Shown here: piece by piece, positions 1-63,686 of the stretch
Position numbering within the stretch: the stretch's first letter is position 1
Layout of the letters: each line of letters begins with the position of its first letter
NCBI GenBank assembly: GCA_030603365.1
Contig: JAUVXV010000017.1
Location: 1-63,686 of the forward strand
Length of the DNA: 63,686 nucleotides
Reading direction: 5' to 3'
Source: Candidatus Heimdallarchaeota archaeon
GTDB taxonomy: Archaea; Asgardarchaeota; Heimdallarchaeia; Heimdallarchaeales; Heimdallarchaeaceae
Program-made: the position numbers and the translations under genes
Notes under the pieces: model-generated
What the model was told of the DNA's origin: nothing
Databases searched by the model: none
Seen by the model: only the letters and a program-made list of their open reading frames with translations

Positions 1-100
1 CTAAAGTACCAGTAGGATAATCTGCAGTTGTCGATACAGTACTGGAAATAAGTACAAAGATAGTGAAAACACATACTAAAGTCATATTAATTTTTTTCAT
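1..100 (-). CDS. 5' end of a 7th paralog of the tandem surface-protein family (runs off the window edge)
   Basis: Manual translation MKKINMTLVCVFTIFVLISSTVSTTADYPTGTL: signal peptide plus the family motif ADYPTG; AGGTGA SD upstream. Confidence 0.9.
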   Translation of the reverse strand, partial: MKKINMTLVCVFTIFVLISSTVSTTADYPTGTL

Positions 101-370
101 TTTTTCACCTTTTTAGAAAAAACCTCCAAAGATTTTTCTACTCTCTAGTATTATGCTTGAGATAAAAACTTTATGCAAAATAGACGATTTCATCACAATA
201 TTGTAGGTTCATCAAGTGGTTTTGTTCGTTTACCTACCAAAAAGTAAACCATTGCATCTCCTGTAATTGTTTAATAAAAACATTTCTGGAATAATTCAGA
301 AGAGCTCTAAGTGATAAGAAAAAAAGAAAGACAAAAGTATAGTTTAACATTTATGAAATGTTAGCTAATA

Positions 371-1216
371 TTATTTTCTCTTTCGTTTAACAATCACTAA
401 TGCTATAGCCATTGCTGATAATCCTAATAAACTGAAACTCCAAGTATATGGTACAATAGTTCTGCCATCACCTGCATATGGACTATCAATTATAAAATGA
501 ATTTTACCAGAATAAGAGGTTGCCATATCATAATCAATAAGAACTTCCATTCTTCCTAGTAAACCAGTTCTAATATTTGTAGTAGTTTCTATCCTCATTT
601 CCATACTCATTGATTCTTCATAGCCGTTTCCTTCTATGGAAATATAGGCATAATCATACATAAGAATTGAGAAAACATCCTCTTGTAGTTTGAACTCAAC
701 TATTTCAGAATAGCCATATTCATATGTATACCCACCATATGTTGTAGTAATACTATCGCCATTATTATAGTTATCATCCACCAGTTCTTCTATGAGTTGT
801 TCATAGATATTGTAAGTTCCTGTAGTGTTTGTGTAAGTAACTGGGTTGATAAAGAAACCTCCAAAGGCGTAATACAGCCCATAACCTAGCAAGAAGCCCA
901 TAGAGCTGTCTGATGTTTTAACATTATTCACATATATATCATACCAAACACCAGAAGCATTATCAGGATCTTCCAATACAACTACTTTGATTTTACTGTC
1001 TTGACTTAATTCTTTATCTCCAATATAGAAATCATCAGTATAGGTAGCAAAATCACCTGAAAGGTCCAACTTAGTAACAGTCCATTCAAACTTTTCCCCA
1101 ACTGCAATTTCATCAGCATATCCTAAAGTACCTGTAGGATAATCAGCTGTTGAGGTAATGGGTAAAAACGCTAAGCACGCTAGCAAAACCATTGAAATTA
1201 TTATTTTTCTATTCAT
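371..1216 (-). CDS. Secreted surface protein with C-terminal TM anchor (ADYPTG family, CTERM-type sorting signal)
   Basis: Signal peptide, ADYPTGTLGY, FFINPVTYTNTTGTY, C-terminal PYTWS-TM-KRKRK. Confidence 0.85.
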   Translation of the reverse strand: MNRKIIISMVLLACLAFLPITSTADYPTGTLGYADEIAVGEKFEWTVTKLDLSGDFATYTDDFYIGDKELSQDSKIKVVVLEDPDNASGVWYDIYVNNVKTSDSSMGFLLGYGLYYAFGGFFINPVTYTNTTGTYNIYEQLIEELVDDNYNNGDSITTTYGGYTYEYGYSEIVEFKLQEDVFSILMYDYAYISIEGNGYEESMSMEMRIETTTNIRTGLLGRMEVLIDYDMATSYSGKIHFIIDSPYAGDGRTIVPYTWSFSLLGLSAMAIALVIVKRKRK

Positions 1217-1337
1217 AAGTTCACCTATTAATTAGTCACAAATAGTCAACTAATATTCTATTAAGAATATTTCATAAAAACCTTTCCTTGAATTTTCTGA
1301 AACAATTTGTTAGAAAAAAAATAGAATAAAAGAGAAG

Positions 1338-2156
1338 TTAGTTTCTCTTTCGTTTTACTAAAGCTACAACTGCTGCGATAACACTTAGACCTAGGAAACT
1401 GTAAGCCCAGCTGTAAGGGGCAATGTTTGCGTAACCACTGTCTATTAATATATGAAATGTACCAGATGCATACTCATTTTCAGCTTCCATTTTCATTTCA
1501 ATTTTACCCAATAAACCTGTTACTGTGTTTACTGATGTTATATATTCACTGGTTCCTTCAGTACTTATTTCAGTACCTCCACCTGACATAGTCATAGTTA
1601 TGCTTTGAGAAATGGATAATGAGAACACATCACCTTGAAGTTTGTATTCGATAGTTTGGTCAATATCACCTTGAATTGTTATTCCATATATTTCGTAAGA
1701 AACACTTGTAGTATAGTGGTCGTTCAGTTCCACTAGTTCTTCAAAGATCTGGTCATAAAGCTGATAAGTTCCAGTAGTATTAATATAGGTAACGGGATTG
1801 ATAAAGAAATTTCCAAAACCATAGTAAAAACCTATAAAGAAAGATTCGGGACCTATTACTTTGACACCATCAACAAAGACATCAAACCAAACACCTGTTG
1901 CGTTATCAGGGTCTTCAAGAATAACAAATTTTATCTTATCACCTTGAGTCAAATCGCTGTCACCGATATAGAAAAAATCAGCAAGGTATGTAAAATCACC
2001 AGTTGCAGCTAATTTTGATACTGTCCATTCAAACTCAGCATCAACTGCTATTTGATCTGAATAACCTAGTTCTCCTGTTGGGTAATCAGCTGTTGTAATC
2101 GGCATGAAAGCTAAACATGCTAGTAAGACAAAAGCACTAATTATTTTTTTATTCAT
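1338..2156 (-). CDS. ADYPTG-family anchored surface protein
   Basis: Paralog; start moved to MNKK at 2156 (SD AGGTGA, alignment with the other copies). Confidence 0.85.
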   Translation of the reverse strand: MNKKIISAFVLLACLAFMPITTADYPTGELGYSDQIAVDAEFEWTVSKLAATGDFTYLADFFYIGDSDLTQGDKIKFVILEDPDNATGVWFDVFVDGVKVIGPESFFIGFYYGFGNFFINPVTYINTTGTYQLYDQIFEELVELNDHYTTSVSYEIYGITIQGDIDQTIEYKLQGDVFSLSISQSITMTMSGGGTEISTEGTSEYITSVNTVTGLLGKIEMKMEAENEYASGTFHILIDSGYANIAPYSWAYSFLGLSVIAAVVALVKRKRN

Positions 2157-2303
2157 AATTTCACCTTTTTGGTTCAAACTCATCTAATTAAGTTGACCAA
2201 CATATATAAAGTAAGACAATAATAAAAATGTTTTCCAAGAATTAATGAAATAATAAAACATTTCTTTGATTTGTTGTGAAATAGAAAAAGATGAGAAAAA
2301 GAA

Positions 2304-3128
2304 TTATCTTCTTTTTCGTTTTGCTAAAGCTACAACTGCTGCGATAACACTTAGACCTAGGAAACTGTAAGCCCAGCTGTAAGGGGCAATGTTTGCGTAA
2401 CCACTGTCTATTAGTATATGAAATGATCCTGTAATATAGTCTGATTCAATTTCCATTGTCAATTCACTTTTACCCAATAAACCTGTTTTTGTGTTTATTG
2501 TTTGTTCAAATTCCATGGATCCTGCCGAAGTCAGTTCTGTAGCTCCATCTGACATAGTCATATCTACACTCATATACTGATAAATTACAAAAACATCACC
2601 TTTCAGTGAATATTTGAGTTCTGTATTCATAGAACCTACAATTGTAATTCCATACATTTCGTAAGAAATGCTTGTACTATATTCATCGTTTAGTTCCACT
2701 AGTTCTTCAAAGATCTGGTCATAAATCTGATAAGTTCCTGTTGTATTAGTATAGGTAACTGGATTGATAAAGTATCCTCCAAAAGCATAATAACCGTAAC
2801 CTATCCAGAAATTTTCAGGGTTTATTACTTTGACATCATCAACAAAGACATCAAACCAAACACCAGTTGCGTTATCAGGGTCTTCAAGAATAACAAATCT
2901 TATCTTAGCACCTTGAGTTAAATCGCTGTCACCGATATAGAAATAATCAGTATATGTAGCAAAATCACCAGTGGTTACCAATTTTGACACGGTCCATTCA
3001 AATTCTGAATCAACAGCGATTTCGTCAGAATAACCTAGTTCTCCAGTTGGGTAATCAGCTGTTGAGGTAATTGGCATGAAAGCCAAACATGTTAGCAAAA
3101 TTATTGCTGAAATTATTTTTTTATTCAT
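2304..3128 (-). CDS. ADYPTG-family anchored surface protein
   Basis: Paralog; APYSWAYSFLG-TM-KRKRR tail. Confidence 0.85.
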   Translation of the reverse strand: MNKKIISAIILLTCLAFMPITSTADYPTGELGYSDEIAVDSEFEWTVSKLVTTGDFATYTDYFYIGDSDLTQGAKIRFVILEDPDNATGVWFDVFVDDVKVINPENFWIGYGYYAFGGYFINPVTYTNTTGTYQIYDQIFEELVELNDEYSTSISYEMYGITIVGSMNTELKYSLKGDVFVIYQYMSVDMTMSDGATELTSAGSMEFEQTINTKTGLLGKSELTMEIESDYITGSFHILIDSGYANIAPYSWAYSFLGLSVIAAVVALAKRKRR

Positions 3129-3144
3129 AAGTTCACCTTTCTTA

Positions 3145-3164
3145 AGTTTACTTTTGAGTAAACT
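3145..3164 (-). promoter_or_regulatory. 5'-leader inverted repeat AGTTTACT-N4-AGTAAACT (equivalents at 114-140, 4106-4127, 5056-5077, 6032-6053)
   Basis: Inverted repeat between the TATA-like box and the SD of array genes. Confidence 0.6.
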
Positions 3165-3258
3165 AATGTTTACTTAGCACTGTTTTATTAAAAATCTTTC
3201 CTTGAGTTTATAAAGGATATAAAATAGTAAAAAAAGCAGGAAAAAGGGGTAAAGAGAA

Positions 3259-4086
3259 TTAGTTCCTCTTTCTTTTAGCTAAAGCTACTACTGCAGCTAT
3301 TACAGTTATACCTAAGAAACTGTAAGCCCATTCATAGGGAGTCTTGGCATAGTCACTATCTATTAACAGATGTGCTTTACCAACACCGTAGGACATATCA
3401 ATATCAGCCAATATTTCAACTTTACCTACTAGACCAGTTCTAATATTGATTGTCGTTTCTGTCATCATCTCTCTATACCCTGATTCATCATGACCATTTC
3501 CTTTTATGGAATAAGAATCATAACTGTACATATAAATTGAGAAAACATCCCCTTGTAGTTTGAATTCAAGCTTTTCTGAGTAGGTAGATTCATAGGTTAA
3601 ACCACCATATACTTCAGAATGGCTATCGCCATAATCATAGTTTTCATCTTCAAGTTCTTCATAGAGTTGTTCATAGATATTGTAGGTTCCTGTAGCATTG
3701 GTGTAAGTTACTGGGGTGATGAAGAAACCACCATATGTGTAAAACATACCATAATACATCAGATAACCAAGATAGGGATCAGTAATTTTGATATCATTCA
3801 GATAAACATCAAACCAGGTATCATTAGCTTCATCGGGATCTTCAAGGATTTTAACTTTGATTTTATCACCTTGGCTTAATGTGGCATTTCCAATATAGAT
3901 ATATTCAGTAAAGTCTTCCATGTCACCTGTATTTTCAAATATTTTGACTGTCCATTCAAACTCATCATCAGTATTAATCTCATCAGAATATCCTAGTTCC
4001 CCAGTAGGGTAATCAGCTGTTGATGTAATCGGTATAAATGCTAAACAAGTTAGCAACATTACTGCTGTAATAATTTTTTTATTCAT
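3259..4086 (-). CDS. ADYPTG-family anchored surface protein
   Basis: Paralog; start at MNKK; TPYEWAYSFLG-TM-KRKRN tail. Confidence 0.85.
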   Translation of the reverse strand: MNKKIITAVMLLTCLAFIPITSTADYPTGELGYSDEINTDDEFEWTVKIFENTGDMEDFTEYIYIGNATLSQGDKIKVKILEDPDEANDTWFDVYLNDIKITDPYLGYLMYYGMFYTYGGFFITPVTYTNATGTYNIYEQLYEELEDENYDYGDSHSEVYGGLTYESTYSEKLEFKLQGDVFSIYMYSYDSYSIKGNGHDESGYREMMTETTINIRTGLVGKVEILADIDMSYGVGKAHLLIDSDYAKTPYEWAYSFLGITVIAAVVALAKRKRN

Positions 4087-4222
4087 AGATTCACCATTCA
4101 TTTTAAGCTTACTTAATTTAGTAAACTAACCTAATGTAAGTAGGATTGAAATAAAAACATTTCGAGCAATTTTGAATCATATAAAAATACAAATAAAAAA
4201 ATAAAAAAAATATAAAGAGAAG

Positions 4223-5038
4223 TTATTTTTTCTTTCTTTTTGCTAAAGCTATAACTGCAGCTATAACTGTTATACCTAGAAAACTAAAAGCCCAATTGAA
4301 AGGTATTCCTGTATATTTGCTAGTTAATTGGAAATCTAGAGTTCCAACAGCTTCACTTCCATACATCGTCATATCGATTTCAATATACGTTTTACTGTGA
4401 CCTAAGAGACCATTTTCAGTATTTACAGACATTTCTAGTTCAGCTTTCACAGACATATAATTTGTGTTATCACCAAAGAACACTTCTAAGTAAAAACTTG
4501 ATGTAAATGTAGAACCAGTTAAGGTATATTGATTTCGAACTATGTATCTGTAAGTATATCCGTTAGAAGTCTCATCTTTGGAATAATCTTCCGCATCCGC
4601 AACAAATTCTTCAAAGATTTGTTCATAAAGGTTGTAAGTTCCAGTTGTATTAGTATAAGTAACAGGACTAATAAAGAAGTCACTATATCCATAGCCTTGA
4701 GCATAACCTAACCATATATTATTAGGATTGGTAACTTTTGCTCCATCAACATAAATATCGTACCAAATACCTATGGCATCATCAGGATCTTCAAGGACAA
4801 CTAATCTAATCTTATTCCCTTGTTCTAAGATAGTATCCCCAATATAGAAATCATCATCGTAGTATTTAGTAATATCACCAGTTAATTGAAGAGTTTTCAC
4901 AGTCCATTCAAATTCAGAATCTACAGCAATTTCATCTGAATATCCAAGATTACCAGTTGGAAAATCAGCAGAGGTTGTAATCGGACTTAAAGCGAAACAT
5001 GTAAACACTATTAGTGCAGTAAATATTTTTTTATTCAT
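4223..5038 (-). CDS. ADYPTG-family anchored surface protein
   Basis: Paralog; start at MNKK with SD AGGTGA; IPFNWAFSFLG-TM-KRKKK tail. Confidence 0.85.
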   Translation of the reverse strand: MNKKIFTALIVFTCFALSPITTSADFPTGNLGYSDEIAVDSEFEWTVKTLQLTGDITKYYDDDFYIGDTILEQGNKIRLVVLEDPDDAIGIWYDIYVDGAKVTNPNNIWLGYAQGYGYSDFFISPVTYTNTTGTYNLYEQIFEEFVADAEDYSKDETSNGYTYRYIVRNQYTLTGSTFTSSFYLEVFFGDNTNYMSVKAELEMSVNTENGLLGHSKTYIEIDMTMYGSEAVGTLDFQLTSKYTGIPFNWAFSFLGITVIAAVIALAKRKKK

Positions 5039-5174
5039 AGATTCACCTAATTTTCGTTTACTTTTCAAAAAGTAAACTATCATTATAGAGAACATTATAA
5101 AATTTAAGTGTTTCGAGAACAATTTGCTAATGAAAATACAGTTAAAAAACTAAAGAAAAATAAGGAAAAGAGAA

Positions 5175-6014
5175 TTAATTTCTCTTTCTTTTAGCTAAAG
5201 CTACTACTGCTGCTATTACAGTTATACCTAAGAAGCTGTAAGCCCAGTTATAAGGAGCATTACCATAAGGACTATCGATTTTAATGTGTACTGAACCTGA
5301 CATATAATCAGTAGTTGCTTCAACACTCAGTTCTAAATAACCGAATAAACCAGTTTGTGTATTGATTGTAGCTTCACCTATAACTTCTATTTCACTAGTC
5401 AATTCAGTGTAACCACCTGTTATGGTTGCATATTGGTACATATAGACTGATAAAACCATGACTGATCCTTTTTCTTCAATAGTTATTTTTTGCGAATAAG
5501 TTCCTGAAAAGGTGTAACCATTATATACTGTTGAATAACTATCACCATCATCATAGAAGTATGGCTCAATTTCTTCTAGCATCTGTTCATAAATGTTGTA
5601 AGTTCCAGTAGCATTAGTATATGTTGTTGGTAAGATTAAAAAGGGTGTAAAACCATAATAACTAAAGGAAGTGTATAGATAACCTGCTTCTGGTACAAGA
5701 ACATCGTTAATATATAGTTCATACCAAACATCAGTTGCTGTATCAGGATCTGCCAGAATAACAACCTTGTAGATGTCACCTGCTTTTGGGAGCATATCAC
5801 CATATCCATAATAAGATATGTAGGATTCATAATAGTCTTTCATGTCTGCAAAGTCACCTGTAAATTCATATTTACTCAATGTCCACTTGTATTCATTACC
5901 TGGCTGAATTTCGTCGGAGTAACCTAGTTCTCCTGTTGGATAGTCAGCTGAGGTAAATGGGACAAATGCTAGACATGCTAGCAAAACAATTGCTGTAATA
6001 ATTTTTTTATTCAT
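5175..6014 (-). CDS. ADYPTG-family anchored surface protein
   Basis: Paralog; start at MNKK with SD AGGTGA; APYNWAYSFLG-TM-KRKRN tail. Confidence 0.85.
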   Translation of the reverse strand: MNKKIITAIVLLACLAFVPFTSADYPTGELGYSDEIQPGNEYKWTLSKYEFTGDFADMKDYYESYISYYGYGDMLPKAGDIYKVVILADPDTATDVWYELYINDVLVPEAGYLYTSFSYYGFTPFLILPTTYTNATGTYNIYEQMLEEIEPYFYDDGDSYSTVYNGYTFSGTYSQKITIEEKGSVMVLSVYMYQYATITGGYTELTSEIEVIGEATINTQTGLFGYLELSVEATTDYMSGSVHIKIDSPYGNAPYNWAYSFLGITVIAAVVALAKRKRN

Positions 6015-6230
6015 AGATTCACCTAATTTTCGTTTACCTTCCAAGAAGTAAACTATCATTAAATAGAACAACATCAAATTTAAGTATTTCGAAAACAATT
6101 TTGCAGAATATAAACATGAAATTCAAATCACAATTTCAATATTAAAACCACATATTCTTTTAGATATATTAAAAAGCCTCCATGTTAGTTATTTAAACAC
6201 CTAAGAAATGAAAAGAGGGTATGACAAGAT

Positions 6231-7373
6231 ATGAGTTGGTATATATGGTTACCAGTAGGGCTAGTGGTAGTTTTAGTCCTGTTCTTATTGTTTTATGCAT
6301 CTAGATATAGAAAATTTACTTCTGATACTTACATGATTCATTTTAGAAATGGTAGAGTAATTAAAGCTGGGATTGGTGGAAAAGCTGTTGTGATTCCTCT
6401 GATTGATGAGGTAAGGGTTGTACCTGTAACCACCCAATCTACTTTTCTAGAAGCAAAAGAGAAGGTTTTATCAAGAGAATTCCAGGAGATTAGTGTTACT
6501 GCGTTTGTTTTCTGGCGAGTAATAGATCCAGAAGTAGCATTTTCTAGAACTTCTTGGAATAAGTCTGATGATGCCTATATTGAGAATATCATAAGAAACG
6601 CTGCAGAGAGTATAATACGTACAACTTGTGCAAACATGGCTTTAGAGAAAATCATTAGAGATAGACAGGCTATCATAGAAGCAGTTACTAAAGAGTTACA
6701 TGCTCTAACTAAGGATTGGGGAATGCTTGTTGAAAGTTGTGAGATTCGAGATATAGAAATTATAGATCCTAACTTAAAGGCTAATGTTAGCGCTATTATG
6801 AAAATAGAACAGGAAAAGCTTGCTCGTTTGAAAAGTGCTGAAATGGAAGAGATAACAAAACTTCGTGATCTCGAAGTCAGCAGGAAAGTAGGTATTGAAC
6901 AACAAGAAGTAGGATTGGAAGTAGATTCCAAAGAGAAAGATAAAGAGATTGCAGTACAAGAACTGGAAAGGAAACGTACTGAAGTTGAAGCTCAAACCTT
7001 TCAAACTAAGATAGAAATTGAAGCCAGTGCAGAAGCTTCCAAAATTAAACAATTAGCTGTAGCTAAACAGTTCGAAATGGAATCCAGAGCACGTGGTGAT
7101 GCAGCTGCTATTATTGAAGCTAAAACAGCTGAAGCTGAAGGTATTTTAAAACGTATTGAAGCTCTTGCCAAAGCTGATGAAAGGTTATTCCAAGAAATGA
7201 TAATTGAAAAATTGCCAGAAATATATCAGAATCTAGAAATTGATAAAATGATTATTACTGGTAGTAAGGAAGATGCGTTTTCTTCAATAGCTAATGCTAT
7301 AGTTCCATTTTTACAGATTGTTCCAGAACTTACTAAGAAAACTAATTTAGGAAAGGAAGTGAAGAAAAAATAG
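6231..7373 (+). CDS. SPFH/band-7 (flotillin-like) membrane protein
   Basis: N-terminal TM, SPFH core (V-x-P-x-I-D, AESIIR, EIRDI), Ala/Glu-rich coiled-coil tail. Confidence 0.85.
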   Translation: MSWYIWLPVGLVVVLVLFLLFYASRYRKFTSDTYMIHFRNGRVIKAGIGGKAVVIPLIDEVRVVPVTTQSTFLEAKEKVLSREFQEISVTAFVFWRVIDPEVAFSRTSWNKSDDAYIENIIRNAAESIIRTTCANMALEKIIRDRQAIIEAVTKELHALTKDWGMLVESCEIRDIEIIDPNLKANVSAIMKIEQEKLARLKSAEMEEITKLRDLEVSRKVGIEQQEVGLEVDSKEKDKEIAVQELERKRTEVEAQTFQTKIEIEASAEASKIKQLAVAKQFEMESRARGDAAAIIEAKTAEAEGILKRIEALAKADERLFQEMIIEKLPEIYQNLEIDKMIITGSKEDAFSSIANAIVPFLQIVPELTKKTNLGKEVKKK

Positions 7374-7384
7374 AATTCTTCCTT

Positions 7385-8398
7385 CTAAATTTTTTGCATT
7401 AGAATAAACCCATTTGCTAAGCCGATATATTTCTCTCTCGAAATACTGTAATGTTTCAGTTTTGCCATATGTGATTCTTTTTCCAATTCTAAGAAAAACG
7501 GATCATAGATACTTAATACCCAATCCATCGATAAATCAAATTGAGGTATCATACTAAACGCTAAGTATCCTTCAGCATTGAGAACTGATTGAAGCGTATT
7601 GATATATTGTTTCTCATCATTCTTGAAGATGAATTTAGAACCAAGATAAAGATCTATTGAATCTTTAAGAACATCAAGTTGCATTTCATCTCTTTCTACA
7701 AAATCAACATTGTAAATTTCATAAATATCTTGTAAAACCTGACATCTGTAAAGTGAGTTAGAAGGTTCAAAACTCAATACATTTACGTTTTCTCCAAAAA
7801 AATCAGCAAAGTGTAGTGCTTTATAACCTGACCCAACACCCCAATTCAGAACAGATATTTTTTCCTTCACATCAAATAGAGGCATTCTAAGTTTCAAGCT
7901 TTTGAAATATAAATCTCTAATCAAAAACATCATTTCTGTTCCTGAAATTAAATCAATTGCTTGGATATATTCAGCTTCAGAAAGCTTGCCTTGTTCACCC
8001 TTCAGAATGGATTTGTATTTTCGTATAGATTTATCCAAAAATGAACTTAATGGAGCTAAAATTCGGTTATTCGTAGATTTGAAATCTTCTTGAAATGTTA
8101 ATTCCAAATATTCTCTTCTTGGGCTATCGCCATAAAATTCTCCTTGTTTAAGAAGTAATTCTTGATTTGCTAAAAGATCAAAAATTTTGTAAAACTCAAC
8201 ATCTAAGGAATTAAAATTTAGCATATGGAAAATTTCTTCTGGAGAGCGAGGACGATTCAGAATCTCATAGACTCCAATATCCTTTAACATTTCAGAAACC
8301 TTGAAAGCTGAGAGTTTAAGAAATTCATCAAGTACCTTCTGAACTTCTTCTTCAGTTGATTCTAGTGGAAGTGAGAATTTGTTCATTTTTTGCACCAC
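7385..8398 (-). CDS. SAM-dependent methyltransferase-like protein with N-terminal winged helix
   Basis: VLNWGVGSG motif I, acidic residue after beta-2 (SFE), O-methyltransferase-like N-terminus. Confidence 0.5.
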   Translation of the reverse strand: MVQKMNKFSLPLESTEEEVQKVLDEFLKLSAFKVSEMLKDIGVYEILNRPRSPEEIFHMLNFNSLDVEFYKIFDLLANQELLLKQGEFYGDSPRREYLELTFQEDFKSTNNRILAPLSSFLDKSIRKYKSILKGEQGKLSEAEYIQAIDLISGTEMMFLIRDLYFKSLKLRMPLFDVKEKISVLNWGVGSGYKALHFADFFGENVNVLSFEPSNSLYRCQVLQDIYEIYNVDFVERDEMQLDVLKDSIDLYLGSKFIFKNDEKQYINTLQSVLNAEGYLAFSMIPQFDLSMDWVLSIYDPFFLELEKESHMAKLKHYSISREKYIGLANGFILMQKI

Positions 8399-8508
8399 GA
8401 TGATATAATATAGCTTACAAATATAGAAATATCTTAACTAATTTAATTCTTGTTGTAGTCCTCAATGAATAATTTGACTAAAATACACATCTAATTTAAA
8501 AAAAAGAA

Positions 8509-9699
8509 TTATTTTTTTCTATAAACGTCCATGAATCCTCTTGATTTCAAGAAAATAACGAATTCAATAATAGAAGAAACTGGTACAGATAAATCTTGAC
8601 TTAATCCGTAAATTGAGTAATTTCCTTTCATTTTTTCTAGATTATCAAGAAATAGCTGATACTTTTGGTCTAGAGTAATCCAACCCGTTTGTTGTATTTC
8701 TTGGGGAAGAACAGATAATTCAGGATAGTCATCCTCTGAATTAATTATCAAATCCATAATCTCTGAAGATATGAATTTCTTAGGCTGTTTTGAGATATTT
8801 TTATCAAGATGGGAAATGGCTTCAAGTGTTGGAATTTCTTTACTTTCTCCAGGAATATTGATATAGGAATTAAAAAGCAGTGTAAACCAATCATCTAAGT
8901 AAGAATAGTTAATCTTGCTTTGAGGTTTTTTTGCACCCACCATAATTGCATCTTTCTTATTATGTCTGTACACCAAGAGCTCTAATCCTTTATAATAAAG
9001 ACTTATTAAATCTCCCCCCTTAAGTTCGGCTTCATTTTTCTGAGTATCAATGAACCTGAAAAGATGAGTAAATTCTATTTTCTTCCCATCAATCATCTTA
9101 GGGAAAAATCTACCATCCATAATTCCTTTGTGATAAGGAATAAATAGGAAACCATAGAAGTTATTGAATTCATTTCCTGATACTTTCGATTGGTCATTAA
9201 TGACTAAACCCTTCATTGTATTTCCGTTTCGAGTAAGAGGGATTTTATGAGCTGCTGCCTTCTCTGCGTCAATCATTTGAGTCAAAGCATCATCAAAAAG
9301 CTCAGGATTTCCTTTTGTTCTTTCTGATAATGAACGAGCGTACTTAGTTAGTTTATCTAGATTAGCTGAAGGAACACATACAAAAAGTAAGATGACAATA
9401 TTCTCTACTTCTTCATGAATTGAAATATATCTACCAATTACTATTCTTTCTTCAAGACTTGTAATAACATCTGCGTTAGTTCGCGCAAAACCTGTATATA
9501 TCTCGGAAAGTGAACTTACATCCTTTAATTTTTCACCGAAAATTGATCTTGATAAGTCTTTTAAGTGGCAAACAGGACCATAAATGATATCAAAAACGAT
9601 CATAGAGATTACTTTGATGCCCAAATCTCTTAAAAATGGAACATGAAAAGGTGAAATTTTTAAATCGTGAATTTTATCCATCTCACTAATATTTATCAC
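8509..9699 (-). CDS. Hypothetical protein; N-terminal longin/uDENN-like domain and C-terminal winged HTH
   Basis: ISMIVFDIIYGPV N-terminal motif; C-terminal SIYGLSQDLSVPVSSIIEFVIFLKSRGFM. Confidence 0.45.
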   Translation of the reverse strand: MINISEMDKIHDLKISPFHVPFLRDLGIKVISMIVFDIIYGPVCHLKDLSRSIFGEKLKDVSSLSEIYTGFARTNADVITSLEERIVIGRYISIHEEVENIVILLFVCVPSANLDKLTKYARSLSERTKGNPELFDDALTQMIDAEKAAAHKIPLTRNGNTMKGLVINDQSKVSGNEFNNFYGFLFIPYHKGIMDGRFFPKMIDGKKIEFTHLFRFIDTQKNEAELKGGDLISLYYKGLELLVYRHNKKDAIMVGAKKPQSKINYSYLDDWFTLLFNSYINIPGESKEIPTLEAISHLDKNISKQPKKFISSEIMDLIINSEDDYPELSVLPQEIQQTGWITLDQKYQLFLDNLEKMKGNYSIYGLSQDLSVPVSSIIEFVIFLKSRGFMDVYRKK

Positions 9700-9842
9700 C
9701 CGAACTCTATAATTTGTATCTTACAAACTAAATCTGCTGTTCTCTTAAAGCTTGATTTAATATTACAAACTTCTGTTTAATAAACTGATTGATAGTTTTA
9801 TCCCCGTTTACAGTAATTTAAACTGAAAATAAATCTTAAGTT

Positions 9843-10493
9843 CTACTTTCTAATAGACGCTCTTTCTTCTTCCAAAACAGGTAACAAATCATTAATTACC
9901 TCAAAAGGGCAATCTTCCAAATATTTCTTAGAAGTTTCCCAAAAACTATCAAATAGGAAGGAGTGGTATCCTATAGTTTCATAAGAGATAGCTTGTATCA
10001 AAACTTCAAGTTTATCTACATAAGATACAAATTTCGATTCAGCACTATCAAAGTTCTGTAGTTCATGAAATGTTTCCTGCCATTGTTTCTTTACTTCCTC
10101 ATTTAAAATCAGTGATAACATCTCAGTACTTGCAGTAGTAAGTAGTTGACTCTTGAATTGTTGGTATCTATCTTGACCGAGTAGTATTTTCACTTGTCTA
10201 TCAAAATCTTGGTATTTACATTCAGGTAAATCGTGCACGATAGCAATCCTCATAACAACTTCTGTGTTAATACTTTTTTCAGGATAAAGTGCATTATGTA
10301 AATCACATAATAGAAGAGATAACATTGTAGTATTGTAGGCATGATCCGCAACACTTTCAACGTCAGATAGAGAGATTCCCACTCTAATCCACCCTTGCCT
10401 GGGTAGCCTTTTGAGTTGAATGGAACTCTCTATAAAACCGTAAATTAACTGGTATAGCTCATCCAATGTATCAGTCTCTGTCAAGTCTGTCAT
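9843..10493 (-). CDS. HD-domain 5'-deoxynucleotidase (YfbR/HDDC2 family)
   Basis: LKRLPRQGW, ESVADH, VHDLPE, DKLE motifs; start probably MTDL at 10493. Confidence 0.85.
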   Translation of the reverse strand: MTDLTETDTLDELYQLIYGFIESSIQLKRLPRQGWIRVGISLSDVESVADHAYNTTMLSLLLCDLHNALYPEKSINTEVVMRIAIVHDLPECKYQDFDRQVKILLGQDRYQQFKSQLLTTASTEMLSLILNEEVKKQWQETFHELQNFDSAESKFVSYVDKLEVLIQAISYETIGYHSFLFDSFWETSKKYLEDCPFEVINDLLPVLEEERASIRK

Positions 10494-10593
10494 ACAAAAT
10501 GACGAAAGATGATTATTAAAAACATCGATGAGGGTAATGGAGTAAGAAAAAATAAGTTCTGACTTACACAAAAAGATAAAAAAGGAGGGGGAA

Positions 10594-11505
10594 TTACAGG
10601 AATTTTCTTATGAAATTCCATTGACGTTCTGTATCAGTTTTTAGTGCCTTAATTTCTTCTTCAGTAATTCCTCTGAATCTTCCTTGCAAACTTGTCCATT
10701 CAGTTATTGGAACACGATTCTCTACCACTTCATATTTCTTACTTGGAGTGCTAAGAACAACGTTATTAGTCATTCGATCCCATTCGAAAAGAGGCCAAAT
10801 ACCAGTTTGTACACCTAGTCGAGATATCTTCACTGAATGAGCAGATTCACATCGCCAATTGGGAGGACAGCTAATATCAATTTGAATAAATTTGAATCCA
10901 TCCAACGAGAGAGCTTTTTTGAATTTTCCAACAAAATCTTCAAGATAAGCAGCGCTTGCAGTTGCAACATATCGTGCATTGTTGGCCATCATAATAAATG
11001 GAACCATTTTTCTTGGTGTTGTGTTTCCTTCAGGAGTTGTAGTTGTGCGTGCACCTATCATAGTATCTCCACTTCGTTGTCCTCCAGTATTACCATACAC
11101 ATTATTGGAATACATGACATGAAGGATATTTTCTTGACGGTCGCATGCACCAATCTCTGTCGCAATTCCTATATCTGCAGCTGACCCATCTCCTCCCCAT
11201 ACTACAACTTTAAGGTTACTTTTTCCTTTCTTTTTCATTGCTCTGGAGATTCCTGAAGCAACGGCATCACTTGCAGCAAAAGCAGTGTTTACTGTTGGTA
11301 CATTGAAGGCTACTCCTTTTCCTGATCCTTGATATACACTTGCACAGCTTGCTGGAACAACTAGAATAACTTCATCAGCAATTGAACCAATTGCATGTCT
11401 AAAAGCCAAAGCTGAACCACAACCAGCACATGCGAAATGACCTTTCAATAGAGCTTTTTTGGGTGTTTTCATTAAATCTTTTTGAGTTACGGGCATTTCT
11501 TTCAC
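10594..11505 (-). CDS. porB: Pyruvate/2-ketoisovalerate:ferredoxin oxidoreductase beta subunit
   Basis: HFACAGCG, GGDG TPP motif, YGNTGGQRS, CP motif. Confidence 0.9.
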   Translation of the reverse strand: MKEMPVTQKDLMKTPKKALLKGHFACAGCGSALAFRHAIGSIADEVILVVPASCASVYQGSGKGVAFNVPTVNTAFAASDAVASGISRAMKKKGKSNLKVVVWGGDGSAADIGIATEIGACDRQENILHVMYSNNVYGNTGGQRSGDTMIGARTTTTPEGNTTPRKMVPFIMMANNARYVATASAAYLEDFVGKFKKALSLDGFKFIQIDISCPPNWRCESAHSVKISRLGVQTGIWPLFEWDRMTNNVVLSTPSKKYEVVENRVPITEWTSLQGRFRGITEEEIKALKTDTERQWNFIRKFL

Positions 11506-11506
11506 C

Positions 11507-12658
11507 TTATCCTTTTAACGATTCCTTTGCATCGTCCATAATTTTCGTATATGGCACATCTTCTCCACCTAACCCTCTTATTATTCCAATAACAGGAGTA
11601 TCAACTTTATTTCTTTTCAGAACAGCTTCTACTTCTATTCCTAGTTGACCTGCATGACCAAAACTTGCTGATCTATCAATGACTAACAGTTTGTGATTTT
11701 CCTTTGCAAATTCAACAATATCTTCTTCAGGAAATGGTCTGAAAGTTCTTACTCTGAGAGCATTGACATTTAGACCTTCTTCATTTAATCGGTCAACTGC
11801 TTCATGAGTTTCGTCACCTATGGTTCCTAATGAAACGATAGTTAAATCAGCCACATCATCTCCATAAGGTTCTACTAATCCATTACCATAAGATCTCCCA
11901 AATCTCTCTTCAAATTCCTTGTGAACACTAACGATTTTTTTCTTTGCTCGTTCCATTGCAACGATTAGATCTTTGCGGTTTTTACTATATTGTTCAGGAC
12001 CAGTCATTGCGCCAAAAGCCCAAGGATTATCAACATCTATCTCAATTATGGGATCACTATACGGTCCTATAAACTCGTAAGCATCTTCAGGAGTTGGTAA
12101 CTGAACTTGTCCAGAAGTATGACTGATAATAAAACCATCTAAACAAGGCATAGAAGGTAATGCAATATCTTTACTCTCTGAAATTTTAAAAGCTTGAAGA
12201 GTTGTATCAAAGACCTCTTGATTGTTCTTGGTATACATCTGTATCCAACCAGCATCTCTAAAAGCCATACTATCTTGAAAATCAGGCCAGATATTCCAGC
12301 CTGGAGCCAAACAACGATTAACAACTGGCATAATAATAGGAAGACGACCATAACCTGTCCAGAAGACATTTTCAGCCATATACAAGAGTCCTTGAGATGA
12401 AGTTGCTGTAAAAGTTCTAACCCCACTCCATGCTGCACCCATACATGCAGCTAGTGCTGAATGCTCGCTTTCAACTATTATGAATTCAGCATCTAATTTT
12501 CCCTCATCCACATATCGACTAAGATTTTCAACTATTGTCGTTTGAGGTGTTATTGGGTAGGCTGCTATTACTTCTGGCTTTGCATAAAGAGCTGCGTAAG
12601 AAGCTGCATCATTACCTGTCATTGTTTTAGTTTCGTGTTTTACGACCATTTTATTCAC
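11507..12658 (-). CDS. porA: Pyruvate/2-ketoisovalerate:ferredoxin oxidoreductase alpha subunit
   Basis: AAYPITPQT, ESEHSA, TATSSQGL, RPFP. Confidence 0.92.
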   Translation of the reverse strand: MNKMVVKHETKTMTGNDAASYAALYAKPEVIAAYPITPQTTIVENLSRYVDEGKLDAEFIIVESEHSALAACMGAAWSGVRTFTATSSQGLLYMAENVFWTGYGRLPIIMPVVNRCLAPGWNIWPDFQDSMAFRDAGWIQMYTKNNQEVFDTTLQAFKISESKDIALPSMPCLDGFIISHTSGQVQLPTPEDAYEFIGPYSDPIIEIDVDNPWAFGAMTGPEQYSKNRKDLIVAMERAKKKIVSVHKEFEERFGRSYGNGLVEPYGDDVADLTIVSLGTIGDETHEAVDRLNEEGLNVNALRVRTFRPFPEEDIVEFAKENHKLLVIDRSASFGHAGQLGIEVEAVLKRNKVDTPVIGIIRGLGGEDVPYTKIMDDAKESLKG

Positions 12659-12923
12659 CTTCGGGAATCATTGTTATTGCATCTTTAGGGCATTCTTCTG
12701 CACAGATCCCACAGCCTTTACAGTAATCGTAGTCAAAACTTATGATTTGATCCTTTTCTCTATCAGCTGGGTAAATTGCATTATCAGGACAGTATTTCCA
12801 GCAGATATTACATTTGATACACAATTCAGAATCAACGACAGGATAAAATGTTCTCCAATCACCAGTTTTTCCTGCAACGCCTTCTATTGGATATAATTTA
12901 GGTTGACTAGGTCCTTCCGTCAT
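12651..12923 (-). CDS. porD: 2-oxoacid:ferredoxin oxidoreductase delta subunit (2x[4Fe-4S])
   Basis: TGDWRT, CIKCNICWKYCP, DYCKGCGICAEECP. Confidence 0.92.
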   Translation of the reverse strand: MTEGPSQPKLYPIEGVAGKTGDWRTFYPVVDSELCIKCNICWKYCPDNAIYPADREKDQIISFDYDYCKGCGICAEECPKDAITMIPEGE

Positions 12924-13474
12924 GCTATCACCACTTTAGTTTCTTCATAAGCTCTTTTAGCAGCTTCCATATTCTTAGGAGCTCGTTTCTCTCCCCAATA
13001 ATTCTCAATGGCTTTTAGAAGATTGTCTAAACTTACGATTTCTGTACCTTTAACAAAAGCTCCAAGCATTGTCATATTTACCAAAGTAAATCCACTTAAA
13101 ATTAAACCTAATTCTCGAGATATTCGAGACGCATCAACCAAAGCTATTGTTCTTCCTGATCCTTTCAATGATTCTGGAACTTCATTAGAGTTAATTATTA
13201 TGACACCATCTTTATCCACTTTATCAACATCTATTCTATCTAACAAAGAAGCGTCTAGAACTAAAGCATGTTGAGGATAATAAACAGGACTGTGAACTCG
13301 TATAGGTTTTGTATCAAATCTTAAGTAAGCTTCAACAGCTGCTCCTCTTCTTTCTGACCCATATTTAGGAATAGCTTGAGCATCTAAACCCTCGTACATT
13401 GCTGCCTCAGCAAGGATTTTTGCTCCAGTCACTCCGCCTGAGCCACCACGGCTTATTTGAATAACTTCTATCAT
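12920..13474 (-). CDS. porG: 2-oxoacid:ferredoxin oxidoreductase gamma subunit
   Basis: RGGSGGVT, PKYGSERRGA, VNMTMLGA; start probably MIEV. Confidence 0.88.
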   Translation of the reverse strand: MIEVIQISRGGSGGVTGAKILAEAAMYEGLDAQAIPKYGSERRGAAVEAYLRFDTKPIRVHSPVYYPQHALVLDASLLDRIDVDKVDKDGVIIINSNEVPESLKGSGRTIALVDASRISRELGLILSGFTLVNMTMLGAFVKGTEIVSLDNLLKAIENYWGEKRAPKNMEAAKRAYEETKVVIA

Positions 13475-13577
13475 TAAATCTAACCTAATTCTTTCTGCTG
13501 TGTTTTTTTCGTTGCTCATTAAAATACTTTAGGTATAAACAAGTAATTGTTTAGAAAGAGAATACCTTAAAGAAACC

Positions 13578-14432
13578 CTAACCTGCTTTCACTGTTCTTA
13601 ATAGAGCTTCTAATCCTTCGTAAGTTTTAGTCTGAATTCCTTTTCCACACATTAGTCGAATTACATCAGATTCTATTTCTGTGAAAGGACCTACTCTTGT
13701 AATAACATCTACGTTTGCATCATGTCTTCGTTTTAATCCTGATAAACCTAGCATTACATTGGATCCATGAAATTCTATTACATCTAATCCTGCAAATCCC
13801 GCAATTTCTTGAGGAGTTGAAATACCTAGTTTAGTAATGTTTTCTTGAATAGCATATTTCCTAAGTAATAGAGCATTTACTTTTATTTCTACTACATTAT
13901 TAAAGATAGATTTCAGAATTTTTGGAATTAATTTGATTTTCTTATTTTTTGCAATTGGCCAATAAACCGCAACACCCATCGTTGGTAAAACTGAAAGGAT
14001 CATCAGAGAATCTATAGGTGATTTTAAAATTGATAAAAAGTCTGCATCTTTTGTTAAATTTACAGCATAGAGATAATGTAAAGGCGAAGAATTAATTTTT
14101 ACAAGTGAAGCTTTGCTTAATTCTAAATCTTGTTCTTGAGCAAGAATCTTGGCATTCTTGTGTAAATCATTTTTTAGTTTAGTGGATGTACCATATTTAG
14201 TAGAAGGAGTAAAATGATAAAATCGCTGAAATTCATTTGCAAAAAGATTTTTCATTGCTTTTATCCATAAATTTCTTGCCTTTGTTTGAGATATTTTATT
14301 CTCTTTCAGCTCTTTGAAAAAAAGCTTATGCAATGCTTCTTCGGTTTTATTTCTTACCGTGGTCGATAGGCTAGACTGAATGTCTTCTTTAGTTAAATAC
14401 GCAAAGAATGTTTCGTGAGACATTACGACCAC
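13578..14432 (-). CDS. Hypothetical protein
   Basis: Long ORF, normal codon usage, no recognised motif. Confidence 0.6.
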   Translation of the reverse strand: MVVMSHETFFAYLTKEDIQSSLSTTVRNKTEEALHKLFFKELKENKISQTKARNLWIKAMKNLFANEFQRFYHFTPSTKYGTSTKLKNDLHKNAKILAQEQDLELSKASLVKINSSPLHYLYAVNLTKDADFLSILKSPIDSLMILSVLPTMGVAVYWPIAKNKKIKLIPKILKSIFNNVVEIKVNALLLRKYAIQENITKLGISTPQEIAGFAGLDVIEFHGSNVMLGLSGLKRRHDANVDVITRVGPFTEIESDVIRLMCGKGIQTKTYEGLEALLRTVKAG

Positions 14433-14567
14433 TGTAAATTTAACAGACTACGATTCCTCTTAATCTTGTTGCTTTAGGGTTAACTTCTTATTTAACTTTT
14501 TCATCGTTTCCGGTCGTAAAACAGAGATATAAAATCAAAAAAAGATTGAATGAAAAGAGAGTCAAAT

Positions 14568-14792
14568 TTAGAATATGACATTGGATTTTAGTAGAATCAG
14601 CTGAAGAGCAAATGCTACTATAAGACTATTCAAAACTATGAATAAAGTGACCATTTTCCAATTCTTTCTTTGTGACATTTCAATGTAAAGAATAAACCAA
14701 GCTATACCAGCTAAAGCCAAAATTATGAACAAAACTAACAGGAATGTTAACCAACCACCAAACAACATTCCTTTATACGCTGCGAATACCAT
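14568..14792 (-). CDS. Small 2-TM membrane protein
   Basis: Two hydrophobic segments; co-oriented with neighbours. Confidence 0.6.
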   Translation of the reverse strand: MVFAAYKGMLFGGWLTFLLVLFIILALAGIAWFILYIEMSQRKNWKMVTLFIVLNSLIVAFALQLILLKSNVIF

Positions 14793-14857
14793 TTTCGTTC
14801 CTTCTAATCTGTTGTGCGAGTTTTCTTTATATGTTTAAAAATCTTTGCCATTTAGTC

Positions 14858-15253
14858 TTATTCCGGAATGAAGTAATCGTCTTTGATTTTGCCCTTGATA
14901 TTTTTCTTTTTCTGATACATTGGAATTATCTTCCTAATATTGTCAATAGCAAAACCTGTTCCTTCAGCTAATTCTGATATGCTGAATTTCTTTCCTGAAC
15001 TAACAGCATATTCAATTTTATACTTAGGTGTATCTTCTTCTTTGAACTCACCCTTAGTCTTTCCTTTAGCTCCTGTTTTAGATTTACCACAGCTTGGACA
15101 TGTCCATGTAGCCATTCGGGTGATGGTAACATTACCTTTTTTATCGGGCATTGGACTAACAAAATTCCATTCTTTATTAGTTGGTATATCTAGTGGTAAC
15201 CAAGTTTCTCCACATTTACACTTAATTGGTTTAACTTTAGCCATAACTCTCAT
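14858..15253 (-). CDS. Zn-ribbon (Cren7-like) plus HTH putative DNA-binding protein
   Basis: CKCG...KEWNFVSPMPDKKGNVTIT...CPSCGK, then FSISELAEGTG HTH; very basic. Confidence 0.55.
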   Translation of the reverse strand: MRVMAKVKPIKCKCGETWLPLDIPTNKEWNFVSPMPDKKGNVTITRMATWTCPSCGKSKTGAKGKTKGEFKEEDTPKYKIEYAVSSGKKFSISELAEGTGFAIDNIRKIIPMYQKKKNIKGKIKDDYFIPE

Positions 15254-15400
15254 CTCATTTTTAATCTCACAAAGTTAAAATCTTTTCGATGTGATTATTT
15301 TGCGTTTGTCATCTTCTGATTAAAAGCTAGTTTTATTAACTTCGAATTAACTACAGAATTAGAATTAATGAGGTTCAATTGATTAAGTTTAGTGAGAAAG

Positions 15401-16003
15401 ATGAAGGAATGCTTAGGTTGCTGGGAGGAAATTGAAGATGATCAAGAGATCTGTCATCATTGTGGTTCAAAGCAGGAAGAAGTCAAAGATTATCTTGCTT
15501 TAGTCTTATTGAAACAAAGTAAAAAGAAAATCGATGTTCCTAAAGAGTCACCTGTTTTAGAGTATGTCTCTAATGTTGATCCAACCATAGGAGAAACAAT
15601 TTCTACATCAATAAAGCCTTCAAAACCAAAAAAATCTAGATTCTTTCCAGCTTTGAATCAAAAAGCAGGGACCCAACAAGATGGAGTATATAGTCCCGAA
15701 CGTCCAGGTTGGTTAGCAAGACCACCAGATCAAAAAGACACTGATAATGAAAAACCAAAAGAATTAGTTGAACCAGATAAATCAAAATCAATTGAGAAAA
15801 AACCAAGAACCAAACCAAAAACTATAGCATGTCCAAAATGTTCGGAAGATGTGCCATTATTGCAATATTGCAAACTTTGTGGTCATAAACTACTTAGAAA
15901 CTGTCCCAAATGTAATAAGGAAATAGCTGTTACAGCTAAGTTTTGTACAGGATGCGGAACAAAAGTTGAACCATTTTTAGACAAGAAAGAAAATAATGAT
16001 TAG
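15401..16003 (+). CDS. Double zinc-ribbon domain protein
   Basis: Six CxxC pairs flanking a Pro/Lys-rich linker. Confidence 0.75.
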   Translation: MKECLGCWEEIEDDQEICHHCGSKQEEVKDYLALVLLKQSKKKIDVPKESPVLEYVSNVDPTIGETISTSIKPSKPKKSRFFPALNQKAGTQQDGVYSPERPGWLARPPDQKDTDNEKPKELVEPDKSKSIEKKPRTKPKTIACPKCSEDVPLLQYCKLCGHKLLRNCPKCNKEIAVTAKFCTGCGTKVEPFLDKKENND

Positions 16004-16046
16004 TAGTTTTACAGAAATCTAATTGTTCCACCCTATCCTTAAAGTG

Positions 16047-18656
16047 ATGAAGATGAAACTTCCAAAACCCTATGCAGCTATACTATTTAATTGGAACAAA
16101 CAGAAACGTTCAGTTGATATAATTTTCTTTGGATTAAGTAACAAAAAAGAGAGACAAGGTTTAGTTCACACTCGACTGCAATTTGTATATGAGAAAGAAA
16201 GAATAAGAGTCTATAAATATTTGAGACTCGGCAGAAGTACAAATTTCTATATAAGACCAGGATTCGCTACAGAGAATCTTAGGGATGCGAACTATCTTTT
16301 AGTTCCAGATACTGATTTGCCTTGGGATAATAAAGGATTAATTGAATACTGTACTACTTTCAAAATTTCAAAACCTAAAATTGCTCAGATTTGTTCTACA
16401 TGTTTATTCAAGAGAAATAAATGGACTGTCCTTGATTCAGAATCTATCAAATTTAAAGGTCATAGAATATGTGATTATTGCAGTAAATCAGAATTAACAG
16501 CTGAGTTACAAAAAAGCAATCTCTTCGTTTCTGGAGGAATAACTAAATTTTTCCAGCAACAAGCACAGAGAGAAGGACAATTAGATTATGTACTAGAAAA
16601 TATTTCATTTGGTTCTAATCAAGATCCTATAAGAAGACCTGATTCTACACTTTTTGATGTAATACCAGGAAAAAGGGTAGAGAATGTAATGAAAGTTAAT
16701 TCAATAGACAGAATTCCACGCAAGTTCAAAGAGCGATTAATTGCTACTGGAATCAAAACTTTATTGCCTGTACAAAAAGCTGCAATTGATAGAGGTTTAC
16801 TCTCAAACAAAGATTTACTTGTAGTTGCTGGGACTACTTCTGGAAAAACGTTGGTAGGTGAACTTGCTGGAATTCCTAATGCATTGAAAGGAAAAAAATT
16901 CGTTTACCTTTCTCCCTTAGTTGCTCTTACAAATCAAAAATATGAACAATTTAAGAAGAGGTATAAAGAACTAGGACTAAAAACTGCTATCAGAGTAGGA
17001 ATGAGTAGGATTAAGATTGAGGGAGAATTTAAACCGATTATAGATGATAATTTCAGAAATTCAAATATCATTGTAGCAACTTATGAAGCGTTTGATTATT
17101 TGCTACGCGATGGAAAAAAGCAGGATCTTGGAGACTTTGGTACAATAGTTGTTGATGAAGTCCAAATGCTTGTTGCTGAAGAAAGAGGATTCAGATTAAA
17201 TGGTTTAATAGCTAGGTTGAAGGCTTTATTTCCAAAAACTCAGTTTATTTATCTTTCAGCAACAATTGGTAATCCATTGGGATTAGCTGAAGAGTTATCT
17301 GCAGAATGTGTCGAATATCTAGATAGACCTATTCCATTAGAGAGACATACTATCCTTACGGAGAATGAAGCAGAAAGGTTTGATCATCTGTATAATATAT
17401 GTAAGAATGAGGAATCAGTTAGATCAAAAACTGGTTATAAAGGTCAGTGTTTAGTTTTTACTAATTCAAGAAAGAATTGTGAAAGACTCTCAAATAAGCT
17501 AAAGAAAAGAGGAATAAAATCAACTTATTATCATGCTGGATTAACATATATTCACAGGAAAAGGGTAGAGAAAGGTTTTGAAAAAGGGAAATTCTCATCT
17601 GTTGTTACAACGATAGCTCTTGGAGCTGGAGTAGACTTTCCTGCTTCTGTAGTGATATTTGAAAATCTAGCCATGGGTATTAAATGGCTTTCTGTTGCTG
17701 AATTTCATCAAATGCTTGGTCGAGCTGGTAGGTTGGGGTTCCACGATAAAGGAAAGGTCTATCTGTTAATTGAACCAGGTCGGAAAATTTTCGTGGGTCA
17801 AAAAGAAACTGAAGAACAAATAGCTTTTGATCTTCTAACTAAACCGATTGAAGATGTTGAACCTATCTTGGATACAATCGAAGAAGAGGAAGAAGTTCTT
17901 GCTACAATTGTTTCATATAATCAAGTAAATATTTCAGAGGACAAAATGATATTTGTGAATATTTTAGGTAGGACAAATCCTTTGAAAGAAAATGTGAAAT
18001 CACTTCGAAAGATGGGTATGATTGCAATAGAAAACAATAATATCAATCCTACTAAATTAGGAAAAGCTGTATCACTCTCTTTTCTCTCACCAGCTTACGC
18101 TTTAAGGCTAGTACAAGAAATAGAAAGAAAGAGAATGAAGGGTTATGAAAAGGAGTTTGCACTCACTTTAGCCATTAAGATTCAACCTTTCCGTTCAGCT
18201 CATCTGGCTCCCCGAGTTCATGGAGACATAGAACGAATTTTAAGAGCTACAGTTTCAACAAATATTTTTTCTGGTGCAATATTGGATCTATATACAGGAA
18301 ACAGCTGGGGTAGAAAAAGTCCTTCTAAGTTAGTAATTGACACTTTTAGCAACTGGGCTCAAAACATATTTACATGCAATTGTACTGATAAACCATTTTG
18401 TGACTGTGGAGAAATAGCTTTCTCGAAAATTATTGTTGATTATCGTCAGAAAGGATATTCACCAACTCGCATAGCTAGTAAAATCAGGAAAGAGTACGAC
18501 ATCATGACCTACCCTGGAGATCTTTATTCATGGCTTGATTCTTTGGTACACCACTTAAATGCAATAGAAAGATTTGCTAAGGTTTTAGAGGAAAACGATT
18601 TGCAAAAATCTGCCATTTCATTTACCAAAGACATAGAAAATCCTAAGATAGAGTAG
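16047..18656 (+). CDS. Archaeal superfamily II DEAD/DEAH helicase (COG1202-like) with C-terminal Cys-rich domain
   Basis: LLPVQ, GTTSGKT, DEVQ, LSAT, HAGL, QMLGRAGR, CNCTDKPFCDCG. Confidence 0.9.
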   Translation: MKMKLPKPYAAILFNWNKQKRSVDIIFFGLSNKKERQGLVHTRLQFVYEKERIRVYKYLRLGRSTNFYIRPGFATENLRDANYLLVPDTDLPWDNKGLIEYCTTFKISKPKIAQICSTCLFKRNKWTVLDSESIKFKGHRICDYCSKSELTAELQKSNLFVSGGITKFFQQQAQREGQLDYVLENISFGSNQDPIRRPDSTLFDVIPGKRVENVMKVNSIDRIPRKFKERLIATGIKTLLPVQKAAIDRGLLSNKDLLVVAGTTSGKTLVGELAGIPNALKGKKFVYLSPLVALTNQKYEQFKKRYKELGLKTAIRVGMSRIKIEGEFKPIIDDNFRNSNIIVATYEAFDYLLRDGKKQDLGDFGTIVVDEVQMLVAEERGFRLNGLIARLKALFPKTQFIYLSATIGNPLGLAEELSAECVEYLDRPIPLERHTILTENEAERFDHLYNICKNEESVRSKTGYKGQCLVFTNSRKNCERLSNKLKKRGIKSTYYHAGLTYIHRKRVEKGFEKGKFSSVVTTIALGAGVDFPASVVIFENLAMGIKWLSVAEFHQMLGRAGRLGFHDKGKVYLLIEPGRKIFVGQKETEEQIAFDLLTKPIEDVEPILDTIEEEEEVLATIVSYNQVNISEDKMIFVNILGRTNPLKENVKSLRKMGMIAIENNNINPTKLGKAVSLSFLSPAYALRLVQEIERKRMKGYEKEFALTLAIKIQPFRSAHLAPRVHGDIERILRATVSTNIFSGAILDLYTGNSWGRKSPSKLVIDTFSNWAQNIFTCNCTDKPFCDCGEIAFSKIIVDYRQKGYSPTRIASKIRKEYDIMTYPGDLYSWLDSLVHHLNAIERFAKVLEENDLQKSAISFTKDIENPKIE

Positions 18657-18660
18657 GATA

Positions 18661-19806
18661 TTGCTTTTTCGTCATATTTATCAATATCTTTACTTTTTCT
18701 ATATTCATCTAATGATTATGCGTAATATATTCAAAGTCGACGAAGATATGTCTTTATCTATAGAAGATTTAGTAATGGTAATAGTTGGAGCAGTAGTTTT
18801 CGTTTTAGCATTTACTGATGTTCGGTCGGATTCCAATATTGTCTGGATATCTTTTCTGGTTATAGTTTTCTTTATAATTGGATGGGGGCTTGTTAGATTC
18901 AGAAGAAGACCTTTACCAAAACAAGTACATTATAAGAGAAGCATATATCTTTTACCTGTTAAAATAATAAGAAATTATCATTTGTTTGCAATAATATTCG
19001 AATTTGCTCTAATCCTATTTCGTTACATTCCATTAACTAACAATGAAGTTCCAATTGCACTAGTTTTTCATTTTATTGCATTATTTGCTTTAATGCTGCT
19101 TGAATTTGCAGGTCATGTAACTGTTTCAGACACAATGGAAGTTCTCATTAAACTGGATGATGAAAGAGAAGAAGAATTCAAGAAGAAGAGAAATAAAATC
19201 CTTTTCAGTACAAACTTCTATATTTTCATCTCAATTACTGGTTTAATTAGCCTCGGTCTTTCTTATTTTCCTATTAGATCTCTAATTGATGTAGAGATTG
19301 TATCAATGAGAATAGTGTTGTTAGTGATGCAAGTAGTTGCTTTACTAGCTGGTATTGCCCTATTTATCTTCATTTTATATAGAATGATAAGTTTTGACAA
19401 GCTAGAAGATCCAAGTTTGATTCTTAAAGCAGTTGAATATTATGAATCAATGGAATTAAACCAAAAGGGTTTAGTTTTACTTAATGATTATATTGACAAA
19501 GATCCAATGAACGTAGCTATTCTATCTAAGCTCGCTCTCCTTTATACAAAAGAAGGGAATCACGATAAAGTATTGGAATGTACTGGCAAAGTTCTAGCAG
19601 AAACTGAAGAAAGGCAGATGAAAGCCCCTCATATGATTGCAAAAGCTCATTTACTTAGAGCTATTAGTCTGAAAGCTAAGGAGAAATATAAGGAAGCTTA
19701 TACTGAAGTCAATCAGTCACTCAAATACATTCCAGAGAATAACACTGCTAGGAAATTACGCAGAGATTTGAGGAGGACACTTAAAGCTAAAGAATCAGAA
19801 AGATAA
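18661..19806 (+). CDS. Multi-pass membrane protein with C-terminal TPRs (start uncertain)
   Basis: About 6 hydrophobic segments followed by TPR-like helices (AILSKLALLY, AHLLRAISL, YKEAY...PEN). Confidence 0.7.
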   Translation: MLFRHIYQYLYFFYIHLMIMRNIFKVDEDMSLSIEDLVMVIVGAVVFVLAFTDVRSDSNIVWISFLVIVFFIIGWGLVRFRRRPLPKQVHYKRSIYLLPVKIIRNYHLFAIIFEFALILFRYIPLTNNEVPIALVFHFIALFALMLLEFAGHVTVSDTMEVLIKLDDEREEEFKKKRNKILFSTNFYIFISITGLISLGLSYFPIRSLIDVEIVSMRIVLLVMQVVALLAGIALFIFILYRMISFDKLEDPSLILKAVEYYESMELNQKGLVLLNDYIDKDPMNVAILSKLALLYTKEGNHDKVLECTGKVLAETEERQMKAPHMIAKAHLLRAISLKAKEKYKEAYTEVNQSLKYIPENNTARKLRRDLRRTLKAKESER

Positions 19807-19863
19807 AACAGCTGTTTTCCTCCCTCAATAAATTTATATGATTTCAAAACCAGACATAGATAG

Positions 19864-20742
19864 ATGAAACTTTGCTCTATTGATACATCACTTAATGAAA
19901 AAGTGAAAGCTAAAACAATAGCTGGAACAATAAATCCAGATATTGCTCAAGTTAAAATCAATATAGTGAAGAAAAGAGGTCCTGGATTAGACAGGCAAAT
20001 ACTGGAAAAATCACATGTGTTATTTATAAGCTTACCACAGAAGAAAATTACACAGGAAGAGTATATTGAACTTATTTCATATATTGATATTGGTGGATGC
20101 TTGATATTAACTCTTCCTTCTCCTCCTTGGACAGATTTAGGTAGATTTTTCGAAGAATTTAGAAAAGAACTAGGAATCTCATTTGAGTCCAATTTTGTTT
20201 ATGGTCTTCCAAAAATCCCAATGGAAATAAGATTAATTGGTTCTGAGTTATCCATTACAAAAGCCCATGTCATAAAAGCACAAAATGATAAAATTTTCTT
20301 GAAAGAAAGTGGAATAAAAAAACACATATCACTAGCTTTGATGGATAATGAACCAGTCGTTTTAGCAGCTTATAAAAGAAGAGGAAGATTTGTGATCTTC
20401 AGTTCTCCTGAGATTTTTGCTAGCATAAATTCAGATTTTCTGAGTAGATTAGTTCTATTATCTAGCCAAAAAACAGATTATACTTTATCTATGGATAAAG
20501 AGAAACTACAAATTGGTTCTTCAAACTTCTTTTTGCTTCTTCAACATGCTTGTTTGGATAGCTATTTATTATCCTTGTACCATTATAATTTTATATTCCA
20601 CAAAGAAACGATAAATATAAGCACAGAAAACAATTTACTACAAAGAATCCATTCAATTATATTGAAACAAAAAGTAATAAGTGAAAGACCAGAACTAGAA
20701 GATATTCTAGAAGCTTTACAGAAGTTCAAAATTGAGAGTTGA
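19864..20742 (+). CDS. GATase-like/GIFT (IFT52/GldG-like) domain protein
   Basis: VLFISLPQKKITQEEYIELISYIDIGGCLIL, GRFVIFSSPEIF, N-x-x-F. Confidence 0.5.
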   Translation: MKLCSIDTSLNEKVKAKTIAGTINPDIAQVKINIVKKRGPGLDRQILEKSHVLFISLPQKKITQEEYIELISYIDIGGCLILTLPSPPWTDLGRFFEEFRKELGISFESNFVYGLPKIPMEIRLIGSELSITKAHVIKAQNDKIFLKESGIKKHISLALMDNEPVVLAAYKRRGRFVIFSSPEIFASINSDFLSRLVLLSSQKTDYTLSMDKEKLQIGSSNFFLLLQHACLDSYLLSLYHYNFIFHKETINISTENNLLQRIHSIILKQKVISERPELEDILEALQKFKIES

Positions 20743-21815
20743 ATAAAGTGTTAATCAAACGTATTATGATCATCACAGAAAGCGGAGTTCCAATATTTGA
20801 TTTTCAAGAATACGCAAGAGGAGATGAAATTCTAGTTTCTGGGTTAATAACAGCTATTCTGAGATTTATAGAAGAAACAGAGAAAGATAAGCTATCCAGA
20901 ATGCTGTTAGAAGAAAGTCAATTTCTCATTCAATCTCGTGATTCACTAATTTTCATATTTCAAATTGGTGATGAAATGCCAATTGACTATGCTGAATATA
21001 TTAGTAAACACGTTTTGGATAGTTTCATAGAGAAGTATGGAGAACGGACAAGGAAATTCGATGGAAATGTCAGTGTTTTTCAGGATTTTCATGCCCAGTG
21101 CAAAAATATACTCCTGCAATGTGGAGTAGAAATAGTAGATTCACTGATGCAAAACAAAGAAGCACAAGATTTACGAGCATGGTGTCTTTTCTCAAAAGAA
21201 AATGACCCACTAATTGTTCATGCTAATTCACCAAATTATAATATTGACAGTTTCACCATTTTTCAGATATTAGGTAAAAGTTTCAGAAGTGTAACATCAA
21301 AACTTGAAGATTGTTCTAAAGGTTCATGTTTTCATATAACTCATTTGGGAAATTCTATTCAGGCTATAATGCTACCATATGTATTTATTGTAATGGAATC
21401 GAAGATAAGTGAATTAGGAGTAAGGAGATTCAGACAATTTAAAATAAAGACTTCTAAACAGCTCTATAATCTGTTCAATGAAACATACAAACCTGATAAA
21501 ATAGACGTTTTTAACAAGGATATGATGTCAACATCAGACAATTCTGAAATGAGTCAAAATTATAAACTGATTTTAGATCTATTTCAAGCAGCTGAAAAAG
21601 GATTGCAATATTTGTTTAATTCCCCAATTCACATCCAAATTCTTTGTACCTCTAAAAATTGCTATCTCCATGTGAAATTAACAAATCGATTTATCATCAT
21701 GGAATATAACAATAAGGTATCAATGTCAGATTTACTTGAAAGAACAAAAAGCATATTTGAACCTGAGATTGAATTTAAGGACGATAGCCCTGAATTAGTG
21801 CTAGAAAAATCGTAG
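20739..21815 (+). CDS. Longin/roadblock-like multidomain protein
   Basis: IMIITESGVPIF...LVSGLITAILRF...FIEKY...FDGNVSVF, a typical Asgard longin pattern. Confidence 0.65.
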   Translation: MNKVLIKRIMIITESGVPIFDFQEYARGDEILVSGLITAILRFIEETEKDKLSRMLLEESQFLIQSRDSLIFIFQIGDEMPIDYAEYISKHVLDSFIEKYGERTRKFDGNVSVFQDFHAQCKNILLQCGVEIVDSLMQNKEAQDLRAWCLFSKENDPLIVHANSPNYNIDSFTIFQILGKSFRSVTSKLEDCSKGSCFHITHLGNSIQAIMLPYVFIVMESKISELGVRRFRQFKIKTSKQLYNLFNETYKPDKIDVFNKDMMSTSDNSEMSQNYKLILDLFQAAEKGLQYLFNSPIHIQILCTSKNCYLHVKLTNRFIIMEYNNKVSMSDLLERTKSIFEPEIEFKDDSPELVLEKS

Positions 21816-22779
21816 TTGCAGTGATATCAGCAGTTGTACCTGGATTAATAACACTTTTTTGAGATGTTTTCAGATATTGATCTAAATCGTTAATTAAATC
21901 TAAACCTTCTTTTGTAAATATTCCTCCAGCTTGAATAATCCCTTTTGCTTTATTCTTTACTTTTGAAGATATTTCATTTCCAAATCTTTTAGCGATATGT
22001 GTATCTTTCTTCTCAGACATTAAGGTAATATAAGTCTGAGTAATTGCGTTTTTGAAATTTTGATTTTCTTCATAACTACGCAAAAATGTTGGAAAGCCGT
22101 ATTTCATTGTAATTTGATACTTATGGGACAATTCATAAAAGACTAAATCTCTATCTTTATAGAATTTAGTAAATTCATACAAATTAGTACGTTCATGTCT
22201 GTGAATTTCTAGAAAAGAATTGAAATTATCTTCTTCTTTATCAGAAGGAAGTAAGTTTTTAGAGACAGTTTCATTCAAAGCTCTTGTTAAATAAATACAA
22301 TCTTCTGTTGTTGAATTTTTAACAAACTGTTCAGTCACGTAAATTACATTATCTAAGTTTAGTTTGACATTGGTTTTCATACCTTCATGAGCAAAACTAT
22401 GTGCAATTCCCAAAGTTATAGGTGTAAACATAATTAATGTTCCAAGAACTGTATTTCCAGACGATTTGTACCAAGTTTTTGACTTTTCCAGAGCTTTTTC
22501 AATATAAAAGCCAATTTCTGCATCTTCATACCATAAGTGATTTTCTGCTACGAGGATTCCTCTTTTTGCTAAACCAAATATAGGAGAAAATAAACTACAA
22601 GCCCCTGCAAGAAAGTGTTCAGTTTTAGTATCTTCAAACTCATTTCTAAAAGAAGCACCTCCAGGTTTGGTTTCATTAGCATACAACAAATTATGAGCTA
22701 AAACAGCACTCTGTGCTACAAATAATTGTACATCAAGAACCTTTCCCTTGACTTCATTGGATATCTTCGAGAAGGGCAT
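21775..22779 (-). CDS. citG: CitG-family triphosphoribosyl-dephospho-CoA synthase (archaeal type)
   Basis: E-x-KPG, NTxLG, DTHI-x-x-R-x-G, NPGTTADI. Confidence 0.8.
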   Translation of the reverse strand: MPFSKISNEVKGKVLDVQLFVAQSAVLAHNLLYANETKPGGASFRNEFEDTKTEHFLAGACSLFSPIFGLAKRGILVAENHLWYEDAEIGFYIEKALEKSKTWYKSSGNTVLGTLIMFTPITLGIAHSFAHEGMKTNVKLNLDNVIYVTEQFVKNSTTEDCIYLTRALNETVSKNLLPSDKEEDNFNSFLEIHRHERTNLYEFTKFYKDRDLVFYELSHKYQITMKYGFPTFLRSYEENQNFKNAITQTYITLMSEKKDTHIAKRFGNEISSKVKNKAKGIIQAGGIFTKEGLDLINDLDQYLKTSQKSVINPGTTADITATTIFLALIQGYRP

Positions 22780-22998
22780 TATGAAACAAATATAATGTTA
22801 GCTATTTTGAATGATTCGGTTTTTGAGAAATTTGATTAATCAATTTCTCAAAATCTCTTTAAGTTTGATGGAAGCGTTAAGTTTAATTATGCTCTTTACA
22901 TCTAGTATATGTAATGTTTCCGAAAGGGAATTGCCTAATTTTTGTTGAAAAACAATCTATTGATACTTTTTATTTCATTTTATTTAACAGGTGATAAT

Positions 22999-23568
22999 AT
23001 GCATAAAAATGTAAGAAAAAGCGATTCACTCGCTCATGCGACTGGATCTTTTATGGAGAGTCTCGAAGAAATGAACTCTCTCTGGAACACTGATATCTCT
23101 GAAATACTTGAAATTAGTCCAAATGTTATAAGTTTGATAAAGGAAGTTATCACTTCTAAAGGTAAGACTATATCAGAGAAAGAGAATATTATGAAAGAAC
23201 TAACAAAACTAGGAGAACTTTTCAATAACATGGAAAGAATTGATGGCCTCAAGTATGATCTACTTATAGAAATTGATGGTCTTGATTTTCCTCTAAAGAC
23301 AACGAGATTATTGATAAAACAAAATAAAGATGAGGAACAAACAACTAAATTATTGCAGACATTTGCTCAGAATTTGAGTAAAACCATGACTTTTGTAGAA
23401 AGTAGTAAAACCGATGCTGAATTACTGGAAAGTTCATTAAAATCGTTTGAATCAACATATGATGAATATTATAAAATTGTAACAAGTGGTAAAGAATTAT
23501 TGAAGAATCTTCACGAAGAATTAGAAAAAGAACAACAAAAAGCTCGCAAATATGGCGATGTTGTCTAA
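22999..23568 (+). CDS. Hypothetical helical/coiled-coil protein
   Basis: AGGTGA SD before ATG 22999; helical, charged composition. Confidence 0.6.
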   Translation: MHKNVRKSDSLAHATGSFMESLEEMNSLWNTDISEILEISPNVISLIKEVITSKGKTISEKENIMKELTKLGELFNNMERIDGLKYDLLIEIDGLDFPLKTTRLLIKQNKDEEQTTKLLQTFAQNLSKTMTFVESSKTDAELLESSLKSFESTYDEYYKIVTSGKELLKNLHEELEKEQQKARKYGDVV

Positions 23569-23628
23569 CTTCTTCTCCTTTTTTCTTGAAGTGAAAATTT
23601 TATTAGTCATATATAATATGTTAAATTA

Positions 23629-25170
23629 ATGAAATCTAACTCTGATAGACTTTTTACAATAAAAATGACGAGAGCATTAGAAGATAACGTTTTTGCCACA
23701 GGGATTACTATTTTTAAGATGATGGAAATTGCAGGGAAAGTAATTGCTGAAGAGATTCAAAGCCTAGCAGAAAGTAAACAAAAAAATAAAATTGTGTTTC
23801 TTGCTGGTTTTGGAAATAATGGTGGTGATGCTTTAGTAGCTGCTAGAAACTTAATTGAGAAAAAGTATGATTGTCAGATAGTATTAGTAGGTAATAAGGA
23901 CAAATTCAACTCTTTAGCATCCCAAAAGAGTTTTGACAAACTATCAGAATTAGAGGAAATAAAATGGTTTCAGATTAAGAAAACTGAAGAAGTTGAATCT
24001 ATCTTGAGTAATTTTAATTCAGATTTCATCTTAGTCGATGCAATTTTCGGAATAGGTATTAGTGGAGACATAAGAGATCCCTACAAATCAACTATCGAGT
24101 ATCTCAATAAGAATTGCACCGCAGATATCTTGGCTTTGGATATACCATCGGGGTATGACCCAACTGAAGAAAATAAACTTTTTGTGAAAAATGCATCAAG
24201 GATAGTCTGTTTAGGAAGGAACAAAATTAAAAAAGGTCATTTTGAAGATGCAGAGATTATTGTAAGAAATATTGGTATTCCAGAGGATTGTGAAAAATTT
24301 GTTGGGATTGGAGATCTGAAATGGTTTTACCCTAGAAGAAGAGAAGATAGTCATAAAAGACAGAATGGAGTAGTAACTATTATTGCTGGATCAAAAGATT
24401 ATATTGGAGCTCCCGTTTTATCAGGTCTGGGAGCCTTTAGAACTGGCTCAGATCTAGTGTTTATCCAAACTCCAAGAAATATTCGTACTACAGTTGCCTC
24501 TTTTGCTCCAGATTTCATTACCATTCCAGCACATGAGGATGAAATTGAACCAATTGATATTAAAAACCTGTTCAATCATCCTAGAGTGGAAGGTTCTAGC
24601 TATGTTATAGGTCCAGGAATGATGAATAGTGACACAACAAAGAATACATTGTTAACTTTCCTGAAATCAAAAAAGAAAAGGCAAGTAATAATTGATGCTA
24701 GTGCTCTAAGCATGATGGAAGAGGATCATCTATTCCTTCTAAAAAATCATGATACGATACTAACTCCTCATCGAGGAGAATTTCAAACAATTTTCGAAAA
24801 AAAACTTACTGGTAATCTAAAAGCTGATTCGAAGATTGTGACCGAAACATCTGCAAAATGGGAAACGACAATTCTTCTCAAAGGAGAAATAGACATCATA
24901 TCTAATGGACATCTCACTAGATTAAATAAAACTGGACATCCTGGGATGACAGTTGGTGGTACAGGAGATGTTCTTACTGGTATAGTTGCTTCTTTATTCT
25001 CTGTTCTACATGATTCGTTTCTTTCAAGTTGTTTAGGAGCATATATTTCAGGTGCTGCAGGAGAATTAGCAGCTAAAAGCTTTGGTGATGGATTGATGGC
25101 ATCAGATATTCCTAATTTCATCTATCCTGTAATCCATGAAGCTTTATCTTTTGAAGCAAAGGAAGTTTAA
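23629..25170 (+). CDS. nnr: Bifunctional NAD(P)H-hydrate epimerase/dehydratase
   Basis: MEIAG, GNNGGD, DAIFGIG, DIPSG, SHK, TPHRGEF, GGTGDVL. Confidence 0.93.
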   Translation: MKSNSDRLFTIKMTRALEDNVFATGITIFKMMEIAGKVIAEEIQSLAESKQKNKIVFLAGFGNNGGDALVAARNLIEKKYDCQIVLVGNKDKFNSLASQKSFDKLSELEEIKWFQIKKTEEVESILSNFNSDFILVDAIFGIGISGDIRDPYKSTIEYLNKNCTADILALDIPSGYDPTEENKLFVKNASRIVCLGRNKIKKGHFEDAEIIVRNIGIPEDCEKFVGIGDLKWFYPRRREDSHKRQNGVVTIIAGSKDYIGAPVLSGLGAFRTGSDLVFIQTPRNIRTTVASFAPDFITIPAHEDEIEPIDIKNLFNHPRVEGSSYVIGPGMMNSDTTKNTLLTFLKSKKKRQVIIDASALSMMEEDHLFLLKNHDTILTPHRGEFQTIFEKKLTGNLKADSKIVTETSAKWETTILLKGEIDIISNGHLTRLNKTGHPGMTVGGTGDVLTGIVASLFSVLHDSFLSSCLGAYISGAAGELAAKSFGDGLMASDIPNFIYPVIHEALSFEAKEV

Positions 25171-25174
25171 AGAG

Positions 25175-26029
25175 TCAGACACTTGGTGAAAGAGAGACAA
25201 CAACAGTGCCTATACCTAGATGAGTTGCTAAAGCTGGAGTAAGATAATTGATTATTTTTTCACCTAATGGTATTTTCTTTTCTAATTCTTTCATCAATAA
25301 TTCAGCAGCTTCTTGGTCATCACCATGAGTTATCATCAAGTCATATTGAGTGTTTTTCTTTACTCGGCTTAAGGCTTCAGAAATAACCTTCTTCTGTGCT
25401 TTAACCTTCCCCGTTGCTTTCCCAAAAGCTTCAATAATACCACCCTTTAGCTCAAGAAGAGGTTTTGCTTTAGTAACAGAACCTAACCAATATTTTAAAT
25501 TGGAAATTCGACCAGATTTTTTGAAATTCTCTAAAGTTTCAACATAACCCAACAATATTGACTCATCTCTAACTTTTTCGACTTTCTTGACAATTTCCTC
25601 TTCAGGAACACCTCGTCTAGATAACTTTGCAGCAGCTAAAGTGACAAAAGCAAGAACTCCTGAACTAAATTTTGAATCAACAACATGAATTTTAGCAGCT
25701 TTAATCCTTTTTGCAGCAATCATAGCAGATTGATATGTTGCCGAGAGCTTAGAGGTTAATGTAGCAATAAAAACAGAGGAATGATTTTTTAGTGCAGTGT
25801 TTATTCTATCTAAGAAGTCCTTTGGACTTGGAGCTGAGGTAGTAGGTAGTTCATCTACATCTCTGAGTAAATCATAGTACTCTTCAATCGTTATATCTAC
25901 TCCATCTGCCAAAGTTTCATCCTTTTGTTGAATATAAACAGGAACAACATCAATATCATATTTCTCAATTAATTCCTTTGGTAAATCACAGGTACTATCT
26001 ACAATAATTTTCATATTTCCTTTAGACAT
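25175..26029 (-). CDS. DegV family fatty-acid-binding protein
   Basis: DSTCDL, TTSAPS, SKLSATYQSA, VDS, SGRI, HLG. Confidence 0.92.
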   Translation of the reverse strand: MSKGNMKIIVDSTCDLPKELIEKYDIDVVPVYIQQKDETLADGVDITIEEYYDLLRDVDELPTTSAPSPKDFLDRINTALKNHSSVFIATLTSKLSATYQSAMIAAKRIKAAKIHVVDSKFSSGVLAFVTLAAAKLSRRGVPEEEIVKKVEKVRDESILLGYVETLENFKKSGRISNLKYWLGSVTKAKPLLELKGGIIEAFGKATGKVKAQKKVISEALSRVKKNTQYDLMITHGDDQEAAELLMKELEKKIPLGEKIINYLTPALATHLGIGTVVVSLSPSV

Positions 26030-26189
26030 AATTTTTCAACTTTTTTTAATTCTGTATCATAAAAATAGTTGTAATAGTTGGGATGAGATAATTGGAAGTA
26101 CAATTATAATTTCCAATTTTCTATTCTTATCCTTGCTTATAAACAGTCTGCTCAAACGGAATAAAATGAAGAAGAGTTGGGGATAACTC

Positions 26190-27092
26190 CTAAGATTTTC
26201 TTCTTGCTTTTTCTTCTTCTTTTGCTCTTTTCTTTGCCCTCTTTTCTTCCTCTTTTCTTGATCTTTCTCTTCTTTTTTCTCTTTCTTCCATTTCCTTCTC
26301 GTTTTGTTTTTCTTGTTTCTTTAATTCCTTCTCGGAGAGTTTCTTTACTTCCTTCTTTAATATAGTTGGAATTGGAAGATTCTTGGTTGATTCAGTTACT
26401 TTTGCAAAGAATTTTAGAACGGTCATTGCAAATTTAACCAATACCAATAAATCTGCAGGTCGTTTAGTTAGATTAAACTTCAGCTCAAAATGAGGTTCGT
26501 CTGTTCTTATTGATATCCATTGTAATTCTTTTGGATATTCAGAAAGAGCCTTGATAAATGAAGTACTTCGTATAAGCTGATTGATAGCTCTTCCTCTATT
26601 TGATTTTATTAGAAAATTACTATTGACTTCTGTGTTGGGAGTAGTAATATCTTCTATCTCTATTAAATAGTCAAAATCCTTTTTTATTGCAGATTTCATT
26701 TTGTATGGAATTACTTCGAAAAGAACTCTTGGCTTTTCTGAAAAATTTGCAGCCAGTCCAAAAGAATCTTTATTTCTAAAGAATAGACCATCTACCAGCA
26801 TTGTTGGAAAACTTGTTCTTGGTAGAAGTATTAACCACGCAGAAGCGCTAGTAATAATGAAATCCTCATTCATTTGACAACGAATTTCAACTTGTCGGTC
26901 ATTTGGGTCTTTTCGTGAATAATTCATGATATAGGGGTCAATTGCAGTTAAAACATCATCAAAATATGCTTCTTTCTTTTTCTTATTTGCAAATCTTCCC
27001 CAAATATAGAATCCTAAATATAAACCTATGAAAACGAGCACAGGTCCTAACATCGCTAAAATTGAAACAAGATCGAATCCAGGATCAGCCAT
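26190..27092 (-). CDS. Single-pass membrane protein, CCDC47/DUF1682-like
   Basis: TM followed by YIWGRFAN; alpha/beta domain; long charged C-terminal coiled coil. Confidence 0.55.
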   Translation of the reverse strand: MADPGFDLVSILAMLGPVLVFIGLYLGFYIWGRFANKKKKEAYFDDVLTAIDPYIMNYSRKDPNDRQVEIRCQMNEDFIITSASAWLILLPRTSFPTMLVDGLFFRNKDSFGLAANFSEKPRVLFEVIPYKMKSAIKKDFDYLIEIEDITTPNTEVNSNFLIKSNRGRAINQLIRSTSFIKALSEYPKELQWISIRTDEPHFELKFNLTKRPADLLVLVKFAMTVLKFFAKVTESTKNLPIPTILKKEVKKLSEKELKKQEKQNEKEMEEREKRRERSRKEEEKRAKKRAKEEEKARRKS

Positions 27093-27154
27093 AGTAATTA
27101 CCAACTATTTCTTAACGTTGTGATTTAAGAACCTATTTTAATTCTTTCCTTTTG

Positions 27155-27718
27155 TTATATCTTCATATCATCACTTTTCTTAAGCATGATTATTCTTCCT
27201 AAATCAAGAAAAGCAGCATCAACGTTAGAACCAGTTAAAGCGCATGTAGAGTAATAATCGACTAAATTAAGGAACTCATAAGTATCCCTATTTTTCTCAA
27301 CAAAAATTACAGCTTGGCTATCAAAAAGTTCGTTTTGCTCTTTACCCATCAAATCATCTTTGTTTCCTAAAAGATATATTGGAATTTTTTCGGATATTGA
27401 ACTATTTATCTCATCTAACCATATAGATAAGCCTGCGAAAGTTTCGGGTCTGCTTTTATCAAATACTAGTATTCCACCCTCCGATCCAACATATTGTTTT
27501 TTTCGAAGTTTACGAAATTCTCTTTGACCACCAAGATCCCATATTTGAAATGTAATCTCAATATCTTCATCAACATGTTTGTGGGAAGCTAGATCCACTC
27601 CTAGAGTGCTCATATATACTTCTTCTAGATGTAGACCCATAAAACTGCGTTTTAGTGTTGTTTTTCCGGTAGCATAATCACCAAGAAGTACTATTTTTAC
27701 AGTTCCAAATACAGACAT
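27155..27718 (-). CDS. Rab-like small GTPase
   Basis: G1 GDYATGKT, G2 YMSTLG, G3 WDLGGQ, G4 NKDD, G5 TCAL. Confidence 0.92.
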   Translation of the reverse strand: MSVFGTVKIVLLGDYATGKTTLKRSFMGLHLEEVYMSTLGVDLASHKHVDEDIEITFQIWDLGGQREFRKLRKKQYVGSEGGILVFDKSRPETFAGLSIWLDEINSSISEKIPIYLLGNKDDLMGKEQNELFDSQAVIFVEKNRDTYEFLNLVDYYSTCALTGSNVDAAFLDLGRIIMLKKSDDMKI

Positions 27719-27772
27719 AATTATCTAATGAACTTTAATTAGTAACTTATAAGGGTTTTTCTACTCCTCCCG

Positions 27773-28621
27773 TTAGGAAAATGCATCTGGGTACTTTAAT
27801 CTCAAGAATTCTATATTAGTTTTGAAGATTATTTGTGATGGAGATAGTTTTCCATGACCTGGTACAGCATATTTCAAGTTTTTTTCAGAGTATTGCTTTA
27901 GTACTTTCAGATGATTCTTTGGATTTACAGCAAAAGGCATTACTGATTTCTTCTCTAACCAGCTGGAATCTACATTTTCAAATAAGAGATCTCCCATAAA
28001 ACAGATTTCATCATCAGGTAAATATGCAATAATATCACTAACTGAATGTGCAGATCCTACATCTATTATTTGAACTGAACTTTTACTTCCTTGGATAAAT
28101 AATTCCTTCTGAAAGATGAAATCAGGAAAACGTAAATTAAAACCATGATGAGAAATTGTTAGATAAAAGTCTAAATCATTGTTTATTTCAAATAATCGAG
28201 ATGAATCAGTTTCTGTTTTTAATAAGGTATCTAATCTTTTTATTTCCTTCCGAGATTCTTTCTGATATTTTTGCAAATTCTCTAAAGTATATTCTTTCAT
28301 CATTTTAACGGTATCGAAACTGCTAATTATGGGAATAGAAGGAGAAATTGCATGATTTCCATATACGTGATCTCCATGAAAATGACTATTAATTACAAAC
28401 TTGATTTCTTTGGAACAACAGAATTGTGCCCCCCTTATCAAATCTTGAGTTGCTTTAGGAGCAGTCATAGTATCAAATAAAATAACAAATTCACCTAGAT
28501 CAAAAAAACCAGCATTAGCTCCTGTTATTGAATGATCTTTTGCTATTGCAGCGTAAACTCCTTCTTGAAGTTTAAACAAAGTGAAATAATCTGATTCAAA
28601 GTCAAGAACAGCTGATTCCAT
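27773..28621 (-). CDS. Metallo-beta-lactamase-fold hydrolase
   Basis: SHFHGDHVYGN, AHS, GDLLF, PGHG. Confidence 0.88.
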   Translation of the reverse strand: MESAVLDFESDYFTLFKLQEGVYAAIAKDHSITGANAGFFDLGEFVILFDTMTAPKATQDLIRGAQFCCSKEIKFVINSHFHGDHVYGNHAISPSIPIISSFDTVKMMKEYTLENLQKYQKESRKEIKRLDTLLKTETDSSRLFEINNDLDFYLTISHHGFNLRFPDFIFQKELFIQGSKSSVQIIDVGSAHSVSDIIAYLPDDEICFMGDLLFENVDSSWLEKKSVMPFAVNPKNHLKVLKQYSEKNLKYAVPGHGKLSPSQIIFKTNIEFLRLKYPDAFS

Positions 28622-28731
28622 TATAAGGTTGATTCTTAAAACATTAATATTAGTTTCGTGGTCTTGCCAAAGCAATATTTTACAAATTTGTAGTGAAAAA
28701 TTTAACAATAAGTAAATCTAACGCTGTTAAT

Positions 28732-29742
28732 ATGACACTTTCAGTCATTTGTGGTGGTTTTTGGGGAGACGAAGGAAAAGGTAAAGTTCTGTCCTATTTA
28801 GCTTTGAAGGATAATCCTTCAATTGTAGCTCGTGCTGGAGTTGGTACAAATGCTGGACATACTATTCAATTTGAAGGTAAAGAGTATAAACTTAGAATGA
28901 TCCCTTCAGGATTTATTAATCCAGAAATTCGTTTATTAATTGGAGCTGGTGTATTAGTCGACCCTAATATTTTTCTCAAAGAAATAGAAGAAACCAAATG
29001 TAAGAATAGAACTGGTGTAGATTTTCAGTCAGGAATTATAGAAGAGAAGCACATAGAAATTGATTCATCTAACGCTCATCTTAAAGGAAAAATCGGTACA
29101 ACTGGAAGTGGGACAGGTCCTGCAAATCAAGACAGAGCTATGAGAACTTTGAAGTTAGCTAGAGATATACCAGATTTACAACCATATCTAACTGATGTAA
29201 GCGTGGAAATTAATGAAGCACTTGATGAGGGGAAAATAGTACAGGCTGAAGGAAGTCAAGCAATATTATTGTCTCTGTTTCATGGTTCATATCCTTATGT
29301 TACCTCAAAGGACACTTCAGCAGCTGCAATTTGTTCAGACATTGGAGTTGGACCTACAAAAGTAGATGAAGTAATAGTTGTTCTCAAATCTTTTGTAACT
29401 AGAGTAGGAACAGGAGATCTTCCTGGGGAATTATCTATAGAGGAGATTAAGAAACGTGGTTGGGTTGAATTTGGAGCAGTTACAGGACGTCCTAGAAGAG
29501 CAGCACCTTTCAATTACGATTTAGCGAAAAAGGCTGTTAGATTGAATGGAGCAACTCAAATTGCTTTAACCAAACTTGATATTATCTATCCTGAGATCAG
29601 CAAATCTAACAATATTAATCAGATAAAGGGAGATGTAGAGGAGTTCATTGATTCTATCGAAGAAGCTACAAATACCAAGGTTACTATTTTAGGTACCGGT
29701 CCATCTGCTGAAGACATAATCGATTTGAGAGAAAACATCTAA
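28732..29742 (+). CDS. purA: Adenylosuccinate synthetase (short archaeal type)
   Basis: WGDEGKGK, NAGHT, IGTTGSG, YPYVTS, TGRPRR, TKLD. Confidence 0.96.
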   Translation: MTLSVICGGFWGDEGKGKVLSYLALKDNPSIVARAGVGTNAGHTIQFEGKEYKLRMIPSGFINPEIRLLIGAGVLVDPNIFLKEIEETKCKNRTGVDFQSGIIEEKHIEIDSSNAHLKGKIGTTGSGTGPANQDRAMRTLKLARDIPDLQPYLTDVSVEINEALDEGKIVQAEGSQAILLSLFHGSYPYVTSKDTSAAAICSDIGVGPTKVDEVIVVLKSFVTRVGTGDLPGELSIEEIKKRGWVEFGAVTGRPRRAAPFNYDLAKKAVRLNGATQIALTKLDIIYPEISKSNNINQIKGDVEEFIDSIEEATNTKVTILGTGPSAEDIIDLRENI

Positions 29743-29818
29743 AACATTGTTCTTTGCTAATTTAAATTTTAGAAGAATGTTTATAATAGATGACTTATGA
29801 TGTGTATCGAGTAAGATA

Positions 29819-30691
29819 ATGAGTAAGCTACCTTCTAAGTTACATCCGGATTATCAGGATGAATTTTTCTTAAATCTAGATAGGATATTAGTTCCTATTG
29901 GAGGTAGACCTTTTGAATGTACAGGGTTGGAATTAGCATTTTACATTGCTCACGAATATGGTTCTCATTTAGATTTACTTCACATTGGTACTGATCCTTG
30001 TACCAACATTAGTGGTTACCTCAAGAAGCTTGCTAAGTTTGAGGTTGAACATGATCTAATTGTGAGAAAAAGTAAGAACGTTTCTAAAGCGATTATCGAT
30101 TATTGGATAGAGAAAAAACACAATCTTGTTATTATGTCTGGGAGAAGAAGACCAACTATCTTTGATAAGATGACCATCCCTAGCATTTCAAATTCGGTTA
30201 TTCCCCATATTGAAACAGAAGTTCTGCAAGTCTTCCCACCAACGATGAAAAAAGTTTCTAGCAAACTGAAGAATATAGCTGTTCTTCTACCCTATTCACA
30301 CCGCGACCCATTTCTTTTACGATGGGCTTCTGCTATAGCTGCTCCACAAAAAGGAGCTAAAGTTAAGGTCTATCATATAGCGCAAGTTCCAGAAACTGTT
30401 CCATTAAAAGGAGCTGCCAAAGAGAAGGTTATCAAAAAAGAAGAAAAACTGTTTAAGGAATACATTGAAGAATTTTCTAAGATCTTTGGTCAAATCATTC
30501 AGCCTCGATTCATACTTGGACATAGAATTCTATCTTCATTAGAATCCATTTCTAAGAAGGATGAACCCGATTTAGTGATAATTGGAAGAACAAAAGAAAC
30601 CAACTTATGGCAGAAAATCACCAAGTCTTTATCCAGTAAAATCAGAGATAAATTATTATCTCCCGGTGTTTGTATTCACCATATGAGATAG
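29819..30691 (+). CDS. Tandem universal stress protein (two USP domains)
   Basis: RILVPIGG...LLH...LVIMSG and NIAVLL...VYH...DLVIIGR. Confidence 0.75.
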   Translation: MSKLPSKLHPDYQDEFFLNLDRILVPIGGRPFECTGLELAFYIAHEYGSHLDLLHIGTDPCTNISGYLKKLAKFEVEHDLIVRKSKNVSKAIIDYWIEKKHNLVIMSGRRRPTIFDKMTIPSISNSVIPHIETEVLQVFPPTMKKVSSKLKNIAVLLPYSHRDPFLLRWASAIAAPQKGAKVKVYHIAQVPETVPLKGAAKEKVIKKEEKLFKEYIEEFSKIFGQIIQPRFILGHRILSSLESISKKDEPDLVIIGRTKETNLWQKITKSLSSKIRDKLLSPGVCIHHMR

Positions 30692-30728
30692 AACACTTTT
30701 TTAAATAAGAGAGAGAGAGAGAACATAG

Positions 30729-31646
30729 ATGAAGGCTTGCTCAGTACCTGGTTGTGAAGAAGAAGATTCTTTACCATTCAAATGTAAATTATGTGACCAG
30801 TTATATTGTGCAAAACATAGACTTCCAGAACAACATAATTGTCTTCTGATTGGTATTTATCAATCTGATAAATATAAAAAATCTAAAGTCACGCAACCTA
30901 AGAAAAAAGAAGAAGAAACTAAGAAATCAAAACCAAAAATTCGTGGTGAAAGATTATATGGTCCAAGAGAGACAGAGAGAAAATCAGTTTATCTCGAACC
31001 ACAAGATCGATTTCTTTCTCGTTCTTCATTTTTCAATATTGCCGGTTTCAGAAATGATTACTTCAATATACTTACAACGCTTGTTATTTTCAGCATTCTA
31101 GTGACATTGAACATCATTGTTGAATATACACTTTATGAGGGTGCCCCTATATCTGTGATAGACTGGAATTGGGTTTTTATCAACATTGGTGCCATCAATT
31201 TCATTTTCGGAGGGTATTTTGTTGTTCAGAAGATACTAGCCAAAAGAATGAGAGAGGGTACAAGGGTTGTATTATGGATTTGGGGAATCATTATAGGAAT
31301 TATGAGTATATTCATACCTCTATTTGCAATTCCAGGATTTTTAACGTTTAAAGAGGGTAGCTCAAGTTACAAAAATAGAGGAAAAATTGCTTTTAGCGGA
31401 ATCGCTTGGATTTTACTTTGGTGTATTGTTATAACCATTTTGATGTTTGGAAATGGATTTGGTGTACCATATCTTGCTTCGTTAAGTTTTACTCCAATGC
31501 TGATGTTAACATTCACTTTATTTTCACTTCTACCATTTGGAATTTATGCAGGTAAATATATTTCAGGTTGGAACAGACAGCTATACATAGGAACTTTTGT
31601 ATTTACATTCATTCTATTCATAGTGTTTTTAGTTGCTAAATACTAA
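30729..31646 (+). CDS. AN1-type zinc finger fused to a multi-TM domain (degenerate M50-peptidase-like)
   Basis: C-x4-C...PFKCKLC...YCAKHRLPEQHNC; about 6 TMs; GKIAFSG, LLPFG. Confidence 0.75.
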   Translation: MKACSVPGCEEEDSLPFKCKLCDQLYCAKHRLPEQHNCLLIGIYQSDKYKKSKVTQPKKKEEETKKSKPKIRGERLYGPRETERKSVYLEPQDRFLSRSSFFNIAGFRNDYFNILTTLVIFSILVTLNIIVEYTLYEGAPISVIDWNWVFINIGAINFIFGGYFVVQKILAKRMREGTRVVLWIWGIIIGIMSIFIPLFAIPGFLTFKEGSSSYKNRGKIAFSGIAWILLWCIVITILMFGNGFGVPYLASLSFTPMLMLTFTLFSLLPFGIYAGKYISGWNRQLYIGTFVFTFILFIVFLVAKY

Positions 31647-31779
31647 AAACCAAATCAAATTTTATCACTATATTCACTTTCAACCGCTCTAGCATGTCTT
31701 CAAGACATTTTTCAATTCTTCAAATTACCCAAACATTCTTAAATACTTTACCGATTTTTCTTCATTCAGTGGGGTCAAG

Positions 31780-33033
31780 ATGTCTGAAAATAAAACCAAC
31801 CATAAAGATAACAATAATGTTGAGTTATCTAAAGAGCTAGGATTAAAAGAAGCTCTAGGTATAGCGATAGGTGCGCTTATTGGTGGTGGAGTTTTTAGTG
31901 TTCTTGGACTTGTGATAAACAATTCTGGTCCTGCGGCATTTCTCTCTTTTATACTTGCGGGAGTTGTTAGCTCTTTCACAGCTTTCAGCTATGTTCATCT
32001 AGCACTAAAGTATCCCAAAGCAGGAGGAGCTTTCATCTATGTTCAAGAAGCTTTTAAGAAAAAATGGCTTTCTGGTACTTTAGGAATAGTGTTATGGTTT
32101 GGTTATAGTTTCTCTGTCAGTTTGTATGCAATGACTTTTGGAAGATATTTAGGAGAAGTTATCCCGATTGCTGAAGGGTTTGAACTATTTGCAGGATCAG
32201 CCTATGCTATTTCAATTAGTGCTTTCATCTTTCAGATCATAAGCGTACTTATTTTCGTAGGACTTAATCTATTAGGAGTAAAAGAATCTACTAAAACTCA
32301 GAATATTTTGGTTTTAATCAAAGTTAGTATTCTAGTTCTCTTCATCATAGTAGGTCTTACAGCTGCTCAAAAATCTAATTTTGAAGGATTTTTTGACAAG
32401 GGATTTTTCCCAATAATCGCTAGTTCTGTACTTATTTTTGTATCAATGGAGGGATTTGAGATTTTATCTAATTCGGTTGAAGAGATGAAGAATCCAAAAA
32501 GAGATCTTCCTATAGGTATGTTTCTTTCAATTATTATTGTGCTTATTCTGTATATAGCCGTAGCTATCGTTACAGTTGCAATTTTAGGGACTGAAGGTGT
32601 AGCAGGATATAAAGAAGTAATCCTTTCTGAAGCTGCTTCAAAATTCTTAGGCAATACGGGAATGGGGATAATGGTTTTTGCTGCTATTGTTTCTGCTGCC
32701 TCAGCAATCAACGCAACTCTATTCGGTTCATCTAGACTTTCATACATGCTCTCTCATGAAGGAATCATTCCCAAAGCATTGGCTAAAATTAATCCTAAGA
32801 CTAGAGTTCCTGCAAGAGCAATTGCCATTTCAGGAGTTTTGAGTATAGCGTTCGTTTTAGCCTTTAACATCGAAATAGTAGCTTTAGCAGCAAGTATTAT
32901 CTTTATGTTTATTTTTGGTGCAGTAAACATTTCTGGTATAAAATTACTAGAAGGTAAAAAGAAAATACCTAGTATAATTGGAGTTATACTTATTGTATTT
33001 TATTTGATCATATGGATTGTAAGCTTCTTTTGA
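31780..33033 (+). CDS. APC family amino acid permease
   Basis: GALIGGGVF, PKAGG, GFE, EEMKNP, about 12 TMs. Confidence 0.9.
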   Translation: MSENKTNHKDNNNVELSKELGLKEALGIAIGALIGGGVFSVLGLVINNSGPAAFLSFILAGVVSSFTAFSYVHLALKYPKAGGAFIYVQEAFKKKWLSGTLGIVLWFGYSFSVSLYAMTFGRYLGEVIPIAEGFELFAGSAYAISISAFIFQIISVLIFVGLNLLGVKESTKTQNILVLIKVSILVLFIIVGLTAAQKSNFEGFFDKGFFPIIASSVLIFVSMEGFEILSNSVEEMKNPKRDLPIGMFLSIIIVLILYIAVAIVTVAILGTEGVAGYKEVILSEAASKFLGNTGMGIMVFAAIVSAASAINATLFGSSRLSYMLSHEGIIPKALAKINPKTRVPARAIAISGVLSIAFVLAFNIEIVALAASIIFMFIFGAVNISGIKLLEGKKKIPSIIGVILIVFYLIIWIVSFF

Positions 33034-33049
33034 AAAAGCCATTGATTCA

Positions 33050-33218
33050 TTATTTCTTCTTCTTTCGAAACTTTAGAATAACAAACAAGCTTAATAGTGT
33101 AATTAAACCCAATAACACCTTAAAGAAATTCGTTGATTATCAAAGGAAGTTCATTGTAATAGTCAATCATTATTTCAAAGATGTCAGTATTATCAGTTAA
33201 GGCACCATTCTCCCGTTG
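33050..33218 (-). pseudogene. Remnant C-terminus of an EF-CTERM-type anchored surface protein
   Basis: ...IDYYNELPLIINEF, 1-nt frameshift, then FKVLLGLITLLSLFVILKFRKKKK*. Confidence 0.5.
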
Positions 33219-33332
33219 TTAAACTATGCTATTGAATTCGTTCTCACATGTCCTGTTGCTCTTAAGAGTGTATAATTGATTCTATAATTAAGTACTAAAA
33301 CACTTTATAAAGTGATTTAGTTTTATTCATTT

Positions 33333-33839
33333 ATGTATCGTCTAATCGATTTATTCAATTCCACAGAGAAAGAGAGAAATCGGTTCTTCTGTTTATTTAA
33401 AGAACTCTCTGAAGATGTTTGGCATACAAAACTAGAAGAAAAGCTTTGGTCCCCTGAGAACATCTTTAGACATTTACTAGCTACATTACAGTGGTTAAAG
33501 AATTATCTTCCAGATACTGAAGTTGAAGATAGTTCTCTAGGATTGGAATATGGTAAAGAGCCTGAAGGCAAGTATTCTATAGAAGAGGTAGAAAAAGAGT
33601 TCAATCGAATATCTTCATTAATTAAATTAGGTATCGAGAAATTAACTGCTGAACAAGAAGATGAAGAGTTAGAATCAATGTTTGGGATGGCTGCTAGATC
33701 ACACCTCATTGCTGGTCTTCTTATGCATGAACACAATCATTTTGGTCAAGTAACTTATATTATTAAAAGAGCAACTGGATTTAGTGACCAAGAACTTAGA
33801 GAGAAATTATTTGCTGCTTTAAAGAAAGAGGGTGGTTAA
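33333..33839 (+). CDS. DinB/YfiT family protein
   Basis: WSPENIFRHL and HEHNHFGQ metal-binding His pattern. Confidence 0.85.
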   Translation: MYRLIDLFNSTEKERNRFFCLFKELSEDVWHTKLEEKLWSPENIFRHLLATLQWLKNYLPDTEVEDSSLGLEYGKEPEGKYSIEEVEKEFNRISSLIKLGIEKLTAEQEDEELESMFGMAARSHLIAGLLMHEHNHFGQVTYIIKRATGFSDQELREKLFAALKKEGG

Positions 33840-33840
33840 G

Positions 33841-34134
33841 ATGTCCAAGGATAGGAAAGTCACAATTGAGGTTGTCGATATACTGGAAGCTGGAACTTGT
33901 AATTATGGTCATAAAAAGGGTGAACTATTTAACTATCCAGAAGATCGTGGAAAAATCTGTGCTGCAGCATTTAATGTAATATACCCTTATGCTCTTGGCA
34001 TTAGAATGGGAGCAAGTTTTCCGTGGGAAGAAGACCCAAAAAGCGTAACAATTTGCTGTCCAGATTACAAAAATCCAGTAGTATTCAAAATAACAAGAGA
34101 GGATACAAAACAATACAAAGATATGGTCAGCTAA
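33841..34134 (+). CDS. TIGR04076-family small Cys-rich protein
   Basis: GTCNYGHKKG, CAAAF...P, CCPD...VVFKI. Confidence 0.75.
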   Translation: MSKDRKVTIEVVDILEAGTCNYGHKKGELFNYPEDRGKICAAAFNVIYPYALGIRMGASFPWEEDPKSVTICCPDYKNPVVFKITREDTKQYKDMVS

Positions 34135-34746
34135 ATGAACCCAAATCTTAAAAAAATCCCAGTCATCGTTTTAGCAGCTGGAGATTCTCAAAGAATGGGA
34201 ATTCCTAAAGGTCTTTTGGACTATTACGGAAAACCATTCATAACCTGTCAAATAGAGTTTTTATTAGAAATAGGATTCTTAGATATAATTGTGATATTAG
34301 GGAAGGACAAGAATATTTACTTCGAACAGATTCCTGAACTCAAAGATTTCAGAGTCGTAATCAATCCCTCTCCAGAAAGAGGAACATTTTCATCGATTCT
34401 ATGTGGATTAAAACAGATATCTAAGACAGATCAAAGTGGTGTTTTCATTTTACCAATTGATGTTCCTAGTCCTGAAAAAGATGTTTGGATTCAATTAACA
34501 GAAGGGATGAGTTCCTCGAATGTGAATGTTACTATACCATCATTTGAGGGAAAGAAAGGTCACCCTGTATTAATATCAGAAGAATTTAGGCAGCATCTTC
34601 TTTCTTGTGAATCAGATTCTCGGTTAGATTTCGAAATTCACAAACAAATAAACCAACAAAAAGCAAAGATTATATCAGTTAATGATTTAAATATTACACT
34701 TAACCTCAATACAATTGAAGATTGGGAAGCATACAAGGTGAAATAA
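34135..34746 (+). CDS. mocA: Molybdenum cofactor cytidylyltransferase (MocA/YgfJ-like)
   Basis: LAAGDSQRMG-x-PK, PIDVP, GHPV; translationally coupled to Xdh. Confidence 0.8.
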   Translation: MNPNLKKIPVIVLAAGDSQRMGIPKGLLDYYGKPFITCQIEFLLEIGFLDIIVILGKDKNIYFEQIPELKDFRVVINPSPERGTFSSILCGLKQISKTDQSGVFILPIDVPSPEKDVWIQLTEGMSSSNVNVTIPSFEGKKGHPVLISEEFRQHLLSCESDSRLDFEIHKQINQQKAKIISVNDLNITLNLNTIEDWEAYKVK

Positions 34747-37379
34747 TGAAGGTTGCATTTACTCTTAATGGGGAAGAAATTACAGCAGAATACGAAGAAG
34801 GAATGAGTTTTCTTGATGTTCTTAGAGAAGTTTGTTTAATAAAAAGCTGTAAAGACGGCTGTTCAGGTCAAGGTTTTTGTGGAGCTTGTACAGTTCTGAT
34901 TAATGGTAAAGCTACCCTTTCTTGCAGACAAAAACCAGGATCTATTGAGGGAAAAGAAATAATCACATTAGAAGGGTTGGATAAGATTGAACAAGATATT
35001 CTTTCTAAGTCTTTAGTCAAAGAAGGAGCTATTCAATGTGGTTTCTGCACTCCTGGCATTCTATTAAAAATTAAAGGATTTCTTGATAAAAATCCAACAT
35101 CAACTAGAGAAGAAAAAGCCAAAGCTATTACAGGAAATCTCTGTAGATGCACTGGATATCAACGTATCATTGATGCTATAGAAACAGCAGAAGAACACTG
35201 GCTGAATAAAGATTCTAACATATCAGGTCCTCCTCGAAGAAAAGATTTCTTTGGCGAAAAATATGGGTTTGAGAGAGAATATACTCCAAAAGAAAAAGGT
35301 GTAGGAGATAGCACTCACCGCTACCGAGGAATAGAAATGGCTCTTGGTAAAAAACCATACATAGGTGATATGGAAGTAGATGAGATGCTGCACGGAGCAC
35401 TATTGCTCAGTGAGCATCCAAGAGCAAAGATAATTGAGATTGACACATCTGAAGCAGAATCAGCTTGTGGTGCAGTTAGAATATTTCTGGCGAAGGATGT
35501 ACCAGGAAAAAGGTTCATTGGTCATATCATATCTGATTGGCCAATTTTCATTTCGGAAGGGGAAACTACAAAATATGTTGGTGATGTACTTGCAATGGTT
35601 GTTGCAGATACAATGTACCACGCTAGAGCTGCTCTTGATAAAATCAAAGTTGATTACGAGGTGCTTGAACCAATTGATGATCCTCTGAAAGCTCTATCAG
35701 CTGAAGCTGACAAACTTCACAAAAAAGGTAACCTACTTGGCCATACATTTTTTGGAAGAGGTGATGTCGCTAAAGCACTTCAAAATTCTAAATATATAAT
35801 AAAGCAACAATTCAGAACACAAAGAATCGAACATGCTTTTATGGAAGTTGAAAGTAGCCTTGCTATACCAACTGAAGAAGGAGTACATGTTTACAGTCAA
35901 GGTCAAGGTGTTCATGAAGATCAGAGACAGATTGCAGAAGCTCTTGGTTTGGAAGAAGAAAAGGTTATTGTTGAACTTGTAACAAACGGAGGAGCATTTG
36001 GTGGCAAAGAAGATCTTACGTGCCAAGCTCAAACTGCTATTGCTGCTTTTCTATTGAAAAAGCCAGTAAAGACTGTTCTTACAAGAGAGCAATCCTTACT
36101 GATGCACGTAAAACGACATCCAATGACCATGGATTATGAGGTTGGAGCAGATGAAAATGGAAAGTTGACAGCTGTTAGAATGAAGCTGATAGCAGATACT
36201 GGTGCTTATGCCTCAGTTGGAGCTAAAGTGGCTGAACGCGCAGCTGGTCATTGCTGTGGTCCTTACTATGTTCCCAATGTTGATGTAGATGCAAAAGTAG
36301 TTTATACAAACAATCCAGTTTGCGGAGCAATGAGAGGATTTGGAGTCAATCAGACTTCTTTTGCAATAGAAACTTGTCTAAATATGATAGTTGAGAAGAT
36401 GAGAGAGGATGGGAATGAGATTGATGAATTTGATATACGAGAACGAAATATTCTCAGAGATGGACAAAGATTTGCAACAGGGCAAAAGATGACCAAAACA
36501 GTAATTGGTATGCAAAAGTGTTTAGACGCAGTAAAGGATGTATATAAAGAGTCCAAAGTTCCAACTGGTATAGCTTGTGGAATAAAAAATACAGGTATTG
36601 GTAATGGACTCGAGGATACAGGAAGAGTATTGATCAAAGTTTTAGATGATGGAAAATTAGATATTCTAACAGGTTTTACAGAAATGGGGCAGGGATTATT
36701 TACAGTAATTACACAAGTTGTAACTGAACTTACTGATATACCTCAATCTCAGATGAATGTTAGATCAATCAGTTATCCAAACACAAAATGTGGCATGACT
36801 ACTGCTTCAAGAGGAACAACTTTGGATACCATGGCTGCTAAAAAAGCTGCTGAGAAACTAGCATTAGTTCTCAAATCAAAATCCCTTAGTGAACTTTCTG
36901 GAGAGGAATTTCATGGAGAATATATTTGTGATTTCACTGTTAAACCTGGAACAAAAATAGACAATCCAGTAACTCACTTAGCATTCAGTTATGCAGTACA
37001 AGTAGCTTTTCTAGATGATGAAGGAAAATTAAAGAAAATGATAGCAGCTCACGATGTTGGTAGGGCAATTAATCCCATGGCATGTGCGGGTCAATTTGAG
37101 GGGGGTATACATATGGGTCTAGGTCATAGTCTTTCCGAGTCTTTCCCATCAACCAAAGGAGTACCAGATTCTTTGCGAATGAGAGATTTACAAATCATAA
37201 AAGCTAAAGACATGCCTGAAGTTGAGGTTATATTAATTGAGGTACCTGAAGAAGTGGGCGGATTTGGTGCGAAAGGTGTAGGTGAAATAGGTCTAGTTCC
37301 AACCGCAGGTGCTGTAACAGGTGCTCTCCATCAATTTGATGGTAAATGGCGATTTGAACTGCCTGTTTCGCGAAAATAA
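34746..37379 (+). CDS. xdh: Selenium-dependent xanthine dehydrogenase-type molybdenum hydroxylase (fused 2Fe-2S and Mo domains)
   Basis: KDGCSGQGFCGAC, QCGFCTPG, NLCRC, GGAFGGKED, GHCCGPY, AMRGFG, CGIKNTG, GAKGVGE; ATG overlaps the mocA stop (TAATG). Confidence 0.85.
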   Translation: MKVAFTLNGEEITAEYEEGMSFLDVLREVCLIKSCKDGCSGQGFCGACTVLINGKATLSCRQKPGSIEGKEIITLEGLDKIEQDILSKSLVKEGAIQCGFCTPGILLKIKGFLDKNPTSTREEKAKAITGNLCRCTGYQRIIDAIETAEEHWLNKDSNISGPPRRKDFFGEKYGFEREYTPKEKGVGDSTHRYRGIEMALGKKPYIGDMEVDEMLHGALLLSEHPRAKIIEIDTSEAESACGAVRIFLAKDVPGKRFIGHIISDWPIFISEGETTKYVGDVLAMVVADTMYHARAALDKIKVDYEVLEPIDDPLKALSAEADKLHKKGNLLGHTFFGRGDVAKALQNSKYIIKQQFRTQRIEHAFMEVESSLAIPTEEGVHVYSQGQGVHEDQRQIAEALGLEEEKVIVELVTNGGAFGGKEDLTCQAQTAIAAFLLKKPVKTVLTREQSLLMHVKRHPMTMDYEVGADENGKLTAVRMKLIADTGAYASVGAKVAERAAGHCCGPYYVPNVDVDAKVVYTNNPVCGAMRGFGVNQTSFAIETCLNMIVEKMREDGNEIDEFDIRERNILRDGQRFATGQKMTKTVIGMQKCLDAVKDVYKESKVPTGIACGIKNTGIGNGLEDTGRVLIKVLDDGKLDILTGFTEMGQGLFTVITQVVTELTDIPQSQMNVRSISYPNTKCGMTTASRGTTLDTMAAKKAAEKLALVLKSKSLSELSGEEFHGEYICDFTVKPGTKIDNPVTHLAFSYAVQVAFLDDEGKLKKMIAAHDVGRAINPMACAGQFEGGIHMGLGHSLSESFPSTKGVPDSLRMRDLQIIKAKDMPEVEVILIEVPEEVGGFGAKGVGEIGLVPTAGAVTGALHQFDGKWRFELPVSRK

Positions 37380-37392
37380 GAGAGAATGGTGA

Positions 37393-38349
37393 TCATGGAA
37401 CGATTCTGGTTCCTGTTTCACCCTTCAAAGCCCGACTGATGTTTTCAGGATTGGTGACAATGGCTTCTTTACCTCCCTGCTCTAAAAATCGAACTATGGC
37501 TTTAATTTTAGGCTCCATTGAACCTTTAGCAAAGTGAGTTCCTTCCTCTAGGTACTTCTTTGCCTCAGCAACAGTCATCTTATCCAATTCCACTTGATTA
37601 GGTTTACCAAAATTCAAGGAAACTTTTTCAACGGCGGTTGAAATCAAAAGCATATCTGCTTTAATTTCATTGGCTAGGAACGCAGATGCAAAATCTTTGT
37701 CAATTACTGCTGCAGTCCCCTCTAGTCCTTGATCGGTTTCAATAACTGGTATTCCTCCACCACCTACAGTAATTGTAATCGTACCAGAATCGATCAGTGC
37801 CTTGATGGCTTTCAGTTCCATAATTTCTACAGGTAACGGGGAAGCCACTACTCGTCTCCAACCACGACCGGCATCTTCAACCACATTCCAACCTAATTCT
37901 TCTTTCCTTTTTACTGCCTCTTCTTCTTCCATGAATGTTCCAATAGGTTTAGCAGGTGTCTGGAAAGCAGGATCATTTGAATCTACACGGACTTGGGTAA
38001 CCACTGTCGCAGCCGGTTTATCAATTCCCCTTTTTTTGAGCTCGTTTTGGATATTCTGTTGCAGGGAATAACCAATAGCGCCCTGGCTGTCAGCTCCGCA
38101 AACATCCAGAGGTAGTTCATGCATACCTTCCACCTTATGGGCAATTTCACTTCGTCGTAAAATGAATCCAACCTGAGGACCATTACCATGACCTATTGCA
38201 ATATCCCAACCTGACTCTACCATGTCTACTAAGTGAATAGAGGTTTCTTTGGCAGCTTCATATTGATCTTGTACAGTTTGCTGCTGCTTTGATTTGATGA
38301 GCGAGTTGCCGCCAATCGCAACAACTGCTACTTTTTTCTGTTCTGACAT
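37393..38349 (-). CDS. arcC: Carbamate kinase
   Basis: AIGGNSL, HGNGPQVG, KPIG, RRVVASP, AVIDKD, GSMEPK. Confidence 0.95.
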   Translation of the reverse strand: MSEQKKVAVVAIGGNSLIKSKQQQTVQDQYEAAKETSIHLVDMVESGWDIAIGHGNGPQVGFILRRSEIAHKVEGMHELPLDVCGADSQGAIGYSLQQNIQNELKKRGIDKPAATVVTQVRVDSNDPAFQTPAKPIGTFMEEEEAVKRKEELGWNVVEDAGRGWRRVVASPLPVEIMELKAIKALIDSGTITITVGGGGIPVIETDQGLEGTAAVIDKDFASAFLANEIKADMLLISTAVEKVSLNFGKPNQVELDKMTVAEAKKYLEEGTHFAKGSMEPKIKAIVRFLEQGGKEAIVTNPENISRALKGETGTRIVP

Positions 38350-38360
38350 TTGTATATCTC

Positions 38361-39350
38361 CTAACGCATGGTCAGTGCCATGACTGCCTTTTGTGCATGC
38401 ATCCGATTTTCAGCCTGATCAAAGACCACTGATTGCGGACCATCCATTACTTCGCTGGTGACTTCTACATCACGATCTGCGGGAAGTGGGTGCATATAAA
38501 TTGCATCTTTGTCCGCGAGAGCCATTTTCTTAGAATCAGTAATCCAATCCTTGTATTTATCTTGGATCTTTTTACCTTCAGTTGGATCTTGTGTTGTGAG
38601 TAAGGGCCCCCAGGATTTTGCATAAACGATATCTGCGTCTTTGAAACCTTCTTCCATACTGTCGACAACCTCAAATTTGCTACCAAATTTATCAGCTTGT
38701 TCTTGGGCTTGTTTCATGATTTCTGGCATCAACTTAAATTCAGGTGGATGTGCTAGTGTAACGTCCAATCCAAAACGTGGCATCTGTAGAATCAAAGATT
38801 GTGGAACAGAAATTGGTTTCAAGTAAGATGAAGCATATGCCCATGAAACCACTATTTTCTTTCCTCTTAAATCTCGACCTTTTTTCTCAATAATAGTCAT
38901 AATATCAGCCAGACATTGGTGAGGATGATAAATATCGCACTGCATATTTAAAACAGGTGAGCGTGATGCGGATGCTACATTGTTTATGTACTTATTTCCT
39001 ACTCCCCAATCGCAATGACGAATAGCAATGCCATCATAATACCTTCCAAGGATTTCTCCCAGTTCTTTTTCAGTGTCTCCATGAGAAACCTGAGTTGTAC
39101 GACTCTCCAAAAATGTGGCTTGTCCTCCCAGCTGAGCCATTCCTGACTCAAAAGAAGCACGGGTTCGTGTACTGGAGAAGAAGAAAAGCATACAGAGAGT
39201 TTTATCCAGAAGCAAAGCATGTCGTTCACCTAGAGCTCGCTTTTTCTTAAGATCCCAAGCTACTTCAAGGACAGTTTCCACTTCTTCTTTTGTAAAATCT
39301 AGGTCACCGATTAAATCACGACCTCGTAAATCAGATTGCATAATGATCAC
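38361..39350 (-). CDS. YgeW-like carbamoyltransferase (OTCase superfamily)
   Basis: SSTRT, HPHQ, SWAYASSYLKPISVPQS (YgeW-type loop), YAKSW, HPLP. Confidence 0.8.
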   Translation of the reverse strand: MIIMQSDLRGRDLIGDLDFTKEEVETVLEVAWDLKKKRALGERHALLLDKTLCMLFFFSSTRTRASFESGMAQLGGQATFLESRTTQVSHGDTEKELGEILGRYYDGIAIRHCDWGVGNKYINNVASASRSPVLNMQCDIYHPHQCLADIMTIIEKKGRDLRGKKIVVSWAYASSYLKPISVPQSLILQMPRFGLDVTLAHPPEFKLMPEIMKQAQEQADKFGSKFEVVDSMEEGFKDADIVYAKSWGPLLTTQDPTEGKKIQDKYKDWITDSKKMALADKDAIYMHPLPADRDVEVTSEVMDGPQSVVFDQAENRMHAQKAVMALTMR

Positions 39351-40304
39351 CTACTCCTCTGCACCTAAAACCAGAGCTAATAGAGCCATTCGCATTACAA
39401 CACCATTAAACCCTTCCTTCCAGTATCGAGCCCATCGGGTCTGATCCACATCTGGAGGGATTTCATCCATACGGGGTAAAGAGTGGAGTAAAATTGCATC
39501 AGATTTTGCTTTGGTTTCCAAAAGTTCTTTGGTGATTTTGAATTCGGGTGGTGTTAGTGCAACATCACCATCTCTTTCATCACGGGATTTGGTGTAATCA
39601 GGCTGAACTACTGGCTCAACAAGAATCACATCAGCATCTGCGATAACTGTACGAACATCATCACCTTCGGTAAAATTAAGACTGTTACGTTTGAAATCCT
39701 CACGGTATTCATCAGGAAGTTCCATGTCTTTTGGCGATATAAAAGTAATCGGACAGTCAAACTGAGTTAATGCATGACCAAGAGAGTGCATGGTACGCAT
39801 TCTCATATCACCTACAGCTACCCACTTTAATCCGTCTAAGTGACCTTTTTCTTTATAAATAGTATAGAGATCAGTGAGGATCTGAGTAGGATGTTCGCCC
39901 CAACCATCACCACCATTAATAATGGGGATACTTACCCATTTAGCAGCTTCTTTGGGAGCGCCTTTCTGGAAATGCCTCATGACGATGACATCTCCGTAAT
40001 TTTCGAGCATCTTGAAGGTATCCTTGATGGATTCCATATAAAAGTCACCTGCACGGGTCATTTTAGCGTCAGCAAATCCTGTCACCTTACCACCCAATCG
40101 AAGCATGGCTGTTTCGTGGGCTAAACGAGTCCTGGTTGAAGGCTGGTAAAAAGCAGTTACCATTATTTTATCTTTCAATAAATCTACATTTTTTCTATTG
40201 CGAGCTATCGGTGCTAATTTATCTGCAATCTCAAATATTCGCTCAAACTCATGGCGTTCAAAATCCTTTAATGATATAATGTCACGCCCTACAAAACTTC
40301 TCAT
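39351..40304 (-). CDS. ATCase-like carbamoyltransferase with altered acceptor site
   Basis: PSTRT, NGGDG-x-x-EHPTQ, GD-x-x-x-RT-x-HS, HSLPR; lacks KGES and RxQxER. Confidence 0.8.
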   Translation of the reverse strand: MRSFVGRDIISLKDFERHEFERIFEIADKLAPIARNRKNVDLLKDKIMVTAFYQPSTRTRLAHETAMLRLGGKVTGFADAKMTRAGDFYMESIKDTFKMLENYGDVIVMRHFQKGAPKEAAKWVSIPIINGGDGWGEHPTQILTDLYTIYKEKGHLDGLKWVAVGDMRMRTMHSLGHALTQFDCPITFISPKDMELPDEYREDFKRNSLNFTEGDDVRTVIADADVILVEPVVQPDYTKSRDERDGDVALTPPEFKITKELLETKAKSDAILLHSLPRMDEIPPDVDQTRWARYWKEGFNGVVMRMALLALVLGAEE

Positions 40305-40524
40305 AATAATTCTCCTTTATAATTTAGACTAGCTTCTTTTCAGCTAATCTTATTGTTCTGCCGGTACTAATTTTTCTTTATAAACTTTCTTTTCAGCCAC
40401 ATAAGATGAACTTTCAACGCCTTTCCCATCCTGTGGAGAGCATGAAAATTCAAACATACTGGAATAATTTTTGGATAACTTTTATTTATTATCCAGTTTA
40501 TGGTCAGTTAGGAAAGGTAGATTT

Positions 40525-41841
40525 ATGTTTGATCTCGGTTTGATTAATGGAAAAATATACCGGAATGCACAATTCACTCATTTAGATGTTTATATTGAGA
40601 AAGATAAAATTGCAGAAATAATTTCTCCAGATAAGAAATTAGATTGTAAGAAAACTATGGATTGCTCGGGTAAACTAATTATGCCTGGGTTTATTGACCC
40701 ACATGTTCATATCAACCTTGATTTAGGAGAATTCAAAACAAGTGATGATTATGAGAGTGCTTCGAAAGCTGCTGCATTTGGAGGGATCACGACTTTTATA
40801 GATTTCCTTGAACCAATCAATTCTGTTGATGAATTCGATGAAAAGCTTCAAAAAAAGCATAAGGAAGCAGAAACCTCATACATAGACTATAGTTTTCATA
40901 CTACAGTTGGTAACTTCAAAGATGATGTAGGAAAACTTGTTGAAACTTCCTTCAAAAATGGAATACCTTCTATTAAATTATTCACCACATACTCTGAATC
41001 AAATCGAAGATGTTCTTATGGAAAAATAAAGGAGTTTATAGAGAATTCTAGTTTAACAGATTCCTTGATTTTAATTCATGCAGAAAATGATGAAATTATA
41101 CTCAATACTAATGTAGATGATGAAACAGCAGTATATGAGAGTTCTAGACCAGCAAAATCAGAAATTGAAGAAATTGAGAAACTAGCACAAATCGTTTCAG
41201 AACTTAGAGGTAAAATCTATATTGTTCACGTAACTTGTGGATCTTCGATAGAACTCCTAAGAGAGAAATATTCACAACTATTACAGAACAATCTATTCAT
41301 AGAAAGTTGTCCCCAATATTTCTATCTTAACAAAGAAATCTACGAATCAGATTCTGGAAGGTTATATCTTTTAGCACCACCTCTACGGTCGAGAGATGAA
41401 CAAGAGAAATTGAAGAAAAATATAGCAAGCGTAAACACAATTGGAACAGATCATGCTCCATTTACCAAAGAAGAAAAATTAAGATATAATAAGGCAAGCC
41501 AAGTTCCTAAAGGGCTTGGTAGTTTAGAATATAGTTTTTCACTTATGTATAATCTCTTCAGAGAAAGTATTATTGCTAAGTATACAATTAATCCTGCAAT
41601 AATTCACAATCTCTTTCCAAAAAAAGGAATTATTCAAGAAGGAGCAGATGCTGATTTAGTCATATTTGATCCTGATAAGGAACTAATTATTGATTCAGGT
41701 CAATCGAAATCAGATTATAGTGCTTATGAAGGCATTAAAATAAAAGGTGCGGTAGAATCGACAATCTTGAGAGGTCAATTTATTGTAGAAAATAGAAAGT
41801 TCATTGGAACAATTAAAGGTCAGTTTATCAAAAGGAAATAG
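40525..41841 (+). CDS. Dihydropyrimidinase/hydantoinase (HyuA/HydA-like)
   Basis: PGFIDPHVH, GGITT, SIKLF, HAEN, APPLR, GTDHAP, GADADLV. Confidence 0.88.
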   Translation: MFDLGLINGKIYRNAQFTHLDVYIEKDKIAEIISPDKKLDCKKTMDCSGKLIMPGFIDPHVHINLDLGEFKTSDDYESASKAAAFGGITTFIDFLEPINSVDEFDEKLQKKHKEAETSYIDYSFHTTVGNFKDDVGKLVETSFKNGIPSIKLFTTYSESNRRCSYGKIKEFIENSSLTDSLILIHAENDEIILNTNVDDETAVYESSRPAKSEIEEIEKLAQIVSELRGKIYIVHVTCGSSIELLREKYSQLLQNNLFIESCPQYFYLNKEIYESDSGRLYLLAPPLRSRDEQEKLKKNIASVNTIGTDHAPFTKEEKLRYNKASQVPKGLGSLEYSFSLMYNLFRESIIAKYTINPAIIHNLFPKKGIIQEGADADLVIFDPDKELIIDSGQSKSDYSAYEGIKIKGAVESTILRGQFIVENRKFIGTIKGQFIKRK

Positions 41842-41932
41842 GTTTTCTGAGTTTGAGTTTTTTGCATAATAGTGTGCTATTAGTAATTTAAGTATTCAAG
41901 TATCATTGGCAATCCAAAACTAATCCTAGAAT

Positions 41933-42958
41933 TTAAGGAACAATTACTGTTCTAAATTCAGCTGAATACTCTTTCAGTTGATGATGTATCTTGTTGATAG
42001 CTTCTGCTTCTAAAGGTACTGTTCTTGTTACTATATTGGTTAGATCAAGTTTCCCTTGTTCAGCAAGTTCTAGAAGAAATGGTAATTCAGATAGTAAATG
42101 GTCAGAAACACCTATAATCTCCTTTTCTCTACAAATTGCTTCATATGAGTTGATATCAAAAGTATTTGCAGTTATACCTACCAATCCTAATCTACCAAAT
42201 CGAGCTAAAGATCTCACTCCTTGATCCATAGTTAATGAAAGTCCTATAAGCTCTAATGCAACATCTACTCCGTTTCCATTTGATAATTCCATTATTTTCT
42301 CTACAGGGTCATAGTTTTTAGCATTTATAGGAACAGCTCCCATTTCTTCAGCTGTTACAAGTTTTTCTGAATCAATATCCACTGCATAAATTTCTCGTGC
42401 TCCTAATACTTTAGCTAGCTGCAGAGCAGATATTCCCAGGCCCCCTAATCCGAAAATAGCAATAGTTTCTTCAGCTTTAAATCGGGTTTTCTTAAGTGCA
42501 TGAAATGACGTTGCTGATGAACACATCATAACTGAAGCATGTTCATATGAAATTGATTCAGGTAGTTTGAATACTCCTCTAGTTGGTACTGCAATATACT
42601 CTGCATATCCTCCATTAACATCTTTACCAATCATTTTACCTTGAACACAAAATTGTTCTGCTCCTTGAACACAATATTTGCACTTTCCACAGGTGAGCAT
42701 ATAATTGAGACAAACACGATCTCCTTTCTGAAAGTCAACTACATTTTCTCCTACCTCTTCTACCTCTCCTGCAACCTCATGTCCCAAGGAAATAGGTAGG
42801 TGTCCAACTGAAGAGACTCCATCTCGATAATGAACATCAGAATGACAAATCCCTGCAGCTTTAATTTTGATTAATACTTCACCAGTTTTTGGAGTTGGAG
42901 TTTCAACCTCTCTATTTTCTAAATCCCTGTCAATCTCAATCAATTGAACTGCTTTCAT
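41933..42958 (-). CDS. Zn-dependent alcohol dehydrogenase (MDR family)
   Basis: GICHSD, GHE, CGKCKYC...C, GLGGLG. Confidence 0.92.
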   Translation of the reverse strand: MKAVQLIEIDRDLENREVETPTPKTGEVLIKIKAAGICHSDVHYRDGVSSVGHLPISLGHEVAGEVEEVGENVVDFQKGDRVCLNYMLTCGKCKYCVQGAEQFCVQGKMIGKDVNGGYAEYIAVPTRGVFKLPESISYEHASVMMCSSATSFHALKKTRFKAEETIAIFGLGGLGISALQLAKVLGAREIYAVDIDSEKLVTAEEMGAVPINAKNYDPVEKIMELSNGNGVDVALELIGLSLTMDQGVRSLARFGRLGLVGITANTFDINSYEAICREKEIIGVSDHLLSELPFLLELAEQGKLDLTNIVTRTVPLEAEAINKIHHQLKEYSAEFRTVIVP

Positions 42959-43108
42959 ATTTCAACTTACCTCCATTTCTTTTTAAATTTGTTTTTTAAA
43001 CATGCAAATCAGGAATATTTTCGATATCATATAAGAATGGTTTCTTTGAGGTTTAACTTTTCCATATTATTGTGAGCATTTTTATACCTTGAACGGATAT
43101 TAGAACTT

Positions 43109-44629
43109 ATGAAAAGGGATATCATAGTAATTGGTGCAGGTCTTGGAGGTCTCGTTTCAGGAGCCAAACTTGCTAAAGAGGGGAAAAAGGTTCTTCTAAT
43201 TGAGCAACACAATATTCCAGGTGGGTGTGCCACAGTATTCAAGCGTAAAGGATACACACTTGAAGTTGGTCTTCATGAAATGGATGGACTACATGAAGAT
43301 GATTTCAAAGTAAATATTTTTAGAGATTTAAACATCTTTGAAAATGTTGAGTTTCTTGAAATTCCTGAATTCTATCGTTTTACAAATGAACGAGTAGATC
43401 TTGTTATTCCTGATGATATTGACCAAGCTATCAAAAACCTTATTGGTGTTTTTCCTGATGAAGAGCTTGGAATACGAAAATATTTCGATGTAATTATCAA
43501 TCTTCCAAAAGAAATGTTTAGTTTTCCTAAAAAGAAATGGAAACAACTACTCTTATTTCCTTTTGTACCAATTTTATATCCAAAACTTGTAAAGTACCCA
43601 AAAATGACTGTTGGTGATTTCTTAGATACAATTACCAAAAATGACGATTTGAAACTTGTCCTTTTAGCTAATCTAGGTTATTACCATGATGATCCCTACT
43701 CTATGTCTATGGCTTATTATTGTATGGCTCAAAGTAGTTACTATAGAGGTGGAGCATATTATATAAAAGGAGGTTCACAGAAACTCTCTGACTATCTTTC
43801 TCAAGTAATACAAGACAACGGTGGTGAAGTTCTTCTTGGTTATCGAGTTGAGAGGATTATAGTTGAAGATAATAGAGCTATAGGGGTTGAATATAGAAAA
43901 ACAAGTGGCAAAAACCTCGAGATAAAGAAAAGCTTTGCTGAAAAAATTATTGCAAATGCAGCCATTCCTAATGTTGTAAACAATTTATTATCTTCAGATG
44001 AAGCAGCTGTTTTAAAATCAAAAACGATGAATTTAAGAAACTCTTGCTCAGTCTTTTCAATATATATCGGTTTCAAGAAACCAATAAAAGAAATAGGGAA
44101 CAAATACTATTCTACATTTATCGTAGACAGTAAAGTGAAAAACCAAACTGATTTAGCTAATTGTGTGAAAGGAGATTTATCGTCTAAGAATTTTGTTTTC
44201 GTTGATTATAGCCAAATTGACTCTCAGTTAGCTCCAAAAGGAAAAAGTGTGGGTTCTATATGTACAGTTGATTACACATCAGTTTGGGAAAATTTAACAA
44301 AAGAAGAATATAATAAAAAGAAAGAAGAAGTTGCACAGATATTCTTTGACAGATTAGAAAGAGTAATTCCCGGAATCAAACAAGAAATAGATTACTATGA
44401 AGTTGCAACAGCAAAAACGGTTGAACGCTATACGCTGAATCCACAAGGTTCAATTTATGGTTATGCTCAAACACTGGAACAGGCTGTACCCAATCGAATT
44501 AAACAAAAATCACCAATTGAGAATCTCTATTTCGCTTCAGCTTGGACATTTCCTGGCGGTGGTTTCACAGGTGCGATTCTTAGTGGATATCTGTGTGCTA
44601 TAGGAATATTACATAATCAATGGCATTAG
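43109..44629 (+). CDS. FAD-dependent oxidoreductase, phytoene desaturase/RetSat (CrtI-like) family
   Basis: IGAGLGGL, PGGC, KGGSQ, GSIYG, FPGGGF. Confidence 0.85.
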   Translation: MKRDIIVIGAGLGGLVSGAKLAKEGKKVLLIEQHNIPGGCATVFKRKGYTLEVGLHEMDGLHEDDFKVNIFRDLNIFENVEFLEIPEFYRFTNERVDLVIPDDIDQAIKNLIGVFPDEELGIRKYFDVIINLPKEMFSFPKKKWKQLLLFPFVPILYPKLVKYPKMTVGDFLDTITKNDDLKLVLLANLGYYHDDPYSMSMAYYCMAQSSYYRGGAYYIKGGSQKLSDYLSQVIQDNGGEVLLGYRVERIIVEDNRAIGVEYRKTSGKNLEIKKSFAEKIIANAAIPNVVNNLLSSDEAAVLKSKTMNLRNSCSVFSIYIGFKKPIKEIGNKYYSTFIVDSKVKNQTDLANCVKGDLSSKNFVFVDYSQIDSQLAPKGKSVGSICTVDYTSVWENLTKEEYNKKKEEVAQIFFDRLERVIPGIKQEIDYYEVATAKTVERYTLNPQGSIYGYAQTLEQAVPNRIKQKSPIENLYFASAWTFPGGGFTGAILSGYLCAIGILHNQWH

Positions 44630-44676
44630 TAAATATAGAGATGCACTCTAAGGAATGCAAACTATTATTGATGAAG

Positions 44677-44798
44677 GCAGTAATACATAATCTCTTTCTA
44701 GAAAAGGAATTATCCAAGAAGAATCTGATGCTGATCTTGTAATTTTTGACCCAGAGAAAGAAATAAAAATCAATTCTGGTAATTCTAAAGCAGATTAT
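44677..44798 (+). pseudogene. Frameshifted duplicate fragment of the hydantoinase 3' end
   Basis: Aligns with 41596-41718 (IHNLF..KGIIQE..DADLVIFDP.KE....SG.SK.DY) with a 1-nt deletion. Confidence 0.8.
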
Positions 44799-44800
44799 AT

Positions 44801-45664
44801 TCAATATGAAAAAATCAGTTGGATATTATACTCATCCACAAGCTCTTTCATTTCTTTTTCAGAAGGTTTTTTCTCATAATTTTTTGCAGCTTCAATTATC
44901 TTAGGTAGTATTTGCATATCTCCAGCAGTGATTAGAAAACTGTTCTCTAAACCTAATGACCAATGAACTGCTTTATCAATTGCATCTTGAGTTTCTAAAG
45001 GCTCATAAAAATAAGTATTATGTTTCCTAGGACGGTTCTCCCATGGTCTCCGAGCTACAGATTTAATCGTTTGCACTGCAATATTACGCTTAAGACAAAG
45101 CTCCATTAGTTCATTAAACTCCTTTCTATAACGTGGATTTTGCAGCTGTAAATAGTTGTAAGGTAATAGGATAGTATCAAAATCAAAATGCTCCAGGCTA
45201 CGCATATGCACAGCTGGTACTTTGCTACCGTGACCTGTTACTCCCAAGAACCTCACCAGACCCTTATCAAGAGCTTCGATGAATGCTTCCAATGCACCTC
45301 CAGGTCCCATAGCTTTTTCCCAACCTTGAGGATTAGTCAGACCATGCATTTGCCAAAGGTCTATATAGTCTACTTTCATTCGACTTAAAGAGAGTTCAAG
45401 ATCTTTCCAAGCTCCTTTATAGGAACGGCTACGAGTCTTAGTTGCTAGAAAGAAATCATTGCGATGGTTCTCCATCCATGAGCCAATACGCTTCTCAGCA
45501 TCTCCATAAAGTGGTGCTGTGTCAATGTGATTGATACCACTCTCTAATAAGAGATGAAGAATGCGATCAGCCTCCTCTTGTGTTGCCTTACTTAAGGCAT
45601 ATGCACCAAATATTATTTGAGTACTTTTGTGTCCAGTGCGACCAAATTGGTTTCTGAGTATCAT
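44801..45664 (-). CDS. Aldo/keto reductase
   Basis: GRTG, DTAPLYG, LATK, IDLWQMH, LGVTGH. Confidence 0.9.
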   Translation of the reverse strand: MILRNQFGRTGHKSTQIIFGAYALSKATQEEADRILHLLLESGINHIDTAPLYGDAEKRIGSWMENHRNDFFLATKTRSRSYKGAWKDLELSLSRMKVDYIDLWQMHGLTNPQGWEKAMGPGGALEAFIEALDKGLVRFLGVTGHGSKVPAVHMRSLEHFDFDTILLPYNYLQLQNPRYRKEFNELMELCLKRNIAVQTIKSVARRPWENRPRKHNTYFYEPLETQDAIDKAVHWSLGLENSFLITAGDMQILPKIIEAAKNYEKKPSEKEMKELVDEYNIQLIFSY

Positions 45665-45914
45665 TATAATTGTCTCCTTTAATGATAGCTTGATCGATTT
45701 TTACTAATTTCCCTTGTAATGTCTTAGACGTTATTCATCAACTAGGTGAAACAAATTACTATTAATACATATAATTAAAATTCTTTTCTACAAATCTCAG
45801 AATTAACTAGATTAAATTTCCATTAAAACACTAAAAAGTAATATAATTGTTGTAGAAATATAATATTATCAAATTATGAGAGTAGAATTTAGAATGAAAA
45901 AATAGAAAAAATGA

Positions 45915-45934
45915 GAACTAGTTAATACTAGTTC
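45915..45934 (-). terminator. GAACTAG-loop-CTAGTTC hairpin at the stop codon followed by a T-rich tract (also 48956-48975, 49174-49192, 52278-52297, 54242-54260)
   Basis: Five conserved copies, one at the 3' end of each unit. Confidence 0.65.
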
Positions 45935-47499
45935 AGTTTAGTCTTTTTCTTACGAGTTCTCATAACTACAAACATGATTGCAATTGCGACGATTATCAAA
46001 TTTGAAACAATGCCAAATTCGTGAACAGTCGAAAGTATATATTCAACGGATTCACAATTTGAGTGAGTACTGTTTTTTACTCCATCACTGGCTACAATAA
46101 CATAGAAGTATATTCCTTCTGATGGAAGTGTGTCTTCATAGGAGGTTGTGATTTCAGTATTAATTGGAGTTAAAATTTCAACCGATGAAATATAGGAAGT
46201 TGAACGATAGACATAGTATACTGATGCACCTGAAACATCATTCCAGTCCAAAAGAATAGTATCATTATCTGTAGGATTAGGTAAAATTGGAGATAATTCA
46301 GGAGCTATAGGAGGACCATCGAGTTGTTTATAGAAGATATCCGCATCTGTTCCCGCTCCTGCATAATCAGTCCAATCTGTCCACGCTAGATGCACATTCC
46401 CGAAAGTATCGACAGCAAGAGAAGGAAAATCAGATTGCTCTGTACTTTCTGTGGAAACGACTTCTGTAGTATTCCACGAAGAGGTAGCAGCGTCCCAGCG
46501 TTTGTAGAAGATATCCCGATCTGTTCCCGCGCTAGTATAATTAGTATCATCATCCCACGCTATATACACATTCTTTGCAGAATCAACTGCAAGAGAAGGT
46601 TTCTGAGAATGCTCTGTACTTTCTGTGGAAACAACCTCTGTTGTAGTCCATGAGGAATTAGAAGCGTTCCATCGTCTATAGAAGATATCCACATCTGTTC
46701 CCGCTCCAGCATAATCAGCTCTATCTTCCCACGCGATATGTAAATTCCCTAAAGTATCAGTAGCAAGAGAAGGAAAATCAGAACCACTTGTACTTACTGT
46801 AGAAACGACTTCTGTTGTAGTCCACGAAGAGGTAGAAACATCCCAGCGTTTATAGAAAATATCCCAATTTCCGCTAGCATAATCAGTCCAATCTTCCCAC
46901 GCGATATGCACATTCCCGAAAGTATCGACAGCAAGAGAAGGAAAATAAGATTCACCTGTACTTTCTGTAGAAACGACTTCTGTAGTATTCCACGAAGAGG
47001 TAGCAGCGTCCCAGCGTTTGTAGAAAATATCACCATCTATTCCATTCCCAGCATAATCAGTCCAATCCTGCCACGTGATATGCACATTCCCGAAAGTATC
47101 GACAGCAAGAGAAAGATAAAAAGATGCAGCTGTACTTTCTGTAGAAACGACTTCTGTTGTAGTCCACGAAGAGGTAGCAGCGTCCCAGCGTTTATAGAAA
47201 ATATCTGGATCTGTTCCCGCTCCTGCATAATCAGCTCTATCATCCCAAGCTACATGGATATTCCCTTTATCATCCACAGCAAGAGAAGGGTAGTAAGATT
47301 CAGCATCACTTACAGTAGAAATAACTTCTGTTATAGTCCATGTCCAAACAGAACTATCTAGGGAATCTGTGTTGAATTGATTTAATTCTTCTTTTACTAG
47401 AGTTTTTGCATTAACTATATTAAGAGAAGAAGAGCTTAGTAAAAAACCAATAATGAAAACACTTAAACTTATAGAGAGTTTCTTTTTTTTCTTTTTCAT
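45928..47499 (-). CDS. Beta-propeller repeat surface protein (6 blades), FN3-like domain, EF-CTERM anchor
   Basis: Signal peptide from MKKKK at 47499; six ~58-aa repeats; HEFG-TM-RKKK tail. Confidence 0.85.
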   Translation of the reverse strand: MKKKKKKLSISLSVFIIGFLLSSSSLNIVNAKTLVKEELNQFNTDSLDSSVWTWTITEVISTVSDAESYYPSLAVDDKGNIHVAWDDRADYAGAGTDPDIFYKRWDAATSSWTTTEVVSTESTAASFYLSLAVDTFGNVHITWQDWTDYAGNGIDGDIFYKRWDAATSSWNTTEVVSTESTGESYFPSLAVDTFGNVHIAWEDWTDYASGNWDIFYKRWDVSTSSWTTTEVVSTVSTSGSDFPSLATDTLGNLHIAWEDRADYAGAGTDVDIFYRRWNASNSSWTTTEVVSTESTEHSQKPSLAVDSAKNVYIAWDDDTNYTSAGTDRDIFYKRWDAATSSWNTTEVVSTESTEQSDFPSLAVDTFGNVHLAWTDWTDYAGAGTDADIFYKQLDGPPIAPELSPILPNPTDNDTILLDWNDVSGASVYYVYRSTSYISSVEILTPINTEITTSYEDTLPSEGIYFYVIVASDGVKNSTHSNCESVEYILSTVHEFGIVSNLIIVAIAIMFVVMRTRKKKTKLN

Positions 47500-47933
47500 A
47501 ATAATAACCTTTTTATGATTATTAATTTCGTTCAGGTTTAAACGAAATTTTTCGTAACTATGTACATTAGGTGCTAGGAATAAAAGCATTTTCCCTTTTT
47601 TATTCTACTTATCTACAGATTCTTTAGCATTTTTTCCAGACTTGGGTTTTCGTATCATTCTCTAAAAAAGACAAAATTCATATGACAGAAAAATATTTTA
47701 AAATCATGAAGATTTTAATAAATGTTAAAATATGAAATTATGATTACAGTCCGTATAACGAGTTGAAAATTACAGGTGTGGTGGAATCGATAATTCTCAG
47801 GGGAGAATTCCTTGTTAATTTAAACTTATTATTTTGTTCCATTTTAATTTCAATACACAACCAAACACTTACATTAGGTTTACAATTTTTATTATGATAA
47901 AAATCTAACAATGAAATATTAAAATGATTTGAG

Positions 47934-48509
47934 ATGACAAAATACGAATTTGGTATAAATATTCAAAACATTGTTGCTGCTGTAGATTTGTTTACTACAA
48001 TAGATCTTGTGAAAATTTATCATTTGCTTATTGATGAAGAAGGATTGTATATAGATTATAATCCCGACAAATTTCCTGGGGTGATACTTAAAATAAAAGA
48101 TCCTAAAGTTTCATGTCTTATTTTCTATTCTGGCAAATTAGTAATTACTGGTGGTAAGACAACAGATGATGTAACTAAAGGAGTGAAAGAAATTTCTAAG
48201 ATACTCAAGTCTGTAGGAACAATAATTACTGAAGAACCTGAAATTGTTATACACAATATAGTTGCTTCAGGAAATTTCAATCACAAACAGTTGAATCTCG
48301 AGCTTATTGCTCTTTGGCTTGACCAGAGTATGTATGAACCAGAACAATTCCCTGGATTAATCTTTAGATTAAAAGAGCCTAAGACGGTTCTTCTCCTATT
48401 TCAATCTGGAAATCTTGTCTGTACTGGAGCAAAAAATGAAAAGCAAGTATTTGAAGCTGTTGAAAATACATACAAAAAACTGGAAGAGATAAATGCTTTT
48501 GATTTCTAG
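47934..48509 (+). CDS. tbp: TATA-box binding protein
   Basis: Two repeats: NIVA...YNPDKFPG...LIFYSGKLVITG and NIVAS...YEPEQFPG...LLFQSGNLVCTGAK. Confidence 0.95.
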   Translation: MTKYEFGINIQNIVAAVDLFTTIDLVKIYHLLIDEEGLYIDYNPDKFPGVILKIKDPKVSCLIFYSGKLVITGGKTTDDVTKGVKEISKILKSVGTIITEEPEIVIHNIVASGNFNHKQLNLELIALWLDQSMYEPEQFPGLIFRLKEPKTVLLLFQSGNLVCTGAKNEKQVFEAVENTYKKLEEINAFDF

Positions 48510-48634
48510 AATGCTTGATATAAACCACTAGAGCACAAGAATTTCTACCACTCTAATCAAAAGAAAGTTATTCATCAAACTCTTCTTTTTTGTGTGGTTT
48601 TTCTTTAATTTAATTAGCCAAGAACCAACGATCT

Positions 48635-48803
48635 TCAGCATCTCCATAAAGTGGTGCTGTGTCAATATGATTAATACCGCCCTCTAATAAGAGATAAAGA
48701 ATCAATCAGTTTCCTCTTGATTGGCTTTACTTAAAGCATAAGTCCAAAATATTATTCGTGAGATTTTATGTCCCGTCCTTCCAAAGTGTTTTCTCGGAAT
48801 CAT
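48635..48803 (-). pseudogene. Frameshifted duplicate of the aldo/keto reductase 5' end
   Basis: MIPRKHFGRTGHK...ALSKANQEETD, frameshift, ILYLLLEGGINHIDTAPLYGDAE; aligns with ~45495-45664. Confidence 0.85.
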
Positions 48804-48955
48804 TACTTAATACTCCTAATGTGTTTAGTATTCTTAAGTAATTCAAAGAAAATGAGCTTAAATATAATCTTTTTCGAAACAATAACAAAAAGCTACATCT
48901 ATGTGGATGAAGCTAATGATATTGTTCTGGTCAGATCAGAAGAAAAATAGAGAAG

Positions 48956-49094
48956 GAACTAGTAAAGACTAGTTCATTGTATTTTGTTTTTTGTTTTTTC
49001 ATAATATCAACCTTCTTAATTATCAATCCCGTTTAGAATAAACGAGATTTCTCAAATTGAATACATAAGGTGTTCAAAATAAAAACATTTTCCC
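48956..49094 (-). pseudogene. Empty propeller-gene unit (promoter, 5' hairpin and start fused to the stop region and 3' hairpin)
   Basis: All flanking motifs of the full units are present; ATG AAA AAA CAA AAA ACA AAA joins almost directly to TGAACTAG. Confidence 0.8.
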
Positions 49095-49190
49095 TTCCTT
49101 TTCAAGAAATATAAGATTCAGACTACTTGTTGTGAAATAAGTAGTGATTTTATTACAAAAAAAAGGAAAATACGAACTAGTTAATCTAGT

Positions 49191-52160
49191 TCATTTTAAT
49201 TTATTTTTACGAGTTCTCATAATTACAATTAAGAAGGTAACAGTAGCAAGCATCAAACCTGAAATTGTACTAAACTCGTAAATAACAGGTACATACACAA
49301 TACTCCAACAATTTGAAAGAGTGCTGTTTCCGATAAAGTTACTGGCAACAATAACATAGTAGAATGTTCCTACTGTTGGAAGTGTGTCGATATAGAAATG
49401 TGTGACAGAGTCACCAATTGGAGTAAGACCTTCAACCGATAAGATATTGGAAGTTGAACGAAAGATATAGTATAATGAAGCTCCTGGTAAATCATTCCAG
49501 TTCAAGGATAATGTAGCAATATAGGTAGGATTAGGTAAAATAGGAGACAATATAGGAGCAGTAGGAGGACCTGCGAAGTGTTTAAGGAAAATATCTGAAT
49601 CAATTCCTGAACTTGCATAATCAGTATAATCTTCCCACGCTACATGGATATATCCTATAGAATCAATAGCAAGAGAGGGACGAACAGAATCATCTGTACT
49701 TTCTGTGGAAACCACTTCTGTTGCATTCCACGAGGAGGTAGAAGCATCCCAGTATTTATAGAAAATATCCGAATCTAATCCAGCTCCAGCATAATCAGTC
49801 TCATCATGCCAAGCTACATGGACATTTCCTTTATCATCCACAGCAAGAGAAGGATAGAGAGAATAGTCTGTACTTTCTGTGGAAACGACTTCAGTAGTAG
49901 TCCAGGAGGAGGTAGAGTTATCCCAATGTTTGTAGAAAATATCCCAGTCTGTTCCACCTGCACCAGCATAATCTGTGTAATCCAACCACACTACATGGAC
50001 ATTCCCTGAAGAATCTACAGCAAGAGAAGGTTCGAAAGAAGTATCTGTACTTTCAGTAGAAATTACTTCTGTCACAATCCAGGAGGAAGTGGAAGCGTTC
50101 CAGAATTTGTAGAAAATATCATAATCCCCTCCAGCTCCTGCATAAGCAGTTCTATCATCCCAAGCTACATGGATATTCCCTTTATCATCCACAGCAAGAG
50201 AAGGAGCACTAGAATGACCTGTACTTTCTGAAGAAACCACCTCTGTTGTGGTCCAGGAGGAGGTAGAAGAGTTCCAATGTTTATAGAAGATATCTATATC
50301 TGTTCCACTACCTCCATAAGCAGTTCTATCATTCCAAGCTACATGGACATTCCCTGAAGAATCTACAGCAAGAGAAGGAGAATAAGAATTATCTGTACTT
50401 TCGGTAGAAACCACCTCTGTTGTGGTCCAGGAGGAGATAGAAGAGTCCCATCGTTTATAAAAAATATCTGTATCTGATCCAGCACCTGCATAATCAGTCT
50501 CATCATACCACACTACATGGACATTCCCTAAAGTATCGACAGTAAGAGAAGGAACCCAAGAAATATGTGTACTTTCTGTGGATACAACTTCTGTTGTATC
50601 CCATGAGGAGATAGAAGCATTCCAGAAATTGTAGAAAATATCCGAATCTAATCCAGCTCCAGTATAATCAGTCTCATCATGCCAAGCTATATAGACATTT
50701 CCTGCAGCATCAGTAGCAAGAGAAGGACGATTAGAATCATCTGTACTTTCTGTGGAAACGACTTCTGTTGTGGTCCAGGAGGAGGAGGAAGCTTTCCAGA
50801 ATTTGTAGAAAATATCTCTGTCAACACCAGCACCAGCATAGTCTGTATAATCATGCCAAGCTACATGAACATTCCCTACAGAATCCACTGCAAGAGAAGG
50901 ATAAGCAGAATCTAATATACTTCCTATGGAAACCACTTCTGTTGTATTCCATGTGGAGATAGAAGCGTTCCAGAATTTGTAGAAAATATCCCTATCCCCT
51001 CCAGCTCCAGCATAAGCAGTTCTATCTTCCCAAGCTATATACACATTCCCAGCTGAATCTTCCCCAAGAGAAGGTTCATAAGAATCAAATGTACTTTCGG
51101 TGGAAATGACTTCAGTAGTAGTCCAGGAAGAGATAGAATCATTCCAACGTTTATAGAAAATATCTGGATCTGTTCCTGCACCAGCATAATCAGTACCATC
51201 ATACCACGTTATATGGACATTTCCTAAAGAATCCACTGCAAGAGAAGGACGAACAGAATAGTTTGTACTTTCGGTGGAAACGACTTCAGTAGTAGTCCAG
51301 GAGGAGGAAGAAGCGTTCCAATGTTTGTAGAAAATATCTGAATATATTCCTGCACCTGCATAATCAGTACCATCTTCCCACGTTATATGGACATTTCCTA
51401 CAGAATCAGTAGCAAGAGAAGGAAAAAAAGAGTAATCTGTACTTTCGGTAGAAACAACTTCTGTTGTGGTCCATGAGGAGATAGAAGCGTCCCATCGTTT
51501 ATAAAAAATATCCTTATCTGATCCTGCACCTGCATAATCAGTGCCATCTTCCCACGTTATATGCACATTTCCTACAGCATCAACAGCAATAGAAGTATGA
51601 TGAGAACCATCTGTGCTTTCTGTGGAAACCACTTCTGTTGTGGTCCATGAAGAGGTAGAAGCGTTCCAATGTTTGTAGAAAATATCTGTATCTGTTCCAC
51701 TTCCTGCATAAGCAGTGTAATCACTCCAAGTTATATGCACATTCCCTGCAGCATCAACAGCAAGTGAAGGATTTATAGATTGACTTGTACTTTCTGTGGA
51801 AACAACTTCTGTTGAGGTCCAGGAGGAGATAGAAGCGTTCCAACGTTTGTAAAATATATCATAATCTGTTCCAGTCCTCACATTATCAGTATAATCCTCC
51901 CACGCTATATGCACATTCCCTGCTTCATCTGTAGCAAGAGAAGGAGAAGTAGAAAAATGTTCACTTTCTGTGGACACAACTTCTGTTATAGTCCATTTCC
52001 AATCCGATTGATCAAAAGAATCTGTTGTATGTTTTTTATAGTTTTCTTCTGGGAGAGCTTGTGTGTTAAGAGTCTTAAGAAAAGAAGTGCTTAGTAATAG
52101 ACCAATAATGAGAATAATTAAACTTATAGAAAATTTATTGTTTTTGCTTTTCACTTTCAT
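49191..52160 (-). CDS. Beta-propeller repeat surface protein (14 blades), FN3-like domain, EF-CTERM anchor
   Basis: Signal peptide, 14 repeats counted, YEFS-TM-RKNK tail. Confidence 0.88.
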   Translation of the reverse strand: MKVKSKNNKFSISLIILIIGLLLSTSFLKTLNTQALPEENYKKHTTDSFDQSDWKWTITEVVSTESEHFSTSPSLATDEAGNVHIAWEDYTDNVRTGTDYDIFYKRWNASISSWTSTEVVSTESTSQSINPSLAVDAAGNVHITWSDYTAYAGSGTDTDIFYKHWNASTSSWTTTEVVSTESTDGSHHTSIAVDAVGNVHITWEDGTDYAGAGSDKDIFYKRWDASISSWTTTEVVSTESTDYSFFPSLATDSVGNVHITWEDGTDYAGAGIYSDIFYKHWNASSSSWTTTEVVSTESTNYSVRPSLAVDSLGNVHITWYDGTDYAGAGTDPDIFYKRWNDSISSWTTTEVISTESTFDSYEPSLGEDSAGNVYIAWEDRTAYAGAGGDRDIFYKFWNASISTWNTTEVVSIGSILDSAYPSLAVDSVGNVHVAWHDYTDYAGAGVDRDIFYKFWKASSSSWTTTEVVSTESTDDSNRPSLATDAAGNVYIAWHDETDYTGAGLDSDIFYNFWNASISSWDTTEVVSTESTHISWVPSLTVDTLGNVHVVWYDETDYAGAGSDTDIFYKRWDSSISSWTTTEVVSTESTDNSYSPSLAVDSSGNVHVAWNDRTAYGGSGTDIDIFYKHWNSSTSSWTTTEVVSSESTGHSSAPSLAVDDKGNIHVAWDDRTAYAGAGGDYDIFYKFWNASTSSWIVTEVISTESTDTSFEPSLAVDSSGNVHVVWLDYTDYAGAGGTDWDIFYKHWDNSTSSWTTTEVVSTESTDYSLYPSLAVDDKGNVHVAWHDETDYAGAGLDSDIFYKYWDASTSSWNATEVVSTESTDDSVRPSLAIDSIGYIHVAWEDYTDYASSGIDSDIFLKHFAGPPTAPILSPILPNPTYIATLSLNWNDLPGASLYYIFRSTSNILSVEGLTPIGDSVTHFYIDTLPTVGTFYYVIVASNFIGNSTLSNCWSIVYVPVIYEFSTISGLMLATVTFLIVIMRTRKNKLK

Positions 52161-52290
52161 AATATCAACTCTTTTTAGATTGTCAACTTAGTTTAAACAA
52201 GAGAGTTTTTTCAAACTGTTAACATTAAGCGTCAGAAATAAAAACATTTTCTAGAAATCAAAGATGAAAAAAAGTGAGAACTAGAATTGT

Positions 52291-54045
52291 CTAGTTCAGT
52301 TTAGAATTTTTCTTACGAGTTCTAATAACTACAAACAACAAAGCGAAAGTTCCAAAAATCCAAAGTGAATCAATTTTAGTTTTAGTTGTTGTTACTATTT
52401 TATATTCAATATCTTGACAATTAGAATGCGAGCTGTTCCCTGCAAAGTTTTCAGCAACAACAACATAGTAGTATACTCCTTCAGAAGGTAAAGTGTCGAT
52501 ATAGTCACTTGAGGAAACAGTTGTAATGGGTACGAGTCCTTCAACAGTTGAGATGTTAGATGTGGAGCGATAAACATAGTAAGTATCTGCCCTAAAAACA
52601 TTATTCCAATCAAGATTTACAATATCATTTTCAGTAGGGTTAGGGGAAATAGAAGCAAGTTCAGGAGCAGCTGGTGGTCCTGCAAAAAGCTTATAGAAAA
52701 TATCAGATCCTGGTCCTAAATCACCATAATCAGTAAAATCTTCCCACGCTATATGGACAGTACCTAAAGTATCGACCGCAAGCGAAGGATGGTAAGAATC
52801 AGAGGTATGTGGGTAATTAGCTATACTTTCGGTGGAAACTACTTCTGTTATAGTCCAAGTGGAGGTAGTAGCGTCCCAGCGTTTGTAGAAAATATCATTA
52901 TCTTCCCCAGCTCCAGCATAATCAGTTTCATCATCCCATGTTATGTGGACATCCCCTGCAGAATCGACAGCAAGAGAAGGATTCGTAGACCAATCTACAC
53001 TTTCAGTGGAAACTACTTCTGTCGTAATCCAAGTGGAGGTAGTAGCGTCCCAGCGTTTGTAGAAAATATCATTATCTGTTCCACTCCCCGCATAATCAGT
53101 ATAATCTACCCACGCTATATGGACATTCCCAAGAGAATCCACAGCAAGAGAAGGGGAGTCTGAATTATCTGCACTTTGGGTGGAAACTACTTCTGTCGTA
53201 ATCCAAGTGGAGGTAGTAGCGTCCCAGCGTTTGTAGAAAATATCATTATCTGTTCCACTCCCCGCATAATCAGTATCATCACTCCACGCTATATGGACAT
53301 TCCCGAAAATATCCACAGCAAGAGAAGGAAACCTAGAAAAAGCTGTACTTTCGGTGGAAACAAGTTCTGTAGTGGTCCACGAGGAGGAAGAAGCGTTCCA
53401 GCGTTTGTAGAAAATGTCCCAATCAAACTCTGCATCATACCATGCTATGTGGACATTCCCGAAAATATCCACAGCAAGAGAAGGAAACCTAGAACGATCT
53501 GTACTTTCTGTGGAAACAAGTTCTGTTGTAGTCCACGAGGAGGAAGAAGCATCCCAGTATTTGTAGAAGATATCCTGATCTGTTCCTGCTCCAGCATAAT
53601 CAGTTGCGTCATGCCACGCTATGTGGACATTCCCGAAAATATCCACAGCAAGAGAAGGACCCCATGAAAAATCTGTACTTTCTGTGGAAACAAGTTCTAT
53701 TGTTGTCCACGAGGAGGAAGAAGCGTCCCAGCGTTTGTAGAAAATATCTTCATCTGCTCCACTACCTGCCAAATAAACACTTTCATCCATCCATGCTACG
53801 TGGACGTTCCCTAACGTATCGACAGCAAGAGAAGGTACATGAGAACTACTATAACTTTCGGAGGAAACTACCTCTGTCGTATTCCATTTCCAAGTAGAAC
53901 GATCAAAGGAATCTATTTTGAATTGATTGTTTTTTTCCTCTAGTAGAGCTTTTGCTTTAAATGTATTTGGACTTGAAGCTGTAATTAAGAAATAAATAAT
54001 GAGAATACTTAAGCTTATAGAAAATTTATTCTTTTTGTTTTTCAT
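52291..54045 (-). CDS. Beta-propeller repeat surface protein (7 blades), FN3-like domain, TM anchor
   Basis: Signal peptide, 7 repeats, TTTKT-TM-RKK tail. Confidence 0.88.
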   Translation of the reverse strand: MKNKKNKFSISLSILIIYFLITASSPNTFKAKALLEEKNNQFKIDSFDRSTWKWNTTEVVSSESYSSSHVPSLAVDTLGNVHVAWMDESVYLAGSGADEDIFYKRWDASSSSWTTIELVSTESTDFSWGPSLAVDIFGNVHIAWHDATDYAGAGTDQDIFYKYWDASSSSWTTTELVSTESTDRSRFPSLAVDIFGNVHIAWYDAEFDWDIFYKRWNASSSSWTTTELVSTESTAFSRFPSLAVDIFGNVHIAWSDDTDYAGSGTDNDIFYKRWDATTSTWITTEVVSTQSADNSDSPSLAVDSLGNVHIAWVDYTDYAGSGTDNDIFYKRWDATTSTWITTEVVSTESVDWSTNPSLAVDSAGDVHITWDDETDYAGAGEDNDIFYKRWDATTSTWTITEVVSTESIANYPHTSDSYHPSLAVDTLGTVHIAWEDFTDYGDLGPGSDIFYKLFAGPPAAPELASISPNPTENDIVNLDWNNVFRADTYYVYRSTSNISTVEGLVPITTVSSSDYIDTLPSEGVYYYVVVAENFAGNSSHSNCQDIEYKIVTTTKTKIDSLWIFGTFALLFVVIRTRKKNSKLN

Positions 54046-54066
54046 AATAACACTTCTTTAAATTTT

Positions 54067-54091
54067 AATCTCGTTTAGAACAAACGAGATT
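54067..54091 (-). promoter_or_regulatory. 5'-leader inverted repeat AATCTCGTTT-N5-AAACGAGATT (equivalents at ~47524-47549, ~49025-49049, ~56027-56050)
   Basis: Conserved position about 30 bp downstream of a GGAAAA-N-TTTTAT BRE/TATA-like motif in the propeller units. Confidence 0.7.
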
Positions 54092-54253
54092 TTTCAAATT
54101 GTTTACATTGGGAGCTTACAATAAAAGTATTTTCCCTTTAGTTCAGATTTACCTCTAATTTACATTCTCATTTGGCACGAAAAAAGACAAAATTCATATG
54201 AAAATTGAAGCGAAATTCCGATGTAAAATTAAAAAAAGTAAGAACTAGTTAAA

Positions 54254-55999
54254 CTAGTTCGGTTTAGAAGTTTTCTTACGAATTTTCATGATAACTACTG
54301 AGATGGCAAGAGTACCAAGTATCAAACTGGAAATTATTCCAAATTCTTCAACAATAGGGGCTATTTCAAAATCCATTATGGAACTCTGGGCACTATTACC
54401 ACTGGTATCATAAGAAATAAGGTAGTAATCTATGGTTGAGCCTGCGGCAAAAGGACCAATAATAGCACTGTATATCGTCTCTGAAGCAATCATGGAAACA
54501 CTAAACCATGAACCTCCATCAACACGAAAATAAAGAGTAACGTTATGAACTTCAACATTATCGGTAACATTTGCACTAATAGTTATCTGATCATCAAAAG
54601 TGGGTTCTGAAGGAAAATAAGTAACATCATTAAGTAAAGGAGCTGAAAAATCAACTGTTGTACCTTTATAGAAAATATCCGAATCTGCTCCAGCACCTTC
54701 GTAATCTGTGGTATCATACCATACAACATGATAATCACAACCAGTATCGGCGACATTAATCGAAGGATAGTAAGAACCACCTGTGCTTTCTGTTGAAACC
54801 ACTTCTGTCGTAGTCCATAAGGAGGTAGAAGTGTCTCCGCGCTTATAGAAAATATCCCAATCTGTTCCATTCCCAACATAATCAGTTGAATCTTGCCATA
54901 TTATATTTACATTCCCTTCAGCATCTGTATCAAGAGAAGACCAACCAGAAGCTTCTGTACTCTCTGTAGAAACCACTTCTGTCGTAGTCCACGAGGAGAT
55001 AGAAGCGTTCCAAAATTTATAGAAAATATCTGAATCGGTACCACAATTAGTATAATTAGTATGATCTTCCCACACTATATGTACAATCCCAGTAGCATCG
55101 GTAGTGAGAGAGGAATGGATAGAGGTAGCTGTACTCTCAGTGGAAATCACTTCTGTAGTGGTCCATATGGATGTGGAAGCTTCCCAACGTTTATAGAAAA
55201 TATCCTGATCTATTCCACTTCCAGCATAATCAGTATCATCAAACCACGTGATATGGATATTACCTGCAACATCAGTAGCAAGAGAAGGATCACCAGAATT
55301 AGAGTAACTTTCTGTGGAAACTACTTCTGTCGTAGTCCATGAGGAGGTAGAAGCGTTCCAACATCTATAGTAAACATCCCAATCTGTTCCACTCCAATCT
55401 TGCCACGCTATATGTACATTCCCTAAAATATCTACTGCAAGAGAAGGCTGAGAAGCTTCTGTACTCTCTGTAGAAACAAGCTCTGTTGAGGTCCACGAGG
55501 AGATAGAAGCGTTCCATTGTTTGTAGAAGATGTACCCATCTACTCTAGCTCCACCATAATCAGTATATTCTTCCCACGCTAAATGTACATTCCCAGCAAC
55601 ATCAACAGCAATGGAAGGATTGGAAGAGATTTCTGTACTCTCAGTAGAAACAACCTCTGTCGTAGTCCACGAAGAAGTTAATTTGTTCCATCTTTTGTAG
55701 AAAATATCATAATCTTCGCCTGCGCCTAAGATATCAGTTTGATCATCCCACGTTACATGCACATTCCCGATAGAATCAACGGTTTGGGATGGATGATAAG
55801 ATTTACCAGAACTTTCTGTTGAAACTACTTCCGTTGTATCCAATTCCCAGATTGAACCACTAAAGGAATCTGTATTGTACTTGTGTTTTTCATCTAGTAG
55901 AGCTTTTGTGCTAACAATATTGAGAGAAGAAGCGCTTATTAAAAAACCAATAATTAGAACACTTAAGCTCATAAATAATTTAGTTTTTTTCTTTTTCAT
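54254..55999 (-). CDS. Beta-propeller repeat surface protein (7 blades), different Ig-like domain, EF-CTERM anchor
   Basis: Signal peptide, 7 repeats, ITISANVTD...NVTLYF domain, EEFG-TM-RKK tail. Confidence 0.88.
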   Translation of the reverse strand: MKKKKTKLFMSLSVLIIGFLISASSLNIVSTKALLDEKHKYNTDSFSGSIWELDTTEVVSTESSGKSYHPSQTVDSIGNVHVTWDDQTDILGAGEDYDIFYKRWNKLTSSWTTTEVVSTESTEISSNPSIAVDVAGNVHLAWEEYTDYGGARVDGYIFYKQWNASISSWTSTELVSTESTEASQPSLAVDILGNVHIAWQDWSGTDWDVYYRCWNASTSSWTTTEVVSTESYSNSGDPSLATDVAGNIHITWFDDTDYAGSGIDQDIFYKRWEASTSIWTTTEVISTESTATSIHSSLTTDATGIVHIVWEDHTNYTNCGTDSDIFYKFWNASISSWTTTEVVSTESTEASGWSSLDTDAEGNVNIIWQDSTDYVGNGTDWDIFYKRGDTSTSLWTTTEVVSTESTGGSYYPSINVADTGCDYHVVWYDTTDYEGAGADSDIFYKGTTVDFSAPLLNDVTYFPSEPTFDDQITISANVTDNVEVHNVTLYFRVDGGSWFSVSMIASETIYSAIIGPFAAGSTIDYYLISYDTSGNSAQSSIMDFEIAPIVEEFGIISSLILGTLAISVVIMKIRKKTSKPN

Positions 56000-56165
56000 A
56001 ATAACAACCTATTTTGTTAATCTATTATTTCGTTTAAATTTACACGAAAATTATCGAATCATGTACAATAATGATTGGGAATAAAAACATTTTCCTTCTT
56101 TGATTTCTATTTCTTTGCTACAGTTTTACTATTTAATTCATAACTTAAATTCTTTATAACTCTCC

Positions 56166-56187
56166 AAAAAAGGCAAAATTCATATGA
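56166..56187. repeat. Dispersed repeat AAAAAAGRCAAAATTCATATGA (also 47664-47685, 54180-54201)
   Basis: Three near-exact copies upstream of propeller promoters. Confidence 0.7.
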
Positions 56188-56207
56188 GAAAAGAATATTG
56201 TCAAACC

Positions 56208-57500
56208 ATGAAGGCTATAATCAATGTAAAAATCTATGATTATGAGACCTATATAGAAAACGGTTATTGTATTTATGGTAAAGAAATAGTTGAAGTTGGA
56301 ACTATGGACAATTTTCCTGATTTTGATGAAGAGATTATTGATGGAACTAACCAAATACTTCTCCCTGGGTTCATTAATTCTCATACACACATCTATTCTA
56401 CACTAGTTCGAGGAGCTTCCATACCTTTTAACCCCAAGAGTTTTAGAGATATTCTTGAACAGCTCTGGTGGAAGTTTGACAGCAAGTTGGATAATACTTC
56501 TACTTTCCACAGCGCCATGGTTTATGGATTAGAATCTTTGAAAAGTGGTGTAACTTCGTTAATTGATCATCACGCAAGTGGTTTAGAAATTATTGGCAGT
56601 CTTGATGCACTAAAGAGAGCTATTGTTGACAAACTTGGTATGAGAGGGATTTTCTGTTTTGAAACCAGTGATCGTTTTAATATTACAGAATGCATCGAAG
56701 AAAATCTTGCTGGTTTAAAATATGACTCTCATGAAGCAAGAGGAATGTTTGGTCTACATGCATCCATGAGTCTTTCTGAAGAAACTCTCGATAAAGTTTC
56801 AAGGATTCTTGCTGGTGCTCCTATCCATGTTCATGTTGCTGAAAGTATAGAAGATGAAGAAGATTCTTTAGAAAAATATAACACACGAGTTATTGATCGA
56901 TATCTGAAGTATGGTCTTTTGAACAAAGATTCCATTCTTGCTCATTGTGTTCATATTGATGAACAAGAAGCAAAAAACATTAGTTACAAAAAAGCTGTTA
57001 TCGCTCTTAATCCAACTTCAAATATGAATAACGCTGTTGGTGCGTTCAATATTGATCTATTCAGAAACAACAATATTCCGATACTTATTGGTAATGATGG
57101 ACTCGGTACAAACATTGCTAAAGAATGGACCTATTTCTTCTTTGCTGGTAAAGCTGGTATCAACGATGCAGCTGGTATCGGTTTTGATGAATTGTTGAAA
57201 TACATTAATGGTTCTTATGAATACTTTGGTCGTCAAATGGGGATCAAAATTGGTAAAATCAAAGAAGGATACGTTGCTGATTTTGTTCTTGTTCCTTATC
57301 TTAATCCAACCGATATGAATCAAAGTAATGCCTTTGGTCATGTATTCTTTGGATTATTTGAAAATTTCAAACCATCTTATGTGATAGTCAAAGGAAAGAC
57401 CCTCATAGAGGACTACGAGAGTATTTTTGATGAGGAAACATTATATAAGAACGCCCATATTGCTTCTAAAGCCCTATGGGAAAGGTTAGGTGATGCTTAG
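56208..57500 (+). CDS. ssnA: SsnA-like amidohydrolase
   Basis: PGFINSHTHIYSTLVRG, ILEQLWW, IDHHAS, CFETSDR, GLHAS, HVAES, NPTSNMNNAVG, GNDG. Confidence 0.85.
   Translation: MKAIINVKIYDYETYIENGYCIYGKEIVEVGTMDNFPDFDEEIIDGTNQILLPGFINSHTHIYSTLVRGASIPFNPKSFRDILEQLWWKFDSKLDNTSTFHSAMVYGLESLKSGVTSLIDHHASGLEIIGSLDALKRAIVDKLGMRGIFCFETSDRFNITECIEENLAGLKYDSHEARGMFGLHASMSLSEETLDKVSRILAGAPIHVHVAESIEDEEDSLEKYNTRVIDRYLKYGLLNKDSILAHCVHIDEQEAKNISYKKAVIALNPTSNMNNAVGAFNIDLFRNNNIPILIGNDGLGTNIAKEWTYFFFAGKAGINDAAGIGFDELLKYINGSYEYFGRQMGIKIGKIKEGYVADFVLVPYLNPTDMNQSNAFGHVFFGLFENFKPSYVIVKGKTLIEDYESIFDEETLYKNAHIASKALWERLGDA

Positions 57501-63686: not shown

What the first reader, a model, noticed from the sequence alone, without database searches (positions are those of the whole stretch)
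37393..40304. Two tandem catabolic transcarbamylases plus carbamate kinase: possible double ATP capture replacing the YgeY hydrolase
One enzyme has the YgeW-type loop (WAYASSYLKPISVPQ, KSW). The other has an ATCase scaffold but lacks the aspartate-binding KGES lysine (RAGDFYMES) and the RxQxER motif (EPVVQPDY), so it is unlikely to be PyrB. The urate-derived intermediate 2,3-diureidopropionate has two ureido groups. Removing both by phosphorolysis would give two carbamoyl phosphates and two ATP instead of one. The two proteins might alternatively form a heteromer.
Basis: inference. Interest (0 to 1): 0.7.

Follow-up and report, generated by a model that had tools for sequence, protein, structure and literature searches.

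The report
Two carbamoyltransferases replacing YgeY hydrolase
A Heimdall-group archaeon carries, inside a bacterial-type oxygen-free uric-acid breakdown cluster, two different carbamoyltransferases plus a carbamate kinase. Comparison with relatives shows that the aspartate-carbamoyltransferase look-alike sits where other genomes have the hydrolase YgeY, so each purine probably yields two ATP instead of one.

Summary
Window 37393-40304 (minus strand) encodes an ATCase-like enzyme (pATC), a compact YgeW-like enzyme and a carbamate kinase. They lie between a selenium-type xanthine dehydrogenase and a hydantoinase. SsnA-like, PydA-like, ThrC-like and XdhAB genes lie 16 kb away.

pATC keeps every carbamoyl-phosphate residue but lacks K84 and the canonical RxQ. 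Genomes with the trio also hold a genuine PyrB.

- In 301 Chloroflexota genomes, YgeY is missing from 10 of 18 pATC-positive genomes but from only 4 of 43 pATC-negative ones (odds ratio 0.08).
- In the window's own genus, 12 pATC genomes have no YgeY, and the 3 YgeY genomes have no pATC.
- The two cassettes occupy the same chromosomal slot. One genome holding the YgeY cassette has no pATC and a trio mini-YgeW that is a pseudogene.
- The compact YgeW often occurs without pATC, which argues against an obligate heteromer.

The trio nests within Anaerolineales sequences, so it reached the archaeon by horizontal transfer.

Caveats: YgeY still co-occurs with pATC in 26-44% of bacterial genomes, and no biochemistry exists.

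This scan found the same trio several times before in bacterial genomes.

The parts
39351..40304 (-). pATC: ATCase-like carbamoyltransferase ('pseudo-ATCase') with an intact carbamoyl-phosphate site and an altered second-substrate site
   Evidence: STRTR, MRH, HPTQ and R167 are kept. K84->F/Y, K83->D, S80->R, E50->Q, HPLP->HSLP, and the 240s loop is rebuilt. It scores over the TIGR00670 cut-off (257.5 > 236.95), hence the public label 'aspartate carbamoyltransferase'.
38361..39350 (-). Compact YgeW-like carbamoyltransferase ('mini-YgeW'); the true start is probably 39341
   Evidence: It is 36% identical to E. coli YgeW, and it is that protein's best hit in the genome. The Pro-rich loop, KSW (K270), Q160, K203, D334 and E344 are conserved. 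It lacks YgeW's terminal helices and 240s insert, and it falls below the TIGR03316 cut-off (209 < 500).
37393..38349 (-). Carbamate kinase
   Evidence: over two NCBIfam cut-offs. It is 56% identical to E. coli YqeA.
40471..41841 (+). Hydantoinase/dihydropyrimidinase-like amidohydrolase, a candidate HyuA analogue, divergent from the trio
   Evidence: TIGR02033 302 bits, cut-off 393. It is 29% identical to E. coli HyuA.
34722..37379 (+). Fused Fe-S/Mo selenium-dependent xanthine-dehydrogenase-family enzyme, a candidate urate reductase
   Evidence: TIGR03311 879.6 > 830.45.
34135..34746 (+). MocA-like molybdenum cofactor cytidylyltransferase
56184..57500 (+). SsnA-like amidohydrolase (opens the six-membered ring)
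   Evidence: It is the best SsnA hit in the genome, at 318-350 bits, below the cut-off.
57501..58577 (+). PydA/DHOD-like flavoprotein with a ferredoxin tail, a candidate ring reductase (UacX analogue)
58574..59785 (+). Threonine-synthase-like PLP enzyme, a candidate replacement for the diaminopropionate ammonia-lyase YgeX
   Evidence: A homologue lies within 10 kb of the trio in at least 30 of 83 loci and follows the YgeY-type operon in L137. YgeX was not found in the own genome and is present in 3 of 50 trio genomes.
59782..63392 (+). XdhA-type Fe-S/FAD subunit (59782-61155) and XdhB-type Mo subunit (61152-63392) of a xanthine dehydrogenase

Best explanation
The three genes form the ATP-yielding lower module of a reductive (2,8-dioxopurine type) uric-acid degradation pathway. 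Heimdallarchaeia acquired this version of the module from Anaerolineales bacteria.

The upstream enzymes encoded in the window should convert urate to 2,3-diureidopropionate. They are a selenium-type XDH, a PydA-like reductase, an SsnA-like enzyme and a hydantoinase. The compact YgeW-like enzyme then does what E. coli YgeW does: it removes one ureido group by phosphorolysis. The ATCase-like enzyme takes the step that the hydrolase YgeY performs in E. coli, but also by phosphorolysis. It most likely cleaves the N-alpha (2-) ureido group of 3-amino-2-ureidopropionate or of diureidopropionate. Carbamate kinase converts both carbamoyl phosphates to ATP, giving two per urate. A ThrC-like PLP enzyme probably converts diaminopropionate to pyruvate.

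Shown here: gene identities, conserved residues, operon conservation, co-occurrence patterns, and the cassette swap at one locus. Inferred: the substrates, which ureido group each enzyme cleaves, the order of steps, and the ATP yield.
For: 1. The trio is conserved in essentially all 83 related loci examined. It sits beside purine genes: 8-oxoguanine deaminase, adenine deaminase, a GntR/UTRA regulator and a Bmp-type ABC transporter.

2. Trio genomes carry the upper pathway. SsnA passes its cut-off in 43 of 50 and D-hydantoinase in 42 of 50. XdhD/YgfM and F420 genes lie next to SsnA.

3. Both transcarbamylases keep complete carbamoyl-phosphate sites. The compact YgeW also keeps YgeW's proposed second-substrate residues (residue roles from PMC4581275).

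4. pATC retains R167, the alpha-carboxylate ligand. It loses K84 and the canonical R229/Q231, and it gains D at the K83 position. That pattern fits an N-alpha-carbamoyl amino acid whose beta-substituent is no longer a carboxylate. This step is inference from established ATCase residue roles.

5. In the Chloroflexota sample, YgeY is absent from 10 of 18 pATC-positive genomes but from only 4 of 43 pATC-negative ones (odds ratio 0.08).

6. pATC occupies YgeY's operon position. The three forms are YgeY-miniYgeW-CK (L137, L138), pATC-miniYgeW-CK, and YgeY-pATC-miniYgeW-CK.

7. In the window's genus, the 12 pATC genomes have no YgeY and the 3 YgeY genomes have no pATC. Between the same flanking genes (Se-XDH and hydantoinase), the window has CK<-miniYgeW<-pATC, while G324 and G255 have YgeY->YgeW2. 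G243 has YgeY->YgeW2 plus a decaying trio: pATC is gone and the mini-YgeW has a stop codon, STHTR in place of STRTR, and a lost start.

8. The own genome has no YgeY or YgeX over threshold. Its best M20 hit (149 bits) has a similar-scoring counterpart (140-158 bits) in most genomes of the genus.
Against: - YgeY is retained beside pATC in 13 of 50 to 8 of 18 bacterial pATC genomes. Co-expressing a hydrolase and a phosphorylase for one substrate looks wasteful and may mean their substrates differ.
- The co-occurrence statistics are not corrected for shared ancestry, and the genomes are incomplete metagenome bins. The own genome is 89% complete.
- The 240s-loop alignment is ambiguous. K and R of the invariant KSRDER may still reach the pocket.
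- Published work disagrees on which ureido group YgeW cleaves (PMC12990295), so the regiochemistry assigned here is uncertain.
- Ureido phosphorolysis is thermodynamically uphill. It needs pulling by carbamate kinase and by the terminal lyase, which is itself unverified.
- There is no expression or enzyme data.
- The window's SsnA-like and hydantoinase-like proteins score below their family cut-offs.
Confidence: 0.6

Rival explanations
1. pATC belongs to the purine-catabolic module but does not do YgeY's job. It would act on another ureido compound. Candidates are the other ureido position of diureidopropionate as a parallel entry route, another stereoisomer, the alternative SsnA product, or an allantoate-like ureide as the Rubrobacter UGTCase does. 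In YgeY-less genomes the second ureido group would then be removed by an unrecognised enzyme.
For: YgeY, pATC and the compact YgeW are co-operonic in 9 of 83 loci, and YgeY passes its cut-off in 13 of 50 to 8 of 18 pATC genomes. A 63%-identical pATC lineage has YgeY inserted between pATC and the YgeW-like gene. A related pseudo-ATCase was reported to act on allantoate (PMC4016543). The 240s loop may still carry K/R.
Against: YgeY loss is about six times more frequent when pATC is present. pATC and YgeY are mutually exclusive in the window's genus and swap within one locus. No other candidate hydrolase is conserved beside the trio. No allantoinase is among the recurrent neighbour gene clusters of the trio loci that were annotated.
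Confidence: 0.25
2. The two transcarbamylases form one heteromeric enzyme with a single activity equivalent to YgeW, so only one carbamoyl phosphate is captured.
For: The two genes are always adjacent where pATC occurs. Both evolve more slowly than the kinase: median identity to the window is 78% and 78% against 66%, and both exceed the kinase in 51-52 of 52 loci. Transcarbamylase active sites are shared between neighbouring subunits (PMC4581275).
Against: The compact YgeW at 73-78% identity occurs without pATC in about 43 of 301 Chloroflexota genomes, in YgeY-miniYgeW-CK operons. Each protein has a complete carbamoyl-phosphate site of its own. All solved transcarbamylase catalytic units are homotrimers (PMC4581275). 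A single activity would leave YgeY-less genomes unable to remove the second ureido group.
Confidence: 0.04
3. pATC is a genuine, if divergent, aspartate carbamoyltransferase. The trio would then be an anabolic carbamoyl-phosphate unit in which the carbamate kinase acts as a synthetase, as in Pyrococcus.
For: pATC scores over the TIGR00670 equivalog cut-off and its best solved relative is the Pyrococcus abyssi ATCase. In the 89%-complete own genome no other ATCase, PyrI, CarB or PyrE was found.
Against: K84, the canonical R229/Q231, E50 and P266 are replaced throughout the family. Trio genomes also hold a canonical PyrB and OTCase. A same-genus archaeon holds pyrB-pyrI plus the trio. The operon is regulated and placed with purine deaminases and transporters. 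The own genome also lacks purF and purD, so it looks like a nucleotide scavenger.
Confidence: 0.04

Closest known systems
E. coli / Clostridium sporogenes lower module of the reductive urate (2,8-dioxopurine) pathway: YgeW + YqeA + YgeY + YgeX (bioRxiv 10.1101/2025.04.24.650524; PMC12507026; PMC12990295)
   Same: The chemistry of the first step is the same: a knotted-type carbamoyltransferase with YgeW's loop and substrate residues, coupled to carbamate kinase for ATP. The upstream enzyme families (XDH-family, SsnA, hydantoinase) also match.
   Different: The YgeW homologue is about 70 residues shorter and scores below the family cut-off. The hydrolase YgeY is replaced by a second, ATCase-type carbamoyltransferase. 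YgeX is replaced by a ThrC-like PLP enzyme. YgfK is replaced by a small PydA-like flavoprotein. The host is an archaeon, whereas the pathway has been described as restricted to bacteria.
Pseudo-ATCases of Barba et al. 2013 (PMC4016543), including the ureidoglycine carbamoyltransferase Rxyl_2847
   Same: These are ATCase-branch paralogues that keep STRT and HPTQ, change HPLP and the R-x-Q motif, and coexist with a genuine PyrB. Their subgroup 2 (Nocardioides sp. JS614) lies next to a ygeW homologue, xdhABC and hyuA. Their subgroup 3 has HSLP plus V-x-P, which the window protein also shows (VEP / VQP).
   Different: No function was assigned to subgroups 2 and 3. Rxyl_2847 acts on allantoate in an oxidative pathway and, according to PMC4581275, keeps the S80/K84 equivalents that this family has lost.
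Catabolic ornithine and putrescine carbamoyltransferases with carbamate kinase (arginine and agmatine deiminase pathways)
   Same: Phosphorolysis of a ureido compound is pulled by carbamate kinase to make ATP by substrate-level phosphorylation.
   Different: Those pathways have one ureido group and one transferase per substrate. Here two different transferases feed one kinase.
2,3-diaminopropionate carbamoyltransferases of zwittermicin and viomycin biosynthesis (reviewed in PMC4581275)
   Same: They interconvert diaminopropionate and its ureido derivative (albizziin) using carbamoyl phosphate.
   Different: They are anabolic, belong to the OTCase branch, and carry an HDLP motif. Neither window enzyme has HDLP (HSLP and HPLP).

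Membership tests
Aspartate carbamoyltransferase (PyrB) | Score over the curated equivalog cut-off (TIGR00670) | tested here: met
   257.5 bits against a cut-off of 236.95. NF002032 is not met (228 < 263).
Aspartate carbamoyltransferase (PyrB) | Aspartate-binding residues: K84 from the neighbouring chain and the R229-x-Q231 (RxQxER) motif | tested here: not met
   K84->F/Y and K83->D. R229->P or K and Q231->V or R, depending on the alignment. The replacements are invariant in 84 family members.
Aspartate carbamoyltransferase (PyrB) | HPLP motif and the E50 domain-closure residue | tested here: not met
   HSLP, and Q at the E50 position.
Aspartate carbamoyltransferase (PyrB) | It is the organism's only ATCase and sits in a pyrimidine-gene context (pyrI, pyrC) | tested here: not met
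   Canonical PyrB coexists with pATC in G028, G031 and G049, and pyrB-pyrI coexists with it in same-genus G001. The window context is purine catabolism. In the own genome no second ATCase was found, at 89% completeness.
Pseudo-ATCase (Barba et al. 2013) | ATCase-branch paralogue with STRT and HPTQ kept, H265-P268 changed (HSLP / H[ST]LP) and R230-Q232 replaced | tested here: met
   STRT, HPTQ and HSLP are present, the canonical RxQ is absent, and VEP / VQP fits their 'VXP' (motif table in PMC4016543).
Pseudo-ATCase (Barba et al. 2013) | Phylogenetic placement in one of their three subgroups | not tested
   Their reference sequences (Nocardioides, Rhodopirellula, Rubrobacter) were not retrievable with the tools used.
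YgeW (knotted carbamoyltransferase YTCase) | Score over the curated cut-off (TIGR03316 / NF005538) | tested here: not met
   208.7 < 500 and 216.1 < 453.
YgeW (knotted carbamoyltransferase YTCase) | Proline-rich loop, extended 120s loop, and the proposed substrate residues Q160, K203, K270, D334, E344 | tested here: met
   Pairwise alignment with E. coli YgeW. The loop and KSW are at least 98% conserved in 58 homologues. The knot itself was not modelled.
YgeW (knotted carbamoyltransferase YTCase) | Extra N- and C-terminal helices and two extra helices in the 240s loop | tested here: not met
   329 aa against 396 aa, with gaps of 11, 16 and 6 residues and missing termini.
YgeW (knotted carbamoyltransferase YTCase) | Adjacent carbamate kinase and a urate-pathway context | tested here: met
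Carbamate kinase | Score over curated cut-offs | tested here: met
   NF009007 416 > 266 and TIGR00746 377.3 > 358.25.
Reductive urate degradation pathway (cluster level) | XDH-family reductase, ring reductase, SsnA, hydantoinase, carbamoyltransferase + carbamate kinase, second decarbamoylase, and a diaminopropionate lyase | tested here: inconclusive
   A candidate for every step lies in the window. However, the SsnA-like and hydantoinase-like proteins score below their cut-offs, and YgeY, YgeX and YgfK orthologues were not found. Activity cannot be tested with these tools.

The most novel reading that the evidence does not exclude
Some Heimdallarchaeia ferment purines through a horizontally acquired bacterial reductive urate pathway in which both ureido groups of 2,3-diureidopropionate are removed by phosphorolysis, one by a compact YgeW and one by an ATCase-derived enzyme. 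This doubles the substrate-level ATP yield. The ATCase-derived enzyme would be a new transcarbamylase specificity, a 2,3-diaminopropionate N-alpha-carbamoyltransferase, that is annotated as PyrB in the public Chloroflexota and Heimdallarchaeia records seen here.
Probability: 0.5. Interest if true: 0.7.

Novelty: new variant of a known kind. Interest (0 to 1): 0.62.

Why it matters
**A new enzyme activity.** If correct, the ATCase scaffold gains a new specificity. An annotation error would also be corrected: the family's public names seen here, in Heimdallarchaeia and Chloroflexota genomes, read 'aspartate carbamoyltransferase'.

**Energy yield.** The 2025 urate pathway would have an energy-optimised form yielding 2 ATP rather than 1 per purine. 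That matters for energy-starved sediment anaerobes.

**Host range.** The pathway was recently described as confined to bacteria. This extends it to Asgard archaea, where Xdh genes have so far been read as antioxidant urate producers (bioRxiv 10.1101/2025.02.26.640444).

**An open question becomes testable.** The natural hydrolase/phosphorylase swap at one locus gives a clean comparative system. It may also help settle which ureido group YgeW and YgeY each cleave, a point left open in PMC12990295.

Tried and rejected
- **The look-up of sequencing runs was closed.** No expression or read-level evidence could be gathered, and read laying was therefore not used.
- **Complex prediction was not run.** Two paralogues of homotrimeric enzymes would tend to pass by likeness to solved trimers. 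The co-occurrence data answered the heteromer question better.
- **Structure prediction was not run.** The tools return no residue-level superposition, so it could not settle the ambiguity in the 240s loop.
- **A first extraction of family members failed.** The length filter was too strict, because tblastn trims the alignments to 300 aa. It was redone.
- **Representative look-ups gave little context.** P0124 lay on a 1.1-kb contig and P0128 returned no DNA.
- **Rejected: the trio as a pyrimidine-degradation module** (carbamoyl-beta-alanine). The conserved neighbours are purine deaminases and the compact YgeW keeps YgeW's substrate residues.
- **Rejected: contamination of the archaeal bin.** TBP, a Ras-family GTPase, and CCDC47-like and zf-AN1 genes flank the cluster on the same contig. 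Eleven more genomes of the genus carry the trio.
Full report
**What is there.** The stated coordinates hold three co-directional minus-strand genes separated by 0-11 bases.
- 39351-40304 encodes a 317-aa ATCase-like protein, called pATC here.
- 38361-39350 encodes a 329-aa OTC/YgeW-like protein. Its true start is probably 39341.
- 37393-38349 encodes a carbamate kinase that passes two curated cut-offs.

The contig is archaeal. A TATA-binding protein, a Ras-family GTPase, and CCDC47-like and zf-AN1 proteins lie on both sides of the cluster. The nearest public relative is labelled Candidatus Heimdallarchaeota.

**Surroundings.** A hydantoinase-like gene lies divergently upstream of pATC (40471-41841). 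Downstream of the kinase, on the other strand, lie a selenium-dependent XDH-family enzyme (34722-37379, over the TIGR03311 cut-off), MocA and a TIGR04076 protein. At 56184-63392 lie an SsnA-like amidohydrolase, a PydA/DHOD-like flavoprotein with a ferredoxin tail, a threonine-synthase-like PLP enzyme and XdhA/XdhB.

This gene set matches, family by family, the reductive urate pathway published in 2025: XdhD/XdhAC, YgfK/UacX, SsnA, HyuA, YgeW+YqeA, YgeY, YgeX. The exceptions are that no YgeY and no YgeX exist anywhere in the 89%-complete genome.

**The two transferases.** The second enzyme is the genome's best match to E. coli YgeW, at 36% identity. It shares the proline-rich loop (WAYxxSYxKPxSVPQ), the KSW lysine, and the residues that Shi et al. 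proposed for YgeW's second substrate (PMC4581275). It lacks YgeW's terminal helices and 240s insert, and it fails the YgeW cut-offs. I call it a compact YgeW.

pATC keeps STRTR, R105, HPTQ and R167. It has R for S80, D for K83, F/Y for K84, Q for E50 and HSLP for HPLP. Two alignments of the 240s loop are possible. HMMER and MAFFT put P at R229. BLASTP treats EPVVQPDY as an insertion and aligns the invariant KSRDER with RVQKER. Either way the canonical aspartate site is gone. The replacements are fixed in 84 family members.

The family scores above the TIGR00670 cut-off, which explains its public label 'aspartate carbamoyltransferase'.

**Not PyrB.** Three Chloroflexota genomes with the trio also carry a canonical ATCase (RVQKER, HPLP) and a canonical OTCase. 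A Heimdall genome of the same genus has pyrB-pyrI next to a pyrF-like gene, purD and purF, in addition to the trio. The window's own genome lacks pyrBI, purD, purF, carB and pyrE in the assembled 89%. That suggests a nucleotide scavenger rather than a hidden anabolic role for pATC.

**Distribution and context.** pATC homologues at 75-80% identity occur in hundreds of Chloroflexota, mostly Anaerolineae. In 83 loci the order pATC - compact YgeW - kinase is essentially invariant. The recurrent neighbours are 8-oxoguanine deaminase (over its cut-off), adenine deaminase, a GntR/UTRA regulator, a Bmp-type ABC transporter, a ThrC-like PLP enzyme and a CysK-like PLP enzyme.

Of 50 trio genomes, 43 have SsnA over its cut-off and 42 have a D-hydantoinase over its cut-off, but only 13 have YgeY and 3 have YgeX. 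Near SsnA lie XdhD/YgfM homologues, a luciferase-like F420 enzyme and F420 biosynthesis genes. Li et al. had noted this for Chloroflexota.

In an evenly drawn sample of 301 Chloroflexota genomes, I searched for YgeY, pATC, SsnA and the compact YgeW.
- Sixty-one genomes have the compact YgeW or pATC.
- With pATC: 8 have YgeY and 10 do not.
- Without pATC: 39 have YgeY and 4 do not.
- The odds ratio is 0.08 and Fisher p = 2.6e-4. This is not corrected for shared ancestry, and the genomes are incomplete bins.

The commonest arrangement is YgeY - compact YgeW - kinase - ThrC-like (L137, L138). pATC, when present, sits exactly where YgeY sits.

Because the compact YgeW at 73-78% identity works without pATC in about 43 genomes, an obligate heteromer is unlikely. 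YgeY is nevertheless kept beside pATC in a sizeable minority. That minority is mostly one Anaerolineae clade plus a basal lineage.

**A natural experiment inside the window's genus.** Of 301 Asgard genomes sampled, 16 carry pATC, and 12 of those are among 23 genomes of the window's genus. In that genus YgeY (630 bits, 62% identical to E. coli YgeY) occurs only in G243, G255 and G324. All three lack pATC, and none of the 12 pATC genomes has YgeY.

The same slot between the Se-XDH and the hydantoinase holds different cassettes:

| Genome | Content of the slot |
|---|---|
| Window | kinase <- compact YgeW <- pATC |
| G324, G255 | YgeY -> a second compact YgeW (46% identical to the window's) |
| G243 | the YgeY cassette plus a decaying trio: pATC absent; compact YgeW with an in-frame stop, STHTR for STRTR and no start; an open 324-aa kinase frame |

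The two cassettes therefore behave as functional alternatives that are not maintained together in this genus.

**Origin.** In a maximum-likelihood tree, the window and the other Heimdall pATC nest inside an Anaerolineales clade of 13 rows with SH-aLRT 100. The three genes have 41-43% G+C against 33% for the genome and 32-38% for their neighbours. This points to a fairly recent transfer from Anaerolineales. Four other Asgard genomes carry a 65-68% version, which suggests a separate acquisition. The direction of transfer is inferred from nesting only.

**Mechanism proposed.** The compact YgeW removes one ureido group of 2,3-diureidopropionate by phosphorolysis, as shown for E. coli YgeW. pATC removes the other. 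Two observations suggest that pATC cleaves the 2-ureido group, which is YgeY's substrate in the scheme of Liu et al.:
- ATCases act on N-alpha-carbamoyl amino acids.
- pATC keeps the alpha-carboxylate arginine while changing the beta-carboxylate site.

The kinase then makes two ATP, and the ThrC-like enzyme is the candidate for converting diaminopropionate to pyruvate. These steps are inference. The published disagreement over YgeW's regiochemistry and the loop ambiguity limit confidence.

**Known or new.** Barba et al. (2013) defined 'pseudo-ATCases' and noted one next to a ygeW homologue, xdhABC and hyuA in Nocardioides, without assigning a function. The 2025 papers and the commentary do not mention a second transferase. 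The only paper found linking Heimdallarchaeia and Xdh reads it as antioxidant urate production.

Earlier agents of this scan reached the same two-transferase reading on several bacterial genomes, so the core idea is not new to the scan.
- the quantified YgeY anticorrelation;
- the exclusion of an obligate heteromer;
- the within-genus cassette swap with a pseudogene;
- the archaeal host and its bacterial donor lineage.

**Verdict.** I classify it as a new variant of a known kind.

Noticed in passing
window:58574-59785: A threonine-synthase-like PLP gene overlaps both neighbours in the ssnA-like / flavoprotein / xdhAB block. Homologues follow the trio in at least 30 of 83 bacterial loci, and one follows the YgeY-type operon in L137. 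YgeX is present in only 3 of 50 trio genomes. It is probably the diaminopropionate-consuming enzyme of this pathway version.
   Followed up: partly
L141:7620-8618 (G243, same genus): The compact YgeW of the trio is a pseudogene here: an in-frame stop, STHTR instead of STRTR, and a lost start. pATC is deleted, and an intact YgeY + second YgeW-like cassette sits beside it.
   Followed up: yes
own genome G000 (C15:413460-419644 and genome-wide): No purF, purD, pyrB, pyrI, carB or pyrE was found in the 89%-complete assembly, although pyrF-like and pyrD-like genes are present. A same-genus relative has purF-purD-pyrI-pyrB next to the pyrF-like gene. This lineage may depend on scavenged nucleotides.
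   Followed up: partly
L134:11250-15375, L135, L132 (Chloroflexota SsnA loci): SsnA is followed by an F420-dependent oxidoreductase, CofE, CofD, CofC, a luciferase-like F420 enzyme, YgfM and an XdhD homologue. This is the F420-type ring-reduction variant that Li et al. mention in one sentence.
   Followed up: partly
L034:5948-7333 and L028:7358-9157 (typical of 38 and 32 of 83 loci): An 8-oxoguanine deaminase (670 bits, cut-off 532) and an adenine deaminase head the Chloroflexota trio operon under a GntR/UTRA regulator. This suggests that damaged or free purine bases are the feedstock.
   Followed up: partly
G028:C2:87588-88776 (inside L072): YgeY next to the trio is split into two frames (profile positions 2-153 and 158-392). 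It is either a decaying gene or a long-read indel error.
   Followed up: no
L061:15350-16816 (18 of 83 loci): A 488-aa CysK-like PLP protein often follows the ThrC-like gene after the trio. Its role is unknown, and I did not look for it in the window's genome.
   Followed up: no
window:26190-31646 and 47934-48509: Eukaryote-like genes (a Ras-family GTPase, a CCDC47/PAT-complex-like protein, an AN1 zinc-finger protein) and a TBP gene sit on the same contig as the bacterial-type purine cluster.
   Followed up: no
window:39351-40304 and public homologues: The pATC homologues that carry a source name are labelled 'aspartate carbamoyltransferase (catalytic subunit)' by NCBI and JGI, because the family scores just above the TIGR00670 cut-off. 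This looks like a systematic misannotation.
   Followed up: partly
L143:3675-5921 (G324) and L144: The Heimdall YgeY is 62% identical to E. coli YgeY, and its G+C is close to that of the host (0.36-0.38). This suggests an older, separate acquisition of the hydrolase cassette. No carbamate kinase is adjacent in G324.
   Followed up: partly

What the first reader, a model, noticed from the sequence alone, without database searches (positions are those of the whole stretch)
45915..56187. Candidate variable-receptor system: unit-like array of beta-propeller surface proteins with recombining blades and variable binding positions
Seen: four anchored surface genes contain 6, 14, 7 and 7 copies of a ~58-aa repeat, counts that fit whole 6- or 7-bladed propellers (14 = 2x7). 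The blade framework is nearly invariant, even in DNA. Variation concentrates at fixed slots: STEST-[xx]-S-[xx]-PS, W-[x]-D-[x] and G-[x]-D-[x]-DIF. These slots are rich in Y/F/W/H/R/D/S (YY, FY, YF, VR, NR, WV, FE, WG, RF). Each gene lies in a unit with the same order of promoter, 5' hairpin, ORF and 3' hairpin, and one unit is empty. Inference: a fixed scaffold with variable surface residues, diversified by homologous recombination between blades, conceptually like LRR-based variable receptors. It could serve adhesion, partner recognition or virus escape in an Asgard archaeon.
Basis: partly seen in the sequence, partly recalled or inferred. Interest (0 to 1): 0.85.

Follow-up and report, generated by a model that had tools for sequence, protein, structure and literature searches.

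The report
Hypervariable propeller surface-protein gene family
A Heimdall-group Asgard archaeon carries a tandem cluster of membrane-anchored seven-bladed propeller surface proteins in which a few fixed loop positions per blade evolve unusually fast, so this is an inherited repertoire of probable binding proteins rather than a programmed, vertebrate-like variable-receptor system.

Summary
Four minus-strand genes carry 6, 14, 7 and 7 copies of a 58-aa blade. Five promoter/leader-hairpin/terminator units are present, and one has no gene body.

One detail is overstated: blade DNA is 58-87% identical (mean 72%), not nearly invariant.

The genes belong to an uncharacterised multigene family of Heimdallarchaeaceae. 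This genome has 12 genes and 89 blades, and every sampled genome of the genus has copies. The architecture is signal peptide, SBBP-type propeller, FN3-like stalk, TM helix and a short basic tail.

AlphaFold gives a confident 7-blade ring. The 14-blade protein folds as two 7-blade rings. The closest solved fold is the CylK propeller (Z 43).

By strand topology, eight of eleven variable slots lie in the D-A and B-C loops, the conventional top face. These slots show pN/pS of about 1.6-2.4, against about 0.3-0.45 for the scaffold.

Short identical tracts (97 and 54 nt), a mosaic ortholog and 0-4 genes at this locus among congeners point to gene conversion and birth-and-death turnover.

No silent blade cassettes and no reverse transcriptase were found, so a programmed VLR-like mechanism is unsupported.

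Other first readers of this scan flagged the same family on other DNA.

The parts
45928..47499 (-). Gene A: signal peptide, 6 blades, FN3-like domain, TM helix and basic tail. The ORF runs on to 47589, but that ATG lies in the promoter box.
   Evidence: Pfam SBBP 47 bits
45915..45934 (-). Terminator-like hairpin of unit A, overlapping the stop codon and followed by a T run.
47524..47593 (-). Unit A promoter-like box (47579-47593) and leader hairpin (about 47524-47549).
47934..48509 (+). TATA-binding protein gene embedded in the array. It is not part of the family.
   Evidence: Pfam TBP 177 bits; 92-99% nt identity to the G023 copy
48620..48830 (-). Frameshifted fragment of an aldo/keto reductase. 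It is a partial copy of the gene at 44801-45664 that lies downstream of gene A.
48956..49092 (-). Empty unit, read as a deletion scar: promoter box (49078-49092), leader hairpin, ATG (49002-49000) plus 8 Lys-rich codons, joined to the terminator hairpin (48956-48975).
49191..52160 (-). Gene B: 14 contiguous blades, modelled as two 7-blade rings (residues 52-460 and 472-866), then FN3-like domain and TM anchor. Terminator at 49172-49194; promoter box at 52237-52251.
52291..54045 (-). Gene C: 7 blades, FN3-like domain and hydrophobic C-terminal anchor segment. Terminator at 52278-52297; promoter box at 54120-54134. Contains a 97-nt tract identical between blades 4/5 and 5/6.
54254..55999 (-). 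Gene D: 7 blades, a different beta-rich C-terminal domain and a TM anchor. Terminator at 54242-54260; promoter box at 56080-56094. It has a mosaic ortholog in congener G023.

Best explanation
The region is a tandem array of four intact genes plus one deleted copy. The genes belong to a multigene family that is greatly expanded in one genus of Heimdallarchaeaceae.

Each gene encodes a type-I surface protein. A Sec-type signal peptide is followed by a beta-propeller built of 58-aa SBBP-type blades. Then come an FN3-like or other beta-rich stalk, one TM helix and a cytoplasmic tail of about 10 basic residues.

Each blade has an almost fixed scaffold, including conserved acidic residues. By analogy with the CylK propeller, these acidic residues may hold blade-bridging calcium ions. 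Each blade also presents about eight hypervariable side chains in its D-A and B-C loops, rich in W, Y, H and D. Together these form a ligand-binding top face, or one small site per blade.

Diversity is inherited in the genome. Genes duplicate and are deleted in tandem. Blades are gained, lost and patched by unequal crossing-over and short-tract gene conversion. Selection favours new residues at the loop slots while purifying the scaffold.

Shown here:
- the domain architecture and the fold
- the positions of the variable slots in the strand topology
- pN/pS above 1 at the slots
- the conversion tracts
- the copy-number turnover at the locus
- the absence of silent cassettes

Inferred:
- that the proteins bind ligands (glycans, or surfaces of partner cells, particles or viruses)
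- calcium binding
- what agent drives the selection
For: Architecture and fold:
- Translations show the signal peptide, the blades and the hydrophobic C-terminal anchor with basic tail. A hydropathy scan finds TM-like segments in A, B and D.
- Pfam SBBP is above its cut-off for A, B and C.
- The stalk matches the Fn3-like protein 3mpc by profile, E 2.4e-5.
- The AlphaFold model of C has pLDDT 87.8 and pTM 0.82, with a 7-blade ring, a beta-sandwich and a TM helix.
- The closest solved fold is the CylK propeller: Z 43.4, rmsd 2.3 A over 370 residues. The next rows are near Z 30.
- The model of B aligns to 7-blade rings over 52-460 and 472-866.

Topology:
- The sequence repeat runs strand D, A, B, C, and the N-terminal D strand closes the ring (DSSP).
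- Slots 19, 20, 22 and 23 lie in the D-A loop. Slots 40, 42, 52 and 54 lie in the long B-C loop.
- The CylK paper places both loop types on the top face and describes long internal loops and blade-bridging Ca sites (PMC8916777).

Selection:
- Among the 34 blades, scaffold dS is 0.63 and dN 0.13, while slot dN is 1.30.
- In 35 independent nearest-neighbour blade pairs from 35 genes, pN(slots)/pS is 1.56 (bootstrap 1.25-1.85), against 0.3-0.45 for the scaffold.
- In the low-divergence blades of the D ortholog pair, the ratio at slots is about 2.4, Fisher p 0.018.
- The top slots are enriched 4.1x in W, 2.8x in Y and 2.8x in H, and depleted in K, P, I, L and V.

Recombination and turnover:
- Exact tracts of 97 nt (C4/C5) and 54 nt (A1/B11) include variable slots.
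- In a run-length permutation test, the longest run was 67 polymorphic sites against a permuted maximum of 49. 35 of 561 pairs had p<=0.01.
- Blades of the same gene are more alike than blades at the same position in different genes. 43 of 133 nearest neighbours lie in the same gene.
- In the D ortholog, pS is 0.01-0.14 in blades 1 and 5-7 and in the C-domain, but 0.36-0.51 in blades 3-4.
- The locus between ADH and the amidohydrolase holds 0, 0, 0, 1, 1, 1, 2, 3, at least 3 or 4 family genes in ten genomes of the genus.

Family size and distribution:
- This genome has 12 genes and 89 blades, with no orphan blades.
- 24 of 24 sampled congeners have copies.
- The family is patchy elsewhere in the phylum.
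- More than 860 database homologs were found, and the names listed are 'hypothetical protein' or evident misannotations such as 'ribosomal protein L31'.
Against: - No model coordinates were available, so face assignment rests on strand topology and analogy, not on measured solvent exposure.
- Three variable slots (30, 31 and 60) lie in A-B and C-D elements on the opposite face.
- The pN/pS estimates use counting methods on short, recombining repeats.
- The slot set was partly defined on related data.
- Gene conversion or constraint on synonymous sites could depress pS. Scaffold codons rare in this genome are conserved family-wide.
- No ligand, expression or localisation data exist.
- Gene A, with 6 blades, was not folded and may be impaired.
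- Pfam SBBP is below its cut-off for D.
Confidence: 0.72

Rival explanations
1. A programmed variable-receptor or antigenic-variation system. Blades or cassettes would be moved into expression sites within a lineage by directed gene conversion, as in lamprey VLR, Neisseria pilE/pilS or Borrelia vlsE. The 'empty unit' would be an acceptor site.
For: Short identical tracts between non-homologous blades carry variable slots. The flanking unit structure is uniform, and one unit has a promoter but no body. Codons flanking the slots are strongly conserved.
Against: All 12 genomic copies are full-length genes. A six-frame HMM scan finds no orphan or promoterless blades. No RVT_1 reverse transcriptase was found in the 89%-complete genome. 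Blades differ by 13-42% in DNA, so exchanges are old and rare. The empty unit joins Lys-rich start codons to the Lys-rich tail and terminator, as expected of a deletion, and it sits beside a truncated reductase pseudogene. There are no homopolymer tracts longer than 8 nt that could drive phase variation.
Confidence: 0.05
2. Structural envelope proteins or enzymes whose loops are simply unconstrained. On this view the variation is neutral drift on a stable Ca-stabilised propeller, and the apparent pN/pS above 1 comes from suppressed synonymous change (conversion or codon constraint) and from choosing the slots after seeing the data.
For: Scaffold codons, including rare ones (TCC, GGG, CGC, TTC), are conserved across species, so synonymous sites do not behave neutrally. 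The nearest solved fold, CylK, is an enzyme, and sialidase-like hydrolases appear among the Foldseek hits.
Against: The slot composition is biased towards W, Y and H and depleted in K, P, I, L and V. This is typical of binding hot spots rather than random loops. The ratio stays above 1 in independent pairs at all divergence levels. It is also above 1 in an ortholog pair with slots defined on other genomes. No non-repeat residues are conserved that could form one active site. The invariant columns are per-blade scaffold residues. The CylK active site needs a second domain that is absent here.
Confidence: 0.15
3. An assembly artefact: the repeats or the array were created by mis-assembly of a repetitive metagenomic region.
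For: The genome is a metagenome-assembled genome in 17 contigs. Tandem repeats are prone to collapse or expansion.
Against: Repeat copies are only 58-87% identical, and the longest exact repeat is 97 nt. Reads can therefore place them uniquely. All four reading frames are intact. The same 7 x 58-aa architecture recurs in dozens of independent assemblies. Double-propeller forms also exist elsewhere.
Confidence: 0.03

Closest known systems
CylK C-terminal beta-propeller (PDB 7ron, 7fh6; PMC8916777)
   Same: A seven-bladed propeller with the same blade geometry (Z 43, rmsd 2.3 A, about 370 residues). It has long internal B-C loops on the top face. Ca sites at the blade junctions are described for CylK, and conserved acidic residues sit at the corresponding places here.
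   Different: Sequence identity is 12%. CylK is a soluble cyanobacterial alkylating enzyme whose active site needs an N-terminal Ca-binding domain that is absent here. The proteins here are membrane-anchored, multi-copy and hypervariable on the face that CylK buries.
Pfam SBBP (PF06739) beta-propeller repeat proteins; NCBIfam 'PDIAV motif-containing lipoprotein' (NF053835)
   Same: The repeat motif around PSLAVD-xx-GN-hH-hh-W matches the SBBP model above its cut-off in A, B and C. B exceeds the NF053835 cut-off (100.9 against 90 bits) by summed repeats.
   Different: Both names describe only a repeat, not a function. D is below the SBBP cut-off. The 58-aa blade with fixed hypervariable slots, the FN3 stalk and the TM anchor have no family model of their own in the libraries searched.
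Seven-bladed propeller lectins of Photorhabdus (PLL, PHL; e.g. PDB 8q82, 5c9o)
   Same: A seven-blade ring of near-identical repeats that can offer one small binding site per blade (Z about 30). This is a plausible functional analogy for multivalent glycan binding.
   Different: The Z score is no higher than for unrelated WD40 proteins. Sugar-binding residues were not compared. The lectins are soluble and are not known to me as hypervariable multigene arrays.
Lamprey variable lymphocyte receptors and bacterial cassette-based antigenic variation (pilE/pilS, vlsE)
   Same: A repeat scaffold with variable positions on a binding surface, and gene conversion as a source of mosaicism.
   Different: Those systems have one incomplete or expressed gene plus many silent cassettes, and they diversify within an individual or a clone. 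Here there are only complete genes, no cassettes and no diversifying enzyme found. The conversion tracts are old.
Germline-encoded repeat-receptor families under diversifying selection (plant LRR receptors, WD40 top-face hot spots)
   Same: Tandem arrays, birth-and-death turnover, unequal crossing-over changing the repeat number, and positive selection on solvent-exposed repeat positions. A Helarchaeota homolog couples the same propeller to a TM helix and a cytoplasmic TIR domain.
   Different: The scaffold differs (propeller, not LRR). The window genes have only a tail of about 10 residues and no signalling domain. The comparison rests on my general knowledge, not on a test.

Membership tests
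Pfam SBBP (PF06739) beta-propeller repeat | Score above the curated cut-off of 20.5 bits | tested here: met
   A 47.4, B 80.5 and C 52.6 bits. D scores only 13.5 bits, but is 52-53% identical to C.
Seven-bladed beta-propeller fold | A closed ring of seven four-stranded blades with N-terminal strand closure | tested here: met
   The model of C has pLDDT 87.8 and matches CylK at Z 43.4 over residues 55-455. B aligns as two rings, 52-460 and 472-866. The 6-blade gene A was not folded.
Fibronectin type III-like stalk domain | Profile match to a solved Fn3-like domain | tested here: met
   The family profile matches 3mpc_A at E 2.4e-5 over profile positions 472-537. D carries a different beta-rich domain.
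VLR-like or cassette-based programmed variation | Silent, promoterless donor cassettes beside an expression site | tested here: not met
   A six-frame blade-HMM scan of the genome finds 89 blades, all inside 12 ORFs of 486-998 aa.
VLR-like or cassette-based programmed variation | Variation within one population or clone | not testable with these tools
Diversity-generating retroelement target | A reverse transcriptase with a template repeat near the variable region | tested here: not met
   No RVT_1 match in the genome, which is 89% complete. Slots 33, 35 and 45 do not follow an NNY codon pattern.
BNR/sialidase propellers | Asp-box S-x-D-x-G-x-T-W and a catalytic Arg triad | tested here: inconclusive
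   No BNR family matched the four proteins at E<=1. Some homologs carry precomputed BNR_4 hits. Sialidases appear only as generic Foldseek hits. The blade motif has a different spacing from an Asp-box by eye.
Archaeosortase substrates (PGF-/PEF-CTERM) | A C-terminal tripartite signal recognised by the NCBIfam models, plus an archaeosortase gene | tested here: inconclusive
   A, B and D have x-E-F-[GS] before the TM helix and a basic tail. No CTERM model matched at E<=1. An Exosortase_EpsH-family gene exists on contig 14.

The most novel reading that the evidence does not exclude
The family is an archaeal, germline-encoded recognition repertoire. It would consist of about a dozen propeller receptors per cell whose top-face residues are kept diverse by selection and by blade-to-blade gene conversion. 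It would be used to recognise partner cells, prey or particles, or viruses. In some Asgard lineages it would be wired to intracellular TIR domains, a Toll-like-receptor-type layout built on a propeller instead of LRRs.
Probability: 0.2. Interest if true: 0.85.

Novelty: new variant of a known kind. Interest (0 to 1): 0.55.

Why it matters
Asgard archaea are the closest known relatives of eukaryotes, and their biology is thought to depend on contacts with partner organisms. Almost nothing is known about the molecules on their surface that mediate recognition.

This family is large. It has 12 genes here and hundreds of homologs in databases. It is specific to Asgard lineages, carries no functional annotation, and shows the evolutionary signature of a binding interface under an arms race or changing ligands.

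It offers a defined set of ectodomains to express and test on glycans, cells and viruses. It is also a case study of repeat-scaffold diversification by gene conversion in archaea.

It does not show a new diversification mechanism.

Tried and rejected
- DGR idea: the NNT/NNY bias at slots 13, 14 and 17 looked DGR-like. Slots 33, 35 and 45 do not follow it, the bias follows from the D/N/Y/H/F-rich composition, and no reverse transcriptase was found. Rejected.
- Phase variation by homopolymer slippage: the longest runs in the region are 8 nt. Not supported.
- Sequence-profile search of the PDB with the family alignment found only the Fn3-like stalk and nothing for the propeller. The propeller relationship to CylK is visible by fold only.
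- Positional orthology of blades: I expected blade k to match blade k across paralogs. The signal is weak (0.740 against a background of 0.732) and weaker than same-gene similarity (0.761).
- Donor search for the divergent blades 2-4 of gene D: the nearest blades in the window are 75-78% identical, about as close as the ortholog's blades (72-83%). No recent donor could be named.
- Literature: no paper with Asgard plus SBBP. Searches for Heimdallarchaeia propeller surface proteins and for hypervariable archaeal propellers gave nothing on this family.
- Mapping entropy onto model coordinates was not possible, because models are not exposed to the script machine. Face assignment is by topology.

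Full report
**Observation.** The region holds four intact minus-strand ORFs, called A to D here.
- A: 45928-47589
- B: 49191-52160
- C: 52291-54045
- D: 54254-55999

A motif count gives 6, 14, 7 and 7 repeats at 58-aa spacing, with a few shorter or longer blades. Tandem Repeats Finder reports a 174-nt period with 70-79% matches.

In an alignment of the 34 blades, column entropy is 2.7-3.8 bits at ST-xx-S-xx-PS, W-x-D-x and G-x-D-x-D. It is 2.2-2.9 bits at VD-xx-G and K-x-W. Most scaffold columns are below 1 bit and all are at or below about 2 bits.

The claim that the framework is nearly invariant in DNA is overstated. Blade pairs are 58-87% identical, mean 72%, and the longest exact repeat is 97 nt. 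This also makes an assembly artefact unlikely.

**Unit structure.** Five copies of GAAAATRYTTTTATT lie on the minus strand about 85 nt upstream of a start codon, against 0.3 matches expected by chance. I read this as an archaeal BRE/TATA-like box, which is inference. Each box is followed by a leader hairpin, kept in four of the five units with one compensatory pair, and by a purine-rich stretch before the ATG.

Five GAACTAG-loop-CTAGTTC hairpins with T runs overlap or closely follow the stop codons.

The ATG at 47589 of gene A is part of its promoter box. The likely start is therefore 47499.

**The 'empty' unit.** This unit (48956-49092) consists of the box, the hairpin, an ATG and eight Lys-rich codons, joined to the terminator hairpin. 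Both ends of every family gene are Lys-rich A-tracts (MKKKK... and ...RKKKTKLN). The simplest reading, an inference, is a deletion of the gene body between these microhomologies.

Next to the scar lies a frameshifted fragment of the aldo/keto reductase whose intact copy sits downstream of gene A. The scar is thus debris of a segmental duplication. A TBP gene lies between A and the scar.

**What the proteins are.** Each protein has five parts:
- a signal peptide
- the propeller
- a beta-sandwich of about 90 aa
- one TM helix
- a short basic tail

Pfam recognises only the SBBP propeller repeat: A 47, B 80 and C 53 bits against a cut-off of 20.5, with D below it. The stalk of A-C matches a solved Fn3-like protein by profile.

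AlphaFold2 with 84 homologs gives a confident model of C, with pLDDT 87.8 and pTM 0.82. By structural alignment, the CylK propeller stands far above all other chains. It scores Z 43.4, rmsd 2.3 A over 370 residues at 12% identity, while the next rows are near Z 30.

The model of B (pLDDT 77) aligns to seven-blade rings over 52-460 and again over 472-866, with a confidence dip at 457-460. So 14 blades does mean two rings. Most other double-propeller homologs have an FN3 domain between the rings, which B lacks.

**Where the variable slots lie.** The sequence repeat runs strand D (WTTTEVVS), loop, strand A (PSLAVD), tight turn, strand B (NVHIAW), a long loop, then strand C (DIFYKRW). The N-terminal D strand closes the last blade (DSSP).

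Slots 19, 20, 22 and 23 are in the D-A loop. Slots 40, 42, 52 and 54 flank the long B-C loop. Both loop types form the top face of propellers. In CylK the internal loops are long, and the blade-connecting loops carry bridging Ca sites (PMC8916777).

Slots 30 and 31 (A-B turn) and 60 (strand C) are on the other side. So eight of the eleven slots, including the six most variable, share one face.

The alternation x-D-x with invariant Asp suggests that the Asp side chains hold the loop, possibly through Ca, while the x side chains point outward. This is inference.

Compared with the proteome, the top slots are enriched 4.1x in W, 2.8x in Y and 2.8x in H. They are depleted in K, P, I, L and V.

**Selection.**
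- Among the 34 blades, scaffold dS is 0.63 and dN 0.13, while slot dN is 1.30.
- In 35 mutually nearest, non-overlapping blade pairs from 35 genes, pN at the slots over pS is 1.56 (bootstrap 1.25-1.85). The scaffold gives 0.3-0.45.
- Gene D has a 79%-identical ortholog next to the same amidohydrolase in congener G023. In its low-divergence blades, 11 of 32 slot codons differ against 23 of 200 others. Slot pN over pooled pS is 2.4 (Fisher p 0.018). The slots for this test were defined on other genomes.

Caveats apply. These are counting methods on short recombining repeats. Scaffold codons, including codons rare in this genome, are conserved family-wide. Synonymous sites are therefore not fully neutral. 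A transition-biased, AT-driven mutation spectrum may explain part of this, which is inference.

**Recombination and turnover.**
- Exact tracts of 97 nt (C4/C5, and 50 nt shared with C6), 56 nt (within A) and 54 nt (A1 against B11, across genes and blade positions) include variable slots.
- In a GENECONV-style permutation, the longest run was 67 polymorphic sites against a permuted maximum of 49. 35 of 561 pairs reached p<=0.01 against 5.6 expected.
- Blades of one gene are more alike (0.761) than same-position blades of different genes (0.740). 43 of 133 nearest neighbours lie in the same gene.
- The D ortholog pair is mosaic. pS is 0.01-0.14 in blades 1 and 5-7 and in the C-domain, but 0.36-0.51 in blades 3-4. 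The flanking amidohydrolase has pS 0.57.
- TBP and the 3' half of D are 91-99% identical in DNA to G023, against about 81% for the flank. This indicates a recent exchange between species.
- Between the conserved ADH and amidohydrolase genes, ten genomes of the genus hold 0, 0, 0, 1, 1, 1, 2, 3, at least 3 and 4 family genes.

**Is it a programmed system?** I found no support.
- A six-frame blade-HMM scan of the genome finds 89 blades, all within 12 full-length genes, and no orphan cassettes.
- No reverse transcriptase was found in the genome, which is 89% complete.
- No long homopolymers are present.

**Distribution and prior knowledge.**
- Homologs number more than 860. They come mostly from Heimdallarchaeota and Heimdallarchaeaceae metagenome bins, and the names listed are 'hypothetical protein' or evident misannotations.
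- All 24 sampled congeners have copies.
- Elsewhere in the phylum the family is patchy: 54 of 251 genomes have a match, and four genomes from three other genera of the same family have none.
- I found no paper on this family.
- Other first readers of this scan flagged the same family in other genomes and on other contigs of this one. No follow-up was listed for those notes.

**A related architecture elsewhere.** A Helarchaeota homolog has two such propellers, Ig-like spacers, a TM helix and a cytoplasmic TIR domain. This supports a sensing or binding role for the ectodomain. The window genes have no signalling tail.

**Verdict.** The finding is real and striking, but it is a germline multigene family of probable binding proteins. 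It evolves by duplication, deletion, gene conversion and diversifying selection. It is not a VLR-like diversification system.

Noticed in passing
window 47934-48509 (+) and 47848-48547: The TBP gene inside the array is 92-99% identical in DNA to its counterpart in congener G023. The nearby amidohydrolase is about 81% identical (pS 0.57). TBP and the 3' half of gene D seem to have been exchanged recently between species.
   Followed up: partly
P0153 (Helarchaeota homolog, not in the window): Signal peptide, two propellers of this blade family with Ig-like spacers, a TM helix at 1227-1245 and a cytoplasmic TIR domain at 1263-1367. This is a Toll-like-receptor-type layout built on a propeller.
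   Followed up: partly
window 48620-48830 (-): Frameshifted fragment of about 65 codons of the aldo/keto reductase gene, whose intact copy is at 44801-45664. It marks a segmental duplication of propeller unit plus reductase.
   Followed up: partly
window genes A-D, C-D loop of the blades (W-N-x-S/T): N-x-S/T sequons recur in the loop after strand C (3, 10, 2 and 3 copies in A, B, C and D), on the face opposite the main variable slots. The Helarchaeota homolog has N-Y-T at the same place. These are possible N-glycosylation sites.
   Followed up: no
window 54254-54660 (C-terminal domain of gene D) against L020: Between orthologs, the C-terminal beta-rich domain has pN 0.055 but pS 0.016. Blade 6 has pN 0.115 and pS 0.013. 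Nonsynonymous change exceeds synonymous change in recently shared DNA.
   Followed up: partly
window 371-6098 (-): Six tandem minus-strand ORFs of 274-307 aa, separated by gaps of about 50-130 nt, form another paralog array. A one-mismatch copy of the propeller-unit promoter box lies at 2221-2235, upstream of one of them.
   Followed up: no
blade scaffold codons, window 45928-55999 and homologs in L002-L012: Codons rare in this genome (TCC Ser, GGG Gly, CGC Arg, TTC Phe) are kept at fixed scaffold columns in blades of many genes and species. All Val columns, in contrast, are scrambled. Synonymous conservation is strongly site-dependent.
   Followed up: partly
G000 contig 14, 219918-220505 (+): An Exosortase_EpsH-family (archaeosortase-like) gene is present in the genome. 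Family proteins carry x-E-F-[GS] before the C-terminal TM helix, which could be a sorting signal.
   Followed up: no
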